DNA of 64,000 bases from an uncultured delta proteobacterium (GTDB lineage Bacteria; Desulfobacterota; Binatia; UBA9968): the NCBI GenBank assembly GCA_963816145.1, contig CAWFJP010000011.1:352001-416000 (forward strand). The letters run 5' to 3'. The position numbers and the translations under genes were made by a program. Below are positions 1 through 64,000 of the stretch, in pieces (positions within the stretch are counted from its first letter, which is position 1; every line of letters begins with the position of its first letter). The notes beneath the pieces are model-generated. The model was not told where the DNA came from. It saw only the letters and a program-made list of their open reading frames with translations, and searched no databases.

Positions 1-920
1 AAGAGCGCGCCAAATCGATCTTTAGCCCGCTGCACCACGCGTAGACAATAAGCGATCATAATCACGAACAGCAGCAAGAGTACCGCGCAGCCGACAAAGC
101 CCCACTCCTCGGAAAACACCGCGAAAATAAAATCGGTGTGCTGCTCGGGTAAGAAATTCAAGCGGTTTTGCGTGCCATGGAGCCACCCCTTGCCGAATAG
201 CTTGCCCGAGCCCACAGCAATCTGCGATTGGATCACATGATAGCCGGCACCCAAGGGGTCGCGGTCGGGATCGAGAAAAGTCAGGATGCGATTGCGTTGG
301 TAGGTCTTGAGAAAGTGCCAGCCGATCGGCAAAAACCCGATACCCGCGGCGACCAGGTAAGAAAACGACCGTAGCCGCAAACCGCCCATCAGCACCATGC
401 TTATGAAAACAATGCCGAGAATGATCGCCGTGCCCAGGTCGGGTTGAATCAAAGTCAATAGAATCAGCGGCGCGACGATGACAAACGGCACCCAGAGGTC
501 GCGCAGATAGTATCCTTTGGCCGGCTCGTCGCTCTGAAAATATTTTGCCATAACCAAGACGATGGCGAGCTTGGCGGGTTCCGACGGTTGCAGCCGAAAG
601 AAGCCGAGATTGATCCAGCGCTGTGAACCGCCGCCAGAATGACCAACGATGATGACGAGAACCAAGAGCAGCAGCATCAAGCCGTAGAACGGATAAGCCA
701 GCCGATCGATGTAGTGATAGTCGAAGCTGATCGCCACGAACATCGCGATCAGCCCAAGTCCGAGCCAAGTGAACTGCCGCATCGGCAAGGCGCCGGCGTG
801 GCCGGTGGCGAGATTATAATTGGCGCTATAGATCGTCGTGATACCGATAGCAACAAAGGACAGGACGAGCAGGAAGAGCGTCCAGTCGAAGTGCGAAATC
901 AAACGCCGGTCAATCTGCAC
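1..920 (-). CDS. rodA: Rod shape-determining SEDS glycosyltransferase RodA (3' end runs off the window)
   Basis: Not in the ORF track because it has no stop in the window. Manual translation from GTG at 920 gives MQIDRRLISHFDWTLFLLVL..., and the same frame reads RAKDRFG near position 10. Directly follows mrdA in the mre operon. Confidence 0.92.
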   Translation of the reverse strand, partial: MQIDRRLISHFDWTLFLLVLSFVAIGITTIYSANYNLATGHAGALPMRQFTWLGLGLIAMFVAISFDYHYIDRLAYPFYGLMLLLLVLVIIVGHSGGGSQRWINLGFFRLQPSEPAKLAIVLVMAKYFQSDEPAKGYYLRDLWVPFVIVAPLILLTLIQPDLGTAIILGIVFISMVLMGGLRLRSFSYLVAAGIGFLPIGWHFLKTYQRNRILTFLDPDRDPLGAGYHVIQSQIAVGSGKLFGKGWLHGTQNRLNFLPEQHTDFIFAVFSEEWGFVGCAVLLLLFVIMIAYCLRVVQRAKDRFGAL

Positions 921-2781
921 GGCTTTCTCCCGGCGCCTGCACATGCTGCTTTTCAGCCGCCTGCTTCTGCAATTCGATGAACTTCTCGTAAACTTTCTTG
1001 GCCATCGGCGCCGCCGCATCACCGCCGTGGCCACCATGTTCGACCAGCACGGCGATCGCAACCTGCGGCGACTGCACCGGAGCGTAGGAAACAAACCAGG
1101 CGTGATCGCGGGCGAAGTGGCTTAGCTGTTCGGTTTTCACATAGCCGCCCTTCATTTCGACGACTTGAGCTGTGCCGGTCTTTCCGGCGACTTCGACGAT
1201 CGGCGACTTGGCCATGCCTCCGGTGCCGACTTTGACGACATCGGCAAGTGCCGCATGCACCCGGTTCAGAGTGTCAGGTTTGATGTCGATGGTGCGAATA
1301 AGTTCCGGGCCGAATTCACGCACGCTAGTGCCGTCGACCGATTCCACTTTGCTGACCAATCGCGGACGGTAGAGTTTGCCGCCATTGGCGACCGCAGCCA
1401 TCATATTGGCCATCTGCAAAGGCGTCACGGTCACATAACCTTGACCGATGGCAACCGACAAAGTTTCGCCGGGATACCAAGGTTGGCGGTACCGTTTCAT
1501 CTTCCAGGCCGAGTCGGGAATCGTGCCGTTCCGCTCATCGTCCAAGGCGATACCGGTTTTTTCACCGAGACCGAAGGCGCGCGCCCATTTGGCGATCTTA
1601 TCGACGCCCAACTTGGCGCCCAACTGGTAGTAATAAGTATCGCAGGATTCGACCAGCGATCGATGTAAATTCACCGCGCCATGGCCGCCCTGTTTCCAGT
1701 CGCGAAAGGCGCGATTGCCGAATTGAAAAAAACCCGGATCTGAAATACTGGCGTTGGGATCGACCACACCCTCTTCGAGACCAGCGATGAACATGACGAC
1801 TTTAAACGTCGAGCCCGGCGGGAATTGCCCCTGGGTCGCACGGTTGCTCAACGGCCGCAGCCGGTCCGTAATCAGCGCGTTCCATTCGTTGCCTTTGATG
1901 CCACGGGCAAAGACATTCGGATCGAAAGCCGGCGTACTGGCGAGCGCCAGAATCGCACCCGAGTTGACATCGATGGCGACGATGGTGCCTTCTTTGCCGT
2001 TGAGCGCTTCGTAGGCGGTCTGCTGCATCTGACGATCTAGGGTCAAATGTACGGTGTATCCGGGCACATCATTCACTTGGTGCAGCACGCGCACGCGCCG
2101 GCCGAGGGCGTCGACTTCCACCTGCTGGCCGCCATGCTGTCCACGTAAGACATCCTCCCAGTGCCGTTCAAGCCCGGACTGGCCGATCTCATCACCGACC
2201 AGGTAGCCCTGCTCTTTGTAGTTCTTCAACTGGCGCTGGTTGATCTCGCCCATGTAGCCCAAGATATGCGCAGCGATGGGACCGTCGGCATAACTGCGAC
2301 GCGGCCGGACGCGCAGGCTCACGCCGGGTAAATCGAGCTGGTAGGCCTCCACGGCTACCACCGCAGACCACTCGATATCTCGGCCCAAGACAATTTCATC
2401 GAAGGCGGACCGGCTTTTATTGTCTTCATAAGTCTGCAACATCTCGTCGACATCCCATGAAAGACGTCCGGCGAGTTCGCGCAAGGTCTTTTCCGGCTCC
2501 TTGGCATCTTCCGGAACGAAGATGAGATCGAAGGACGGACGGCTATCAACCAGCAACTCGCCATGACGGTCGTAGATCATGCCGCGGGTGCCGGGAACTC
2601 GCTTCAGCCGTACCCGATTGTTCTCCGACAGGAAGGTGTAACGTTCGCCTTGCACCAACTGCAAATGCACCAGGCGCGCGGTCAACCCGATGAACACGAT
2701 GGCGAGCAGCACATATAGATAGTTCGCGCGCCGGCGAATCTCCGGTGCGCCATCTTGTTTATTGATTTGCAGTGCCGCCAT
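910..2781 (-). CDS. mrdA: Penicillin-binding protein 2
   Basis: N-terminal TM segment, RGMIYDR, PPGSTFK (SxxK), ESCD (SxD), AGKTGTAQ, RDHAWF. Start placed at MAALQ just after the mreD stop. Confidence 0.95.
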   Translation of the reverse strand: MAALQINKQDGAPEIRRRANYLYVLLAIVFIGLTARLVHLQLVQGERYTFLSENNRVRLKRVPGTRGMIYDRHGELLVDSRPSFDLIFVPEDAKEPEKTLRELAGRLSWDVDEMLQTYEDNKSRSAFDEIVLGRDIEWSAVVAVEAYQLDLPGVSLRVRPRRSYADGPIAAHILGYMGEINQRQLKNYKEQGYLVGDEIGQSGLERHWEDVLRGQHGGQQVEVDALGRRVRVLHQVNDVPGYTVHLTLDRQMQQTAYEALNGKEGTIVAIDVNSGAILALASTPAFDPNVFARGIKGNEWNALITDRLRPLSNRATQGQFPPGSTFKVVMFIAGLEEGVVDPNASISDPGFFQFGNRAFRDWKQGGHGAVNLHRSLVESCDTYYYQLGAKLGVDKIAKWARAFGLGEKTGIALDDERNGTIPDSAWKMKRYRQPWYPGETLSVAIGQGYVTVTPLQMANMMAAVANGGKLYRPRLVSKVESVDGTSVREFGPELIRTIDIKPDTLNRVHAALADVVKVGTGGMAKSPIVEVAGKTGTAQVVEMKGGYVKTEQLSHFARDHAWFVSYAPVQSPQVAIAVLVEHGGHGGDAAAPMAKKVYEKFIELQKQAAEKQHVQAPGESRAD

Positions 2782-2785
2782 CGCT

Positions 2786-3292
2786 TTATGGAGCTGCCGG
2801 TGTAAGTTTGTCGACGAAAATTTGACCGCGCCGTAACAGTGCGAAAACCAAAGGCGCGAGAAGCGCCGCCAGCAAAGCCTCCCAGAGCACGTAGCGAGCT
2901 GCGCCCGCCCAGAAACCGTCGACACTCAAAAAGATTGCCCAGATCAACACCATCGTCGCACCTTTGACCAGAGCTGCCAACAAAACCACCACGGAACTGA
3001 CGATCGGGTGATGCAACCAGATCGAGCGGGCGCATAGATAGACCGTTAAATACACGAGCGACATGGCAAAGGCGTTAAAGCCCAAGATCGGGCTTGAAGC
3101 GATATCGATGGAATAACCCAAAAGAAATGATCCGAACGCCGCACCGACGGACGGATGATAGAGGCCTAAGTATACGCATAGGACCAGGATCAAGTCGGGC
3201 ACCACCGGACCGATCGGCAGCAAGTGAAAGAGGGTCGTCTGCAAGACCACGAGAAATATCCCCGCGAAAAAAAACAGTAGGAACAGTTTCAT
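2786..3292 (-). CDS. mreD: Rod shape-determining protein MreD
   Basis: 168 aa hydrophobic protein with a PDL motif, lying between mreC and mrdA. Confidence 0.9.
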   Translation of the reverse strand: MKLFLLFFFAGIFLVVLQTTLFHLLPIGPVVPDLILVLCVYLGLYHPSVGAAFGSFLLGYSIDIASSPILGFNAFAMSLVYLTVYLCARSIWLHHPIVSSVVVLLAALVKGATMVLIWAIFLSVDGFWAGAARYVLWEALLAALLAPLVFALLRRGQIFVDKLTPAAP

Positions 3293-3324
3293 GGGCGCAT
3301 CGTCCAGATTAGCGAATCGGCCGA

Positions 3325-4158
3325 CTACTTTTTCGCTGCTGCGGTTTCCGCACTGACCACCAGCACTTCTTCGACGCGCTCAGCGTGCACAGCCGGCCAC
3401 ACTTCGACGCTTTGAAACAGCCCGCGGTTTTGTTTGCGCACTTTGATCACGGTACCGACCAGCAGGCCCTTTGGGAAAACAGTATCCAAACCGGAGGTCA
3501 CCAGCCGATCACCTTCCTGCACGTCTTCGCTGCGTTTCATGTATTTTAGCACGGTGCCGCTCTCGAGCGAACCGGAAACAATGCCGCGGCTGCGCGTGCG
3601 CTGGACTAATACGTCGATACCGCTGTTCGGATCTGTGAGCAAGAGAACTTTAGCCGTCCGCCCGGTGACGGAAACAACCTTGCCAATAATGCCCAACGGC
3701 GTCACCACCGCCATTCCCTTACGCACGCCATCGGCACTGCCCTTATTGAGGACGCAACTTTGAAACCAGCTGGTCGCGCTATTGGCAATGATCGAAGCGG
3801 TAATTGCGCCGCCCGGTAACTCGCTGCGAAAATCGAGCAATTGCTGCAAGCGCCGGTTGGTCGCTTCGGCTTCCAGCAAGCGCTGCCGTTCGATTTCGAG
3901 AGTTTGAACCCGTTTTCTCAGTCGTTCATTTTCGCCGCGAAAACCGGCAAGGGTGTCATAGTTGTCGCGAAATCCCTTGATCCAATTGGCGGTCCCCTGG
4001 CCGGCGATCTGCAACGGCCGGAGAATCCACATCAACAGCGCGCCGACCGGTTCGTTCTTGATCTGGCCGCGCGCCGTCGCAGTTAAGATATAAAGCGAAA
4101 GAAGGAGACAAAAACAGGAGCTAAAGAGGATTTGGTTCCTGCGTAGGTAAGCAAGCAT
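3325..4158 (-). CDS. mreC: Rod shape-determining protein MreC
   Basis: TM segment plus coiled coil (ENERLR), NKGSADGV, VTSGLDTVFPKGLLVG motifs. Confidence 0.95.
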   Translation of the reverse strand: MLAYLRRNQILFSSCFCLLLSLYILTATARGQIKNEPVGALLMWILRPLQIAGQGTANWIKGFRDNYDTLAGFRGENERLRKRVQTLEIERQRLLEAEATNRRLQQLLDFRSELPGGAITASIIANSATSWFQSCVLNKGSADGVRKGMAVVTPLGIIGKVVSVTGRTAKVLLLTDPNSGIDVLVQRTRSRGIVSGSLESGTVLKYMKRSEDVQEGDRLVTSGLDTVFPKGLLVGTVIKVRKQNRGLFQSVEVWPAVHAERVEEVLVVSAETAAAKK

Positions 4159-4205
4159 GGCAGGCTCGATCGTCCCCGAAATACCGAATCCATCAGGGCG
4201 CCGGT

Positions 4206-5314
<1,109 letters not shown>

Positions 5315-5362
5315 GGTAATGAAAAATCTACGGAAAATTCGTTTTAATAGAACTCCCGCGGG

Positions 5363-5391
5363 TTGCATATCTGGAGGCCATTTTTTATCAT
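5363..5391 (+). promoter_or_regulatory. Putative sigma-70 promoter of the PpiD-like gene
   Basis: TTGCAT-N17-TATCAT, 45 nt upstream of the ATG at 5437. Confidence 0.55.
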
Positions 5392-5436
5392 ACCTGGGCT
5401 AGTTTTACGTCGTTTTCACGAAAGGTTCGACCACCG

Positions 5437-7347
5437 ATGCTCGATTTTCTCCGCAAAAGAAAAAGGAACTGGGCGATCCTCTTCCTGCTCGTGCTCATTA
5501 TCATCGTTTTCGTGGCGTTTTATGGCGGCAACAAGATGGGCGACCGCGCCACTTCTGAAGTGGCGATGATCAACGGCGAACCGATCAGCCAACGCGAATT
5601 CGCGATGGAGTATCAGCGCGCTGTCGAACGTTATCGCGAGATGCTCAAGGGCCAGCTCACCGAAGAAATGATCAAGGGGCTCAATCTTAAGGGCAACATC
5701 GTCGAAGGCCTAGTGCAAAAAAAGTTGGTCTTGCAGGAAGCCCGGAGTCTTGGACTGTTAGCCACCGACGACGATGTCGCCAATCAGTTGGCGAAAGTGC
5801 CGGAGTTCCAAGTCGCCGGTCGCTTCAACAAAGATCGCTACTTGCAAATTTTGCAGGCAAACCGCCTGCAACCGGCGCAATTCGAAGAAGACCAACGCAA
5901 CCAGATCACGCTGCAACGGCTCTACAACATCATTCTCGACTCGGTTCAGGTCAGCGACGCAGAGGTGCGCGAGCGCTACCGGCTCGATCAAGAAAAAATC
6001 AATCTGGAATACGTCAAATTAACGGTCAACGACTTCACATCCCAGGTCAAACTCACCGAAGAAGACATCAAACAGTTCTATGATCGCAACAAAGAATCTT
6101 TGAAAGAACCGCTCAGGATTCAAGTCGAATATCTGACCTACCCCTTCGAGCAGTTCGCCGCCAATGCCCGAGTGAGCGCGAAAGAGATCGAAGAGTATTA
6201 CCAAAACAATCAGAAAACCAAATTTCACCGGCCCCGCGAGGCAAAGATTCGCTACATCGCCCTCGCCGTCGCACCCACCGCCAGCGCCGAAGAAAAGAAA
6301 GCGGTGATGGCCAAAGCTGAAGCGATCGTCAAAGAAGCGCGCCACGGCAAAGACTTTGCTCAGTTAGCCAAAAAACTATCGGCCGATCCGACCGCGGCCA
6401 AAGGCGGCGATGTCGGCTGGGTCGTCCAAGGCCAGATGCCGCCAGACGTCGATAAACTCATTTTCGGTATCGGCAAGGGCGATGTCAGTGATCCGGTGGC
6501 GACCCCCGGCGGTGTGCAAATTTTTAAGATCGACGACGTGCGCGACGAAAAAAATCTAACTTTGAAAGAAGCCACGGCGGAAATCACACAGATCCTCAAG
6601 ACCGAACAGGCGAAGAAAGAAGCCGGCAAGGTCGCTGACAACGATCGCGTCAAAGCCCAGGCGGGCGCCGAATTTGCCAAACTGGCGCAAGAATCCGGCG
6701 TCTCGGTGAAAGACACGAAATTATTCGCGGCCGGAGAAATCCTCCCCGAGTTTGGCCAGAACCAGGATATTTACAAAATCGCTTTCGGCCTTGGGCCGAA
6801 AGACATCAGTCAGATCATCGAAGCTAATAGCGCTTATGTTTTTATCCGCATCAAGCAACGCAAAGAACCGGCGGTGCCGCCCCTGGAAAGTGTCAAAGAC
6901 CAAGTCGAAAAGGGCGCCAAGGAAGCCAAGGCATACGAGCTGATGTTGCAAAAGGGCAATAGCCTGCTCGACCAACTGAAGAAAGAAAAAGATCTCGCCA
7001 AACTCGCCGCGGCCAACGATCTGAAAGTCGAAGAGACCGGCTGGTTTCAACGCAATGCGCCCCAGCTGCCAAAAATAGGCGATCTCGCCGATTTGCGCGG
7101 CGGCGGCCTGTCGTTATCGGCTCAGAAGCCGGTGGCCGACAAGCTTTACACGCAGAAGGATGCGGCCTATATCCTCGAGTTCAAAGGAAATCAGCCTGCC
7201 GATATGGAGCAATTCGACAGAGAGAAGGCGCTCTTGAAGAAACAAGCCATCGTGGAGAACCGCCAGCGCGCTTTGGCTAAGTTCCTCGAAACTCTCAAGG
7301 CCAAGGCGAAAATAAAATTCAACAACGATTTCTTAGAAGCGAGCTAA
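5437..7347 (+). CDS. SurA N-terminal domain/parvulin periplasmic chaperone (PpiD-like)
   Basis: N-terminal TM anchor, SurA-like helical region, rotamase motif DFAQLAKKLSADPTAAKGGDVGW; 636 aa. Confidence 0.85.
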   Translation: MLDFLRKRKRNWAILFLLVLIIIVFVAFYGGNKMGDRATSEVAMINGEPISQREFAMEYQRAVERYREMLKGQLTEEMIKGLNLKGNIVEGLVQKKLVLQEARSLGLLATDDDVANQLAKVPEFQVAGRFNKDRYLQILQANRLQPAQFEEDQRNQITLQRLYNIILDSVQVSDAEVRERYRLDQEKINLEYVKLTVNDFTSQVKLTEEDIKQFYDRNKESLKEPLRIQVEYLTYPFEQFAANARVSAKEIEEYYQNNQKTKFHRPREAKIRYIALAVAPTASAEEKKAVMAKAEAIVKEARHGKDFAQLAKKLSADPTAAKGGDVGWVVQGQMPPDVDKLIFGIGKGDVSDPVATPGGVQIFKIDDVRDEKNLTLKEATAEITQILKTEQAKKEAGKVADNDRVKAQAGAEFAKLAQESGVSVKDTKLFAAGEILPEFGQNQDIYKIAFGLGPKDISQIIEANSAYVFIRIKQRKEPAVPPLESVKDQVEKGAKEAKAYELMLQKGNSLLDQLKKEKDLAKLAAANDLKVEETGWFQRNAPQLPKIGDLADLRGGGLSLSAQKPVADKLYTQKDAAYILEFKGNQPADMEQFDREKALLKKQAIVENRQRALAKFLETLKAKAKIKFNNDFLEAS

Positions 7348-7370
7348 GCGGGCGTCCGCGGAATCCCAAC

Positions 7371-8003
7371 GTGCAAATCGTTCTCGTGCGCCACGGCGCG
7401 ACCGACTGGAATCTGGAACATCGCTGCCAAGGTTCGAGCGATCGCGATCTGAGCGATGTCGGACTGCGCCAAGCCGAAGAGATCGCCGAGCGGTTGCGCC
7501 AGGAAATCATTCACGGCGTCTATTCAAGCGATTTGAAGCGGGCGCGGCGTACCGCTGAAGTCATTAGCGAACATCACAAACTGCCGGTGATGATCGAGGC
7601 AAGCATTCGCGAACTCGATCACGGCCATTTGGAAGGACTGACGTTCAACGAAATCAAACAGAACTATGGCGATTTTCTCGCGCGCTGGCGCAGCGAACCG
7701 GCGGAGCTGCAAGTACCCGGCGGCGAGCGCTTAGCCGATGTCGCCGAGCGCGCCTGGTTGGGGATTAATCAAATTGCCTCGCGCCATGAGGTCTCGGACA
7801 CAGTCGTCGTCGTCAGCCATAATTTCCCGATTCTCGGCATCGTCTGCCGCATCACCGGAACCCACTTGAACGAATACCGCAATTTTCACTTGGACCCCTG
7901 CGGCGTGAGCCGGCTACACCGTAACAGTGATGGCTCTTGGCAAGTGACCCATATCAACGGCGACGAATACGAAAAACATCGGGGCCGGGCGATCCCGACC
8001 TGA
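7371..8003 (+). CDS. Histidine phosphatase family protein (phosphoglycerate mutase-like)
   Basis: VRHG, YSSDLKRA, ELDHG, PGGE and VVSH motifs. Confidence 0.9.
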   Translation: MQIVLVRHGATDWNLEHRCQGSSDRDLSDVGLRQAEEIAERLRQEIIHGVYSSDLKRARRTAEVISEHHKLPVMIEASIRELDHGHLEGLTFNEIKQNYGDFLARWRSEPAELQVPGGERLADVAERAWLGINQIASRHEVSDTVVVVSHNFPILGIVCRITGTHLNEYRNFHLDPCGVSRLHRNSDGSWQVTHINGDEYEKHRGRAIPT

Positions 8004-8044
8004 CATAGCACCCAAGCTAGACACCGTGCGCAAAGCGCAGCCGC

Positions 8045-9583
8045 TCACTCACGCTTGGCGATCCAACCGATAAGGAAAAATATGACCGCCATCGCGAGGT
8101 AGGCGATAAAAAACTCCGGCGCCGCCATCAGGCCAAACCGGCTGGTAATCCCTCCGGCTGCGAGTTGGTAGGCGTGGATAATACCGAAGGCAGACAGCAG
8201 CGCCGCCGCGACCGACCACAGCCCGGCATGAGCAAACTTTCTCTCGATCAAGGCAACGCCAATAGCGGCTAATATCATTGATGTGAAAATAAAGCCGCGC
8301 TCCAACGAGATCATGCCGTGAATCGCGATGCTCTCATGGCTGAACCTTCCGAGACCGACCTCAAAGAGCGACTTGCCCGCCGCGCGCAGTCCGGTTTCGA
8401 CCATCATCAAACCCCATCCCGCCAACGCCGGCACCAGCCCCAGCGCCACCGCCGGCGCATGCTCCTTCGGCGTTTCCTGAAACGATTGAGCGACGATGAT
8501 GATGCCGATGTAGAGGAGAATGCCGATACCCGCCTCTAACGGAATGAGACCGAGCACCGCCTGAATCGTGCCGGTTAGACAAAGAAACGCGATGAAAATG
8601 CCGTTGAGCGAGGAATAGCCTGAGCGCGCTCCGAGCCGTTTCCAACCGGGATGGCCGATGTAGATCGTGGTTGGAAACACGCTGCCGAACAGCGACGCCA
8701 CCACTGAACCGATGCCGTTGGCCATCAGCGACGGGAAAGTTTCGTAGCGGTCGCCGGCCGCTTCGGCGCTCTCGATGTTTTGCAGCGAGCCGACCACATT
8801 GAAAATCCCCATGGGAAAGATCACCGAAAAATAATTGAGAAACGCCGGATCGACGAGCGCTTCCCAGAGCGAATCGCCGGTAAACACCGGCAGCGACAAC
8901 GATCCATGCAGCGATAAGGTCTTACCATTCATGGAACCGAGCGCCCAACCGAGGATCGTCCCGACGGCGATAGCAACCAGGCCTCCCGGCAGGCCCAGGG
9001 GCATTTTCTGATGCGCAAAATAAGCGACGAAGATCAGCGCCATCGGCACCAGCGCCACCAGCGGCTGGGCGAATATTTTGAAAGTGAAATCCATCGCGAT
9101 GAAAGTAATCGCGATGCCGGACAAAGCCGAAAGCAAAGCCGCCCGCGGCGTCACCCGGCGCACCGCGTCGGCAACGAACGCGCCGAGGATTTCTATCACA
9201 CCGTTGAGAAAGCACGCGACCAGGCCAACCTTCCACGCCCAAACCGGGTCTTTGGTCTCTTGCACGATCGGCAACATAATGAAAAAAACAAAGGCGAACA
9301 GACTCACGGTATTGATGCCGTAAGGCAATGCCGTGACATCTTCGCGTCCGCTCTCCTGGGCCAACCGGCGCGCCTGCCAGGCGTAAAAAAAATTGCCGAC
9401 CAGAATGGAAATCGCCGCCCCTGGGAGGATCTTGCCGAAAATGTAACTATCCGGCAGACGAATCAGCTCGCGGCACAGCCCGACGATTAATATTAACTGG
9501 ATGAGATTGTCGATCATCAACCCGAAAAAACCGTCGAGATCTTTACGGACAAACCAAGATGGATTGGAAGCTGGTTGCGCCAT
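8045..9583 (-). CDS. NCS2/AzgA-like permease
   Basis: 512 aa polytopic protein with DLDGFFGL, TALPYGIN and PTTIYIGHPGWK motifs. Confidence 0.8.
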   Translation of the reverse strand: MAQPASNPSWFVRKDLDGFFGLMIDNLIQLILIVGLCRELIRLPDSYIFGKILPGAAISILVGNFFYAWQARRLAQESGREDVTALPYGINTVSLFAFVFFIMLPIVQETKDPVWAWKVGLVACFLNGVIEILGAFVADAVRRVTPRAALLSALSGIAITFIAMDFTFKIFAQPLVALVPMALIFVAYFAHQKMPLGLPGGLVAIAVGTILGWALGSMNGKTLSLHGSLSLPVFTGDSLWEALVDPAFLNYFSVIFPMGIFNVVGSLQNIESAEAAGDRYETFPSLMANGIGSVVASLFGSVFPTTIYIGHPGWKRLGARSGYSSLNGIFIAFLCLTGTIQAVLGLIPLEAGIGILLYIGIIIVAQSFQETPKEHAPAVALGLVPALAGWGLMMVETGLRAAGKSLFEVGLGRFSHESIAIHGMISLERGFIFTSMILAAIGVALIERKFAHAGLWSVAAALLSAFGIIHAYQLAAGGITSRFGLMAAPEFFIAYLAMAVIFFLIGWIAKRE

Positions 9584-9703
9584 ATGCGTAGAAAACTCCG
9601 CTTTAGGTTGGCCGACTCTAGCTGTCGATCCTCAACGATGTCAAATCTTGTCGAGAAACCCAACTTGAAACCCCGAAGTATGGACGATAATAGTGTGAGA
9701 TAT

Positions 9704-10396
9704 ATGTTGACCTTGCAGTTCAGAAATTTGGGAACACTAGACTACCTCACCGCCGTCCAATTACAGGAGCGGCTGGTCGCGATTAAGCAGCAGGAATCAC
9801 TGGCGAACATTCTTCTGTTCGTCGAACATCCCCATGTTTACACCCTTGGACGCGGCGGCAAAGATGCGAACATACTCGCGCCGCTGGACGTACCCGTGCA
9901 TCGCACCAGCCGCGGCGGCGATGTGACCTATCATGGTCCTGGCCAGTTAGTGGTTTATCCGATCGTCGATCTGCGCTCTAAACTACGTACGGACGTGCAC
10001 CGGTATGTCAGGAACTTGGAGCAAAGCACGATTTTGACGCTAGCGGATTTTGGCATCGCCACGACCCGCCGCCCGCCGCACACGGGAATCTGGATCGGCG
10101 ATCGAAAAATCGCCGCCATCGGTGTCGCCGTGCGGCGCTGCATCACCTATCACGGTCTCGCGCTCAACGTGAACACCGACCTGTCATACTTCCAGCGCAT
10201 CGTTCCCTGCGGCCTGGCCTGGGCGGACGTGACTTCGATGAAACAGGAACTCGGAGTCGAACAGAGTTTAAGCGACGTTCGACAGCGGTTTCTCCATCAT
10301 TTCGCCGAAATTTCCGGTTATCGTGATATCGTTGACGGTACCAAGCAGTCCGACGAATTGAACGTTTTGAACGGCTTGAACGATTTGAACCTCTAA
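9704..10396 (+). CDS. lipB: Octanoyltransferase LipB
   Basis: EHPHVYTLGR, RGGDVTYHGPGQLV, KIAAIG, HGLALNV, IVPCG motifs; adjacent to lipA. Confidence 0.95.
   Translation: MLTLQFRNLGTLDYLTAVQLQERLVAIKQQESLANILLFVEHPHVYTLGRGGKDANILAPLDVPVHRTSRGGDVTYHGPGQLVVYPIVDLRSKLRTDVHRYVRNLEQSTILTLADFGIATTRRPPHTGIWIGDRKIAAIGVAVRRCITYHGLALNVNTDLSYFQRIVPCGLAWADVTSMKQELGVEQSLSDVRQRFLHHFAEISGYRDIVDGTKQSDELNVLNGLNDLNL
10358..10393 (+). repeat. Four-copy 9-bp tandem repeat TTGAACNNN
   Basis: ttgaacgtt ttgaacggc ttgaacgat ttgaacctc; a second array lies at 13112-13147. Confidence 0.85.
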
Positions 10397-10401
10397 TTTC
10401 T

Positions 10402-11250
10402 ATGCCCCGCCGCCACCCCGATTGGATCAAGGTCAAAGCTCCGGGTAACCCTAACTACCTGCGGCTCAAAAAATTGATGCGCGAGAAAAATCTCCACACC
10501 GTGTGCGAGGAAGCCCGCTGTCCGAACATCGGCGAGTGCTGGGGCAACAAGACCGCGACGTTTCTAATTCTCGGCGATACCTGCACGCGCGGCTGCCGCT
10601 TCTGCGCGATCGATAAGGGTAAGCCGCTGGCGCTCGATCCGGAAGAACCGCGCAACGTTGGCCTCACTGTCAAAGAGTTAGGCCTGGACCACATCGTCGT
10701 CACGTCGGTGAACCGCGACGATCTGCCTGACGGCGGCGCCAGCCATTTTGCCAAGACAGTATTCTGGATCAAGAGTTTGAATCCTGGCATCCGCGTCGAA
10801 TTACTAATTCCCGACTTCGAGGGCAATCTCGATGCGCTCAAGATCGCGGTCAGTTCCGGCATTGAAATTTTAAATCACAACATCGAAACCGTGCCGCGGC
10901 TCTACGGCAAGGTCCGACCGGGTCACACCTATGAATGCTCCGTGAATATCCTAAAAACCGCGAAGGAATTCCGGCCAGAGGTTCTCACCAAGACCGGCAT
11001 GATGTTGGGCGTCGGCGAAACCAAAGAAGAAGTAATGACGACACTGCACGACCTGAAGGAAAACCATGTCGATATCGTTACGCTCGGACAGTACCTGCAA
11101 CCTTCGCCGAAACTGATGAAAGTCGAACGCTACCTGCACCCAGATGAGTTCGAAGGATTCAAAACCGAAGCCGACAAACTCGGCTTTCGCCATGTGGAAT
11201 CAGGTCCTCTGGTGCGTAGCTCCTATCACGCGTGGAGCCATGTCAATTAG
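10402..11250 (+). CDS. lipA: Lipoyl synthase
   Basis: CEEARCPNIGEC and CTRGCRFC clusters; C-terminal VRSSY. Confidence 0.97.
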   Translation: MPRRHPDWIKVKAPGNPNYLRLKKLMREKNLHTVCEEARCPNIGECWGNKTATFLILGDTCTRGCRFCAIDKGKPLALDPEEPRNVGLTVKELGLDHIVVTSVNRDDLPDGGASHFAKTVFWIKSLNPGIRVELLIPDFEGNLDALKIAVSSGIEILNHNIETVPRLYGKVRPGHTYECSVNILKTAKEFRPEVLTKTGMMLGVGETKEEVMTTLHDLKENHVDIVTLGQYLQPSPKLMKVERYLHPDEFEGFKTEADKLGFRHVESGPLVRSSYHAWSHVN

Positions 11251-11357
11251 GATCGAGGATCGATGATGGCGGATAGAATTATTCGATTCTAAATCTTTCA
11301 TCCTCTATCCTCGGTTGGACCATAATGAATCCTGTGAATCACGAAGGGAGAATCGCC

Positions 11358-11724
11358 ATGAAAGTCTTGCGCATGCGCTCGTGGAACATTCACGCGCCGA
11401 ACTTGGATCAAATGGCGCGCTTCTATCAAGACGCGCTCGGCGCCGAGATCACCGCCGAACAAACCATCGCCGGCGTCAAAGTGTTTCGCTTACGCGCCGG
11501 AGAAACCGGAGTCGGTCTATTCGACGCCGCGGAAAAGCACGCTCCCGGCGTGCCGCATCATACCTTCGATATCGAAGGACCGAAGGAGCCGCAGGAATTG
11601 ATCAAGGAGCTGGATAGCAAAAGGCATCAAAACCGACGGCATGCGCGTGCACGGCCAAGGTCCGGGCTATTCGGTTTACATCATCGATCCGGGTGGCAAT
11701 CGAATCGAGTTGTCGAAGGATTAG
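11358..11724 (+). CDS. VOC/glyoxalase family protein (one frameshift near 11620)
   Basis: N-terminus DQMARFYQDALG; removing one A in gcaaaagg restores KGIKTDG...YSVYIIDPGGNRIELSKD*, a typical VOC C-terminus. Confidence 0.8.
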
Positions 11725-11731
11725 ACGTCTG

Positions 11732-13072
11732 CTAACTCGCCACCATTTTGGCCGTTAGCCAACGTGCCGTGCGCAGCAACCGCGCGTCGCCGCCGCGCGG
11801 CCCGACCAATTGCACGCCGATGGGTAAGCCGCCGGCGCTTTGCATGAGCGGCAGGCTGATGGCCGGCATGCCAAGTAGCGTCCACACCGAACAGAAAGTC
11901 GGATCGCCGGTGGAAGCAAGTCCCTTGGGCGCGGCACCTGGAGCGGCCGGCGTGATAATCGCATCGTAGCGCTGCTCGAACAATTCGATGAAACTCTCAT
12001 GCACGGGTTCGACGTAAGTGCGCGCGCGGAGATACTCCGCCGCGCGCACCTCTTGTCCGCGTGCGATTTGCGCCCGCAGTTGTTGGGAAAGTTTGTCGCG
12101 ACCTTTGTCCCACTCACGGGCCAGACTCACTGCCAGCTCGGCACCGAGGATGGTTTGGTGCCAATCCCACGCATTTGCTGCTGACGGAAACAAGTCGACT
12201 TCTTCGGCTTGACCGCCTAACTCTTCCATCAGCTCGCTAAAACCCTCTTTGCTTTCCGCTTCGACGCGATCCCAATAGGGCGTTTTGATAAACCCAAACA
12301 TCGGCGCCAGTGGCGGTTCTTCGCGGCAAGTTTCGAGAAAGGGAATCCGCGCCCGCGGACGAGTATCCGGATCGTTCTCGTCATGGTTTACAAGTTGCTC
12401 AGCGAGCAGCGCAATATCGTCGAGGCTGCGCGCAAACATGCCGACATGATCGAGGGTGCGGGAAAGTTGCAAGACGCCATGGCGCGAAATTACACCGTGG
12501 CTTGGCTTGAATCCGATCACACCGCAAAACGCCGCCGGGCGGATCACCGAACCGGCGGTCTGCGTGCCGAGCGCGAGCGGCACCATCCCGGCCGCTACCG
12601 CTGCAGCTGAACCGCTGGACGAGCCGCCCGGTGTGTGTTCGGGGTTATGCGGATTGCGGGTTTTCCCCGGCGAGAAAAAGGCGAACTCGGTGGTAACCGT
12701 CTTGCCCATGACGATGGCGCCCGCGGCTCGCAACAACGCCACGGTCGTGGCATCGCGCGAGGGCATCCGGCCCGTCCAAAGTACCGAGCCGCATTCGGTC
12801 GGCATATCGGCAGTGTCGAAAATATCCTTGACGCCGACCGGGACACCATGCAACGGACCGATGGGGTTACCGCTCAAGCGCAATTGATCGGCAGTGCGCG
12901 CTTGTTCTAGAGCGTACTCTGGATCGAGAAATGCCCAGGCGCACACCTGTGAATCGACTTCCTGAATCCGCGCCAGGCAGGCTTTGACAAGCTCCTCAGA
13001 AGTAATTGTCCCGTCGCGAATCAATCGAGCTGCATCGGATGCAGACAGCAAATGAAGATTTCCTAGATCCAT
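11732..13072 (-). CDS. Amidase signature family enzyme
   Basis: GVPVGVKD, PGGSSSGSAAAVA, GTQTAGSVIRPAAFCG motifs. Confidence 0.93.
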   Translation of the reverse strand: MDLGNLHLLSASDAARLIRDGTITSEELVKACLARIQEVDSQVCAWAFLDPEYALEQARTADQLRLSGNPIGPLHGVPVGVKDIFDTADMPTECGSVLWTGRMPSRDATTVALLRAAGAIVMGKTVTTEFAFFSPGKTRNPHNPEHTPGGSSSGSAAAVAAGMVPLALGTQTAGSVIRPAAFCGVIGFKPSHGVISRHGVLQLSRTLDHVGMFARSLDDIALLAEQLVNHDENDPDTRPRARIPFLETCREEPPLAPMFGFIKTPYWDRVEAESKEGFSELMEELGGQAEEVDLFPSAANAWDWHQTILGAELAVSLAREWDKGRDKLSQQLRAQIARGQEVRAAEYLRARTYVEPVHESFIELFEQRYDAIITPAAPGAAPKGLASTGDPTFCSVWTLLGMPAISLPLMQSAGGLPIGVQLVGPRGGDARLLRTARWLTAKMVAS

Positions 13073-13111
13073 TGCCTGTGTTTCGTTGCAAGTTCGGCTT
13101 GATCGGACGTT

Positions 13112-13147
13112 TTGAACTGTTTGAACGGCTTGAACGATTTGAACGGG
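13112..13147 (+). repeat. Four-copy 9-bp tandem repeat TTGAACNNN
   Basis: ttgaactgt ttgaacggc ttgaacgat ttgaacggg, between dctM and the amidase. Confidence 0.85.
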
Positions 13148-15208
13148 TTAATTCCCATATAGGAATTCCGGCAACCACAGCGTCATGCCGGGCCAGATAT
13201 ACATGCACACCAGACAGAGACAGACGATCAACATGTACGGCATCATGCCGGCAAAGATTTGGTTGAGCGTGACATGCTTGGGCGCCACGCCCTTGAGATA
13301 AAACGCCGACATCGCCACCGGCGGCGACAAGAACGCCGCCTGCAAATTGACCGCGACCATGGTGCCAAATAAAATCGGATCGACATTGAAATGACTCAGC
13401 AGTGGAATGAAGATCGGACAGAAGATCACGATGATCTCGGTCCATTCGAGGGGCCAACCCAGCAAGAAAATGATGATTTGGGAAATAAACAAGAACCCCA
13501 ACGGCGACAAGTTCATGCCAAGCACCCAGCGCTCGATTAAACCTTGGCCACCGTGCAGCGCGAACACGGCGGAGAAAAGTGCCGAGCCGATGAACAGCCA
13601 ACACACCATCGCGGTTGTTTTCGCCGTGAGAAACGTCGCTTCCTTCATATTCTGCCGAAGCTCCGGTGAGGACCTGAGATTCCAGAGCCCCGGTACGAGG
13701 GTGCCCAAGAGCGTTCCGCCGATCGAGGCGGCGACGAGCAGCGACGCAAAATCCTCGCCCTCGTACCAGCCAAGCGCGGCACCGCCAAGCGCGCCGACAA
13801 GACTCCACCATAGAACCTCGCGCAGGTATTTCGTCATGACGGCGAGATACATCGCACCGAGGGCACCGATGGCGGCCGACTCGGTTGCGGTGCAAATGCC
13901 GAACAGGATCACCGCGAGCACCACAAACGTGAGGACTCCGAGGGGCACCACCGATGCCGACAGTTCCTTCAAGATCTCTAGCTGCTCGCTATCCATGCGC
14001 CAGAGATAGACGGCAAGCAGGAGCGCGGAGACCGCCGCCAATCCCCAAAACCATTGGTAGAAATGCGCGGGAACTTTGCCCGCCACCGATTGGGCCGTCG
14101 ACTCCCCGAGCGACGTCATTTCCTCGGGCGGCGCATCCGCCGGGCGCGGAGCCTCGGTCCCTTGCGCTTCGGTTTCCGCCTCTCCGAGTTCCTGTGGCTT
14201 TTCCGCTGCGGGCGCAGGCGCCGCCGCGACCGGCGGCGCCTTAGTGGCCTGAGTCGGTGCGGCGGGTACGGCCACAGGCGTAGTAACGGATGAGGTTTGC
14301 GCCGTCGGGGCGTTGTAGACGACCACATACCACCAAGTCGCGCCATAGGTTCCGACTGTGAGCGCTACCGGTACCATGAGTGCTAGCACGTTGTTTAAGA
14401 TGAGGCCGAAACCTACGGGTTGGCCTTCCGGCGTGATTGCGTCACGCACCAGGCTTGGTCGAAACACAGCGGCGATGAGCCGGGGCACGACGCTTCGTGA
14501 GCGTTTGCTCTCAAGCTGCCTGATCCAATCCGGCACCACGACCCTGTACTGGTCGAGTGGCAGCTTGGGCGCGATCTTCGGATTGATAATCGCCCAGCCG
14601 AGAATATAGACGAGATAGAGGAACGTGAGGAAGAAACCCGGCAGCATGGCAGCGGCATACAGCTTCACGATCGACTGCCCGGCCACCGCGGCATAGACGA
14701 TTATCATCACAGAGGGCGGTATAAGGATGCCCAGAGTGCCGCCAGCGGTGATCACGCCTGAGGCGAGCCTGACGTCGTAGCCGGCATTCAGCATCGGACG
14801 GAACGCGATAACGCCCATGAGCACAACCACGGCGCCGACGATGCCGGAGGCTATCCCCCAGAACGCGGACACTAGCATGGTGGTCACAGCGAGCGAGGCG
14901 GGTACGCCCCGGAAGGCCAGCTGCACGCTGTGAAACATGCGGTCGACCAGCGCAGCGCGTTCCATGATGTAACCCATAAACACGAACAACGGCACCGACA
15001 AGAGCGTGTCGTTAGTCATGACACCGTAAGTGCGCTGGACCATCAGATCGAATGCGCGGTTCTGCCACCAGTGTTGGGCCGGATCCCAAAAAGCGATATA
15101 GCCGAAGATCATGCCTAAGCCCATGAGCGTGAATGCGGTCGGGAAACCCATCATGATCGCCACCACAATGAGACCGAGCATCGTCAGGCCGAGTAGCGGA
15201 TCGCTCAT
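13148..15208 (-). CDS. dctM: TRAP transporter large permease with internal insertions
   Basis: SVPLFVFMG, GTLGILIPPS, TATES, LSPPVAM motifs; Pro/Ala/Glu-rich loop. Confidence 0.9.
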   Translation of the reverse strand: MSDPLLGLTMLGLIVVAIMMGFPTAFTLMGLGMIFGYIAFWDPAQHWWQNRAFDLMVQRTYGVMTNDTLLSVPLFVFMGYIMERAALVDRMFHSVQLAFRGVPASLAVTTMLVSAFWGIASGIVGAVVVLMGVIAFRPMLNAGYDVRLASGVITAGGTLGILIPPSVMIIVYAAVAGQSIVKLYAAAMLPGFFLTFLYLVYILGWAIINPKIAPKLPLDQYRVVVPDWIRQLESKRSRSVVPRLIAAVFRPSLVRDAITPEGQPVGFGLILNNVLALMVPVALTVGTYGATWWYVVVYNAPTAQTSSVTTPVAVPAAPTQATKAPPVAAAPAPAAEKPQELGEAETEAQGTEAPRPADAPPEEMTSLGESTAQSVAGKVPAHFYQWFWGLAAVSALLLAVYLWRMDSEQLEILKELSASVVPLGVLTFVVLAVILFGICTATESAAIGALGAMYLAVMTKYLREVLWWSLVGALGGAALGWYEGEDFASLLVAASIGGTLLGTLVPGLWNLRSSPELRQNMKEATFLTAKTTAMVCWLFIGSALFSAVFALHGGQGLIERWVLGMNLSPLGFLFISQIIIFLLGWPLEWTEIIVIFCPIFIPLLSHFNVDPILFGTMVAVNLQAAFLSPPVAMSAFYLKGVAPKHVTLNQIFAGMMPYMLIVCLCLVCMYIWPGMTLWLPEFLYGN

Positions 15209-15885
15209 GGCTTTTTCTCTTCCTCGTCCATATCCATGGAGCTCCGATGACGCGCCGCATCGTCGATGGCATGTGCCGATCTCATCGTTGCCAGTCGCGA
15301 TTCCTCGTCGATGAATTCGCTATGCGAGAGTTGGGTCTCGATGACGTCAATCTCTTCCACGTCTTCCAAACGCGCCGGCCAGGCGCCGGTCTTGATGCAT
15401 AGAATACAGCGGACAATTTCCGCAAAGCCCTGAAGCATGACAAATGCCCCCGCGATCGGAATAACTGTCTTGAAGTAATAGATCGGCGGACCTTCCGCAG
15501 TTACATTCGAATGCTCGGCGATGCGCCAAGAGTCGGCGGCGTAGCCGTAGCCCGCATAGATGAGTCCCAGTATGCCCGGCACAAAAAATAGAAAATACAA
15601 TACGAGATCGAGCGATGCCTGGGCGCGCGGCTTCAAGTAAATGTAAACAAAGTCGGCGCGTACATGGCCGGCGAGCGCCAAAGTGTAGGCGCCGCACATC
15701 ATGAACAGTGTGCCGTAAAGCATATTATTCAAATCGAAGATCCACGACGTCGGCGCGTTCAAGATGTAGCGCTTGAACACCTCGATGGACACCACCAGGG
15801 TCAATCCCAAGATCAGCCACGCGAACGCCTTGCCGGTCCAGTAACTGATCTGGTCAATAAATCGGATCAATCGTTGCGCGTTCAT
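15205..15885 (-). CDS. dctQ: TRAP transporter small permease
   Basis: RYILNAPT, GHVRADF motifs, about 4 TM segments; 4-nt overlap with dctM. Confidence 0.9.
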   Translation of the reverse strand: MNAQRLIRFIDQISYWTGKAFAWLILGLTLVVSIEVFKRYILNAPTSWIFDLNNMLYGTLFMMCGAYTLALAGHVRADFVYIYLKPRAQASLDLVLYFLFFVPGILGLIYAGYGYAADSWRIAEHSNVTAEGPPIYYFKTVIPIAGAFVMLQGFAEIVRCILCIKTGAWPARLEDVEEIDVIETQLSHSEFIDEESRLATMRSAHAIDDAARHRSSMDMDEEEKKP

Positions 15886-15896
15886 GGTTTATCTCG

Positions 15897-15935
15897 AAAA
15901 AAAGCCAGTCATCCGGTTAGCGCCGGATGACTGGC
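15897..15935 (-). terminator. Intrinsic terminator/attenuator after the TRAP binding-protein gene
   Basis: 13-bp perfect stem GCCAGTCATCCGG/CCGGATGACTGGC followed by T7 on the minus strand. Confidence 0.75.
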
Positions 15936-15961
15936 GAATTGCAACAAAGGGGTTATAGAAT

Positions 15962-17128
15962 TTAACCCTTCTTTTCCGCCGGTTTGGCGGCGGGCTTGGC
16001 AAAATAGTGGTTGTAGGCCATTCGGCGGGCTACGTTCGTGTCGAGATCCCACTTGACTGCTCGCGCAGCGAAAGCGCGCTGTGAGGCGGCGACCTCTTTG
16101 AATAGCGGATTCTCAGCCGCCTTCTTCGCCTCCACTTGGTCGAAGACCTCGAGCTGCTTCTGCAGCACCGAGTCCGGCGTCCGGAAGAATCTCACTTTGT
16201 CTTTGCCCTGCAGTTCGATGTAGTCCTTCGAATAGCGGTCGATCGCCTTCCAAGACATATCCGCCGACGCCGCGTCCACCGCGTACGCGATGATCGCCCT
16301 CATCTTTTCCGGCAGCGCATCGAATTTGGTCTTGTTGAACAAAATCTCAAATTGCTCGGCGTTCTGATGGTAGCTCTGCAACATGCAAACCTTGGAGACA
16401 TCGGCGAAGCCCAGCGCGCGGTCTGACGACGCGTTATTGAACTCGGCGGCATCGAGCAGTCCCCGGTCCATCGCCGGAACAATTTCGCCGCCCGGCAGCG
16501 CATTCACTGCGGCGCCCATGCCTTGAAAGAGATCGATGGAGATACCGACCGTGCGGAACTTCATGCCCTTGAAATCATCTGGTTTCGTGACCGGCTTCTT
16601 GTACCAGCCGAGCGGCTGGGTCGGCATCGGGCCGTACGGAAATGAGACTACATTGGCGCCGAGCGAGTTGTAGATTTTGTTGAGCAGCTCCTTGCCGCCG
16701 CCGTATTTGTGCCAGGAGAGGATCATGTTGGCATCCATGCCATAAGCAGGACTCGAACCCCAGAGCGCGAGCGCCGTCTGCTTGCCGTAATGGTAGGAGA
16801 GCACACCATGAGCCCCATCGAGCGTCCCCTTCGACACCGCGTCAAGCACACCAAAGGCCGGCACTACTGCGCCCGCGGGCAGAACTTCGATCTTGAGATC
16901 GCCGCCCGTCATGTCAACGACCTTTTTGGCGAAGTCGAGGGCAAACTCGTGAAAAATATCTTTGGACGGCCAAGTGCTCTGCCAGCGCATTGAAGTCGCG
17001 CCTTGTGCCTTCACGATGGTGGGGAAACCGAGCACTGCCGCGCCGCCCGCGGCGATAGCAGCTTTCAGAACGTTGCGCCGTGAAACTTTCTTCGCTTCTG
17101 ATGTCTCAATCTGTGGTTCTTCCGACAT
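15962..17128 (-). CDS. dctP: TRAP substrate-binding protein (TakP-like), Tat-exported
   Basis: SRRNVLK twin-arginine signal, WQSTWP, LPAGAVVP, KGMKFR, LDAAEF motifs. Confidence 0.9.
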   Translation of the reverse strand: MSEEPQIETSEAKKVSRRNVLKAAIAAGGAAVLGFPTIVKAQGATSMRWQSTWPSKDIFHEFALDFAKKVVDMTGGDLKIEVLPAGAVVPAFGVLDAVSKGTLDGAHGVLSYHYGKQTALALWGSSPAYGMDANMILSWHKYGGGKELLNKIYNSLGANVVSFPYGPMPTQPLGWYKKPVTKPDDFKGMKFRTVGISIDLFQGMGAAVNALPGGEIVPAMDRGLLDAAEFNNASSDRALGFADVSKVCMLQSYHQNAEQFEILFNKTKFDALPEKMRAIIAYAVDAASADMSWKAIDRYSKDYIELQGKDKVRFFRTPDSVLQKQLEVFDQVEAKKAAENPLFKEVAASQRAFAARAVKWDLDTNVARRMAYNHYFAKPAAKPAEKKG

Positions 17129-17245
17129 AGTCAGCCTCCTAGTGAAAACAAACGTTGTAAGCTTATATTACAGGCAGCTTAAGTTAGTCAAACTTGGTAG
17201 GCTCAGGTTGACACCCTATTTCGCTCTCAGCTACGGTTGCCACAC

Positions 17246-18682
17246 ATGGATAGGCGAGAATTGATTCTTGAACTACAGCGCATCGTTGGAACGCAGCACG
17301 TACTCATCGAGCGAGAGGACGTGATCGTCTACGAGCAGGACGGTTCGATCTTTCAGGTCATGCCGGAAATCGTCGTCGTGCCGGCCTACGTCGAAGAAGT
17401 CGCCGCGGTGGTCAAAGCGGCCAAGCACGCCAATGTGCCGATCGTGCCGCGCGGCTCGGGTACGGGCTTGGCGGGCGGCGCGGTACCGGCCGAAGGCGGT
17501 ATCATTCTGTCGCTGTCGCGGTTAAATCGCATTGTCAAAATCGATCTGGAAAATCGTATCGCCGTCGTCGAGCCCGGCGTGATCAACCTCGACGTAACGA
17601 AAGCCGTCGCCGGAGACGGCTTTTTTTACGCGCCCGACCCGAGCAGCCAGGCCGCTTGCTCCATCGGCGGTAACGTCGCGAATAATTCCGGCGGCCCGCA
17701 TACTCTCGCCTATGGCGTCACGACCAACCATGTATTAGGCGTCGAAGTCGTCCTCGACGACGGTGCAATCGTCTGGCTTGGCGGCGAAGTGCCGGACACG
17801 CCGGGCTACGATCTCTGCGGCGTTTTCGTCGGCTCCGAAGGCACCATGGGCATTGTAACGAAAATCGCCGTCAAACTTATGCGGACGCGCGAATCCGTGC
17901 GCACCTTGCTCGCAATCTTCAACGACATGGACTGCGCTACCAAAACCGTCGTCGATATCACCTCGGCAGGAATCATTCCGGCGGCGCTGGAAATCATGGA
18001 CCAAGTCGCCATCGACGCGGTCGAGCGTGGCGCACCGGTGGGCTTTCCCCGCGACGCCGCCGCAGTGCTGATCGTCGAAGTCGAAGGGCTGAGCCAACAC
18101 ACCGACCGGTCGATACATCTCGCTAGTGAGGTATGTCAACGCAACGGCGCCCGTGAAGTGCGCGTTGCCAAGGACGAAAGCGAAAGACAACTTATATGGA
18201 AAGGCCGCAAGGGCGCCTTCGGCGCCATGGGTACATTGGCACCCAATTACTACGTCCAAGACGGCGTCGTGCCGCGCAGCCAGTTACCCGAGATGATGCG
18301 CCGCGTCGCCGCCATCAGCAAAGAATTTAGCTTGAAGATCGCTAATGTGTTTCACGCCGGTGACGGCAATCTTCACCCGAACATACTTTTCGATATGCGC
18401 ACACCCGGCGAGTTGGAGCGCGTCATTGCAGCCGGCGCGGCGACCCTGCGCGCCTGCGTCGAATTGGGTGGCAGCATCACCGGCGAACATGGCGTCGGCA
18501 TGGAAAAAAAGGCTTATATCGGTCTGTTATTCAACGACACCGATCTCTCCGCCATGACCCGGGTGCGCCAAGCCTTCGACCCCGACAACCGTTTCAATCC
18601 GGCAAAACTTTTCCCGAGCCCGGCGAGCTGTGGCGAGGTGCGATTGAAGCCGGCAATGATTCCGGCAGGATTATGGAAATAA
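17246..18682 (+). CDS. glcD: Glycolate oxidase FAD subunit GlcD-like
   Basis: PRGSGTGLAGG, APDPSSQ, HAGDGNLHP, ITGEHGVG motifs. Confidence 0.88.
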   Translation: MDRRELILELQRIVGTQHVLIEREDVIVYEQDGSIFQVMPEIVVVPAYVEEVAAVVKAAKHANVPIVPRGSGTGLAGGAVPAEGGIILSLSRLNRIVKIDLENRIAVVEPGVINLDVTKAVAGDGFFYAPDPSSQAACSIGGNVANNSGGPHTLAYGVTTNHVLGVEVVLDDGAIVWLGGEVPDTPGYDLCGVFVGSEGTMGIVTKIAVKLMRTRESVRTLLAIFNDMDCATKTVVDITSAGIIPAALEIMDQVAIDAVERGAPVGFPRDAAAVLIVEVEGLSQHTDRSIHLASEVCQRNGAREVRVAKDESERQLIWKGRKGAFGAMGTLAPNYYVQDGVVPRSQLPEMMRRVAAISKEFSLKIANVFHAGDGNLHPNILFDMRTPGELERVIAAGAATLRACVELGGSITGEHGVGMEKKAYIGLLFNDTDLSAMTRVRQAFDPDNRFNPAKLFPSPASCGEVRLKPAMIPAGLWK

Positions 18683-18769
18683 CTGATTGGTTTCTCGTTC
18701 TGCGTTTTGGCTTTCGAGTCAAGAACACAAACTCGTACCCCGAAAACCGAAACAGAATTGAGGTTATCA

Positions 18770-20074
18770 TTGGCGCACACGCACCATATACCAGATGATA
18801 CTCACGGCGCGACAGTGCCAAGTTTGAACCTTGCCGAACTGTACCAATGCGTCCACTGCGGTTTATGCTTGAACCAGTGTCCGACCTATCGCGTCACCCG
18901 TCTCGAAACCGAATCGCCGCGCGGCCGAATTCATCTGGTCAAAGCGGCGGCCGATGGGCGCATCGAGTTGAACGACCGTTTCAAAGAGCATCTGCAACTT
19001 TGCCTGCTCTGCCGCGCCTGCGAGTCCGCCTGTCCGTCCGGCGTACAATATGGCCGCATCGCCGAAACCGCGCGTGAGCATATCGGTCCGCCAGGCTCGC
19101 CGATAGTCAAAGCGCTCTTGAACTTTGTCTTCACTCAGCTGCTGCCCCATGCCGGCAGGTTGAAGTTAGTCTTCACGCTCCTGCGCCTGTACCAGCGCAG
19201 CGGTCTGCAGAAACTCGCGTGCCTGTTGATGCCCGCGAAGCTACGCGCCATGGATGCCATGTTGCCGGCGATTCCGGCAACATTTTTTCAGCCGGCCGCG
19301 AATGTTCTACCCGCCATCGGCCCGCGCCGCGCCCGCGTCGCCATGCTCAATGGCTGCGTCATGCCGCTGCTCTTCGGCGACGTGAACGACGCCACGGTCC
19401 GGGTGCTGCGGCGCAGCGGCTGCGAAGTGATATTTCCCGAGCAGCAGCTCTGCTGCGGCGCCTTGAACATACACAACGGCGAAACGGTTGCAGCGAAAAC
19501 CATGGCCCGGCGCAACATCGATGCGTTTCTCGAAGCCGGTGCCGATGCCATTGTCGTCAACGCCGCCGGCTGCGGCGCGGCGATGAAGGAATATGACTTC
19601 TTATTGCGCGAAGACACGGTCTACGCCGAGAAAGCCAAACGCTTCTCCGCCCTGGTCAAAGACGCCGCAGAATTTCTCGCCGGGCTTGGGCTAGTTGGCG
19701 ACTTAAAGCCGATCCATTTAACCGTTACCTACCAAGATCCCTGTCACCTGGCCCATGGGCAAAAAATCCGCCGCCAACCGCGCGAGCTGCTGCAAGCGAT
19801 CCCCGGACTAAAACTGATCGAGATGGACGGCTCCGACCGCTGCTGCGGCAGCGCCGGCATTTATAACCTGACTCACGCCGGCATCTCGCAACAGCTACTT
19901 AAGGAGAAAATGCAGGCCGTCAGCGCGGCGAACGCCGACGCCATCGTCGCGCCCAATCCCGGCTGCATGCTGCAACTTCGCTTCGGCGCGCGGCGCTACG
20001 GACCAAATTTGCCGGTCTATCACTTGATGGATCTGCTCGATCGCGCTTACGGCGAGTCGCCGGTGCAATCATGA
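18770..20074 (+). CDS. glcF: Glycolate oxidase iron-sulfur subunit GlcF-like
   Basis: CVHCGLCLNQCP and CLLCRACESACP ferredoxin motifs plus two CCG domains. TTG start chosen after GAGG; start is uncertain. Confidence 0.88.
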   Translation: MAHTHHIPDDTHGATVPSLNLAELYQCVHCGLCLNQCPTYRVTRLETESPRGRIHLVKAAADGRIELNDRFKEHLQLCLLCRACESACPSGVQYGRIAETAREHIGPPGSPIVKALLNFVFTQLLPHAGRLKLVFTLLRLYQRSGLQKLACLLMPAKLRAMDAMLPAIPATFFQPAANVLPAIGPRRARVAMLNGCVMPLLFGDVNDATVRVLRRSGCEVIFPEQQLCCGALNIHNGETVAAKTMARRNIDAFLEAGADAIVVNAAGCGAAMKEYDFLLREDTVYAEKAKRFSALVKDAAEFLAGLGLVGDLKPIHLTVTYQDPCHLAHGQKIRRQPRELLQAIPGLKLIEMDGSDRCCGSAGIYNLTHAGISQQLLKEKMQAVSAANADAIVAPNPGCMLQLRFGARRYGPNLPVYHLMDLLDRAYGESPVQS

Positions 20075-21357
20075 AGGTTTCTACTGAGGAGCTTACCGAG
20101 CGCCTATCGGCGAGTCTCGGTAGCGAAGCAATCACTGCTGAGGAAAGTCAACTTGCAGAACACGCGGTCGATGGCGCTATGCCGAAATTGATCTGCACGC
20201 CTGCCACGGCGGAACAGGTGGCCGCCGCCGTGAGAATTTGCTCTGAAGCTCAGGCAACCCTCGCGCCCTGGGGTGGCGGCACAGCGATGATCTTGGGCAA
20301 TCCGCCGCGCACACTCGATGTCGTCGTAAAATCTACTCGGCTCAACCGAGTCATCGACCACGACCACGCCAACCTAACAGCGACGGTGCAAAGCGGCATC
20401 ACACTAAACGCTCTACAATCGGCTCTCGCACCGCACAAGCAGTTCGTTCCCTTCGACCCGCCGTTGCCAGGGCGCTCGACCGTCGGTGGCATCGTCGCGG
20501 CAAATCTGAATGGTCCACGGCGCAGCAGTTACGGCAGCGTGCGCGACTTGGTCATCGGCATGAGAGTTGTCCTCGCCTCAGGCGAAACCATCAAAGCCGG
20601 CGGCAAAGTCGTCAAAAATGTCGCCGGCTACGACATGTGCAAACTGTTCACCGGGTCGCTCGGAACGCTGGGAATCATCAGCGAAGTCACCTTGAGAGTG
20701 GCGCCGATCCCAGCTCATTCGGCGACGGTGATCGCTACCGGCACACTGGCGAACGCGGTACAATGTGCCAGTCAGTTGACGCGCACCAAACTGCTGCCGA
20801 CCGCGGTCTATCTCCGCAACTCTAATGGCGCAGCGTCATGGCGAGTGGCGGTCAGTTTCGACGGCTTCGCCGAGACCGTCGCCCGCCAGACCAGCGAGCT
20901 GATGGAAATCGCGCAGCGACTGGGTCTGACGCAAGAAGTCATCGATGGCGCAAGACAGCAGAATTTTTGGCAAGCAATGGCCGATCTGCCCGTCAGCCAA
21001 GACCGCCTGATCTATCGCCTTACCGTCCCGCGCGACGCCCTCACGCAAGCCATTTCGACAATCATTGGCTGGATAAAAGTTGAACCGGCACCGGCGATCT
21101 GCGCTGATGTTGCTATGGGAACCCTGTGGTTAGTTGTGCCGGCCAATCAGGAGACCGTTGATTTGTTTCCCCGCCTGATCGCTTTGGCGCAAGAGCAGCG
21201 CGGTCACGCGATCGTCTTCGCCGCGCCGGCACCGGTAAAAAAAGCTATCGATGTCTGGGGCCCGACCACACCAGCTCACACGCTGATGCGTAAGATCAAG
21301 CAAGAATTCGATCCAATCGGGCTGTTCAACCCTGGGCGCTATATCGGCGGGCTATAA
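20071..21357 (+). CDS. glcE: Glycolate oxidase FAD-binding subunit GlcE-like
   Basis: GGKVVKNVAGYDMCKLFTGSLGTLG, FDPIGLFNPGR motifs. Confidence 0.88.
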   Translation: MKVSTEELTERLSASLGSEAITAEESQLAEHAVDGAMPKLICTPATAEQVAAAVRICSEAQATLAPWGGGTAMILGNPPRTLDVVVKSTRLNRVIDHDHANLTATVQSGITLNALQSALAPHKQFVPFDPPLPGRSTVGGIVAANLNGPRRSSYGSVRDLVIGMRVVLASGETIKAGGKVVKNVAGYDMCKLFTGSLGTLGIISEVTLRVAPIPAHSATVIATGTLANAVQCASQLTRTKLLPTAVYLRNSNGAASWRVAVSFDGFAETVARQTSELMEIAQRLGLTQEVIDGARQQNFWQAMADLPVSQDRLIYRLTVPRDALTQAISTIIGWIKVEPAPAICADVAMGTLWLVVPANQETVDLFPRLIALAQEQRGHAIVFAAPAPVKKAIDVWGPTTPAHTLMRKIKQEFDPIGLFNPGRYIGGL

Positions 21358-21364
21358 GACGCGA

Positions 21365-21392
21365 GGGCAACCACAGGGGGGTTGCCCCCTAC
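21365..21392 (-). repeat. GTAG-type REP palindrome
   Basis: Minus strand reads GTAGGGGGCAACCCCCCTGTGGTTGCCC, a GTAG head followed by a GGGCAACC/GGTTGCCC hairpin. Confidence 0.65.
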
Positions 21393-21459
21393 AAGTCTGA
21401 TTCTTTTTTTGCGTTCTTCGCGCTTTGCGGTTAATCTCCCGAATCCGAACCGTCACCGC

Positions 21460-21963
21460 TTAGAAAAACCGCACTACCCAATCGCCAAACCAGTTGTCGA
21501 TGCCATAAGCCGCGCTGCCTTTGATGGCGAAATAGATCGCCGCAACGAGAAACACCAGATTATCGCGCAGGCCCACCTCATGGGCATGATAGGACTGCCG
21601 GTCGAAGGAGCGAAAGTAACCCTGGGCTTTGTCATCTTGGATCGCCGCGATGACCACCGGCACCATGGTCGGCAGGACTTTCAACCAATGCCAATGCAGC
21701 CCAAAAGTTGGTATCAGGAATATGACGATCATCACCGCGCAAATCGGGGTTTGGATTCCCGCTGCCAAACCAAAACCGCCGACGACCATTAGAATGGTTG
21801 CCAGGAATCCGAAAAAAGTCGCACCCCTGGGAAAAAGAATGCTGGCGGTGTTCACCGGGTTGGGCCAGCGGGCGACGTTGCTAATCCCGCTGATTAACAT
21901 GCGCCAGCCCAAAATCACCCGCAATAACGCCTCCACAACCAAAATTAATGTTGAAGTATCCAA
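21460..21963 (-). CDS. DoxX-like membrane protein
   Basis: LLRVILG N-terminal helix, GLAAGIQT, terminal GSAAYGID motif. Confidence 0.7.
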   Translation of the reverse strand: MDTSTLILVVEALLRVILGWRMLISGISNVARWPNPVNTASILFPRGATFFGFLATILMVVGGFGLAAGIQTPICAVMIVIFLIPTFGLHWHWLKVLPTMVPVVIAAIQDDKAQGYFRSFDRQSYHAHEVGLRDNLVFLVAAIYFAIKGSAAYGIDNWFGDWVVRFF

Positions 21964-22201
21964 AGTAGCCCGCCTCCTAAGATCAGGGAAAGAAATTTCG
22001 CCGCACTATAGTCAGCCTGAGCAGTACCGTCAAATAGCTGGCAAGAAAGGACAATAACCGGCCAGCGCATCATGCCAACAGCCAATCAAGACAGCCGCCC
22101 TCTCTGTTTTGAACTTCAGAACTGTCTTTGAAATTCCTTAAAATTGATTGTTTCTACCAAATAATTTCTTTAGAATGCAGCGTTCCCACCGCTACAAGTA
22201 G

Positions 22202-22217
22202 TGGCATGTCGGTTGCT
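22202..22217 (+). promoter_or_regulatory. Sigma-54 (-24/-12) promoter
   Basis: TGGCAT-GTCGG-TTGCT matches TGGCAC-N5-TTGCW spacing; 33 nt upstream of the ATG and ahead of the AGGAGG RBS. Confidence 0.65.
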
Positions 22218-22250
22218 CACGCTAATGCTGGCATGAAAAAGGAGGTGGCG

Positions 22251-23516
22251 ATGAAACATTTGTCACGTTGGCTACTGACCCTTTTGATCTCTCACTTGGC
22301 ATTCCTGCCAGTTCAAGCGATGGCTCAACAGAGCTCATCCACGGCCAATCCGTTCCCAGTACCGGCCGGTTTGGAACCGGCCATCGAGTTCTGGAAAAAA
22401 ATCTTCACCGAATACAGCTTCAGTCAGTTGGTCTTCTTCGATCCGCTCGACATGAGCAAGATCTACGAGGTCGTCGAGGTTGGCGAGGATAGCCGCACGA
22501 ATCAGTTCATCGATGGCGAGAGAGCGCGCCTTGCCGCCGCCAACGGCGTCGATATCGAGCGCGTCAAAGCCCAACGCGGCGTGCGCGAACGGACCGCGGA
22601 CGGCCTGAAGCGCGCTGGCCGCTATCTGGCGCAAATGCAGCAAGTGTTCATCGACCGCGGCCTGCCGCCAGAATTGAGTTACCTGCCGGTGGTCGAGTCT
22701 TCTTACGACATGAGCGCCCGTTCGTTCGTCGGCGCCGTCGGCATCTGGCAGTTCATGCCCGCCACCGGTCGAAGCTACATGCGCGTCGACAGGCTGATCG
22801 ACGAACGCCGAGATCCGCTCGAATCGACTCGCGCCGCTGCCGCTTATTTGGACCAAGCTTATGGATCTCTGGGCAGCTGGCCCTTAGCGATCACTTCATA
22901 CAACTATGGCCAAGCAGGTATGGCGCGCGCCGTGGCGGAAATCGGCTCGAGCAATCTGATCGACTTGATTCAACGCTACAACCATCCCTATTGGGGCTTT
23001 GCGCCAAAGCATTTTTATGCGGAGTTTCTCGCGGCGGTGGAAATCGGCAGGAACTTCACTCAATACTTTCCCGGTATCGAACAGGACGCGCCGCAAAAAA
23101 TTCAGGAAGTCACCCTGGCGAGCCATACATCACTCAGCACCGCGGTTAGATCTACCGGTCTCAGCCAGGACGAATTCATGGAGTGGAATCCCGCCCTGTC
23201 GGCCAACGTCCGCGTTTTGCCAGCCGGTTACCGCGTCAAGCTGCCGGCCGACCGGTCCGTTGAGCCCATCGTAGAAGTCGCCCAAGTGAACTATCAAGCG
23301 CCTGCCGCCGCACCGCGCCGGGTGGCATCGGCCCAGTCGCAGCAGCGACAAGCAGCGAATACTCAAGTCATCCATCACCTCGTCCAGCGCGGCGAAACGC
23401 TGATCCAGATCGCCCAACGCTACGGCGCTTCAGTGCAGCGAATTCTGCAGATGAACGGGATTCGCCAAGCGCACCTGGTAAGAGCTGGCATCACTTTGCG
23501 CATTCCGAGATTGTAA
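22251..23516 (+). CDS. Lytic transglycosylase (SLT/MltD-like) with C-terminal LysM
   Basis: Signal peptide; PVVESSY, GIWQFMPATG, SYNYG; LysM HLVQRGETLIQIAQRYG. Confidence 0.9.
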   Translation: MKHLSRWLLTLLISHLAFLPVQAMAQQSSSTANPFPVPAGLEPAIEFWKKIFTEYSFSQLVFFDPLDMSKIYEVVEVGEDSRTNQFIDGERARLAAANGVDIERVKAQRGVRERTADGLKRAGRYLAQMQQVFIDRGLPPELSYLPVVESSYDMSARSFVGAVGIWQFMPATGRSYMRVDRLIDERRDPLESTRAAAAYLDQAYGSLGSWPLAITSYNYGQAGMARAVAEIGSSNLIDLIQRYNHPYWGFAPKHFYAEFLAAVEIGRNFTQYFPGIEQDAPQKIQEVTLASHTSLSTAVRSTGLSQDEFMEWNPALSANVRVLPAGYRVKLPADRSVEPIVEVAQVNYQAPAAAPRRVASAQSQQRQAANTQVIHHLVQRGETLIQIAQRYGASVQRILQMNGIRQAHLVRAGITLRIPRL

Positions 23517-23681
23517 AACCAAACGCTCCGTCAGCGAATCTTGATTATGCAATTCAAGGCCGAACCTCCTCCCGGGGTTCGGCCTTGTCGCTTCCGGCCA
23601 AAACTTCCCGGCGCCTTCACACGATGGTTTTCCCGGCAGAACATTGACAAGCTTTCCCGCCGGCCCACTATAGTCACTGTC

Positions 23682-24674
23682 GTGACGCGAGCGGCAGTTA
23701 AAAATTTGACAGCTTGGAGTCGAAGACTGCGGCATTCGGTTGTCGGTGCGGTCATAGCTCTATCCCTGAGTTTTTCCGCTCATGCCCAAGATCAGCGCAA
23801 AGTTCGCCTAGCCTATTCGGCCTTTAGCATTTCGTTTCTAAATCTCTTTGTCGCCCGCGACGCCGGCCTGTTCAAAAAATATGGCTTGGAACCCGAACTG
23901 ATTCAGATGGCCGGACCGCTGCCGGTAGCCGCTTTGGCCTCGGGCGAGATCGATTACCTGACGGGATACACCACCGGTATTATCGCCACCGGTCAAGGCG
24001 CGCCGCTCAAGGGGATCCTGATCGCACTGCGCAAGCCGCCCTTTTACCTGGTCGCCGAGCCGAGCATCCATAGCATCAACGACCTTGCCGGCAAGCGTAT
24101 CGGCATCGATCGCATCGGCAGCTTGCAGCACCTGGTGGTCCGCTTGCTCATGCGTTCCAAAGGCGCCGATCCCGAGAAAGCGATCTTCACGCAAACCGGT
24201 TCAGTGTCCAATACGGTCAGCAGCTTGGGCCAGGGCGCAGTGTCCGCCGCAGTCTTATCTGGTCCGCATAACGTCATCATGGGACAAAAAGGCTTTCGCC
24301 AGGTCGGCGCCGCGGACGAGTTACCGATGCAGTTTCCCACTAGCGGCTTAGTGGTGAACGACAGCAAGCTTAAGAGCGACGCCAATCGCATCAAGAATGT
24401 TATACGGGTGATGCTCGACGCTTCGGCGTTTTGCCGCAAAGAGAGAACCTGGATGATCAATTACATCCGTGACAAGTGGAAGGTCGAGCAAAAAACTGCC
24501 GAGACGGTTTACGACCAGTGGCTGGGAATCCTCACGCCGGACGGCAAGATCGCCATCAAGGATATGCAGGAGTATTTCGACCTGGCGTATAATCAGAAAC
24601 AGATCCCCGCGCCGGTCAACGTCGCCGCGGTTACCGATTACACATTGATCGATCAGGTGTTGGCGGGGAAATAA
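23682..24674 (+). CDS. NMT1/THI5/SsuA-like ABC substrate-binding protein
   Basis: Signal peptide ending SAHA-Q; VARDAGLFKKYGLEPE, ALASGEID, DLAGKRIG. Start codon uncertain. Confidence 0.85.
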   Translation: MTRAAVKNLTAWSRRLRHSVVGAVIALSLSFSAHAQDQRKVRLAYSAFSISFLNLFVARDAGLFKKYGLEPELIQMAGPLPVAALASGEIDYLTGYTTGIIATGQGAPLKGILIALRKPPFYLVAEPSIHSINDLAGKRIGIDRIGSLQHLVVRLLMRSKGADPEKAIFTQTGSVSNTVSSLGQGAVSAAVLSGPHNVIMGQKGFRQVGAADELPMQFPTSGLVVNDSKLKSDANRIKNVIRVMLDASAFCRKERTWMINYIRDKWKVEQKTAETVYDQWLGILTPDGKIAIKDMQEYFDLAYNQKQIPAPVNVAAVTDYTLIDQVLAGK

Positions 24675-24758
24675 TCGTGTTCAGTTGCGGTCAAGCAGCT
24701 CTCAGATGAATTCCATCCCTAGACTCTAGACACGAGACCCAAGACAAGGAGTTTTATT

Positions 24759-25430
24759 ATGGTAGACGGCAAAGCACTCGTCGATTCAGTTCGCAAAGAA
24801 ATCATCGAACCCGGCATTGTGAGTTTGATGAACACGCAGTATTTCACCGAGCTGCGCCAGGGCAAGTTATCGGTCAAAAGAATGCAAGGTTGGTCGATCC
24901 AGCACTATCTGCACAATAAGGCGATTCTGAAATCGTTCGCCCTCGGCATGGTGAAGAATGCTCACGAACCGATCATGTTCGACTACTTCACCGAACAGTT
25001 CACCGAAGAGCAGACGCACCCCGACTTGGCCAAGCGCTTTGGCCTCGCCCTCGGTTTGAAGGAAGAAGACTTCACCGAGGCGACACAGATGTTCGAGTGC
25101 CAGATACACTCGGCGCGCACGGTCTACAACACGCTGATGGGTTACGCGCCGCAAAACCGCGCTTCGGCGCTCACTAGCGAGAGCATGGTTTGCCGATACT
25201 CGGAGGAATTTTTGAACGCCGGGCGCAAACACTACGGCCTCTCGGATCGCGATCTGACCTTCTTCAGCGTCCACATGGTCGCCGATCAGGAGCACACCGC
25301 GCGCTCGGCGGAATTGATTGCACGCATGGTCAAGACGCCGCGCGAAGAGCGGCTAGTGCGTGAAAGCGCCCAGTACATGGTGCGGATCAAGCTCGGCAAG
25401 TTCGACGGCCTATATCGCGAGTACGCCTGA
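24759..25430 (+). CDS. Heme-oxygenase-like (TenA/PqqC/CADD superfamily) iron-containing redox enzyme
   Basis: GKLS helix start, EEQTHP, TSESM, FFSVHMVADQEH motifs; GGAG RBS. Confidence 0.8.
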   Translation: MVDGKALVDSVRKEIIEPGIVSLMNTQYFTELRQGKLSVKRMQGWSIQHYLHNKAILKSFALGMVKNAHEPIMFDYFTEQFTEEQTHPDLAKRFGLALGLKEEDFTEATQMFECQIHSARTVYNTLMGYAPQNRASALTSESMVCRYSEEFLNAGRKHYGLSDRDLTFFSVHMVADQEHTARSAELIARMVKTPREERLVRESAQYMVRIKLGKFDGLYREYA

Positions 25431-25440
25431 GGGAAGTTCT

Positions 25441-26448
25441 ATGAAAAAAGGGTTCCTGTTTTTAACTTTCGCGCTGCTTCTGGCCGCCGATGCTTGGGCG
25501 CAAGCGGATCTGAACGCGCTCATCGCCGGCGCCAAGAACGACAAGGAAGTCGTTTGGTACACCACGACCTCCGCCGGCGACAACCAGGCGATCGTCGCCG
25601 GCTTCACTAAAAAATATCCATTTCTCAAAGTCCAAGTTCTGCGCAGCACCGGCGAGAAACTGCGCCAGCGCGTTTTGGCGGAGACTCAGGGCGGACAGTT
25701 TTTTTCCGATGTCTTGAGCGTCAGCAGCATGGAAATGGGCTTGCTCAAGTCGCGCAACCTGCTGCAACCCTACGACCCTCCCGAAGCGGACGCTTATCCG
25801 GCTAACGCCAGAGACAGAGAGAAGGCTTTCACGGCGATCTATGCGCGCAACTTCGTCATGGGTTTCAACACCGCCATGCTCGGCGAAAAAGAGCGGCCGC
25901 GCGATTGGCCCGACCTGCTCGCGCCCTTCTGGAAGGGCAAGTTCGCCATGGACGAGGAAGAGTTCGAGTGGTTCGGCACGCTAGTCGACTATTGGGGGAG
26001 GGAAAAGGCCGGCAAGTTCATCCGCGCTCTAGCGGCGCAGCAACCGCAGTTGCGCCGTGGTCATAGCCTGCTTGCCCAACTGCTCGCTGCCGGCGAGTTT
26101 CACGCCGCCATCGTTTTTCCGTTCGAGATTGAACAGCTTAAACTAAAAGGGGCGCGGGTCGACTGGGCCGCGACCTCCGATCCGATCGTCACCTCGATCA
26201 ACGTCATGGCGCTGTCGACCAAGGCGCCCCATTCGAACTCCGGCAAGCTGCTGATCAATTACGTCTTGTCCGAAGAAGGCCAGACCATCATCAAGAATCT
26301 CTCCCGCGTGCCAATCCGCCCCGGTGTCAAGCCGACCATCGCCAAGCTCGATCAATCGGCGCTGAAAATCCATTACGTCCCCGCCGACATGTTCCGCAAG
26401 GTCGCCGAGTACGAAAAGGAATTCAGGGAACTGTTCTGGAAGAAGTAG
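25441..26448 (+). CDS. Extracellular solute-binding protein (Fe3+/AfuA-like ABC family)
   Basis: Signal peptide ending AWA-Q; VVWYT, FTKKYP, PRDWPDLL, KAPHSNSGKLLINYVLSEEGQ motifs. Confidence 0.85.
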   Translation: MKKGFLFLTFALLLAADAWAQADLNALIAGAKNDKEVVWYTTTSAGDNQAIVAGFTKKYPFLKVQVLRSTGEKLRQRVLAETQGGQFFSDVLSVSSMEMGLLKSRNLLQPYDPPEADAYPANARDREKAFTAIYARNFVMGFNTAMLGEKERPRDWPDLLAPFWKGKFAMDEEEFEWFGTLVDYWGREKAGKFIRALAAQQPQLRRGHSLLAQLLAAGEFHAAIVFPFEIEQLKLKGARVDWAATSDPIVTSINVMALSTKAPHSNSGKLLINYVLSEEGQTIIKNLSRVPIRPGVKPTIAKLDQSALKIHYVPADMFRKVAEYEKEFRELFWKK

Positions 26449-26519
26449 TAAAGCGAATGATCCTCGGCCTTAAGCCGCAGGATTCTGAATTCGTCGACTG
26501 GCAGTCGATTCTCTCTTTA

Positions 26520-26603
26520 GTCTTTCCGGCGCAGGCCGGAATCCAGGTTTGCTTTGTCGATATAGCGCAAGCGCAGATAGATGCCGGCCTGCGCCGGCAT
26601 GAC
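26520..26603. repeat. Inverted pair of REP/dRS3-like palindromes
   Basis: GTCTTTCCGGCGCAGGCCGGAATCCAG...TAGATGCCGGCCTGCGCCGGCATGAC; related pair at 51638-51705. Confidence 0.75.
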
Positions 26604-26640
26604 GTAGTACAGACCACCGACCTGTTTCTGGACTCGCCAA

Positions 26641-27324
26641 TCAGGACGGTAGTGTCGTAGCTTCGATCTCCACTAGATACTTTTCGCCGGCGAAGCCGTC
26701 GACGAAGGTAAACTCGATCTCTGGCACGCTCTGCCGGCTGTCAGCGGCGAGGACCTGCCTGGCTTCCTCGACATTCGAGCCGCGCTGCAGTAGCAGAGAT
26801 AGTTTCTTTACTTTCGACCAATCGGTTTTCGCCCGCGCAAAAGCGTTATCCAACGTTCCCAACACATCTGCGATCTGCCGCGCCAATGTCGCCGCCTCGG
26901 AAGTGAAGCCGGAGAAAAACAGCAGCCCATCGTATTCCAGATAACAGAGATAATTGCGCGCCGGCTCGAAGTCGACCGGTTTTCTCTGTACCGGAGGATT
27001 CAATGGCCGCAGCGCAAGAAGTTCCAACCCGGCCGAGCTGGCGGAATCGAACCAGGGTTGCGAGATAAAACTCGAGCTGGCGGCACGACGACTGCCGCTG
27101 AGAATTTTCGCGCGAGCCAGCGTCGCGTCCGTGCGCGCCTGTCGGTCCCGCCCGAACACGCGAATGCGCGCCGTGTGATCGAGCGATAAACCATGGGACT
27201 TGAGCGCACCATCAAATCGTGCGAATAATTCCGCCGTCGCGCTTTCGACCGATGCCCCAGACTTCGCTTCACCGGAAACTTCAACAAACTCACGCCCTAG
27301 CCAAGTAAAGATCTTTGTTTCCAT
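26641..27324 (-). CDS. Hypothetical protein, possibly tandem Rid/YjgF-like domains
   Basis: Two halves ending in GLELLA and LVEIEA; LFFSG and QIADVLGTLDNAF segments resemble Rid-fold elements. Confidence 0.5.
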   Translation of the reverse strand: METKIFTWLGREFVEVSGEAKSGASVESATAELFARFDGALKSHGLSLDHTARIRVFGRDRQARTDATLARAKILSGSRRAASSSFISQPWFDSASSAGLELLALRPLNPPVQRKPVDFEPARNYLCYLEYDGLLFFSGFTSEAATLARQIADVLGTLDNAFARAKTDWSKVKKLSLLLQRGSNVEEARQVLAADSRQSVPEIEFTFVDGFAGEKYLVEIEATTLPS

Positions 27325-27433
27325 ACCGGCCGTAACATACTGCAACATGGCAACCGAGACAAAGCCATTTTTGCGTCCAGCGAATCAATTTAAATTCACT
27401 GTGGATCGGACGTTGATGGCGGCGTCCCATATC

Positions 27434-27460
27434 TGTCATTTCGAGCGGAGCGAGAAATCT
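27434..27460 (+). repeat. REP-like element TGTCATTTCGAGCGGAGCGAGAAATCT
   Basis: Intergenic GTCA-headed imperfect palindrome (ATTTC...GAAAT). Confidence 0.55.
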
Positions 27461-27569
27461 TTCCCGCTTCCAGCATCGCGGCCAAAATCAAGTGCACCAT
27501 TCGACCCGCGACTTGCGTTTGTCCGCCTGTTTGGCATATCTGGCGTAGGCTCTTTCAATAGGAGAATCG

Positions 27570-28081
27570 ATGATCGCGCCACGCCTCACCACCACAACGT
27601 GCGCTCTGCTGGTCTCGCTGTTTCTTGTTACGGTCGCGTTCGCCCAACCGACCAAGATCCGCCTGGCCTCTACGGCCGCCACCAGCACGGAGAAGGTCGC
27701 CTTCGCTCTGGCCAAGGACGCCGGCATTCTCAAAAAACACAATATCGATCTGGAAGTAATCTTGATCACCGGCGGCCCGGTGGCGATTACATGAAAAGTA
27801 ATGGCGACGCTCTCCGGCGCTTCCTGCGCGCGTACGTTGAATCGATCCGGTACTACAAAACCAACCGCGCCGATGCCATCGAGGAAACCATGAAAGCGAT
27901 CCGTACCGACGACCGTCAACTCGCCGAAGCCGACTACAACTTCCGCGCCCGCGCCTTCCCCGACGACGGCAAACCGACGTTGAAGGGAATCCAGCTGGCC
28001 ATCGACGAGTTGGTGAAAGAGAACCCGAAAGCAAAAACCGTCACACCACAGCAAGTGATCGATCTCAGCTTTCTGCCGTAG
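27570..28081 (+). pseudogene. NMT1-like substrate-binding protein with a large internal deletion
   Basis: AGGAG RBS, signal peptide and AKDAGILKKHNIDLEVILITGG N-terminus, joined out of frame near 27785 to a typical C-terminus RRFLRAYVES...VIDLSFLP. Confidence 0.75.
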
Positions 28082-28085
28082 AAAA

Positions 28086-28487
28086 ATGTTTCACCGCCTC
28101 ATCACCGCCGAAGGCCAGAGCCGTTCCGCCGGAACCGTGGAAATTTTCGGTTGGCTGATTCTCGTCGAAGGCGCTTCGATAGTGCTCTTGCCGCAACTCG
28201 CCGTCGGGCTGCTACATCTTCCGCTACTGGTCGAGCAAGCGGAGAATTATTTCCGGCTCGTCGGGATACTGGTGAGCGGTGTCGGCATGCTCTATGTTGT
28301 CAGTGGCCGGCTAAACGCCGAAGGCTTTGTCTTTGCCTCGATGCTCGATCGACCGCTGGTCCCCATCGCGATGGCGATCCTTTGGCATTTGGAAATCATA
28401 CCGGGACCTCTAGCCGTGATTTTTTCGATCCAAGATTTCGGCAGTTTTCTTTGGACGTTCGTCATGTGGCGGTCGGAACATAGATGA
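28086..28487 (+). CDS. Hypothetical membrane protein
   Basis: 133 aa with about 4 hydrophobic segments; tightly spaced between co-oriented genes. Confidence 0.65.
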   Translation: MFHRLITAEGQSRSAGTVEIFGWLILVEGASIVLLPQLAVGLLHLPLLVEQAENYFRLVGILVSGVGMLYVVSGRLNAEGFVFASMLDRPLVPIAMAILWHLEIIPGPLAVIFSIQDFGSFLWTFVMWRSEHR

Positions 28488-28512
28488 TGATCGTAGCGAC
28501 GGAGGACATATT

Positions 28513-29406
28513 ATGAGTAACCCGACAATCGGTTTCATTGGTCTCGGCATCATGGGCAAACCCATAGCGCGCCACCTACTCAATGCGGGCTACCCGTTGG
28601 TTATCCATAACCGCAGCCGTGCAGCGGTGGATGAATTAGCCAAGGAAGGCGCGCAACCAGCAGCGAATTCGCAGGATGTCGCCCAACGCAGCGATGTGAA
28701 TATCACCATGCTGCCGGATTCTCCTGACGTCGATTTGGTCTACGCCGGTGAGCGCGGCATCTTCGCCGGTGTGAAATCCGGCACATTGCTAATCGACATG
28801 TCGAGCATATCACCGGTGGTTGCGCGAAAGCTTGCCGCTGAAGCGGAAAAGCGCGGCTGTGACATGCTCGACGCCCCGGTGAGCGGCGGTGAAGCGGGCG
28901 CCATCGCCGCAAGCCTGTCGATCATGATCGGCGGCAAAGTTTCCGCCGTGGAACGCGCCATGCCGATCTTTGAAAAGCTCGGCAAAAACATCGTTCACGT
29001 TGGCGATGCCGGCGCCGGCCAGGTAACCAAAGCAGCGAACCAGATGGTCGTCGGCACGACGATCGCAATCGTCGGCGAAGCGCTCGTGCTGGCGGCGAAA
29101 GCCGGTGTCGATCCGGGGAAAGTAAGACAAGCGCTGCTCGGCGGCTTCGCCCAATCGAAAATCCTCGAAGCCCACGGCCAGAAAATGCTCGATCGCAACT
29201 TCAAACCCGGCTTCCGCATCCGCCTGCACGAGAAAGATATGAAGATTGCTTTGGCGACCGGGAGTGAGTACGGTGTGCCGCTCATGGTCACCGGCGTCGT
29301 CGGTCAGATGATGACCGCCATGAAAGGCATGGGCAACGGCGACTTGGATCACGCCGGGCTGGTGAAGTTCGTAGAAGAGCTGGCGAAGAAGCAGGTTAGT
29401 GATTAG
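28513..29406 (+). CDS. garR: 2-hydroxy-3-oxopropionate (tartronate semialdehyde) reductase
   Basis: IGFIGLGIMG, LDAPVSGG, GAGQVTKAANQ, FKPGFRIRLHEKD motifs. Confidence 0.85.
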   Translation: MSNPTIGFIGLGIMGKPIARHLLNAGYPLVIHNRSRAAVDELAKEGAQPAANSQDVAQRSDVNITMLPDSPDVDLVYAGERGIFAGVKSGTLLIDMSSISPVVARKLAAEAEKRGCDMLDAPVSGGEAGAIAASLSIMIGGKVSAVERAMPIFEKLGKNIVHVGDAGAGQVTKAANQMVVGTTIAIVGEALVLAAKAGVDPGKVRQALLGGFAQSKILEAHGQKMLDRNFKPGFRIRLHEKDMKIALATGSEYGVPLMVTGVVGQMMTAMKGMGNGDLDHAGLVKFVEELAKKQVSD

Positions 29407-29429
29407 TGAGTTAGGGGTTAGTGATTTAG
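29395..29429 (+). repeat. TTAGTGA/TTAGGGG short tandem repeat, left flank of four-helix-bundle gene
   Basis: gttagtgattagtgagttaggggttagtgatttag; inverted counterpart at 29804-29840. Confidence 0.75.
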
Positions 29430-29803
29430 CCGGACCGTTTGTTGAGTTGTTGGGAAATCATGCGGTTTAACATCTTTAGGATTTCTTCCAAGAGCGCCCG
29501 ACGCTCCTGAAAACCCGCACCGTCGATCAGGTCTAAATCTCGGCATTTGAGATACCAATCCAGAGTTTCAGTCGTCGAACCACGAGCTACGATCAGATAG
29601 TGCGTGTACTCTTTGCCGGTCCGCCTTCCAAAACCTTCGGCGATATTGGCACTAATCGAGCTTGCCGACCGCAAAACTTGGTTGGTGATCACGCGCCCAG
29701 TCGCACTGATGGGGAACCCACCAACATCGCGCGCAACATCAAGAAAGAGCTGATGGGCTTTTTGCCAAACTATTAAATCTTCAAAACTGCGAATCTCGCC
29801 CAC
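29426..29803 (-). CDS. Four-helix bundle protein (23S rRNA IVP/Avd-like family)
   Basis: SFEDLIVWQKAH, QVLRSASSISANIAEGFGR, IVARGSTTE family motifs. Confidence 0.92.
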   Translation of the reverse strand: MGEIRSFEDLIVWQKAHQLFLDVARDVGGFPISATGRVITNQVLRSASSISANIAEGFGRRTGKEYTHYLIVARGSTTETLDWYLKCRDLDLIDGAGFQERRALLEEILKMLNRMISQQLNKRSG

Positions 29804-29840
29804 AACCTAACTCACTAATTCCCTAACCCCTAAATCACTA
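29804..29840 (-). repeat. TTAGTGA/TTAGGGG short tandem repeat, right flank (inverted)
   Basis: Reverse complement reads tagtgatttaggggttagggaattagtgagttaggtt. Confidence 0.75.
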
Positions 29841-29842
29841 CC

Positions 29843-30826
29843 CTACGGTTTCCACCCCGTCTTATTGAGCTGAGCATCGGCCTCCGCCGCAAAACTGAAA
29901 TCATACGCTTTGGCATTGGCCAGAGTCTCATTGCCGTTGATGACCTGGCGGATGATGTTGAGGTCGTTGCGCTGGGTCTCGTCGTCGACGACGCCATTGC
30001 GCGTAAAAGTGCCGATGAGATCATCGTAGAGGCGCGTCGCTTGCTGGCGGGAGATGCCGGAGAATTTTAGCAACGCCGCCACCGTTCCTTCTTTGTCCTG
30101 GCGCAGGTAGCGCAACGCCTTGAGCGTCGCGCGCACAAAGCCTGACACCATTTTGGGATTTTCTTTTATGAGTTTGTCCGTCGTCGCTAGCGTGCCCCAG
30201 GAATTTTTCACTTCATTGCCCATGAAAAACATTTCATGCATGCCTTTATCCAACGCCGTGTAGCGCTGTTCGACGCTGAGCACGGCCGCGTCGAAAGCTC
30301 CGCCGAGAAGCGCCGTGAGCTGGTTGCCCTGTCCGACGTCGAGATAATTAACATCCTTGTTGCCATCGATACCGTGCTTGGTAAGAATCTGTTTCAGCAT
30401 AAAGGTCGCGATGGCGGCCACCCCTGTCGTGGCAATTTTCTTGCCTTTAAGCTCTTTGGGGCTTTTTATCTCAGGCCGCGTGACCAGCCATTGAAGCACA
30501 CGATCGTTGGTCGCGACCACGACCTTGAGCGGCGTGTTGCCGCGCGCGATGCTGACGAGCGCGCTGCTACCCGCGCCGGTGAACTGAACGTCGCCACCGA
30601 GCATGGCCTGGATGCTCGTCGTCGGCGCCACGAAGATGACCCTTTCGTCCAGGCCTTCTTCCTTCATGTACCCCTTCTGTTGCGCCACCGGGTAGATCAC
30701 CATCTGAAAGCTTTTCGCCGGGACCGCCATGTTGACGGTCTGAAACTGCTGCGCGCTCACGCCCTGCGCGGCGAACAGAACGGCGCTGATGGCGATCAAC
30801 AATTTGGCTAGAGAAGTTCTTGGCAT
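29843..30826 (-). CDS. NMT1/THI5-like ABC substrate-binding protein
   Basis: Start MPRTSLAK after AGGAG; signal peptide; VAQQKGYMKEEGLD, ELKGKKIA motifs. The longer ORF-track extension overlaps the amidohydrolase. Confidence 0.85.
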   Translation of the reverse strand: MPRTSLAKLLIAISAVLFAAQGVSAQQFQTVNMAVPAKSFQMVIYPVAQQKGYMKEEGLDERVIFVAPTTSIQAMLGGDVQFTGAGSSALVSIARGNTPLKVVVATNDRVLQWLVTRPEIKSPKELKGKKIATTGVAAIATFMLKQILTKHGIDGNKDVNYLDVGQGNQLTALLGGAFDAAVLSVEQRYTALDKGMHEMFFMGNEVKNSWGTLATTDKLIKENPKMVSGFVRATLKALRYLRQDKEGTVAALLKFSGISRQQATRLYDDLIGTFTRNGVVDDETQRNDLNIIRQVINGNETLANAKAYDFSFAAEADAQLNKTGWKP

Positions 30827-31023
30827 AGAATAGCTCCTCTCATTGTCCTGTTCATTGCGAATCTTTCCGCGTTCGATGCGAGAATTCCATCTCACCCATT
30901 GGATCAGGAAGTACACGAAGGATTCGTTTAACACTTCCGGGCGGTCGTCCCCGGCACCAGCGCCTAAGCGCTGATGCCGGAGGGCAATGGCCGGACATAC
31001 CGAAACCATTTTCGCCAGGGCTG

Positions 31024-32118
31024 TTAGTTCAGAGGATAGAGTAATTTCGGATTTTCGAAGAACATCTTGTCGGTGATCGTCCGCGGCACATCTTCGCGCG
31101 CGCGCATGGCGGCAACCAACTGGCGTTCCTCGGACGGATCTTGATGACCGTAGTCCGAACCGATGATCAGATGATCTTCGCCGGTAAACTCGGAGATATA
31201 TTTGATGTCTTCGTCGGCCTCGGCGGCGACGAAGATGCGATATTCGCGGAACATGTCTTGGTCCGAGGAAAACTTCCACTTTTCTTTGAACAGCCGCTTA
31301 AGGATATGCATCATGAACGGCACCCACCCCGCCGAGGCTTCGAGGAATCCGAACTTCAGCTTGGGATACTGTTCGGGAATCTTGTTGCCGATCAAATCGC
31401 GGAACGCCAGGATCGGCTGAATCCGACTATGGCCGAAAGTATGATTGCGCTCGACGTCGAACAGCTTGATGAATTCGGGGCAGCCCGCGCCGGTGTGAAT
31501 GCAAATCGGCAGCTCGGTGTCGTTGGCCGCCTGATAGATCGGGTGGAAGTAAGGATTGTCGAGAGTGCGCTGTCCCTCGACGCCGCGGAAGAACACGCCC
31601 ACCGCGCCGTTGTCCTTGCCCCACTTGATCTCTTTCACCGACTCCTCGGTGGAATGGAGCGGCGGCACCACCACCCAACGCATACGCCCGCCGGACTTGG
31701 CACAGGCCTGGGCGATGAAACGGTTGTAGGCACGCGCCATGGCGACATCGAGTGCGACATCGTCGGTAATGTAAATGAGAAACAAGGTCGGAAAAACCAC
31801 CTGAATATCGACGCCGAGCTTATCCATGTCGCGCAGGCGGCCGGGGATATCGGTCATCTCGCGGTAAGGCAGGTGAATGTCGCCGCGGGCCAACTCGAAT
31901 TTCGACGCGGACGGCGTGATCAGGCGAAAACTGCCCTTGCCGTTGGGCTTGGGGAAAATATTGCCATCGATGAGCCAAAACGCATTGCGCGGGCCATAGA
32001 GTGTGTCTTCCGGGCTCTTGAGCATCACCGGGCGGCGCGGATACATCTCTTTGTCGAACATCGCCCACATCGCCTCGCCTTCGGATATATGCGTGTCCGC
32101 ATCGATTATCCCTGCCAT
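31024..32118 (-). CDS. Amidohydrolase_2 family metal-dependent hydrolase/decarboxylase
   Basis: IIDADTH, DMDKLGVD, LPICIHTG, FLEASAGW, IGSDYGHQD motifs. Confidence 0.9.
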   Translation of the reverse strand: MAGIIDADTHISEGEAMWAMFDKEMYPRRPVMLKSPEDTLYGPRNAFWLIDGNIFPKPNGKGSFRLITPSASKFELARGDIHLPYREMTDIPGRLRDMDKLGVDIQVVFPTLFLIYITDDVALDVAMARAYNRFIAQACAKSGGRMRWVVVPPLHSTEESVKEIKWGKDNGAVGVFFRGVEGQRTLDNPYFHPIYQAANDTELPICIHTGAGCPEFIKLFDVERNHTFGHSRIQPILAFRDLIGNKIPEQYPKLKFGFLEASAGWVPFMMHILKRLFKEKWKFSSDQDMFREYRIFVAAEADEDIKYISEFTGEDHLIIGSDYGHQDPSEERQLVAAMRAREDVPRTITDKMFFENPKLLYPLN

Positions 32119-32322
32119 ATGAATCCTCCTGAATTAGGTTCGTGATTAAGCTAAGCGGCAAGCTATCATGGCTGATTCCCCGCCCGCAACGGTGTCCCAC
32201 CCGCGTGCCGCCCGCGCAACCGGCAAACTGCAAATTCCCGACCATCAGTTATAGTTTTTCTAGCTCGCGCCTATGTCAACTCGGGTAATTGCTGGTGTTC
32301 GCGCGCTGTAAGAAAATCCAAT

Positions 32323-32440
32323 GCCACCACGAAAAACACGAAGATCACGAAGTTGGGCCCATTAGGGATCCGAAACCTGCGTAGATATCGGGGTGAAAGT
32401 TCCCTTTCCGACTTCGCGCCCTTTGCGTCTTTGCGGGAGA
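32323..32440. repeat. 9-bp-periodic intergenic repeat with hybrid arms (CACGAAG and CTTTGCG)
   Basis: caccacgaaaaacacgaagatcacgaag ... cttcgcgccctttgcgtctttgcggg. Confidence 0.65.
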
Positions 32441-32453
32441 TATTCCGAGTCGG

Positions 32454-33356
32454 CTAAGACTGCTTTACCGCGCCGGCCATCGCCCACTCCGTCGCGATCT
32501 GCCGCGCATTGGCCGCCTTGTCGTTGGACACTTGGGCGACCAATTTGCCCATGTGCAGCATATCGATCTGCAACGATTCGTCCATGTAGCCGAGATAATC
32601 GTCAAACGTCCGCTCGGCGAGCGAACGGTAGTGGCCGAATTTATCGATCAATAGCTGCACGACTTTGTCGCGATTGGCCTTGGCGTGAATAATCCCGTCG
32701 CGGTGCGCCGCTAAAAACACCCTGAAATCCTGCTCGCGCTCACCGAGCAGTTGCTGCGTCGTTTCAATGGTGATCGGCAAAGGATCGTCGACCAAGTCAT
32801 TCCAGTCAAGCATGCGGTGAAACCCCTTGTCTTCAGCGACAAACCCATAGGGCCGCGGCACGATCGCCGCGGCGGCCTTTCTGTCAAGCAGGGTATGAAA
32901 CGCCTCTTGGTCGCTAGGGACAAGTTTGATTTGAAAATCAGTGCCCATGGCGATGCCGCCGAGTTGCTCGAACTGCCAGCGAAACGGCACGCCGCGCGCC
33001 GGCCCTTCGCGGCAGACGACGATCCGGTCTTTGAGATCTTTGATTTCTTTAATCGCCGCGTCGGCAACCAACAGATAAGGGCAAGTATTCATGGCGCAGC
33101 CCAACACCCGCGTCGACTTGGTGTCGAGAAAATGCTGCAGCGAAGCGCGGCCGACGACAAACGACACCTGCGCCTCGCCGCTACCCAGGCGACGATAGCG
33201 CTCTTCGGTTCCTTGGACATGATTCCACGAAACCTCGAGGCCATGCTTTTCATAAATGCCGTCGGCGATCGACAGGTAGCCCGTGATGTCGCGGGCGAAT
33301 TTGCCGTCGATGCCTTCGAGATGTCCGTACATACAGCTGAGCTTGGTTAGACTCAT
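32454..33356 (-). CDS. NMT1/THI5-fold protein lacking a signal peptide
   Basis: ADGIYEKHGLEV and IKDLKDRIV motifs; AAGGAG RBS precedes the start; no hydrophobic N-terminus. Confidence 0.75.
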   Translation of the reverse strand: MSLTKLSCMYGHLEGIDGKFARDITGYLSIADGIYEKHGLEVSWNHVQGTEERYRRLGSGEAQVSFVVGRASLQHFLDTKSTRVLGCAMNTCPYLLVADAAIKEIKDLKDRIVVCREGPARGVPFRWQFEQLGGIAMGTDFQIKLVPSDQEAFHTLLDRKAAAAIVPRPYGFVAEDKGFHRMLDWNDLVDDPLPITIETTQQLLGEREQDFRVFLAAHRDGIIHAKANRDKVVQLLIDKFGHYRSLAERTFDDYLGYMDESLQIDMLHMGKLVAQVSNDKAANARQIATEWAMAGAVKQS

Positions 33357-33385
33357 GACCTTTTCTCCTTTGTGATGATTCCAGG

Positions 33386-33510
33386 TTTAGTGTGAAGATG
33401 TTTTCACCACGAAGGACACGAAGAGCACGAAGTTCGGAGTATTATTTTCCGAAACCTTCGTGTCCTTCGTGCCTTCGTGGTGAACAAAACCATCTGAACG
33501 ACACACGTAA
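33386..33510. repeat. Inverted-repeat element with (CACGAAG)3 arms
   Basis: ttcaccacgaaggacacgaagagcacgaag ... cttcgtgtccttcgtgccttcgtggtgaa. Confidence 0.85.
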
Positions 33511-33559
33511 AGCCTGAAGACCTCTATATTACGGTTGGCGCCGGCAAACAAACTTGGTC

Positions 33560-33589
33560 TTGACAGTACTCCGGCAGCGGGACTAAATT
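33560..33589 (+). promoter_or_regulatory. Putative sigma-70 promoter of the cupin gene
   Basis: TTGACA-N18-TAAATT upstream of the AGGAGG RBS. Confidence 0.45.
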
Positions 33590-33634
33590 CTGGACATCAT
33601 TAACGGCAAAATCATTTAACCAAAGGAGGGTCCC

Positions 33635-34066
33635 ATGAAAGTCTTAGATGTTCTGGAAATGTCGAAGGGCCGCAAAAAAGGCCAGCGCCGGATCGATCTT
33701 TTTCGCCGCGAGAATCTGGAAACCTGGATTCTGATTTTTCCCCCTGGCGACGTGCAAGTCATGCACAATCATCCGTCGGACCGGACCTATTATGTTCTGA
33801 CCGGCAAAGGTATCGTCAAAGGCCGCGACGAAACCCATGAGGTCACCCAGGGGCAGATCATCAGCATCCCAGCCCATGAGTTTTATGAAGGATCGAATCC
33901 CAATGACGAACCGATGATTCTGCTCGGCAACAGCCACAAAGCGACGGCGGAAGACGTCGCCAAAGCCGGCGGCCAAAGAAACGAAATCGACGCCAAGACC
34001 GGCAAGCGGGTAATTTTCCAGCATGGCGGCGGCCAAGACATGGGCGTGTTAGCCGACTGGAATTAA
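33635..34066 (+). CDS. Cupin domain protein
   Basis: MHNHPSDRTYYVLTGKG and GQIISIPAHEF cupin motifs. Confidence 0.85.
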   Translation: MKVLDVLEMSKGRKKGQRRIDLFRRENLETWILIFPPGDVQVMHNHPSDRTYYVLTGKGIVKGRDETHEVTQGQIISIPAHEFYEGSNPNDEPMILLGNSHKATAEDVAKAGGQRNEIDAKTGKRVIFQHGGGQDMGVLADWN

Positions 34067-34087
34067 ACTAACCCATCCACCAAGACT

Positions 34088-34121
34088 AAGCCCGGTCGAG
34101 GCAACTCGCCGGGCTTTTTTC
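34088..34121 (+). terminator. Intrinsic terminator after the cupin gene
   Basis: AAGCCCGGtCGAG-GCAA-CTCGCCGGGCTT followed by a T-tract. Confidence 0.75.
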
Positions 34122-34160
34122 TGGCCGTCAACAGTATCGCGCGAATGAGCTGGAACCAAA

Positions 34161-34318
34161 CACGAAATCCGAAGCTCGAAACTCGAAACAAATCCAAATG
34201 GAGAAAAACTCAATGTTCCAAACTAACTCCTTCGGATTCGAGGTTTTGGATTTTCCGTATTTAGAATTTATTTTGGCCTCGGTTTGTTTGGGATTTCGAC
34301 ATTCGGATTTCGGATTTT
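34161..34318. repeat. MITE-like inverted repeat with 7-bp-periodic (CGAAATC) arms, copy 1
   Basis: cgaaatccgaagctcgaaactcgaaacaaatc ... gtttgtttgggatttcgacattcggatttcggattt. Confidence 0.8.
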
Positions 34319-35037
34319 AGTCTCTCTCATCCCCTTCAGCCCCGCCTTTGCGTCCATACGCCCCTTGCAGCGTGCGAGTCTTGACGAAGAACATCATCTG
34401 CTCGTCGCTGCGAAACTTGCTCATGTCGTAGCGCTCGCGGTGAATCAATTCATCGAGGCCGCGGCGCGGCGGCGCCGCCACGGCGCTTTTGGCATAGCCG
34501 ATCGGCACCAAGTGATAAATGCGCAACGGCTCTGGGATGCCAAGCAGCGCCTTCAACATGGTTTCCATATACGGCGAATTGGCATCGCTGACATATTGCG
34601 ACGCAAGCCCTAGCGCCGTCGCCGCCAAGTGAATCAATAAGGTCGCGTTGGCCAAGCCGGTGATAAAGTGCGACTCGGCCTTCTCCAACTTGGTACGGAT
34701 CGGATAGGCTTCTTTGACCCTTGGATCACCGAGAATAACGATATGCACCGGCGCGTGGCGAAAGCCGTCGCCGGTCATCTTCGCCGTGCCGCGCACGGCC
34801 ATGTCCATCTCACGCTTCTGCTCCATCTGCTTGAGATAGTAATCGGCGATCTTGTGCCGCGTCGCGCGCTCGCGCACGATGACAAATTCCCAAGGCTGGG
34901 CGTTGCCCCCGGACGGAGCCCAGCGGGCACAATCGAGGATCGTCCGAATCGTCTCAGTCGGAAACTTCCCGGCTGCCGTCGTAGCCGCGAATACTGCGCC
35001 GCTGTTCGACTAGCGACTGCAAGTCAACGATGTTCAT
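34317..35037 (-). CDS. Nitroreductase family protein (one frameshift near 34955)
   Basis: MNIVDLQSLVEQRRSIRGY..., then in the shifted frame ARWAPSGGNAQPWEFV; LAATALGLAS motif; GGAGG RBS. Confidence 0.85.
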
Positions 35038-35281
35038 TTTCCACCTCCGAAAGTATGATTACCGAATGGTATTTTCTTTTTGCGCCGGTTCACCTTATCA
35101 AGAACTGCGGCGGTGAACATAGTTTCTTGCTCCATGCGGAGTTACCACTTCGATTTAGCCGCCCCTCCAACTCGCCGAACTCCTGAACCTTTCCCCATTA
35201 AGGCCCCCTAATCGTTCCTTGACGCCGGGCATGCACCTGGCTTAGAAGTCAGCTCAGTTCCGGGAACAGGATCGGACATTG

Positions 35282-35360
35282 CACCGCAGAGGCGCGGAGC
35301 GCGCGGAGGGAATCCGTTATCTTAAAGCAACACTCTGTGAACTCTGTGTCGCCGCGGTGA
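35282..35360. repeat. 9-bp-periodic inverted repeat (CGCAGAG/CTCTGTG type)
   Basis: caccgcagaggcgcggagcgcgcggag ... ctctgtgaactctgtgtcgccgcggtg. Confidence 0.7.
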
Positions 35361-35390
35361 AGAGTCTCTCCCCTTAATGCCGTAGCTCTT

Positions 35391-38300
35391 ATGGCGACGA
35401 CCAGCAAGAAAACGCCGAAGAAATCGCAGGCAAAGCCGCGAGCCAAGTCTGCTTCGCCGTCCGTTGCCAAGCTGAAAAACACCATCGCCGCGCAAGCGCG
35501 GGAGATCCGTGAAGGCGCGGAACAGCAGGTGGCAACGAGCGAGATCCTGCGGATGATCGCCAAGGCCCCAGGCGATCTCCAATCGGTCTTGGATACGCTG
35601 CTGGCCAACGCCGTAAAACTCTCTGGCGCAACACAAGGGCATATTCGCCAGTTTGACGGCGAGTTCCTGACGTATGTCTCGCATTTCAATGAGAGTCCCG
35701 AAGTTGTCGCCACTCTAAATCAACTGCCTCAGCGACCGCGGCCGGAGAGTATCAGCACCCGAGCTCTGACCGAGAAACACCCCGTCCACATTCTTGACGC
35801 GCAAGCGGAGCCAAATTTTCGCGGCCCTGCGGCGCAAGCTCATGCGCGCACAATGTTAGTCGCGCCGCTATTGCGGGAAGACGTTGGGATCGGAACGATC
35901 ACGATTTGGCGCGACTTCGTCGAGCCGTTTACGGATCGTCAAATCGAGCTGGTCAAAACTTTCGCCGACCAAGGCGTGATAGCCATCGAGAATGTTCGGC
36001 TCTTTAATGAACTCGAAGCGCGCAACCGTGATCTCAGCGAAGCGCTGGAGCAACAGACTGCGACAGCTGAAATTCTCGGTGTGATCGCCAGTTCTCCGAC
36101 CGATTTGAACCCGGTGCTGGAAGCCATTACCGAGCGGGCTGCGCGCGTCTGCGGCGCGGAAGACGCCGTCATGCGGCTCGTTGAAGGACATGTCATGCGC
36201 CTGGCGGCGCACTACGGATCGGTGCCCGATGTCGCAGTGGAGCGGCCGATCGATCGCCAATCGCCTCCCGGCCGCGCGGTGCTGGAGCGGGACATCGTCC
36301 ATATCGAGAATATTCAACTGGTGGCGGCGAGCGAATTCCCCGGGGTCGTCGACACTGCCAGGCGGACCGATACCGGGACGGTTCTAGCCGTGCCGTTAAT
36401 GCGAGAGGGAGTCGCCCTCGGCGTCATACATTTCCGCCCAATCGAAGTTCGTCCTTTTTCGGAAAAACAAATAGCTCTTCTCAAAAGCTTTGCCGATCAA
36501 GCCGTGATTGCCATCGAGAACGTGCGCCTGTTCCAAGAGCTGCAAGTTCGTAACCGCGACCTCACCGAAGCACTGGAGCAGCAAACCGCGACCGGCGAAG
36601 TCCTGCGGGTCATCGCTTCGTCACCGACGGAGTTGCAGCCGGTGCTCGACACACTGATCGCGAATGCGGTGAAGCTTGCCGGCGCCAAGCAGGGACATAT
36701 TCGCCAGCATGACGGTGAGTATTTTAGAGCCGTAGCGCATTACGGCGAGAGTCCAGAACTGGTGGACACCTTGCGCACCAACCCAATACGACCCGCTCCA
36801 GACACTCAGCTCGGTCGAGAATTCCTAACTCGCACACCGCTCCACATCCTCGACGCTCGGCTCGATCCTGACCGCCAAAATCTCGCAGCGCGAACCGGCG
36901 CTCGAACCCTGTTGGTCGTCCCGCTGCTACGAGAAGATAGTTCAATTGGCGGGATTACGATTTGGCGCGATGTCGTCGATCCTTTCAGCGACCGGCAGAT
37001 CGAGCTGGTCAAAACCTTCGCCGACCAGGCTGTCATCGCTATTGAGAACGTCCGCTTATTCCAAGAGCTGACTGAATCTCTCGACCAGCAAACTGCTACG
37101 AGCGAAATCCTGGGCGTGATTGCCAGCTCGCCGACGGATATACAACCGGTGCTCGATACCGTTGCAGCAAATGCCGCCCGCCTATGCGAGGCCAACGATG
37201 CGCAGATTTACCGCGTCGAAGGCGCGCTGATTCGCAAAGTCGCCATCCATGGAGATGTGCCTAGCCATCTTCCACTCGGTGAAACCAGGCCGTTAACCCG
37301 CGGTTCCGTTAGCGGCCGTGCGGTTCTCGACCGGGAAATGGTTCACTTTCATGACATGTGGGAAGCGCGCCAAGAGGACTTTCCGGACGTCCATTATCCG
37401 ACGAACGAAAGGTTGGGACTTCGGACGTTTCTTTCTATTCCGCTTCTGCGGGAAGGCGTTGCCATCGGCGTGATCACGATCCGTCGCCGGGAGGTGCAGC
37501 CGTTTACAGAAAAACAAATTGCCCTGCTCAAAACCTTCGCCGACCAAGCCGTCATCGCTATCGAAAACGTGCGGTTGTTCCAAGAACTGCAAGTTCGCAA
37601 CCGCGATCTTACCGAAGCGCTGGAGCAACAAACCGCCACCGGCGAAGTCCTGCGGGTCATCGCCAGCTCGCCGACGGACATTCAGCCCGTCCTCGATACG
37701 GTGGCCGCCAATGCAGCGTGCTTGTGTGACGCGACCAACGCGCAGATTTTCCGCGCCGATGGCGATGTCCTTCGTTTGGCCGCAAATTTCGGCGACCTCC
37801 CAGCACGGACGGAGATACTTTTGGGCTCCGGCACCGTTGGGAGCCGCGCGATCACCGAGCGGAGAACAGTTCATGTCCATGACCTTGACCAGTCCGCGGA
37901 GGAGTTCCCGGAGAGCCAGGGCGCCGGTTATCGCACCCGGCTAGCGACGCCATTACTGCGCGAAGGAGTCGTCCTTGGCGTGATCGGCATTCGCCGATTG
38001 GAAGTCCGGCCGTTTACTGACAGCCAAATCAAATTATTGGAGACCTTCGCCGCCCAGGCGGTGATCGCCATCGAGAACGTCCGGCTGTTCCAAGAACTCA
38101 AGGAATCCCTCGAACAGCAGACTGCGACGAGTGAAATTTTGGGCGTCATTGCTAGCTCGCCGACGGATATTCAGCCGGTGCTCGATGCGGTAATTGCCAA
38201 TGCGGTGAAATTGTCCGGGGCTACCAAGGGCCATGTCCGTCGGCTGGAAAATGGATTTCTCCACGTAGTCGCGCACTGTAACGAAACTCCTGAACAGATC

Positions 38301-41300
38301 GAGTATCTAAGCGCTAATCCGATTCCTGTCTCGCGGAGCGTTTCGATCCTTGAAAATCGAGTCGTCCACCGACACGACCTTCAGGAACGAAATCAAATGC
38401 TTGGTATAGACTCGTTCTTGGGAGCGCGGACCCAATTGGGTGTGCCTTTGCAGCGTGAGGGAATAGCAATTGGCAATATCATGATTTGGCGGGATGTCGT
38501 CGAGCCGTTTACCGACCGGCAAATCGATCTGGTCAAAACCTTCGCCGACCAAGCGGTCATCGCCATCGAGAACGTGCGGCTGTTCAATGAACTGCAGCAG
38601 CGCAACCGTGATCTCACTGAAGCGCTGGAGCAGCAGACGGCGACGAGCGAGATTCTGGGTGTTATTGCCAGTTCGCCGACCGATCTGACACCCGTCCTAG
38701 AAACCGTGGCGAGGAACGCGGCGCGGCTTTGTGAAGCGAAGAGCGCGCAGGTGTATCGCACCGATGGCGATTTGCTGCGGCTTGCCGCGAACTACGGGGA
38801 ACTGCACGCGGGAGAGACCAGGCCGATTGGCCGAGGCACAGTGAGCGGCCGCGCAGTTGTCGATCGCAAAACCATTCACACCGACGAACGCATCCAATAT
38901 GCAGTGGAGTTCCCCGACAGTAAGAGCGCTAGCGGCGAAACGCGTCTGTCGACGCCGTTGCTGCGCGAAGGTGTTGCCATCGGCGTAATCGGCATTCGCC
39001 GCACCGAACTGCGACCATTCACCGAAAGCCAAATCAAGCTCATCGAGACCTTTGCTAAGCAGGCCGTGATTGCGATCGAAAATGTGCGGCTGTTCAACGA
39101 ACTGAAGGAGTCACTGGAGCAGCAAACGGCGACGAGCGAAATCTTGGGCGTCATTGCCAGCTCGCCGACAGACATCCAACCGGTGCTCGACACTGTGGCT
39201 CAAAACGCGCTGCGAGTTTGTGGAGCGGAAGACGCGCTGGTCTGGCGTCTAGACGGAAGCACCCTCCGGCTTGTCGCCAACTGCGGTTCACTGCCGGCAC
39301 GACCTATTGGGTCCGAGCGCCAGGTAGACCATGGCTCCATCACCGGGCGAGCGGTGATCGAACGGCAGACCGTTCATGTGCAGGATGTCGCGGGAGCCGC
39401 AGCAGAATTCCCAAGTATGCGCGGCTTAATTGGGGCGGGTACCGCGCTTGCTACGCCACTGCTGCGGGAAGGCGTACCGATCGGTGTGATTCATATTCGC
39501 CGGATGGAAATCGGTCCGTTCTCGGACAAGCAAATATCCCTGCTTAAGACCTTCGCCGACCAGGCGGTGATCGCCATCGAAAACGTGCGCTTGTTCAAGG
39601 AACTCGGCGAGCGCAATGCGGAGCTGCGCGAGGCGCTGGAGCATCAGACGGCGACCGCCGAGGTGCTCGGTATCATCAGCCGCTCGCCGACAGACGTGCA
39701 GCCGGTCCTCGACGCCATTGTCGAGAGCGCGGCAAAGGTTTGCGGGATCGATGACGTGGTGCTGCGACTCATTGAAGGGGACGCAATGGTCGCCCGTGCG
39801 CATTTTGGTCCCCTTGCAATACCGACGACCCGCGCAGCAATCACTATGGATGAACCACGGTTTTCCTGGATGCGCGAGCATGGAACGCTGCACATTCCTG
39901 ATGTCCGCGAGCAACAGGATTTTCCGGGTCTAGGTTCGGTGATTAGTTTCCGCACGTTCTTAGCCGTGCCGCTCAAACAACAAGGGCAATTCATTGGAAC
40001 ACTTAACGCACGTCGCACCGAGGTGCGCCCCTTCACCCCGGTGCAAATCAAGCTGATGGAAACCTTCGCTGACCAAGGCGTGATCGCCATCGAGAATGTG
40101 CGGTTGTTCAAAGAATTGCAAGAACGCAACCGCGATCTCACCGAGGCGCTGGAGCAACAGACAGCGACGAGTGAGATTCTGCGCGTCGATCGCCAGCTCG
40201 CCGACGGATATGCAGCCGGTGCTGGACACAGTTATCGCCAATGCCGTGAAACTATGCGAGCGCAAAAGAAGCGGCCACGTGTGGCAGGTTGATGGAGACC
40301 GACTGCAAGTGAGTGGCATTGCGGCACGGTCGAGACTCCCGAAGAAGTTGCCGTTACTTACGAGTAGACCACTGCAATTTGGAGCACGAAGTCCATCAGC
40401 TCGTGCTTTTCGTCGAGGGCAGGCCACGTTCAATCTCAGGACGCGCAACTAGAACTGCCAGAATCGATAGCTCGGATAGTTCAAACCGGAATGCGCACGA
40501 TCTTGGGAGTACCTCTGTTGCGCGAAGGGATCCGCTATCGGAACGATCACAATTCGGCGCGATGTAGGTGCAACCGTTCACCGATCGTCAAATAGAGCTG
40601 TTGCAAACCTTCGCCGACCAAGCCGTCATCGCCATCGAGAACGTCCGCTTGTTCAAAGAACTCGACGAGCGCAATGCGGAGCTGCGCGAGGCGCTGGAGC
40701 ATCAGACGGCGACCGCCGAGGTGCTCGGCATCATCAGCCGCTCGCCGACAGACGTGCAGCCGGTCCTCGACGCCATCGTCGAGAGCGCCGCCCGGGTTTG
40801 TCGGATCGATGACGTGCTGCTGCGACTCCAACAGGGAGACACTATGACTGTGCGAGCCCATTTTGGCCCCGTAGCCGTTGGAGTCGTCGAATTTAGTATT
40901 GATACGCCACAGTATCGCTGGATGCGCGATTACGGCACGCTCCACGTTCCCGACGCCCGCGCCGCGCAGAATGATTTTCCAATGATGGGTGTCGTCGGCG
41001 GGTGGCGCAGCTTCTTGGGCGTTCCCCTTCGCCAGCAGGGAGAATTCATCGGAGTACTGAACGCACGTCGCACCGAGGTGCGCCCCTTCACCCCGGCGCA
41101 GATCAAACTGCTTGAAACCTTCGCCGACCAAGCGGTGATCGCCATCGAGAACGTGCGCCTATTCCGGGAACTCGGCGAGCGCAATGCGGAATTGCGCGAG
41201 GCCCTGGAGCATCAGACCGCAACCGCCGAGGTGCTCGGCATCATCAGCCGCTCGCCCACCGACGTCCAGCCTGTGCTTGACGCTATCGTGGAGAGCGCCG

Positions 41301-44300
41301 CCCGGGTTTGCGGGATCGATGACGTGGTGCTCCGACTCCGCGAGGGAGACATAATGGTTTCGCGGGGGCATTTTGGTCCCATACCTATGACGCGTGGGCA
41401 GATTGGCACGGATGAGCCGCATGTCCGCTGGATGCATGAACACGGTACGCTTCACATTCCCGATCTCCACGCGCAGAGCGATTTTCCAATGTTGGGGGCC
41501 ATCGCCGGCAACAACCGCGTATGGTTAGGCGTGCCCCTTCGCCAGCAGGAGGAACTCATTGGATATGTGGCCGCACGTCGGACAGAGGTGCGTCCATTCA
41601 CCCCAGCGCAGATCAAGCTGATGGAAACGTTTGCCGATCAAGCCGTGATTGCCATCGAAAACGTGCGACTGTTTCAAGAACTCACTGAATCCCTGGAGCA
41701 GCAAACCGCCACGAGTGAAATCTTGGGCGTCATCGCCAGCTCGCCGACGGATATTCAGCCGGTGCTCGATGTGGTTGCTGAAAACGCGGCGCGGCTCTGT
41801 GACGCAACGGATGCGATAATACACCGCCGCGAGGGTGAATTGGCTCGCGCCGTGGCGTTTTATGGACCACTCGGGCCGACCAGACCTGTCGGAGAAGCGT
41901 TCCGACCTTCTAGATCGGAGGTGCCTGGACGGGCGATGCTAGACGGCAAAACGGTTCACGTTCATGACATCGCGGCAGATCTCGACGCAGAGTTTCCGGA
42001 ATCCAGAGCACACCAACAGATAAGCGGTTCGCGCACGATCCTGGTTACGCCGCTGCTCCGTGAGGGCGTCGCCATCGGTGTAATCATGATTCGCCGCACC
42101 GAAGTTCGTCCGTTCCCGGACAAGCAGATCAAACTGCTTGAAACCTTCGCTAGACCAAGCCGTCATCGCCATCGAGAACGTCCGCTTGTTTAAAGAACTC
42201 GACGAGCGCAATGCGGAGTTGCGCGAGGCGCTGGAGCATCAGACGGCGACGGCCGAGGTGCTCGGCATCATCAGTCGCTCGCCGACGGACGTGCAGCCGG
42301 TCCTCGACGCCATCGTCGAGAGCGCGGCTCGGGTTTGTGGGATCGATGACGTCTTGCTGCGACTCCACGAGGGAAACGCTATGACAGTGCGGGCTCATTT
42401 TGGTCCCATACCCATGAGCCGCGTCGAGATCGGTATTGATGAGCCACAATTCCGCTGGATGCGCGAGCATGGCACGCTTCACATCCCCGACGTCACCGAG
42501 TGGAACGATTTCCAAGTCGTGACCGCCGGCGGCTGGCGCACCCACTTATCTGTTCCGCTTCATCAGCAAGGGGAATTCATTGGAGGACTGACCGCACGTC
42601 GCATCGAGGTGCGCCCGTTCACCCCGGCGCAGATCAAGTTGCTCGAGACCTTCGCCGATCAAGCCGTCATTGCCATCGAGAACGTCCGCCTGTTCCACGA
42701 GCTGGAAGCGAAAAACCGCGATCTCACCGAAGCGCTGGAGCAGCAAACGGCGACGAGTGACATTCTCGCGGTCATTAGCAGCGCGCCGACCGAATTGCAG
42801 CCGGTGTTCAATACCATCGCCGAGCATTCGGTCAAGCTATGTGGCGGCCTCTTTAGTTCTGTCTATCGCTTCGATGGCGAGCTAATTCACATGGTAGCCG
42901 ATCACAACTATCCACCGATCGCCCTGGAACGATCCCGGCAGCTCTTTCCAACCCGACCGGGCCGACATCTGTTCACGGCGCGAGCCATCCTCGATCGCGC
43001 GGTCATCCACGTCCCCGATGTCGCGCGTGATACCGAGCATGCCGACCTTAATGTCACCGAAGAGTCGCGCTTCCGAAGCGTATTGTCCGTGCCGATGCTC
43101 CGCGGAAACAACCCCATTGGCGCAATCACAGTTTGGCATGCCGACATCGGACCGTTCACACAGAAGCACGTGGCGCTGCTGCAAACCTTCGCCGACCAGG
43201 CCGTCATCGCCATTGAGAACGCGCGCTTATTCCAGGAACTGGCAGCGCGCAACCGCGATCTCTCTGAAGCGTTGGAGCAACAGACCGCCACGAGCCAGAT
43301 ACTTGGTGTCATCGCCAGTTCGCCGACCGACATTCAGCCGGTGCTGGACGTTGTCGCCGAAAACGCGGCGCGGCTATGCGAGGCAACCGACGCGGTAATT
43401 CATCGCATTGATGGCGACAAGCTCCGACCAGTGGCTAATTACGGGCCGTTGCCGGGACGGGGGGGGCGGGAATTCATTCCAATAGTCCGTGACCATATAC
43501 CCGCCCGAGCCATAATTGACCGGCGAACCCTTCACATCGATGACCTGGCAGCAGTGCCAGAGAGTGACCTTCCAGCGGGTTTCGCCAGACGTGTCGGCGT
43601 TCGGACGGTGTTGGCCACGCCGTTGCTGCGCGAGGGAATTCCCATCGGGACGATTCATATCCGCCGCATGGAGGTCCGACCTTTTACCGATAAGCAGATC
43701 AAGCTCCTTGAAACGTTTGCCGCCCAAGCGGTCATCGCCATAGAAAACGTGCGCTTGTTCCAAGAGCTCAAGGAATCGCTGGAGCAGCAAACTGCGACGA
43801 GTGAAATCTTGGGTGTTATCGCCAGTTCGCCGACTGACATCCAACCGGTGTTAGACGTAGTTGCGGAAAATGCGGCCCGGCTGTGTGATGCGTTTGACGC
43901 ACTAATACTTCGAGTCGATGGAGACACTCTCCGGGATGTTGCGAAGTATGGGTCCGTGCCCACTCCAGGCTACCCTTTGCCTGTCACTCGCGGCACGCCT
44001 GTCGGTCGTGCTGTCACCGACAGACATACGATCCACGTTCATGATCTCACGGCGGAGGTGGAAACCGAGTTCCTAGAATCCAAGACAAGACAGGAAATTA
44101 GCGGCTCTCGAACCGCACTCGCTACACCGTTGCTGCGAGAGGGGATTCCCATCGGGGCTATCGTCATCCGCCGCACGGAAGTTCGCCCCTTTTCGGATAA
44201 GCAGATTAAACTTCTTGAAACCTTCGCCGACCAGGCCGTGATCGCCATCGAAAACGTCCGGCTGTTCCAAGAACTCGAAGCGCGCACTCGCGAGCTGGCG

Positions 44301-45535
44301 CAGTCGGTGGGAGAACTAAGAGCGTTGGGTGCGGTCAGTCAAGCGGTCAGCTCGACGCTCGATCTCGAAACGGTGCTCTCGACGATCGCTTCCCACGCGG
44401 TCCAGCTTTCCGGCACCGATTGCGGCGTGATTTATGAGTACGATGAACGCGAGCAAGAATTTGACTTAAGGGCGAGCCATCGGATGGAGACGGAGGTCGT
44501 CGAGATCTTGCGCGCCGCGCCGATCCACCTGGGCGAGGGCGCCACCGGCCGGGCGGCGACCATGCGCGCGCCGGTGCAGGTGCCGGACTTTTCCAATGAG
44601 CGGGAATTTACCGGCGCGCGGGCACGGCCTCTTCTGATCCGGCTGGGTTACCGCTCACTGCTTTCGGTGCCGCTCATGCGCGAGCAACAGATCCTGGGCG
44701 CCTTGACGGTCTGGCGTCGCCAGGCTGGGGAATTTAAACCCGAAGTCATTAACCTGCTGCAAACCTTCGCCACGCAGTCAGCTCTGGCCATCCACAACGC
44801 GCGGCTGTTCCGCGAGATCCAGGAAAAAGGCCATCAACTGGAGTTGGCGAGCAAGTACAAGTCGCAGTTCCTGGCGAGCATGAGCCATGAGCTGCGCACG
44901 CCGATGAACGCCGTGTTGGGCTACACGCGCATGCTCTTGATGAACGTCTACGGCGAGCTGCCGGAGAAAGTCAGAGACGTGCATGGACGCATCGACAAAA
45001 GCGGCCGCCATCTGCTCGGCTTGATCAACGATGTGCTCGACTTCTCCAAGATCGAGGCCGGCCAGCTGGCGTTGACGATCAATCCTTACTCGATCAAAGA
45101 TGTCATCCAGGCCGTGGTCACAAGCACGCAATCGCTGGCAACCGAGAAGAATGCTCGAATTAAGAATCACCGCGCCGGCCGAGTTGCCGGCAGCGTCCGG
45201 CGATGAGCGGCGCATTTCCCAGGTGCTGTTGAACTTGGTCGGTAACGCGATCAAGTTTACCGACTCTGGCGAAGTGCGCATCGATGCGGCGGCAACGGAC
45301 GGCGCGTTGGAAGTTTCCGTCTCAGATACCGGACCGGGAATTTCGCCGGCGGATCAAGAACATATCTTCGAAGAATTCCGCCAAGCCGAAGGCTCCGTCG
45401 CGCAGCGAAAAGGCGGCACCGGCCTCGGCCTGGCGATTGCGAAAAAGATCGTCGAAATGCACGGCGGCAAGATTTGGGTCGAGAGCGAAGTCGGCAAAGG
45501 CTAGCACGTTTACGTTTACGCTACCGCTCAAATAA
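35391..45535 (+). CDS. Giant cytoplasmic sensor histidine kinase with 18 tandem GAF domains plus HisKA and HATPase (split by several frameshifts)
   Basis: 18 copies of the (T/S)FAxQ(A/G)VIAIENxRLF-type motif at ~510-550 bp spacing; H-box SHELRTPMN, N-box NLVGNAIKFT, DTGPGI, GGTGLGLAI. Breaks near 40190-40570, 42152, 45155 and 45502. Confidence 0.88.
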
Positions 45536-45536
45536 G

Positions 45537-45716
45537 AAAAATCCGAAGCACGAACACTGGAAAGCACGAAATCCGAATTTCGAAATCCGAAACAAATTCG
45601 AATGTTCAAAATTCAAAATCCCAAACGAATTTCGGTTCCGGTATTTTGGATTTTCTTCGTTTTCTGTTTTTTGGTTTCGTTTGTTTCGAATTTCGTGCTT
45701 CGGATTTCGGATTTTA
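45537..45716. repeat. MITE-like inverted repeat with 7-bp-periodic (CGAAATC) arms, copy 2
   Basis: aagcacgaaatccgaatttcgaaatccgaaacaaattcg ... gtttgtttcgaatttcgtgcttcggatttcggattt. Confidence 0.8.
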
Positions 45717-45735
45717 AATAGAATCGAGAGTTGTT

Positions 45736-46104
45736 ATGGCTGGTAAGCGAATTTTGGCGATCGAAGATCACGAGGAAAACCGGCGGTTGTTGCGCGATCT
45801 GTTGACCAGCTTTGGCTATGAGTTGATCGAAGCGGTCACGGGCGAAGAAGGTGTTACGGCGGCGGAAACGGAGCGGCCGGACCTGATTCTTATGGACATC
45901 CAACTGCCCGGCATCGACGGCTACGAAACCACCCGGCGCATCAAGGCGAACCCCGCGCTGAGCCATATCCCCATCATCGCTGTGACCTCCTACGCGCTCA
46001 GCGGTGACGACGCCAAAGCCTTCGCCGCCGGCTGCGACGCCTATGTGACCAAACCGTTCGATCCGGCGGATCTTTTGGAAAAGATCAAGGGGTATCTGGG
46101 TTAG
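45736..46104 (+). CDS. Single-domain response regulator (DivK-like)
   Basis: IED, LILMDIQLPGIDGYE, AVTSYA, YVTKP motifs. Confidence 0.93.
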   Translation: MAGKRILAIEDHEENRRLLRDLLTSFGYELIEAVTGEEGVTAAETERPDLILMDIQLPGIDGYETTRRIKANPALSHIPIIAVTSYALSGDDAKAFAAGCDAYVTKPFDPADLLEKIKGYLG

Positions 46105-46115
46105 AGGGAAAAGAT

Positions 46116-46217
46116 GTCTCTCGCAAAGGCGCAAAGACGCCAAGTTCGGAGAAAAGAGTAAATGAATTTTGATTCTGCGGTTTCCTAAACTTCGCGCCTT
46201 AGCGCCTTGGCGAGAGG
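46116..46217. repeat. 9-bp-periodic inverted repeat (CGCAAAG/CTTGGCG type)
   Basis: ctcgcaaaggcgcaaagacgccaag ... cttcgcgccttagcgccttggcgag. Confidence 0.75.
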
Positions 46218-46251
46218 TAATCCGAATCCGGCTTCTTAGTTGAGTCTGAAC

Positions 46252-47367
46252 ATGAGCGCTCCTGCGAAAATACTTGTCGTCGACGACACCGAGATGAACC
46301 GGGACATGCTGTCTACGCTGGTGGAGGCAGACGGCCACAAAGCTTCTGTTGCGGTAAATGGGCGGATCGGCTTGGAGATGCTCAAGGCGGAGCCGTTCGA
46401 TCTCGTCCTGCTCGACGTCATGATGCCGGAGATGAACGGTTATCAAGTCCTGGAACAGTTGAAGGCGGATGACAACCTACGCGCCATTCCGGTGATCGTG
46501 CTGTCCGCTCTCGACGAGATCGGCAGCGTCGTACGCTGCATCGAGCTCGGCGCCGAAGACTATTTGCCCAAACCCTTCGATCCTGTCCTGTTGCGTGCCC
46601 GCATCGGCGCCTGCTTGGAAAAAAAACGGCTGCGCGACCAGGAAGTTCAACTGCGCGGCGAATTGGCGGAGTGGAACAAGACCTTGGAGCAGCGGGTGCA
46701 AGATCAAGTCTCGCAACTTGAGCGTCTAAGCCGGCTCAAGCGCTTCTTTGCGCCGCAGCTGGCCGAACTGATCGTCAGCGGCGGCGCCGAAGATCCGCTG
46801 AAAACCCACCGGCGGGAAATCACCGTGGTCTATTTGGATCTCCGAGGCTTCACCGCGTTCGCTGAAACCGCCGAGCCCGAAGAGGTCATGGGGGTGCTGC
46901 GCGAATATCACGCCGCCATGGGACAACTGATCGCCGAGCACGAAGGCACCCTGGAGCACTTCGCCGGCGACGGCATGCTGATTTTTTTCAACGACCCGAC
47001 GCCGATCCCCAATCCCGCGGAGCAAGCCGTGCGCATGACCTTGGCGATGCGCGAGCGCGTTAAAGATTTGACGTTCAAGTGGCGCAAGCTCGGCCACGAG
47101 CTGGGTTTCGGCGTCGGCATCGCCCAGGGCTACGCCACCATCGGCGCCATCGGCTTCGAGGGCCGCTGGGAATATGGCGCCATCGGTAGCGTGCCCAACC
47201 TCGCCGCGCGGCTATGCGGCGAAGCGAAATCGGGCGAAATACTAGCGACCCAGCGCTTGGTCGGCGCGGTCGAAGATCTGGTCGAAGCCGAGAGCGTTGG
47301 CGAGTTAACTCTAAAAGGGTTTCACCGCCCAGTTGCGGCCTACAATATCCTGCGGCTCAAAGACTAG
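46252..47367 (+). CDS. Response regulator receiver fused to class III nucleotidyl cyclase
   Basis: REC: VVDD, LLDVMMP, YLPKPF. Cyclase: YLDLRGFT, FAGDG, NLAARLC, LTLKGF. Confidence 0.92.
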   Translation: MSAPAKILVVDDTEMNRDMLSTLVEADGHKASVAVNGRIGLEMLKAEPFDLVLLDVMMPEMNGYQVLEQLKADDNLRAIPVIVLSALDEIGSVVRCIELGAEDYLPKPFDPVLLRARIGACLEKKRLRDQEVQLRGELAEWNKTLEQRVQDQVSQLERLSRLKRFFAPQLAELIVSGGAEDPLKTHRREITVVYLDLRGFTAFAETAEPEEVMGVLREYHAAMGQLIAEHEGTLEHFAGDGMLIFFNDPTPIPNPAEQAVRMTLAMRERVKDLTFKWRKLGHELGFGVGIAQGYATIGAIGFEGRWEYGAIGSVPNLAARLCGEAKSGEILATQRLVGAVEDLVEAESVGELTLKGFHRPVAAYNILRLKD

Positions 47368-47473
47368 CGCGGGAGACCAGGACATTCGCCGCAGAATTCA
47401 AAATCTGCCGCACGAAAGCGGCCACCCCTGAGTTTTTTCGCTAAAGATATGTTATTATGGATAACATACTTCG

Positions 47474-50400
47474 ATGAGCGGAAAATCTATTCCTACCGAG
47501 TTGTCGCCGGTGCCCTCGCTGGCGGCTCGGCTGTTGTTCTTCCTCAATTTCAAGCGGCTCAAAGTCTGGCTTTGGTGGCTCGCCGTGATTTTGATCGTGG
47601 TCGCGGCGATATTCCTTGAGATCCAGACTTCACTCCTGCAATCTTGGTTTTTCACCAGCACCAACGAGCGGCTTTTTTACACCCTAAAAAACGGCCCGAG
47701 CCGGGAGATCATTTTCCCTCGTGCTGCGCCCTTCGACGAGCGGCGCGGCTATTCCAAGCTGCCCGCCTTTCAAAACCGCCTGGAATCCCAGGGCTATCGG
47801 GTGACCAAGCAAATGCGCCAGTCGGAAACCATGCTAACGCTCTTGGATCGCGGCATCTCGCCGCCCTATCTGGAACGGCCGGATGCCGGCTTGGAAATCA
47901 GCGGCGCCGACGGCGTGCAACTTTTTCGCTACGCCCAGGGCGAGTTTCTCTTCGGCAGGATCGACGACATCCCGCCGCTCCTGGTCAAGACCCTTTTATT
48001 CCTGGAGAACCGCGACCTAGACCGGCCGGTAACGTCTTGGCAAAATCCGGTGATAGAGTGGGACCGGACGCTCAAAGCGGGGCTTTATTATCTAGGGTCC
48101 ATATTCCAGCTGCCGGTACCGGTGCAAGGCGGCAGCACGCTGGCGGTTCAGCTGGAAAAATTTCGCCATTCGCCCCACGGCCGCACCGGCGATCCCTTGG
48201 AGAAACTGCGCCAGATCGTCGGCGCCAGTTTGAAAGCCTATCAGGCGGGCCCCAACACCCGTGCCTGGCGTGAGCGCATCGTCGTCGATTATTTGAATAC
48301 CGTGCCCCTGGCCGCCGCGCCATCCTATGGCGAGATTCACGGCCTGGGCGAAGGCCTTTACGCCTGGTTTGGCATTCGCTTGAGCGATGCGGTCAAGGAT
48401 TTGCGGTCCGCCAAAGCGACACCTGCCAAGGTGCGCGCCTTCAAACATGCCCTCGCCCTATTGATTTCAGTCCGCGCGCCGTCGGTGTTTCTGGTCGACG
48501 AGCGGTCATCGCTGGAAGAAAAGGTCAACCAGTTTACCCGCCTGATGGCCCGCGCCGGGGTGATCGACTGGGAGTTCGCCGCCCTTCTGCAAGAAACGCC
48601 GATCAAGTTTCTGCCCACTGCGCCGCTGCCGCCGCAGCCGTCGTCAAACAAGAACAAAGCCGCCAACGCCATCCGCGTCAGCATGATGGAGGCGCTTGGC
48701 GTGAACAATCTTTACGACCTCAATCGTTTGCATCTGCAAGTCGACAGCACCATCGATGTGCCACTGCAAAAGCGGGTATCGGATTTCTTCAATCGCTTGG
48801 CTCAGCGCGACGTCATCAAAGCCTATGGCCTCGACGGCGAGCGTTTGCTCGAGGCCGACGACCCATCGAAGATGATCTATTCATTCCTGCTCGTGGAGGC
48901 CACGCCCAACGGCAATTTGGTGCGCGTGCAGGCGGACAATTTGACGGCGTCCTTGGATTTCAACAAAAGTGTCAAGCTGGAGCTCGGCAGCACCGCCAAG
49001 CTGCGGACTCTGACGCATTATTTAGAATTGGTCACCGAGCTGCACAAAGAGCTCTCGGGCCTGGACCCCAAGCAGCTGCAAGAACGCGGCAACGCGGGCC
49101 GCGATCCCTTGACCAAATGGGCGGCGGAAACCCTGCGCGCAGACCCGGCCATGGCGCTGCAGCCGTTCCTCGACAAAGCCATGGAGCGGAAATATTCAGG
49201 CAGCCCCTATGAAGCTTTTTTCACTGGCGGCGGATTGCATCATTTTGAGAATTTCGACAAACAGGAAAATGAACGCATCTACGAAGTGCGCGATGCCCTG
49301 CGCAACTCCAACAATTTGTCGTTCATTCGTATCATGCGCGATCTGGCCAGCTACCATCGCGCCCGCCTCGATTACGACGCCAACGATGTGCTCGATAATC
49401 CCGACAACTCGACACGCCGGCAGATGCTTCAGGAGATCGCCGACGAAGAATCCCGCGTCGCGTTGCGCCGCGCCTATAGGATCTACGCCAAGCAAACGCC
49501 CGACGAGATCGTCAAACGGCTGATCGGCAGCAAACGTAATATCGAGCGCCGCCTGGCCATCCTGTTTTTCGCCTGGAGAATCGGCAGCGACGAGGAAGCA
49601 TTAACCGCCTGGCTGGAAAAGCATGAAGCCAAGAGCGCCGAGACCGATGTCGCGAAACTGTTTCGCGCCTACAATAATCCACGCTCTAACACTGGTCGAC
49701 TACGCCTATCTGCTCAACATGCACCCGCTCGAACTCTGGTGTGCCAGCGAGTATCGCAAGAACGGCGAGCTGTCTTGGGAAGAACTGTATAATAAAGGCG
49801 TTCAGGCGCGGCACCTGGGCTCGGCCTGGCTGCTCAACCCACGCAACCACCGCGCCCAAGAGAATCGACTGCGCATTCGCATTGAAAAAGACGCCTTCGC
49901 GCGCATGACGCCCTACTGGCAGCGGCTCGGCTTCCCATTTAAAACTTTGGTGCCGACCTATGCCACCGCCATCGGCAGTTCGTCGGACCGGCCGACGGCG
50001 CTAGCCGAGCTGGTGGGAATTCTCGTCAACGACGGCGTACGCCGGCCGGCGACGACATTAACCAAGATTCATTTCGCCGGCAAAACACCCTACGAGACGT
50101 CTGCTCGAACGGCACCAGGAAAAGGGCGAACCGGTGCTCGCCCCCGAGGTCGCCCGCACCATGCGCAAAGCCATGGCCGCGGTCGTCGAGCAGGGGACCG
50201 CGCGCAGACTCAACGGCGTGTTCAAACTCGCCGATGGCACGGTGCTCACCGTCGGCGGCAAGACCGGCTCCGGCGACAATCGTTTTGAGACTTTCAACCG
50301 CAGCGGCGGCGTGATCAGCTCGCGCGCCACCAACCGCACGGCGACCTTCGTCTTTTACATCGGCGAGCGTTACTACGGCGTCATCACCGCCTTCGTCCAA

Positions 50401-50598
50401 GGACAGGAGGCCGGCAAATATCATTTTACCAGCAGTCTTCCGGTCACCTTGCTCAAACTGCTGGCGCCCTCGATCACCGCCAAGCTCGACAACAAGAAAC
50501 TCGACGAAGTACCCCCGCCAGTGCGAGAAACCCCAGCCGAGGTCACCAACCAAACCAGCAGCATCCCGCGCAACAAACGCCAAACCGTCGCGAATTAA
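47474..50598 (+). CDS. Large transglycosylase/penicillin-binding protein (frameshifts near 49686 and 50100-50130)
   Basis: TM anchor; GT51 motifs LFLENR and QGGSTLAVQLEK; transpeptidase-like GSTAK and GGKTGSG across three consecutive ORFs. Confidence 0.8.
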
Positions 50599-50664
50599 AC
50601 CGCATTCCAGTAATCTGTAATTTGGAATATGCAATGTGAGATTCGTGATTCCGCGTACGCGGAA

Positions 50665-51351
50665 TCACGTGCCGCGCCGATTGCCGAACAGCTGGATATG
50701 CAAGCGCGGTGTGTAACTATAGCCATACCGCTTGCATGACTCAACGATCCATCGAGCCTTGTCGGCCAGTTCCTCCTGCTTGATTCCCTGCGCCATCAAC
50801 ATGACCTTTGCAGGATCGACATGTTGCAACCGGTCAACGACGGCGCGGACTTCGTCAACATCCTTTTTCCGTTCGACGACAAACTTGAGCTGGTAGTCGT
50901 AACCGTCGATAAATTGTTGCATGACGGGGTGATTGAGCCGGCGCTTTTCATGCATGGCGGCAAACTCACCCTTGCTTTTTTTCCATGGCGTCGAGTTGGC
51001 GAGTTTGGGACTCAGCGAAATCAAATCGCCCGCCAGCGGTTTGTATATCGTCGCCGCGGTTTCGATGGTGATATGGGCGCCGCGTTGTCGGAGCTGCAAC
51101 GTCAGCTCTTCGATGTCCGGCGCCAGCAACGGTTCACCGCCGGTGATCACCACATGGCGGGTTGGATATTTGGCCACCTCAGCAAGGATATTTTTGACGC
51201 TCCAGCTTTTCCCCTCCGGCTTCCACGACGTGTAAGGCGTGTCGCACCAGCGGCAGCGCAAATTACAGCCGCTGGTGCGGACAAACACCGAGGGCACGCC
51301 GAGCAAGCGGCCTTCGCCCTGAATCGAGTAAAAAATCTCGCTGATGCGCAT
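50665..51351 (-). CDS. queE: 7-carboxy-7-deazaguanine synthase (radical SAM)
   Basis: ISEIFYSIQGEG, CNLRCRWCDT, ITGGEP, SLSPKL, PRLH motifs. Confidence 0.92.
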   Translation of the reverse strand: MRISEIFYSIQGEGRLLGVPSVFVRTSGCNLRCRWCDTPYTSWKPEGKSWSVKNILAEVAKYPTRHVVITGGEPLLAPDIEELTLQLRQRGAHITIETAATIYKPLAGDLISLSPKLANSTPWKKSKGEFAAMHEKRRLNHPVMQQFIDGYDYQLKFVVERKKDVDEVRAVVDRLQHVDPAKVMLMAQGIKQEELADKARWIVESCKRYGYSYTPRLHIQLFGNRRGT

Positions 51352-51535
51352 GAAGTCAAACTAACAGACGCGCAAACTCCATGAAAGCGGGAGAAATGAA
51401 TCTTGATTCGACCGAAGTCTGTGATAGACGTACCAGGTTGGCGCCCGATTAATTTAACTTCCCCCGTGCAGCCATGGCAATGAAGGGCAATGGCGGGGCT
51501 CGTGTGGCTGCTTTTTATAACGGGCTTTTCCGGGT

Positions 51536-51852
51536 TTACTGTGAAGGTGTTTTCTCCACGAAGTGCCCATGAGCTACGCTCGTCAACAGAGTATGCAATT
51601 GCAGGGAACCCCCTTCACATGATTGCTCCCCTGACTCGTCATGCCGGCGAAGGCCGGCATCCAAGGAGAGGACGGGGATGGATACCCGGCTTTCGCCGGT
51701 ATGACGGAGGCCTCGCGCCAATTCGTTGTCCAGCTCGTACCTGCATACGTATTTTCGGAGGAGGACACGAAGAGCACGAAGTTGGGAGTCCTAATTTTCT
51801 CGAACCTTCGTGGGCTTCGTGGTCCTCAAAACCAAGCGAACGTGACACATTA
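51536..51852. repeat. Composite repeat: CACGAAG-arm element interrupted by an insert carrying a REP/dRS3-like pair
   Basis: Both ends align by eye with 33386-33510; inner pair GTCATGCCGGCGAAGGCCGGCATCCA...TGGATACCCGGCTTTCGCCGGTATGAC. Confidence 0.7.
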
Positions 51853-51913
51853 GCCAGACAAACCTTGAAGGATATTCTAGCGAGTACCGAGCGCAAATAA
51901 CCGGTTGCGATCA

Positions 51914-57598
<5,685 letters not shown>

Positions 57599-57599
57599 A

Positions 57600-57992
57600 G
57601 TGGCAGCGCGAATCTTCACCATGCTCGCTCACGGTCTGCGCTTGCGCTGCCCGCGTTGCGGCACCGGCCGGCTGTACGGCAAGCCATTCCGGATGCACGA
57701 CCGCTGCGCTCACTGCACGCTAAAATTCGAACGCGAACAGGGCTATTTCATCGGCGCCATCTATATCAACTACGCCGCCACCATCGCCATCGCGGTTCCC
57801 GGCTTCTTTCTCCTCGACGCCTTCACTCATATCACCATCAACCAACAACTCGCGCTCTGGATTCCTTTTGCCGTGGTCTTCCCGCTACTGTTCTTCCATC
57901 ACTCCAGAAGCTTGTGGTTGATGTTCGATCACTTCTTCAATCCGGAAAAGCAGCTCTTCAGCGTGCCGCCGAAGAAAAAAAACGAAGAGTGA
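57600..57992 (+). CDS. DUF983-like membrane protein with zinc ribbon
   Basis: RCPRCGTGRLY...RCAHC followed by two TM segments. Confidence 0.75.
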   Translation: MAARIFTMLAHGLRLRCPRCGTGRLYGKPFRMHDRCAHCTLKFEREQGYFIGAIYINYAATIAIAVPGFFLLDAFTHITINQQLALWIPFAVVFPLLFFHHSRSLWLMFDHFFNPEKQLFSVPPKKKNEE

Positions 57993-57997
57993 TTATC

Positions 57998-58222
57998 TCA
58001 GCGGTCTCGAGGGTATTTTCCATTCGCGCACCACTGCAGCAACCCGGGCGACGCTTCCACCCGGTTCGGCGTGGACACGGAACAAAACAACCCGGTCGTA
58101 GGCCGAGATAACAACGCCAAATCGCCGAGGCAGTTTAGTGTTTTTGGAGCATCGCCGCCCAGGCATTCACGCAAGCGGACGGGATATTCAGCGTCGGTGG
58201 ATCTGAGAATCGATGTATTCAT
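57998..58222 (-). pseudogene. Truncated DprA/SMF-like gene fragment
   Basis: EYPVRLRECLGGDAPKTLNCLGDLALL...GLFCS resembles a DprA-like N-terminus; stops after ~74 aa. Confidence 0.55.
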
Positions 58223-58264
58223 CCATGAGTGCTTAAGCGGGAATAGATGGCTCAAGAAAACTAA

Positions 58265-58498
58265 CTATGGGTTGGCGGCGAGATCACGCACATGAGCGAT
58301 TTCTTTTGGCTTGCTGGGACGAACCTGTTTCGCTGTAAGGGTTACGATGGCAATAGTTTCCCCGTCCAAGGTCGTGAACTCGACCTCGTAACCTTTGCCG
58401 CTTTCATGGACCAGCACAACGGTGCCGATATCGCCTCGTGCCAATCCCTGTTCCGGCAAATCGCATGTTAGAATCACGTCTTCGAGTTCCTGAATCAT
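58265..58498 (-). CDS. DUF4926 family protein (putative immunity/antitoxin)
   Basis: MIQELEDVILTCDLPEQGLARGDIGTVV...YEVEF pattern; ATGA overlap with the upstream gene. Confidence 0.8.
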   Translation of the reverse strand: MIQELEDVILTCDLPEQGLARGDIGTVVLVHESGKGYEVEFTTLDGETIAIVTLTAKQVRPSKPKEIAHVRDLAANP

Positions 58499-58842
58499 AA
58501 ACGCCTCCTTCTCAAAGGATGAGCCGTGACGAATCTCGGTATGTCTCCACCCGTATTGATATACCAGGCAGCACGGACATTTAACCATCTTCCATCTGGA
58601 CCTTTCAACAGCCCGTCAATGATGTACCTCGCTCCAAATATCGTCTTTTCTTCCACTGCAACCTCATTGTCTGACGCGTGTTGCTTCAGAGCCAGAGCAA
58701 GCGCCTCCCACCGATCGAGGTCAAACCCAAACTGCATGAAGAACGAGGCTTTGCTTTTGCCGGCGCGGTGTGTGGTGGAAAGGAAATACCTGGTGATCTT
58801 GCTTTCGGGGATTTCCGCATTTTCGACGTTCGGCAGTCTCAT
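58495..58842 (-). CDS. DUF6883 family protein (putative toxin/nuclease-like)
   Basis: LPNVENAEIPESKITRYFLS.TH..GKSKA.FF..FGF, W, PRFVTA pattern. Confidence 0.75.
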   Translation of the reverse strand: MRLPNVENAEIPESKITRYFLSTTHRAGKSKASFFMQFGFDLDRWEALALALKQHASDNEVAVEEKTIFGARYIIDGLLKGPDGRWLNVRAAWYINTGGDIPRFVTAHPLRRRRL

Positions 58843-58974
58843 TGTACCGTCTTACGGATTTTGCTCACGTGGATCAAACGGAATTCCAAGACCCTTCTAC
58901 GACCGATTGCCATACCGCGAAATCGACGACAGATTAGCGATCGCGGTAATGTGGTGCAGTTCTGTCATGACGGT

Positions 58975-59121
58975 TCATTCGTCGTTAGCTTCCGCGTCTC
59001 GGCCCATCGGGTACTTGATGTCGTAGTTGATGCCTGCCCTGAGCACGGTCGAAGGGATGAAGTCCAACTCCTCACCCGTAAACCCGTAATCCGCCGCCAG
59101 CACTCGGTCTATTTCCTCGAT
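58975..59121 (-). pseudogene. C-terminal remnant of an Eco57I-like/type IIG restriction-modification gene
   Basis: Manual translation IEEIDRVLAADYGFTGEELDFI[PSTVLRAG]INYDIKYPMGRD*, resembling the tail IDEIDxxLAxHYGFTxEELDFIINYDIKYRMG recalled from such proteins. Confidence 0.6.
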
Positions 59122-59192
59122 GCCCGAGAGAGCCACACCGGAGACTGATCACCGCAGACCTGGCAGGCAAAAATGATTATGGCTTTAGCCAT
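59109..59192 (-). pseudogene. Degenerate radA 5' fragment
   Basis: MAKAIIIFACQVCGDQSPVWLSR* resembles the RadA/Sms N-terminal zinc-finger start (MAK...FxCxxCG..SPxW). Confidence 0.5.
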
Positions 59193-59203
59193 GGGCGACC
59201 GTT

Positions 59204-59524
59204 TCAATTTCTTTTCAGAGGCACGACCTTGGAAGCTGCGCTCTCACCATGCCCGTGCGCATCAGCCCGGCGCAGCAGGCCCGGCGCAACGTTCCAGTGT
59301 TGACCGGACTCCGTGATGACCGTAACCGTTTTCCGATTGTATCGGGTTACGATCCCGAACAAAGCTGGGTGACCGTCCGGATGAAACGTCACCCGTTCGC
59401 CGATCTTGAAGTCGAGCATCTGTGAATGCGCCCGCATCTGATTCAAAAAGCGCAGGCGCTCGACGATTCTGTGGTTCAGGTCGACCAGTTCCGCTTCGCT
59501 GAGTTTGTCGATGTCGATTTGCAT
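59204..59524 (-). CDS. Hypothetical protein with SH3-like C-terminal part
   Basis: 106 aa ORF co-oriented with the island; FKIGERVTF...GIVTRYNRKTVTV...WNVAP pattern. Confidence 0.7.
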   Translation of the reverse strand: MQIDIDKLSEAELVDLNHRIVERLRFLNQMRAHSQMLDFKIGERVTFHPDGHPALFGIVTRYNRKTVTVITESGQHWNVAPGLLRRADAHGHGESAASKVVPLKRN

Positions 59525-59605
59525 GACAATTTCGCGCCTTTCTGGTCCATGGTCTATTACGGACCAGGGATCTTATTCAACTCTTATCGACGCTTAGAAA
59601 AAAAC

Positions 59606-59980
59606 TCAGAATTCATATCTCATACCGATCCAGTAACGCCAATCGGCAATGCCGTCTTTGGTTTTGCGATCTACGGTCAATGGCACCAACTGGCTTAGCG
59701 GCACCGCAAGCTTTGCGCCACGCCAACGTATCCTTACGAACATCTCGGATGCGCACTCCTCCTCCGGCGCCATTCCTACGACGTCAACCTCTTCGCCGAC
59801 GCGGAGCGGCGATACCCCTCGTTTGGATTTACAGCGCGCATTGAATGGAAATTTCAATTGTTCTTCAAGATAAGAATACCATCCCATCGACCGCTCTGCC
59901 GCGTTGTCCGCGTCAACAACGATTTCCATTTCAATTCGGCGCTCGCGTGCTTTGTTTTCCTTTAAGCGAGATCGTCGCAT
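59606..59980 (-). CDS. CcbP-like 'calcium-binding' family protein
   Basis: EIVVDA...GWYSYLEEQLKFPF.A, LAVPLSQL, IADWRYW motifs. Confidence 0.7.
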   Translation of the reverse strand: MRRSRLKENKARERRIEMEIVVDADNAAERSMGWYSYLEEQLKFPFNARCKSKRGVSPLRVGEEVDVVGMAPEEECASEMFVRIRWRGAKLAVPLSQLVPLTVDRKTKDGIADWRYWIGMRYEF

Positions 59981-60087
59981 TGTATCAGGGCATGGTTCCC
60001 ATTTTACTTTTCCACCGAGTGTTGCGATTTCCGCACGGTCTTTTTGCGGTTCCGAGAGCTCCGGTGAAAGTCCTTAAACCGCGAAGT

Positions 60088-60804
60088 TTATCTCATTCGA
60101 TCATGACACCAATAAATGTCTCGCGACTTTGACCTCAATTCCTCCGCCCGCGTCCGCCAATCAGGCAAAGACCGATCTAGTAGCCGCCAGAATTCAGTCC
60201 CATGGTGCGGTTCACGAAGATGAGCCAACTCGTGAACGATTACGTAGTCGATAACGCGGGCGGGCAATTGCAATAGCGGCCAATTGAAATACAGCGCGCC
60301 GTTTTTACCGCAGGAGCCCCAACGATAGCCAAGGGCGCGGACGCTGACACGCGATGGGGACGCGGGAATTTTCCGGCTCAGCAACTCTACCCGCCGGGAG
60401 AGCCATGCTCCACCGCTGCGAACGTACCACTCCCTGAAATGCTTCGTCGCTTGTGCGCGCGCGCTTACGCGAAGCAAAAAATATCTGCCGTCAAACTCTA
60501 GATTTGTTGATGCGTCGCGCAGAAGTTTCAACCGGTAGTTTCTCCCCAGGAAAGTGAAATTTTCTCCGCTAACAAATGCGGGTTTCCTTAGTTGCGGCGC
60601 TGACTCGGCTTTGCTTAACAGTTTTCGGTGAACCCACAGGAGTTTCGCTTGCGTCCAACGCGCTAACTCGTCCCGGTCGCTCGACTCCGGCGCGTGAATC
60701 ACCAGCTCGCCGCCGCGGTCAACCGTCAGCCCTAACGTGGCTCGCCTTGGACTTCGCCTGACCTCGAAAACAAGATTGCTGAGTTCTAAAGTTTCCATTG
60801 TCAC
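60088..60804 (-). CDS. M48/YgjP (DUF45) family metal-dependent hydrolase
   Basis: RWGSC, YVIVHELAHL, HGTEFW motifs; overlaps the hsdR stop. Confidence 0.9.
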   Translation of the reverse strand: MTMETLELSNLVFEVRRSPRRATLGLTVDRGGELVIHAPESSDRDELARWTQAKLLWVHRKLLSKAESAPQLRKPAFVSGENFTFLGRNYRLKLLRDASTNLEFDGRYFLLRVSARAQATKHFREWYVRSGGAWLSRRVELLSRKIPASPSRVSVRALGYRWGSCGKNGALYFNWPLLQLPARVIDYVIVHELAHLREPHHGTEFWRLLDRSLPDWRTRAEELRSKSRDIYWCHDRMR

Positions 60805-63800
60805 CGTGTCAGGTTTTCGTGATTCTCTTTTGCCAGCGCGACAAGGCGTTGCGCCAAATCGCGCTCGCCGCCCGGTCGACAGATTCCGGCTCTATCGATA
60901 TCTCGCACTAGCGTTCGCGTAAGCAATTCCCGCATGGACGGGTTCTTCCAAAAGCCGACCTTACGGACCTCCTGCCGGATGCGCTCGACCATCTCGAGGG
61001 TCGCGGACAGTGCCGCCGACCGCTGCGACGCAGTTAATTCACGATCTTTGCTGCATTCTTCCAAAACCAACCGAACGAATGGCACCTGGATATTAGGGTC
61101 GAGGCCCGGAAAATCATTCTGATCGCCACGCTTCAACTCCTCGATGAAGCGACGCAGCTCGCGCTCCAACGCATCCCAATCGTCTTTGAACCGCCGGAGG
61201 ATCTCCTCCAATTTTTCGCTCATCTTCCGAGCGTAGACCGGATTCTGGTTCGAAAAAGTGACGATATGATAGCGGGCGGCATGCTGCATTTGCGTGGCGC
61301 GCGCTCGACTACTGGTTTGAGCCTGGAGCACACGCTCAAACTCCGCGTCCGTAATCGCGGTCGGGGGTATTTTGGGGTCAACCCCATGGGCGGAGATATG
61401 GGCATTGATAAGCGCCTTGACCTTTTCCGCGACTCCTAAAAGATTCAATGCGGGATCGCGGTATAGATTGGCCGCCACTTTATTAATGAAGCCGAGCAGC
61501 TTGGCATCCCGAAACACGTCACCGGGAACCTCTGGCCTATGTTCGAGAATATTGAGAGTGTCGTAAAAACTACGCAGCTTGTTGATGAACTCTGCCCTAG
61601 TCTTTAGGTCCGCGAGCAGGTCCACACATTCAGTAACCTGTTCCTGTAGGTCTTTGATGCCCCGGTCGGTAAATACCGCCACCGCACGGTCACGCCGATC
61701 CAGCAATTTGGGCAGTTCTTCATGGATATCGATCAGCGCGCCCTCGGTATCTTCCCCGTCGTAGTCCTCCAAAGCGTCCTTAAGATGTCGCGCCACTCCG
61801 ATATAATCTACGACATAGCCGCATTTCTTTGCGCCGTAGGTGCGGTTGACCCGCGCGATTGCCTGCAACAGGTCATGCGCGACGATTTTGCGATCGAGAT
61901 AGAGTACCTGCTCGACCGGAGCGTCGAAACCCGTGAGCAACATGTTGTTGACGATCAAAATCGACAGCGGATCGGTCTTTTCGGTTTTCTCGATGGCAAA
62001 TTTTCGCTTGAACCGCTTGATGCGCTCTTCCTGCTTAGTTTTATCGGACCAATCCCTCCAGGACTCGGGATCGTTATGGTCGCCGGAGAAAACCACTCCG
62101 ATCTCTAGAGCGCGAATTTTCGCTAGCAAAGGATAGGTACGAACAAGAAAACGACTGTTTTCATCAAGCTTCTCGATTTCCTCATCTGATAGTGCCAGGT
62201 TCGCAGCCGGCACCGCCTCCAGCTCGCGTACTAATTCTAACCGCGCCTGCTCCAACTTTTCGCCGTAGGTAAACGCGGCGTCACGACTGGTCGCTACGAC
62301 TTGCGCTTTGAAGCCTTCAGGAAAGACTACGCCGACGTAGTGGCGGAGCATGTCGCGTGCCTTCTGCTCGATGAGCATCGGCGCTTCCAATACATCGCCC
62401 TCGGTCGCATATTTAGCCTTGATCACGGCCAACTCGTCGGCCGTATAGTCGCGAAACATGTCCACGAAAAGTTCGTCGAGCCCTGGAGCGTCCTTGACGA
62501 AGCCGTCCGCGGTGCGTCCTTCGTACAAAATCGGCACGGTCGCGCCGTCAAGCTCAGCCTCCTGGAGGATGTACTTGTCGATGAATTCGCCGAAGATCTC
62601 TCGGGTCTCCGTCTTCTCTTTGCTGAGAATCGGCGTCCCGGTAAACCCAATAATTGCCGCATTGGGCAACGCCTTGCGCAGATTTCGGTGCAGCGCCCGT
62701 GTGTGTGATCGGTGCGCCTCATCCACCAGCACAAGAATCTTCTCGGATTCATTGATTACTGGGAATTCCTCAAAGTGGATGTTCTCCTCGAATGTGACTT
62801 CCTTCTCCACCACCGGCTGATGTGAACCTGGTTTTCTCTCTTGCCGGACAATCGTCATCGCCACTCGGTCGCGAGTGCTTCGTCTTTCAACCTCCTGATA
62901 TTTTTGCAGCATCGCGAAGACGATATCCGGAGTCGTTTCTTTCAAGATGCGCTGGGTGCGAGCGGTCGGCGACTCGCGCCGCATGATGTCGTAATCCGTC
63001 GGTCGGACCGCCTCGCCGGATAGCTGCGCTGTCTCGCGCAGCTGTCTTTCCAAATCGGTGCGATCGGTAACGGCGACCACTTTGAACTGATTGAGACGCG
63101 GCGTCATGCGCATCTTGCGCACTAAGAAGACCATGCTGAGGCTCTTTCCGGAGCCCTGGGTGTGCCAGATGATACCGCCTCGCTCGTCGCGCGGAGCGCC
63201 CTGATTGCGCGTGCGGCCTTCCTGAAGACGGTTAACGGCTTTGTGGATCGCCCGAAACTGTTGGTAGCGCGCCACGACCTTGCGGGTCTTGCCATCCACT
63301 TGCTGAAAAACCGTGAAGTTACGAATGAGATCCAGCAGATGAGCGGGCCGCAACATTCCCGCGACTAATATCTGCTGACTGCGTAAATTAACCGCGGCCG
63401 CACGCATTTCCGCAGGCCGTTGCTCTGATGTTCGAAAGAAAAGGGGTACGCCAGATCGCTCCGACTGTTCAGGTCCAAGAACCGTCACTTCCTTTTCGGC
63501 TTCTGCCTGATCGGCCGACGCGCTGATCAAACCTAACTCCTCGGCCACCGTGCTCATGGGCACGGGACTGGTGTCGGCCCATTCGAGATACGCCTCCGGT
63601 GGAGCACCGACGGTGGCGGCTCGCGCCTCAAAAAAGTTGCTGGCAATCAGAAGCTGGTTGGTATGAAAGAGCCGCTCGACGCCTTCGTTTTCGCTGTAGA
63701 GCGTCGGGAATAACTCGCGTCGTTGATTCGAATAGCGCAGGAGCTGGTTGATCGCTTCCTGGAGCGGATTTTGAATACCCGGACTCTTGAACTCGGCGAC

Positions 63801-64000
63801 GACCAACGGGATGCCGTTCACGAACAGCACCGCGTCCGCAATGATGTGTCCACGCCCACTGGTCAACTCAACCTTGAATTGATTGATGACGAGAAAGTCG
63901 TTGTTCGCCCAGTTTTCGAAGTCGATGAACTTGACCGGCTGCGGTCGTCCCTGGTCCCAATCCGGCAAGCCATCGGCAACGGTTCCTTTGAGCAATAGCT
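60801..64000 (-). CDS. hsdR: Type I restriction enzyme subunit R (5' end beyond the window)
   Basis: DAVLFVNGIPLVVAEFK, QLLRY, WHTQGSGKS, LVDEAHRS, GFTGTP, LLTGFDAP, QAIARVNR motifs. Confidence 0.95.
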   Translation of the reverse strand, partial: LLLKGTVADGLPDWDQGRPQPVKFIDFENWANNDFLVINQFKVELTSGRGHIIADAVLFVNGIPLVVAEFKSPGIQNPLQEAINQLLRYSNQRRELFPTLYSENEGVERLFHTNQLLIASNFFEARAATVGAPPEAYLEWADTSPVPMSTVAEELGLISASADQAEAEKEVTVLGPEQSERSGVPLFFRTSEQRPAEMRAAAVNLRSQQILVAGMLRPAHLLDLIRNFTVFQQVDGKTRKVVARYQQFRAIHKAVNRLQEGRTRNQGAPRDERGGIIWHTQGSGKSLSMVFLVRKMRMTPRLNQFKVVAVTDRTDLERQLRETAQLSGEAVRPTDYDIMRRESPTARTQRILKETTPDIVFAMLQKYQEVERRSTRDRVAMTIVRQERKPGSHQPVVEKEVTFEENIHFEEFPVINESEKILVLVDEAHRSHTRALHRNLRKALPNAAIIGFTGTPILSKEKTETREIFGEFIDKYILQEAELDGATVPILYEGRTADGFVKDAPGLDELFVDMFRDYTADELAVIKAKYATEGDVLEAPMLIEQKARDMLRHYVGVVFPEGFKAQVVATSRDAAFTYGEKLEQARLELVRELEAVPAANLALSDEEIEKLDENSRFLVRTYPLLAKIRALEIGVVFSGDHNDPESWRDWSDKTKQEERIKRFKRKFAIEKTEKTDPLSILIVNNMLLTGFDAPVEQVLYLDRKIVAHDLLQAIARVNRTYGAKKCGYVVDYIGVARHLKDALEDYDGEDTEGALIDIHEELPKLLDRRDRAVAVFTDRGIKDLQEQVTECVDLLADLKTRAEFINKLRSFYDTLNILEHRPEVPGDVFRDAKLLGFINKVAANLYRDPALNLLGVAEKVKALINAHISAHGVDPKIPPTAITDAEFERVLQAQTSSRARATQMQHAARYHIVTFSNQNPVYARKMSEKLEEILRRFKDDWDALERELRRFIEELKRGDQNDFPGLDPNIQVPFVRLVLEECSKDRELTASQRSAALSATLEMVERIRQEVRKVGFWKNPSMRELLTRTLVRDIDRAGICRPGGERDLAQRLVALAKENHENLTR

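Follow-up and report, generated by a model that had tools for sequence, protein, structure and literature searches.

Results

Genes and domains of the locus

The window, a stretch of 64,000 nucleotides from an uncultured delta proteobacterium, was found to contain a giant gene for a soluble histidine kinase, followed by two receiver genes. The features of the locus were as follows (the basis of each is given in brackets).

35391..45535, + strand: giant soluble kinase gene, about 3,379 aa when read through its breaks
35391..35522, + strand: Lys/Arg-rich N-terminal tail, then the first spine helix, no TM segment (sequence)
35523..40154, + strand: intact GAF units 1-9 in frame 0, of subtypes A B A B B A B B C (Pfam, unit HMM)
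40155..40699, + strand: GAF unit 10, subtype A, holding the damaged patch 40187-40570 (unit HMM)
40700..42236, + strand: GAF units 11-13, subtypes C C B, frame 2, holding the extra base 42151 (unit HMM)
42151, + strand: extra base gct[a]gac, falling within the conserved TFADQAVIAIEN helix (sequence; contigs of other samples)
42237..44348, + strand: GAF units 14-17, subtypes C D B B, frame 0 (Pfam, unit HMM)
44349..44843, + strand: terminal divergent GAF, unit 18, subtype E (unit HMM)
44859..45062, + strand: HisKA (DHp), with the H-box SHELRTP from 44883 (Pfam, sequence)
45151, + strand: extra base aat[g]ctc, shift from frame 0 into frame 1 between the DHp and ATPase domains (reading of the sequence)
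45199..45501, + strand: HATPase_c catalytic domain, frame 1 (Pfam, sequence)
45501, + strand: extra base ggc[t]agc, frame 1 to 2 (sequence; gap in contigs of sample X4)
45538..45715, no strand: AT-rich palindromic intergenic element with AAATCCGAA repeats, between kinase and receiver gene (sequence)
45736..46104, + strand: CheY-like single-domain response regulator, 122 aa (Response_reg, 99 bits)
46252..47367, + strand: fusion of a receiver and a class III adenylate/guanylate cyclase, 371 aa (Response_reg, 97.3 bits; Guanylate_cyc, 64.4 bits)

Pfam found 9 + 3 + 5 = 17 GAF stretches above the cut-offs on the three long frame pieces of the kinase, together with a single HisKA (74.1 bits; cut-off 26.9) and a single HATPase_c (107.8 bits; cut-off 26.4). 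A unit HMM, built from the window's own GAF units, placed 18 units. Units 1-9 started at 35523, 36051, 36579, 37086, 37626, 38115, 38631, 39120 and 39642, and units 10-18 at 40155 (broken), 40700, 41210, 41699, 42237, 42741, 43278, 43785 and 44349 (the divergent terminal GAF). The 18th GAF, absent from the 17 of Pfam, was unit 10, which the unit HMM matched in pieces. An earlier note on this DNA had claimed 18 GAF units and one HisKA-HATPase, and both were recovered here; the 'ENVRLF' unit ends fell within about 15 nt of the ends that it had listed.

The units were GAF domains both by profile (PF01590/PF13185/PF13492) and by fold. The kinase contained the parts of a class-I sensor histidine kinase, namely a DHp domain with the phospho-acceptor His in the H-box and an ATP-binding catalytic (CA) domain with N, G1, F and G2 boxes. 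NLVGNAIKFT, DTGPGI, IFEEFRQ and GGTGLGL were seen in the translation, which we take to be the N, G1, F and G2 (or G2-like) boxes, respectively. The terminal GAF was connected to the phospho-acceptor His by a helix segment of 25 residues. As assembled, sensor, DHp and CA did not lie in one unbroken frame.

The Lys-rich N-terminal tail described earlier was visible in the translation. No TM-like segment was found in the kinase, as had also been claimed; the maximum 19-residue Kyte-Doolittle mean was only 1.78, within a charged beta-hairpin segment. The Pfam output contained no PAS or PHY family for any kinase piece, and no curated NCBIfam model reached its cut-off for the kinase, the di-GAF segment or the receiver-cyclase. 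The tRNA and Rfam scans of 33000-48000 gave no match. A predicted model of a di-GAF segment (pLDDT 86.8) showed the GAF fold and one helix over residues 149-201 between the GAFs. This unbroken helix of 53 residues agrees with the helical linkers of the earlier note and, together with the lack of a TM segment, with its view of a cytoplasmic, probably rod-like protein. The homodimer prediction of the same segment, run without controls, scored 0.00, a value that counts neither for nor against a dimer.

Breaks in the reading frame

The earlier note had described a single ORF of about 3,380 aa. This did not hold for the assembled gene, which was split into at least seven frame pieces. The reading frame was 0 at 35391-40292 and, after the damaged patch, 2 at 40568-42193, 0 at 42090-45206, 1 at 45076-45504 and 2 at 45233-45535. 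The patch (40187-40570, about 380 bp, in unit 10) ran through frames 1, 0, 1 and 2 with stops at 40365, 40450 and 40565; it contained 8 or more single-base indels, and none of its frames was free of stops. Outside it, each break was one extra base in a non-homopolymer context. The pieces 35391-40186, 40568-42150, 42152-45150 and 45152-45500 contained no stop between the breaks, which leaves indels as the only kind of damage seen outside the unit-10 patch. The extra base at 45501 cut off the conserved last strand STFTFTLPLK, which frame 2 carries on as far as the stop codon (45533-45535).

The ORF calls of the assembly would give several separate genes, with a GAF-only protein of 1633 aa, another protein of 541 aa, a GAF-HisKA protein and an ATPase domain on its own as products. 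The earlier note had named such an outcome as fatal to its claim of one gene, and formally the assembly does show several ORFs. However, the units continued in register over each break, with scores of 175-262 bits for the flanking units. The breaks were inside conserved helices and domains, the next piece resumed the same domain in register, and no start codon with an intergenic spacer was seen at the junctions. The homologues, moreover, were single ORFs, and we regard separate genes as extremely improbable.

The breaks were checked against short-read metagenome contigs of four other samples (X1-X4; 134-491 nt, at least 90% identity to the window); some of these come from other strains or organisms, because contigs were accepted from 90% identity. 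The extra base was missing from these contigs at 40187/8 in 4/4 runs, at 42151/2 in 4/4 and at 40413 in 3/4. The bases of unit 10 missing from them were 40187/8, 40256, 40268, 40271 and 40413, and contig records 5 and 12 contained 5-6 gaps each against the patch. Base 45501 was missing only in X4 (6.63 of 14.9 depth), and the contigs of X1-X3 spanned the site without a gap. At 45151, ~40312, ~40530 and ~40567, the contigs of the other samples gave no row supporting a missing base. Since the best-covered breaks lacked the extra base in other samples, the frame failure is probably that of the assembly and not of the gene. The 21 runs listed for this sequence included no RNA data set, which says nothing about expression.

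Four more poly-GAF kinase genes were present in the source genome besides the 18-GAF gene, and all five were broken. Its non-GAF ORFs were open up to 4328 aa (42 non-GAF ORFs of at least 1200 aa), and other genes of the window checked by Pfam were whole, e.g., an amidase matched at 1-445 of 445. Among relatives' loci with at least 9 domain hits, 8 of the 9 records with 'contig_N' names were in 8 to 21 pieces, as against none of the 4 with k141/bin-style names. The breakage tracked assembly style rather than lineage.

A real pseudogene would mean that genuine single-base insertions had inactivated all five poly-GAF kinase genes of the genome, the giant one included, and that unit 10 was decaying. 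Such inactivation would account for at least seven frame changes in 10.1 kb in addition to the patch with its indels and stops, for insertions outside homopolymers, for the breakage of the five poly-GAF kinase genes and not of the other long ORFs of the genome, and for base 45501, where 3 of 4 runs had no gap relative to the window. Unit 10 itself may be in real decay, because its patch is so damaged. Against a pseudogene stand the restriction to indels outside that patch, the high scores of the units beside the breaks, the absence of the extra bases 40187 and 42151 from contigs in 4/4 runs, the dependence of breakage on assembly style (8/9 vs. 0/4) and the intact receiver genes downstream, and we consider it unlikely. 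The locus is likely to hold one gene damaged mostly by consensus errors, or otherwise a pseudogene, and the single extra bases are probably sequencing errors.

Three further causes or signs were examined and rejected. Repeats within the gene were at most 81% identical over 300 nt, which makes collapse or chimerism unlikely, and repeat collapse was ruled out as the cause of the breaks. Slipped-strand phase variation was ruled out as well, no break being in a homopolymer or short tandem repeat. Contig joints skipping 1.5-3.1 kb were not accepted as a sign of other unit numbers or chimerism, as their sides were only 21-38 nt at 90% likeness.

Homologues and number of GAF units

Intact homologues of 3027-3049 aa exist. 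One of them (G006, 3027 aa) contained the same kind of Lys-rich tail, the same units and the same C-terminal end as the window gene, and further single-ORF homologues contained 9-16 units. Residues 2560-3027 of the intact 3027-aa homologue were used as the query of a database search, and 8000 of 8000 scored candidates matched; this is no count of poly-GAF kinases, as the query region includes the universal kinase core. Unit counts, linkers and tails were taken from the 120 homologues listed, the best of the 8000 candidates. The survey of GAF copy number that the earlier note had proposed gave 8 to 19 units among these best 120, and at least 10 K/R within the first 40 residues were found in 75 of the 120. 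A QQTAT-type unit was present in 18,696 representative proteins at E<=1e-30, and the best 150 of 118,027 representative proteins contained 5-17 matched stretches each. In the closest relative, the locus was about 2 kb shorter and the unit number differed from that of the window gene.

We define here a 'QQTAT-unit' poly-GAF kinase family, with units of ~163-180 aa that begin with Q-Q-T-A-T, linker lengths of 8 + 7n residues, a spacing of 25 residues between the last GAF and the His, a basic N-tail, and CheY and receiver-cyclase genes downstream. The window gene was found to possess all of these features. Its 18-GAF architecture is unusual but neither unique nor rare, and belongs to a large unstudied family of soil and wetland bacteria. 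The earlier note had ranked it as the window's strongest candidate for an undescribed system, a ranking that we do not uphold, with 8-19 units in 120 of the 120 top homologues and the architecture common in public data. To our knowledge, characterised GAF kinases contain one to a few GAFs each. The literature searched, with subscription journals outside its coverage, yielded no paper on GAF arrays of such size or on the linker motif strings, and such copy numbers were not found as routine in any characterised kinase.

Linkers between the GAF units

The inter-GAF linkers of the 120 homologues were 8 (290 linkers), 15 (836), 22 (4) and 57 (1) residues long, so that 1130 of 1131 were of 8, 15 or 22 residues. 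In the window gene, 16 of 16 linkers were of 8 or 15 residues. The linker lengths step in heptads. The extra heptad of the 15-residue linkers contained conserved R/K (0.99), N (0.96) and L (0.98) residues (n=836), and the Asn falls in an a/d core position of the heptad. The distance from the last GAF to the phospho-acceptor His was 25 residues in 115 of the 120 homologues. A published review describes heptad periodicity of linkers, also between consecutive sensor modules, as the mark of signalling coiled coils (PMC6798134). The heptad-stepped linker lengths and the extra heptad with its core Asn are new here, as is the conserved order of the kinase and the receiver genes behind it. The strictness of the heptads and the constant spacing to the His speak for a mechanical coupling between the entire array and the kinase.

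GAF subtypes

Conservation of the units was highest in the helices and the beta5-beta6 hairpin, and the pocket side (unit positions ~38-105) was variable. One conserved Cys was found per unit, at position 34 at the end of helix alpha2 ('AARLC'). The core of subtype C was 64% identical between different proteins and that of subtypes A and B 39-40%. The order of subtypes followed a pattern: B was followed by C in 152 cases, 149 of them with a 15-residue linker, and C by C in only 2.

The earlier note had conjectured a multi-ligand antenna in which many inputs are summed on one kinase. A variable pocket side on a conserved spine fits many ligands or mostly structural modules alike. The array may be mainly a structural rod or spacer, in which one or a few GAFs sense (e.g., the conserved subtype C or the terminal GAF) and the rest set length, stiffness or docking surfaces, without any summing of many ligands. 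The conserved columns in the helices and hairpin, the variation in unit number from 8 to 19 among the best 120 homologues and again in the closest relative, and the higher identity of subtype C are in line with a rod. On the other side, the subtypes recur across proteins by a grammar, which suggests that the modules are not interchangeable filler, and GAF domains generally bind ligands or cofactors. We consider a mainly structural array possible, though doubtful.

Downstream genes

A CheY-like gene was found downstream of the kinase in 9 of 10 relatives' loci (L009, L010, L011 in pieces, and L013-L018), followed by a receiver-cyclase gene in 7 of these (L009, L011 and L013-L017). The CheY-like copies of L009 and L014 were 96% and 89% identical to that of the window, respectively. 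The same two genes follow the kinases in the C1 locus of the source genome. The gene order of kinase, CheY-like receiver and receiver-cyclase is conserved, and the receiver-cyclase is the probable output of the system.

Discussion

Comparison with known systems

DosS and DosT of Mycobacterium tuberculosis have a GAF-GAF-HK architecture, and GAF-A of DosS binds haem. The window kinase resembles them as a soluble class-I kinase in which N-terminal GAF sensors feed the DHp/CA module, but it contains 18 GAFs instead of 2, and no cofactor is indicated for it. The kinase core of the homologue matched HK853-type structures (7z8n, 2c2a and 3dge; E 1e-53 to 1e-45).

The tandem GAFs of PDE2A (3ibj, 1mc0), PDE5A (3lfv), PDE6 and CyaB2 (1ykd) contain two GAFs on one long helix, the arrangement seen in the kinase model, and they regulate a C-terminal catalytic domain in a dimer, as is proposed for the kinase. 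In Foldseek, the best matches of the di-GAF model were 3ibj, 1mc0, 1ykd and 3lfv, with E from 1.2e-17 to 2e-16 and 12-16% identity. These proteins have two GAFs and a PDE or cyclase output, whereas the window protein has 18 GAFs and a histidine kinase output. The inter-GAF helices of CyaB2 pair antiparallel (PMC1592074), whereas those of a kinase with a DHp dimer would be expected to run parallel.

Bacteriophytochromes and cyanobacteriochromes also contain GAF-type domains in series, on a spine of helices that ends in a histidine kinase or cyclase, and the structures 8w26, 4bwi and 5lly were among the fold matches. Heptad-periodic linkers are described for this phytochrome-type photosensor class (PMC6798134). 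A phytochrome has PAS and/or PHY domains flanking the GAF and a bilin-binding Cys; the kinase pieces had neither domain in Pfam, and its units, with their conserved Cys at position 34, showed no Cys-His motif and no indication of a bilin.

The S-helix is a conserved helical connector with polar core residues in its central heptad and a proposed switch function (Anantharaman, Balaji and Aravind 2006, PMC1592074). It is a parallel coiled coil of ~40 residues between signalling domains, with an E-R-T signature in the central heptad. The 15-residue linkers resemble it in their conserved R/K-N pair with Asn at a core position. In contrast to E-R-T, the inter-GAF linkers have Asn (0.96) and rarely Thr (0.03) at that position (n=836), and ART (window gene) or ERT (G006) is confined to the linker in front of the terminal GAF. 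Unlike the S-helix as described there, the linker module is repeated up to 17 times per protein and alternates with a form that lacks the heptad. The linkers, with R/K-N in place of E-R-T, resemble the S-helix in function but are not members of that class.

Proposed mechanism

The explanation that we favour on balance is as follows. One gene would encode a soluble class-I kinase of about 3,379 aa with a basic tail, 18 GAFs, DHp (HisKA) and HATPase_c, and most or all of the frame breaks would be consensus errors of the assembly and not biology. The GAFs would be strung on a continuous helical spine, where the last helix of each runs into the first helix of the next, with spacers of 8 or 15 residues, one heptad apart, and a fixed segment of 25 residues to the phospho-acceptor His. 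If coiled-coil linked sensor kinases are a guide, the protein may form a parallel homodimer. Conformational changes of the GAFs would pass along the coiled coil and shift the kinase/phosphatase balance, and the phosphoryl group would go to the two receivers encoded directly downstream, its presumed partners. The CheY-like single-domain protein may act as a sink or connector, and the receiver-class III cyclase would give a cyclic nucleotide as output, as we infer from gene order. What is said here on how the dimer is arranged, how the signal flows, whether ligands bind and which proteins receive the phosphoryl group is deduced throughout from architecture and analogy.

The cyclic nucleotide could also act back on the array. 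Many of the GAFs would then bind the cAMP/cGMP that the receiver-cyclase encoded downstream produces, in the manner of CyaB1/CyaB2 and PDEs, and the many sites would form a steep cooperative switch. The conserved downstream gene for a receiver-class III cyclase would suit such feedback, as would the nearest solved folds, which are the cNMP-binding tandem GAFs 3ibj/1mc0, 1ykd and 3lfv (E 1e-17 to 1e-16), and the sequence match of the G006 homologue's terminal GAF to CyaB2 (1ykd, E 3.4e-10). However, sequence identity to those structures was 12-16%, and for the internal units the only significant sequence match in the PDB was 3oov (E 1.2e-4). The cNMP-binding GAFs carry an NKFDE-type motif, and by eye the units contained no such residues. 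We hold this feedback to be very unlikely.

A more elaborate form of the favoured mechanism, quite unlikely as a whole, would make the proteins parallel coiled-coil rods of ~100 nm or more that work through a series of allosteric joints. Switchable hinges would be provided by the 15-residue linkers with their buried Asn layer, and the 8-residue linkers, lacking that heptad, would hold neighbouring GAFs together as rigid pairs, of which C-B is a common one. Each subtype would have its own metabolite, a universal one in the case of the highly conserved subtype C, and the states of the subtypes would combine along the spine into one kinase/phosphatase decision and, through the receiver-cyclase, into cyclic-nucleotide synthesis.

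Significance

For annotation, our results are a warning that assemblies of this style shatter poly-GAF kinase genes, which would then be missed or miscounted. If the gene is intact in the cell, it comes close to the largest members of a vast, unstudied class of bacterial sensors with 8-19 GAFs. The poly-GAF family lends itself naturally to studies of the distance over which, and the way in which, coiled coils carry signals, and of whether many sensor modules can be combined on one output. Rods with switchable joints, if they are real, would amount to a logic device with many inputs in the cytoplasm, of a type that experiments have yet to describe.

Architecture of the Poly-GAF Kinase

The kinase gene was found to encode a soluble multi-GAF histidine kinase of about 3,379 aa, if 35391-45535 is read through, and Pfam, the unit HMM, hydropathy and the N-terminal tail bore out the architecture claimed in the earlier note. 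By Pfam, three long pieces of the gene contained 9, 3, and 5 GAF stretches; HisKA was present at the end of the third long piece and HATPase_c in a frame-1 piece. The unit HMM, built from 14 intact window units, placed 18 units, the number claimed before, of which the tenth was broken and the last divergent. The unit ends listed earlier agreed with the observed ones within about 15 nt. The protein contained a basic tail of 44 residues and a helix, followed by 17 units with a Q-Q-T-A-T start and a divergent terminal GAF. The tail was visibly Lys-rich in the translation, as had been described. The highest mean hydropathy over 19 residues was 1.78 and lay in a charged beta-hairpin segment; therefore the protein has no TM segment, again as the earlier note held.

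The pairwise identity of the window units was 35-76%, and five subtypes were found.

Subtypes of the GAF units in the window
A: units 1, 3, 6, 10
B: units 2, 4, 5, 7, 8, 13, 16, 17
C: units 9, 11, 12, 14 (69-76% alike)
D: unit 15
E: unit 18

Conservation peaked in the N-terminal helix and loop (QQTATSEIL.VI.SSPTD.QPVLD) and was just as high in the stretch that begins with the beta5-beta6 hairpin and closes with the last helix (VPLLREG..IG...RR.EVRPFT..QI.LL.TFADQAVIAIENVRLF); unit positions ~38-105, in between, were variable. Essentially one Cys was present per unit. It lay at position 34 ('AARLC') in 13 of the 16 non-terminal window units that were read; among 1153 units of homologues, at least 90% had it there.

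The linkers in the window, taken from the last residue of 'ENVRLF' up to the following 'QQTAT', contained 15 residues in 11 cases and 8 residues in 5. In the best 120 homologues, linkers of 8 (290), 15 (836), 22 (4), and 57 (1) residues were found, and 1130 of these 1131 fit 8 + 7n. The 15-residue linker is the 8-residue form with one heptad added, in which R/K (0.99), N (0.96), and L (0.98) were conserved. The pattern L3, N7, L10, L14 places the linker Asn at a core a/d position. The distance from the last GAF 'xNxRLF' to the phospho-acceptor His was 25 residues in 115 of the 120 homologues, and the same in the window. Between the first GAF and the phospho-acceptor His, the helical spine keeps a strict heptad register.

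Structure Model

Units 8-9 were modeled with AlphaFold2 (mean pLDDT 86.8); the alignment had 16 rows and combined B-C pairs of the window with those of six relatives' loci. The model contained two GAF folds bridged by a single 53-residue helix (149-201), so that the helical linkers claimed earlier appear here as one continuous predicted helix shared by both units; the C-terminal helix of 43 residues would continue into the following unit. Judging from the helix lengths, 18 units would extend over about 100 nm or more if the spine were straight. The top Foldseek matches to the model, at 12-16% identity, were the tandem GAFs of PDE2A (3ibj/1mc0), CyaB2 (1ykd), and PDE5A (3lfv), together with the phytochrome GAF-PHY pairs 8w26 and 4bwi. 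The only solved structure that the internal units matched by sequence was 3oov (E 1.2e-4). The terminal GAF of the intact homologue in a relative's genome (G006) matched CyaB2 (E 3.4e-10), and the kinase core of the intact homologue matched HK853-type kinases (7z8n, 4.7e-53; 2c2a, 2.1e-45).

Reading Frame and Frame Breaks

The earlier note had described a single ORF. That claim failed: in the assembly, the ORF listing and the stop-codon map divide 35391-45535 (+) into several pieces in three frames.

Frame pieces of the kinase gene
35391-40292 (+), frame 0: 1633 aa
40084-40452 and 40313-40567 (+), frames 1 and 2: short pieces
40568-42193 (+), frame 2: 541 aa
42090-45206 (+), frame 0: 1022/1038 aa
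45076-45504 (+), frame 1: 142 aa
ending at the stop 45533-45535 (+), frame 2: 100 aa

The breaks were located by comparing the DNA with the conserved protein pattern. Four were extra bases outside homopolymers.

Extra bases
40187 (+): gtc[g]atc
42151 (+): gct[a]gac
45151 (+): aat[g]ctc
45501 (+): ggc[t]agc

In the unit 10 patch (40187-40570), the homologous frame runs 0, 1, 0, (stop), 0, 1, 2, with at least 8 single-base indels inside it. No stop interrupts the long frame pieces between one break and the next; outside this patch, therefore, the visible damage consists of indels alone.

The window was compared with Logan contigs of four wetland or soil metagenome runs (X1-X4), which hold 26-33% of the locus's sampled words; these contigs (134-491 nt, accepted from 90% identity) come from near relatives and are not identical DNA. 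Among the rows listed, one base fewer than in the window was found at 40187/40188 and at 42151/42152 in all four runs, and at 40413 in three. The gap at 40187/40188 took up the whole depth in X1, X3, and X4; in X2 the depth without the base was 11.5 of 25 at 40187 and 5.75 of 37.2 at 40188. One X4 contig was missing bases at 40256, 40268, and 40271, and two contigs spanning 40331-40525 carried 5 and 6 gaps. Among the same rows, the base at 45501 was missing in X4 only (6.63 of 14.9), the X1-X3 contigs spanning the site without a gap, and no gap row was present at 45151 or the other inferred break sites. The gene may in principle be a real pseudogene with genuine frame breaks, which we consider unlikely. 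We have fair confidence in consensus error as the better reading, because the damage is of indels alone, depends on the assembly style (see the relatives below), and includes extra bases that are absent in other samples.

The presumed errors concentrate in the poly-GAF genes; DNA repeats within the gene reach no more than 81% identity. In X1-X4, the summed contig depth was 300-1400 at conserved segments holding several breaks, whereas it was 2-10 in unique parts. Break-bearing segments common to paralogues and to many co-occurring organisms could confound read recruitment in consensus building.

Poly-GAF Genes in the Genome and Its Relatives

The genome was found to contain five poly-GAF kinase genes in four loci, that of the window included, and all five were broken into 4-12 pieces. 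Those outside the window each contained their own H-box and G2 box.

Poly-GAF kinase genes elsewhere in the genome
C1:307500-321900 (-): two genes in tandem
C8:6700-13600 (+): one gene
C11:181500-191200 (-): one gene

Of the 112 unit-HMM domain hits in the genome, 91 fell in the five genes. Outside them, each array of 1-3 units was contained in one ORF, the other window genes scanned were whole, and 42 non-GAF ORFs of at least 1200 aa, up to 4328 aa, were open.

Contig C3 contained two pairs of giant ORFs on the same strand, of 4328 and 1492 aa (128012-145313, +; overlap 158 nt) and of 2847 and 2734 aa (20728-37354, +; overlap 116 nt). Each pair may represent two neighboring genes or one giant gene that carries a frameshift; in the latter case, frame errors would extend beyond the GAF genes.

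Binatia is a class of Candidatus Binatota. A DNA match was found in 17 of 21 genomes, a tally that takes in the genome G005, flagged as unpublished; all other statements are independent of G005. Several relatives' loci contained the kinase as a single ORF.

Single-ORF kinase genes in relatives
L017 (genome G006): 3027 aa, ATG to stop; 16 full-length unit matches and a terminal GAF
L014 (genome G012): 2158 aa; 11 units
L018 (genome G008): 1854 aa, stop to stop; 9 units
L086: 3049 aa, stop to stop; 16 units
L053: 1841 aa, stop to stop; 9 units
L046: 2364 aa, stop to stop; 12 units

The state of the locus followed the style of the assembly record. Of nine poly-GAF loci in records with contig_N names, eight were in 8-21 pieces, and all four loci in k141/bin-style records were whole; one further locus was in 2 pieces.

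The orthologous locus of the closest relative (L009, G003:C29) was about 2 kb, or about four units, shorter than 35391-45535. Its middle units were non-collinear with those of the window, and the products of the flanking genes shared 84-96% identity. Unit content of the arrays therefore changes between close relatives, unless it is the assemblies that differ.

Abundance and Subtype Order

The last 468 residues of the intact homologue served as the query in a search for homologues among targets restricted to 1664-5298 aa. The best 120 clusters (1709-3939 aa) all contained the GAF, HisKA, and HATPase_c Pfam families and, if named, were called just 'GAF domain-containing protein' or similar. The unit HMM found 8-19 full units in them, with 18 in one and 19 in eight. 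A profile of 15 window units, searched against 1.84 billion cluster representatives, matched 118,027 proteins at E<=0.001, 57,569 at 1e-10, and 18,696 at 1e-30; the best 150 of the 118,027 contained 5-17 matched stretches, 12 or more in 23 of them. None of the NCBIfam curated models fits the kinase, and no paper on GAF arrays of the 18-unit scale was found in the non-subscription literature.

Subtype B was the most frequent in the best 120 homologues (776), followed by C (180), A (147), and D (50). The step from B to C occurred 152 times (149 with a 15-residue linker) and that from C to B 147 times (100 with an 8-residue linker); C followed C twice. The core of subtype C was 64% identical across different proteins, whereas that of A and B was 39-40%.

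Gene Neighborhood

The kinase is followed on the forward strand by a conserved pair of receiver genes, one of which is fused to a cyclase; a cupin gene and a nitroreductase-family gene lie upstream on the opposite strand.

Features downstream of the kinase
45538-45715: AT-rich palindromic element with AAATCCGAA-type repeats, in the AT-rich palindromic spacer of 200 bp between the kinase and CheY-like genes
45736-46104: CheY-like receiver, 122 aa (Response_reg 99 bits)
46105-46251: GC-rich hairpin element between the CheY and receiver-cyclase genes
46252-47367: receiver-class III cyclase, 371 aa (Response_reg 97.3 bits, Guanylate_cyc 64.4 bits)

The order kinase-CheY-receiver-cyclase was found in 7 of 10 relatives' loci (L009, L014, L017, L016, L015, L013, and L011, the last with its CheY gene in pieces) and also at the genome's own C1 locus. 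L010 and L018 contained the CheY gene, followed in L010 by a second receiver only and in L018 by the contig end. Upstream of 73 receiver-cyclase homologues (species-representative genomes, 10 kb fetched), the number of units detectable in the kinase varied between 0 and at least 16.

The 30-nt arms of the 45538-45715 element were 87% complementary, and its core motifs were found 7-10 times across the genome with up to 1 mismatch. Copies directly follow the C11 181.5-kb poly-GAF kinase and also separate the two C1 kinases. Contigs of other metagenomes carry different sequence in place of this spacer, and many of their joints and loose ends fall at 45567-45715. One arm motif of the 46105-46251 hairpin recurs across the genome, with 16 occurrences at up to 1 mismatch, and so resembles a REP-type repeat.

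Three further window genes were recorded. For the ORF at 47474-49792 (+; 772 aa), the Transglycosylase match was only weak (36.5 bits), and a transpeptidase domain was not detected. The ORF at 51905-57598 (+; 1897 aa) matched the UvrA interaction domain twice, the UvrA DNA-binding domain, and ABC ATPase; the usual UvrA is about half this length, so the product may be a UvrA-like protein that arose by duplication or fusion. A Type I restriction enzyme R subunit (HSDR_N, SWI2_SNF2, T1R_D3-like) was present at 60801-63995 (-).

Proposed Mechanism and Significance

PMC6798134 describes heptad-periodic linkers as marking continuous signal-carrying coiled coils in sensor kinases, including those between consecutive sensor modules, and PMC1592074 describes polar core residues in signaling helices as proposed switches. 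The kinase locus resembles coiled-coil linked sensor kinases and tandem-GAF regulated enzymes in the way it works. The poly-GAF kinase would be a parallel homodimer, in which changes in the GAF modules would pass along the spine and set kinase versus phosphatase activity. The receiver-cyclase would convert the kinase state into a cyclic-nucleotide signal, and the CheY-like protein may be a sink or a connector. Most of the GAFs may bind ligands, as in the antenna proposed in the earlier note; alternatively, only a few may do so, or the GAFs may sense the product of the downstream cyclase itself.

The kinase belongs to the HisKA/HATPase_c kinases and the GAF superfamily. Membership of the phytochrome class was rejected, PAS and PHY being absent by Pfam; nor does the kinase belong to the strictly defined S-helix family, the signature having Asn in place of Thr. 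Errors have probably damaged the reading frame of the gene as assembled here. The kinase is a large member of an abundant, experimentally unstudied sensor variant of a known general kind. To this the analysis adds the heptad-quantized linkers and their core Asn heptad, the grammar of the subtypes, and the connection with a cyclase output.

Follow-up and report, generated by a model that had tools for sequence, protein, structure and literature searches.

How is a row of 18 GAF domains in a single histidine kinase put together, and by what route does its order come to differ from one genome to the next? The window analysed here (64,000 nucleotides of an uncultured delta proteobacterium of the Binatia, GenBank assembly GCA_963816145.1, contig CAWFJP010000011.1, positions 352,001 to 416,000) holds such a kinase on its plus strand. 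A single gene of about 3,380 codons runs from 35391 to about 45535, its end having been placed by eye across the last indel. It encodes a basic N-terminal leader, 18 GAF domains and then the histidine kinase, and in the assembly it carries single-base indels and is spread over three reading frames. The first-pass annotation had proposed an 18-GAF array at about 35520 to 44810. The array is real: 18 junction anchors place the units at 35517–44810 with unit lengths of 495 to 545 nt, and Pfam GAF was found in 17 of the 18, the indel-broken unit 10 being located by tblastn. The kinase part (44859–45501) consists of HisKA (44859–45062; PF00512, E 8.5e-21) and then HATPase_c (45199–45501; PF02518, E 3e-31), the criterion for a class I sensor histidine kinase, read here across an indel near 45150. 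No membrane segment was seen by eye in the protein, which is therefore likely cytoplasmic.

Two further genes follow on the same strand, a single-domain response regulator (45736–46104) and a receiver fused to a class III adenylate/guanylate cyclase (46240–47367). The receiver–cyclase is likely the output of the kinase, and a cyclase match lies downstream of the array at 12 loci in other genomes. Phosphotransfer from the kinase to the adjacent receivers is predicted, with gene order as its basis. The kinase belongs to a multi-copy family of soil bacteria. Its own genome carries five arrays of 10 to 18 units plus two of 2 units. Among the best 80 of 530 matches, the closest are mostly named uncultured delta proteobacterium or Candidatus Binatia, and Rokubacteria, Methylomirabilota, and Alphaproteobacteria are among the more distant (45–51%). 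A literature search, thin on subscription journals, found no paper on this poly-GAF kinase family.

To describe the units, 467 were cut from 40 fetched stretches and six own loci. Of these, 269 have no stop or frame change, and the 266 intact units past a score filter make up the core tree. For broken units the class came from tblastn, a method that gave the same class as the clustering in 263 of 264 intact units. Class B is a clade in this tree with support of 1.0, confirming its proposed members: unit 9 (39597–40109), units 11 and 12 (40655–41674), and unit 14. Class A is a clade with support of 0.99 for unit 1 (35517–36005), unit 3 (36534–37061, long linker), and unit 6, while the fourth proposed member, unit 10 (40110–40654), is broken by several indels and is only nearest to A. 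The units first listed as singletons, 15 (class D) and 18 (44268–44810), fall in two separate clades, the unit-15 class and the terminal class. The latter is last in its array in 27 of 27 intact members and occurs only beside the kinase. The assignments to class C also hold, but C is not a single clade. Its eight window members make up seven subtypes, units 5 and 7 being the sole pair in a common one. They are unit 2 (36006–36533, long linker; core 79% to G029:C11 unit 2), units 4 and 5 (37062–38090, short and long linker, of different subtypes), unit 7 (long linker), which lies with the short-linker unit 6 at 38091–39095, unit 8 (39096–39596, short linker), unit 13 (41675–42191, short linker, with an indel at about 42151), and units 16 (subtype C2) and 17 (short linker) at 43233–44267.

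The linkers between units follow a length rule. The two lengths seven residues apart that had been noted in the window are borne out, the short one preceding units 4, 6, 8, 13, and 17, and relatives add a third, 14 residues above the short one. Length varies only in heptads, as the proposed one-heptad step implies: of 200 intact non-terminal units, 199 have a linker of 9 (87 units), 16 (109), or 23 residues (3). The same steps appear in all 151 measurable linkers of 35 distant-relative loci, where a further 30 linkers, many before the terminal unit, were unmeasurable. Order is likewise restricted. The linker before B is long in 51 of 52 cases. Of 114 transitions out of B, 4 lead to another B, units 11–12 being one of the four, compared with 108 of 257 transitions out of other classes. 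Non-B units carry a short linker in 40 of 46 instances behind B and in 46 of 102 otherwise, and related arrays inflate the significance of all these counts. The usual building block is a pair, long linker–B–short linker–C, and any shuffling is therefore constrained by rules of linker and order. The window's own run B-A-B-B-C-B-D is atypical against this block.

A model of units 14 and 15 (42192–43232; 99-row alignment, pLDDT 93) contains two GAF folds and an unbroken helix of 53 residues, 145–197, across the junction. On this model, every junction is predicted to form a single helix that passes unbroken between adjacent GAFs. Among solved folds the nearest is 1ykd (Foldseek E 9e-14, 15% identity), that of the cyanobacterial adenylyl cyclase CyaB2, which like mammalian PDE2A/5A/6 carries two GAF folds on one long helix. 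Those proteins have two GAFs, whereas the window kinase has 18 and a kinase output. Cassette exchange is not known from the tandem GAFs of CyaB2 or PDE2A/5A/6. Their cyclic-nucleotide binding motif was not apparent by eye in the window units. A bilin-binding cysteine is not conserved in B core columns 50–142, and inspection of the remaining units by eye showed none.

In B cores, highly variable positions (55, 66, 118, 120, 132, 134) interleave with fixed ones along the strands, and the lid loop (109–115) is variable. In GAF domains in general, alternating-strand and lid-loop positions of this kind would line the ligand pocket. The variable residues are thus predicted to face the ligand pocket, from the alternating pattern rather than from coordinates. 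Non-synonymous rates at the variable sites reach 0.40–0.58 against a synonymous mean of 0.40, which fits relaxed and positive selection alike.

If cassettes move, their order should not be fixed, and it is not. Class strings are unique in 39 of 39 arrays of at least 5 units, some of them cut by contig ends. Two genomes share both flanks of the window locus (uvrA 87%), G003 with 14 units and G019 with two genes of 7 and 12 units, and both of these syntenic orthologues, from error-rich assemblies, differ from the window in order. The expectation of unfixed order is therefore upheld, in comparisons between species. Among non-B units, only unit 16 is kept in the syntenic orthologues at species-level identity or better (92–94% to both, with a second match of 85% in one); it is also 87% alike to a unit in another own array. 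Units 2, 17, and 18 reach 72–79% there. Short-read loci with 84–90% kinase likeness carry other upstream orders.

The matching tracts are one cassette long. Among the 46 closest core pairs (core identity of at least 0.80; 204 intact units, 12 genomes), a neighbour is alike in 1 of 59 comparisons, and at a core identity of at least 0.75 in 2 of 200. For units 8, 16, and 18, identity in a sliding comparison climbs at the junctions and drops again there. The core of unit 8 is 91% alike to G014:C12 unit 9, in a frame-intact array where the neighbours are unrelated. The two agree at 55 of 65 four-fold sites, compared with 64% for four-fold sites of uvrA (79% overall); this match has p 2e-4 and by itself would fail multiple-test correction. 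The core of unit 18 is 90% alike to that of G023:C421, where likeness of the kinase is just about 65%. Units 6 and 7 are 86% and 99% alike to adjoining units of the G019:C8 array, which belongs to another species, lacks the flanks of the window locus, and comes from an error-rich assembly; the 99% match of unit 7 was given no weight.

Relatedness of the genomes predicts the terminal unit and not the B cores. Terminal-unit synonymous identity rises with genome relatedness (Spearman +0.38, 157 pairs), whereas B-core synonymous identity shows no rise (Spearman -0.21, 563 pairs). Inter-genome pairs above the uvrA level number 18 of 5,540 at p<0.001, where 5.5 are expected, and 42 at p<0.01, where 55 are expected. 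The cross-species excess is thus confined to the far tail, and it comes partly from one B unit of G041, with pairs that are not independent. Taken as patterns in sequence, these results support repeat exchange between paralogues and between species. Our reading, to which we give a probability of roughly 70%, is that ordinary homologous recombination at protein-constrained junctions exchanges single GAF cassettes among arrays, among loci, and across species.

Could the same arrays arise by slow birth and death, through old tandem duplications, purifying selection on subtypes, and differential loss, with little exchange between loci or species? Most same-class pairs are indeed more diverged than uvrA (median four-fold identity 0.30–0.51 versus about 0.58), and at loci with a close kinase, units of the C2 type turn up again one or two positions ahead of the terminal unit. 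A PHI-type test of little power, run on 108 synonymous sites in 37 B units, also gave no signal (p 0.91–0.96), and r2 in these units stays at about 0.03 whatever the distance, in keeping with a star-like history and with free recombination alike. Part of the pattern could be mimicked by conserved subtypes that outlasted old duplications and losses. However, block duplication predicts shared neighbours, which were seen in just the one of 59 comparisons; unit 8 is closer to its frame-intact G014 counterpart than uvrA would lead one to expect; and at the syntenic locus, species at 87% uvrA have hardly a cassette in common. Birth and death without exchange is therefore an unlikely account of the family.

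The proposal that recombination at linkers shuffles cassettes thus gains from the unfixed order and from one-cassette tracts ending at junctions, but its premise about junction DNA fares worse. The first-pass annotation had described about 140 nt of junction DNA as nearly identical at several sites. Compared in register over 140 nt, this holds for 40658/42195 (134 matching bases), 39600/40658 (132), and 39600/42195 (129), a trio alike at 92–96%. It does not hold for the three pairs involving 41168 (119–123) or for 36533/37581 (113), which are ordinary. In the last pair, 52 of 53 residues are identical and only 32 of 52 codons are, the background level at synonymous sites.

Nor does junction DNA as a rule exceed the likeness that protein constraint would give. 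In 52 B units from short-read assemblies, the synonymous difference amounts to 0.55 for the N-junction, 0.57 for the core, and 0.63 for the C-junction, with dN/dS (Nei–Gojobori counts) at 0.05, 0.32, and 0.04. In other comparisons of B units, five units from one set and one from another were dropped for apparent compensated frameshifts or another linker. Because synonymous divergence is equal in junction and core, junction conservation reflects constraint on the protein, not a special DNA site. Concerted evolution within arrays was not seen either, same-locus and different-locus B junctions being equally alike (0.832 versus 0.829, p 0.54). Junction identity no higher than amino-acid constraint predicts, which had been named as evidence against the proposal, is accordingly what we find in the family, and the junctions of units 9, 11, and 14 are what departs from it.

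These three junctions deserve separate treatment. Among 666 pairs of 37 B units from the better assemblies (median junction synonymous difference 0.51), 9/11 ranks first (0.14), 11/14 second (0.18), and 9/14 fifth, while core synonymous difference is ordinary for 9/11 (0.69) and 11/14 (0.43). The trio is therefore a real outlier in this assembly. The N-junctions of units 9 and 11 have a 111-nt stretch in common with one mismatch, and they share 8 codons that are in the minority in both the short-read and the error-rich sets.

Near-identical junctions beside ordinary cores, with shared minority codons, are what one might look for in a dedicated programmed diversification, in which junction DNA is kept near-identical as recombination sites, or is acted on by a specific recombinase or reverse transcriptase, making receptor variants within a clone. 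The equal synonymous divergence of junction and core across the family speaks against this, as does the likeness of same-locus short-read junctions, which reaches 92% in 0 of 66 pairs; short-read assemblers break at near-identical repeats and may hide or under-sample such copies. No recombinase was found in 69 flanking ORFs of the other own arrays or among 14 window proteins, the sole nearby reverse transcriptase is of the group II intron type, and adenine bias is not strong (0.22 versus 0.15–0.19). We regard a programmed system as very improbable. Two specific forms were also tried. A diversity-generating retroelement target was rejected, the reverse transcriptase near another array being a truncated group II intron type and the adenine bias not strong; this check covered the neighbourhood of the arrays. 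An integron- or shufflon-type cassette system was rejected on the lack of a linked recombinase in the scanned flanking ORFs and on the free variation of junction synonymous sites, a scan that an unlinked enzyme would escape.

The state of the assembly bears on both the trio and the mosaic. The reading frame breaks at about 40187, several times within unit 10, and at about 42151, 45150, and 45502. The extra bases at 40187 and at 42151/2 are missing from contigs of 4 of 4 public runs, used here at 90% likeness, so that the contigs may be paralogues or relatives. Among relatives, seven genomes of at least 100 contigs have 81 of 83 units intact and few-contig genomes 148 of 330, short-read or long-read status being inferred from contig counts. 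The frameshifts in the kinase gene are probably assembly errors. The nitroreductase gene beside the array also carries indels.

Error may extend beyond indels, and long-read assembly and polishing that mixed reads of paralogues and relatives in a complex metagenome could lie behind much of the mosaic and the near-identity. B cores of the most frame-broken genomes are 90–92% alike to the majority sequence of other species' short-read B units, which themselves reach only 0.69–0.81 (by genome) to that sequence. Across 9 few-contig genomes, the fewer the intact units, the closer the B cores lie to this majority (Spearman -0.93). In G003 and G019, more than 80% of array units are broken, yet cyclase and uvrA pieces are unbroken. 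We infer that B cores drift toward the majority sequence through polishing with mis-mapped reads, and some of the near-identity among repeats in error-rich assemblies looks like artefact. B units of G003, G019, G027, G029, and G018, alike at 94–97%, were set aside as probable artefact, and these genomes were for that reason left out of the pair tests. The trio junctions, too, sit in the frame-broken zone and are 92–95% alike to the majority of the error-rich set.

Against an artefact at the root of the mosaic, order diversity, heptad steps, and ordering rules appear in frame-intact and short-read loci as well, and public-run contigs match the cores of units 6–9, 11–13, and 15 at 97–100%. These contigs end at junctions and so show no order variants; the joints recorded for them have short sides and were left aside, and no RNA data set is among the runs listed. 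As a general explanation, mixed reads therefore have very little probability. For the trio itself the case is closer. The codons common to junctions 9 and 11 are in the minority in the error-rich set too. Exact pieces of 47–57 nt of the trio junctions occur in public contigs, and one piece runs for 64 nt from the unit 11 junction into the unit 11 core. We lean toward recent local conversion as the origin of the three near-identical junctions, and a polishing artefact is a serious competing possibility. The practical warning is that, in error-rich long-read metagenome assemblies, repeats drifting to the majority sequence can mimic gene conversion.

Exchange at protein-constrained junctions could work as follows. 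The junction helix would be nearly invariant for the sake of signalling. Since its protein is nearly invariant, the 250-nt junction is about 83–86% alike among B units, and this likeness would supply recurring DNA homology every 500 nt. Crossovers or conversions within and between arrays, or with DNA of other species, would then swap whole domains in frame. Only products with a whole-heptad linker change would survive, so that the dimeric coiled coil would stay in register; a dimer is assumed from the kinase class and from a report on related kinases (PMC6798134). Ligand binding along the rod would be passed through the helical spine to the kinase, and on to the receiver and the receiver–cyclase.

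Parts of this picture have parallels. In that report, the linkers of multi-GAF cyanobacteriochrome and tandem-PAS kinases have a period of seven residues, interpreted as a coiled coil that integrates signals (PMC6798134). The window kinase resembles them in its regularly spaced tandem sensor domains and heptad-periodic linkers (199/200); the poly-GAF family has longer arrays and class-based ordering rules. The sole sequence-level PDB match was DevS/DosS GAF-A of Mycobacterium tuberculosis (E 1e-4). DevS/DosS is also a GAF-containing kinase, the match spans only the C-terminal half of one unit, and the lid loop of B has no conserved histidine.

That kinases shuffle domains is known. Where histidine kinases have undergone lineage-specific expansion, paralogues gain new N-terminal combinations of sensor domains, and Alm et al. 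call the mechanism unclear and leave open how shuffling happens (PMC1630713). By comparison, the shuffled units here are all of one fold, in a regular array with breakpoints at a defined helix, and exchange appears to cross species. Repeat exchange between paralogous receptor genes, with trees that depart from the species, is described for fungal NLRs with high internal repeat conservation (HIC; PMC13449251). Those repeats are near-identical over their full length, whereas here conservation is confined to the scaffold and to its protein sequence, and the unit is a whole domain. Unlike those of the fungal HIC NLRs, repeats of the window family are not more alike within a gene (0.832 versus 0.829, p 0.54, as above). 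The present analysis contributes evidence at the level of single cassettes and across species, rules for the joining of units, and a lower standing for the near-identical junctions.

A bolder reading, which we hold only tentatively and think doubtful, is that the family may serve as a receptor repertoire of an immune-like kind. GAF cassettes whose frameworks are invariant and whose pockets vary freely would form a pool that spans the genus and crosses species, and would be recombined into giant kinases under assembly rules (long linker–B–short linker–C pairs, heptad steps, a fixed terminal unit), fast enough that strains differ, and the framework would be selected partly for allowing swaps. 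Poly-GAF cassette parts could also serve biosensor design. With its defined breakpoint helix, explicit rules of joining, and hundreds of plug-compatible sensor domains present in nature, the family makes signal integration along a many-domain coiled coil testable.

The flanks of the kinase locus, 33600-35200 upstream and 51900 onward on the uvrA side, were compared in relatives. In several of these (for example, genome and contig G004:C9, G029:C14, G018:C14, and G025:C10), the sequence matching the upstream flank is 5-9 kb away from uvrA, and a GAF array was not found in either of the two retrieved stretches with this arrangement. The kinase block has therefore been gained or lost at this site.

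The double-length ORF on the uvrA side (51905-57598, +; 1,897 residues), which we take to be UvrA-like from its motifs, served as the divergence control. A transglycosylase-like gene (47474-50598, +) is apparently broken into three ORFs through indels. Four intergenic fold-back repeats border the kinase, receiver, and cyclase genes, at ~34160-34320, ~35270-35365, ~45536-45720, and ~46115-46215, matching ~17, ~6, ~21, and ~70 places in the genome, respectively. A four-helix-bundle gene of the 23S rRNA intervening-sequence family (29426-29803, −) has 7 tblastn matches in the genome.

Poly-GAF kinase genes commonly occur as tandem pairs or triples (G019:C9, G018:C11, G027:C36, G000:C1, and loci L159, L169, and L188). 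At locus L237, a truncated group II intron reverse transcriptase (3231-4298, −) sits between a receiver and a sigma-54 regulator, 3′ of a 17-unit array. Downstream of two of the other GAF kinases (L240, L241) lie runs of genes encoding PF04392 substrate-binding proteins.

The arrays of G003, G019, G027, G029, and G018 (L021, L022, L028, L029, L034-L040) contain repeat units that are shifted closer to the majority sequence seen in other species. The genomes showing this shift are frame-broken, few-contig assemblies, in which it is likely a polishing artefact. Such an artefact in repeat units is able to mimic gene conversion.
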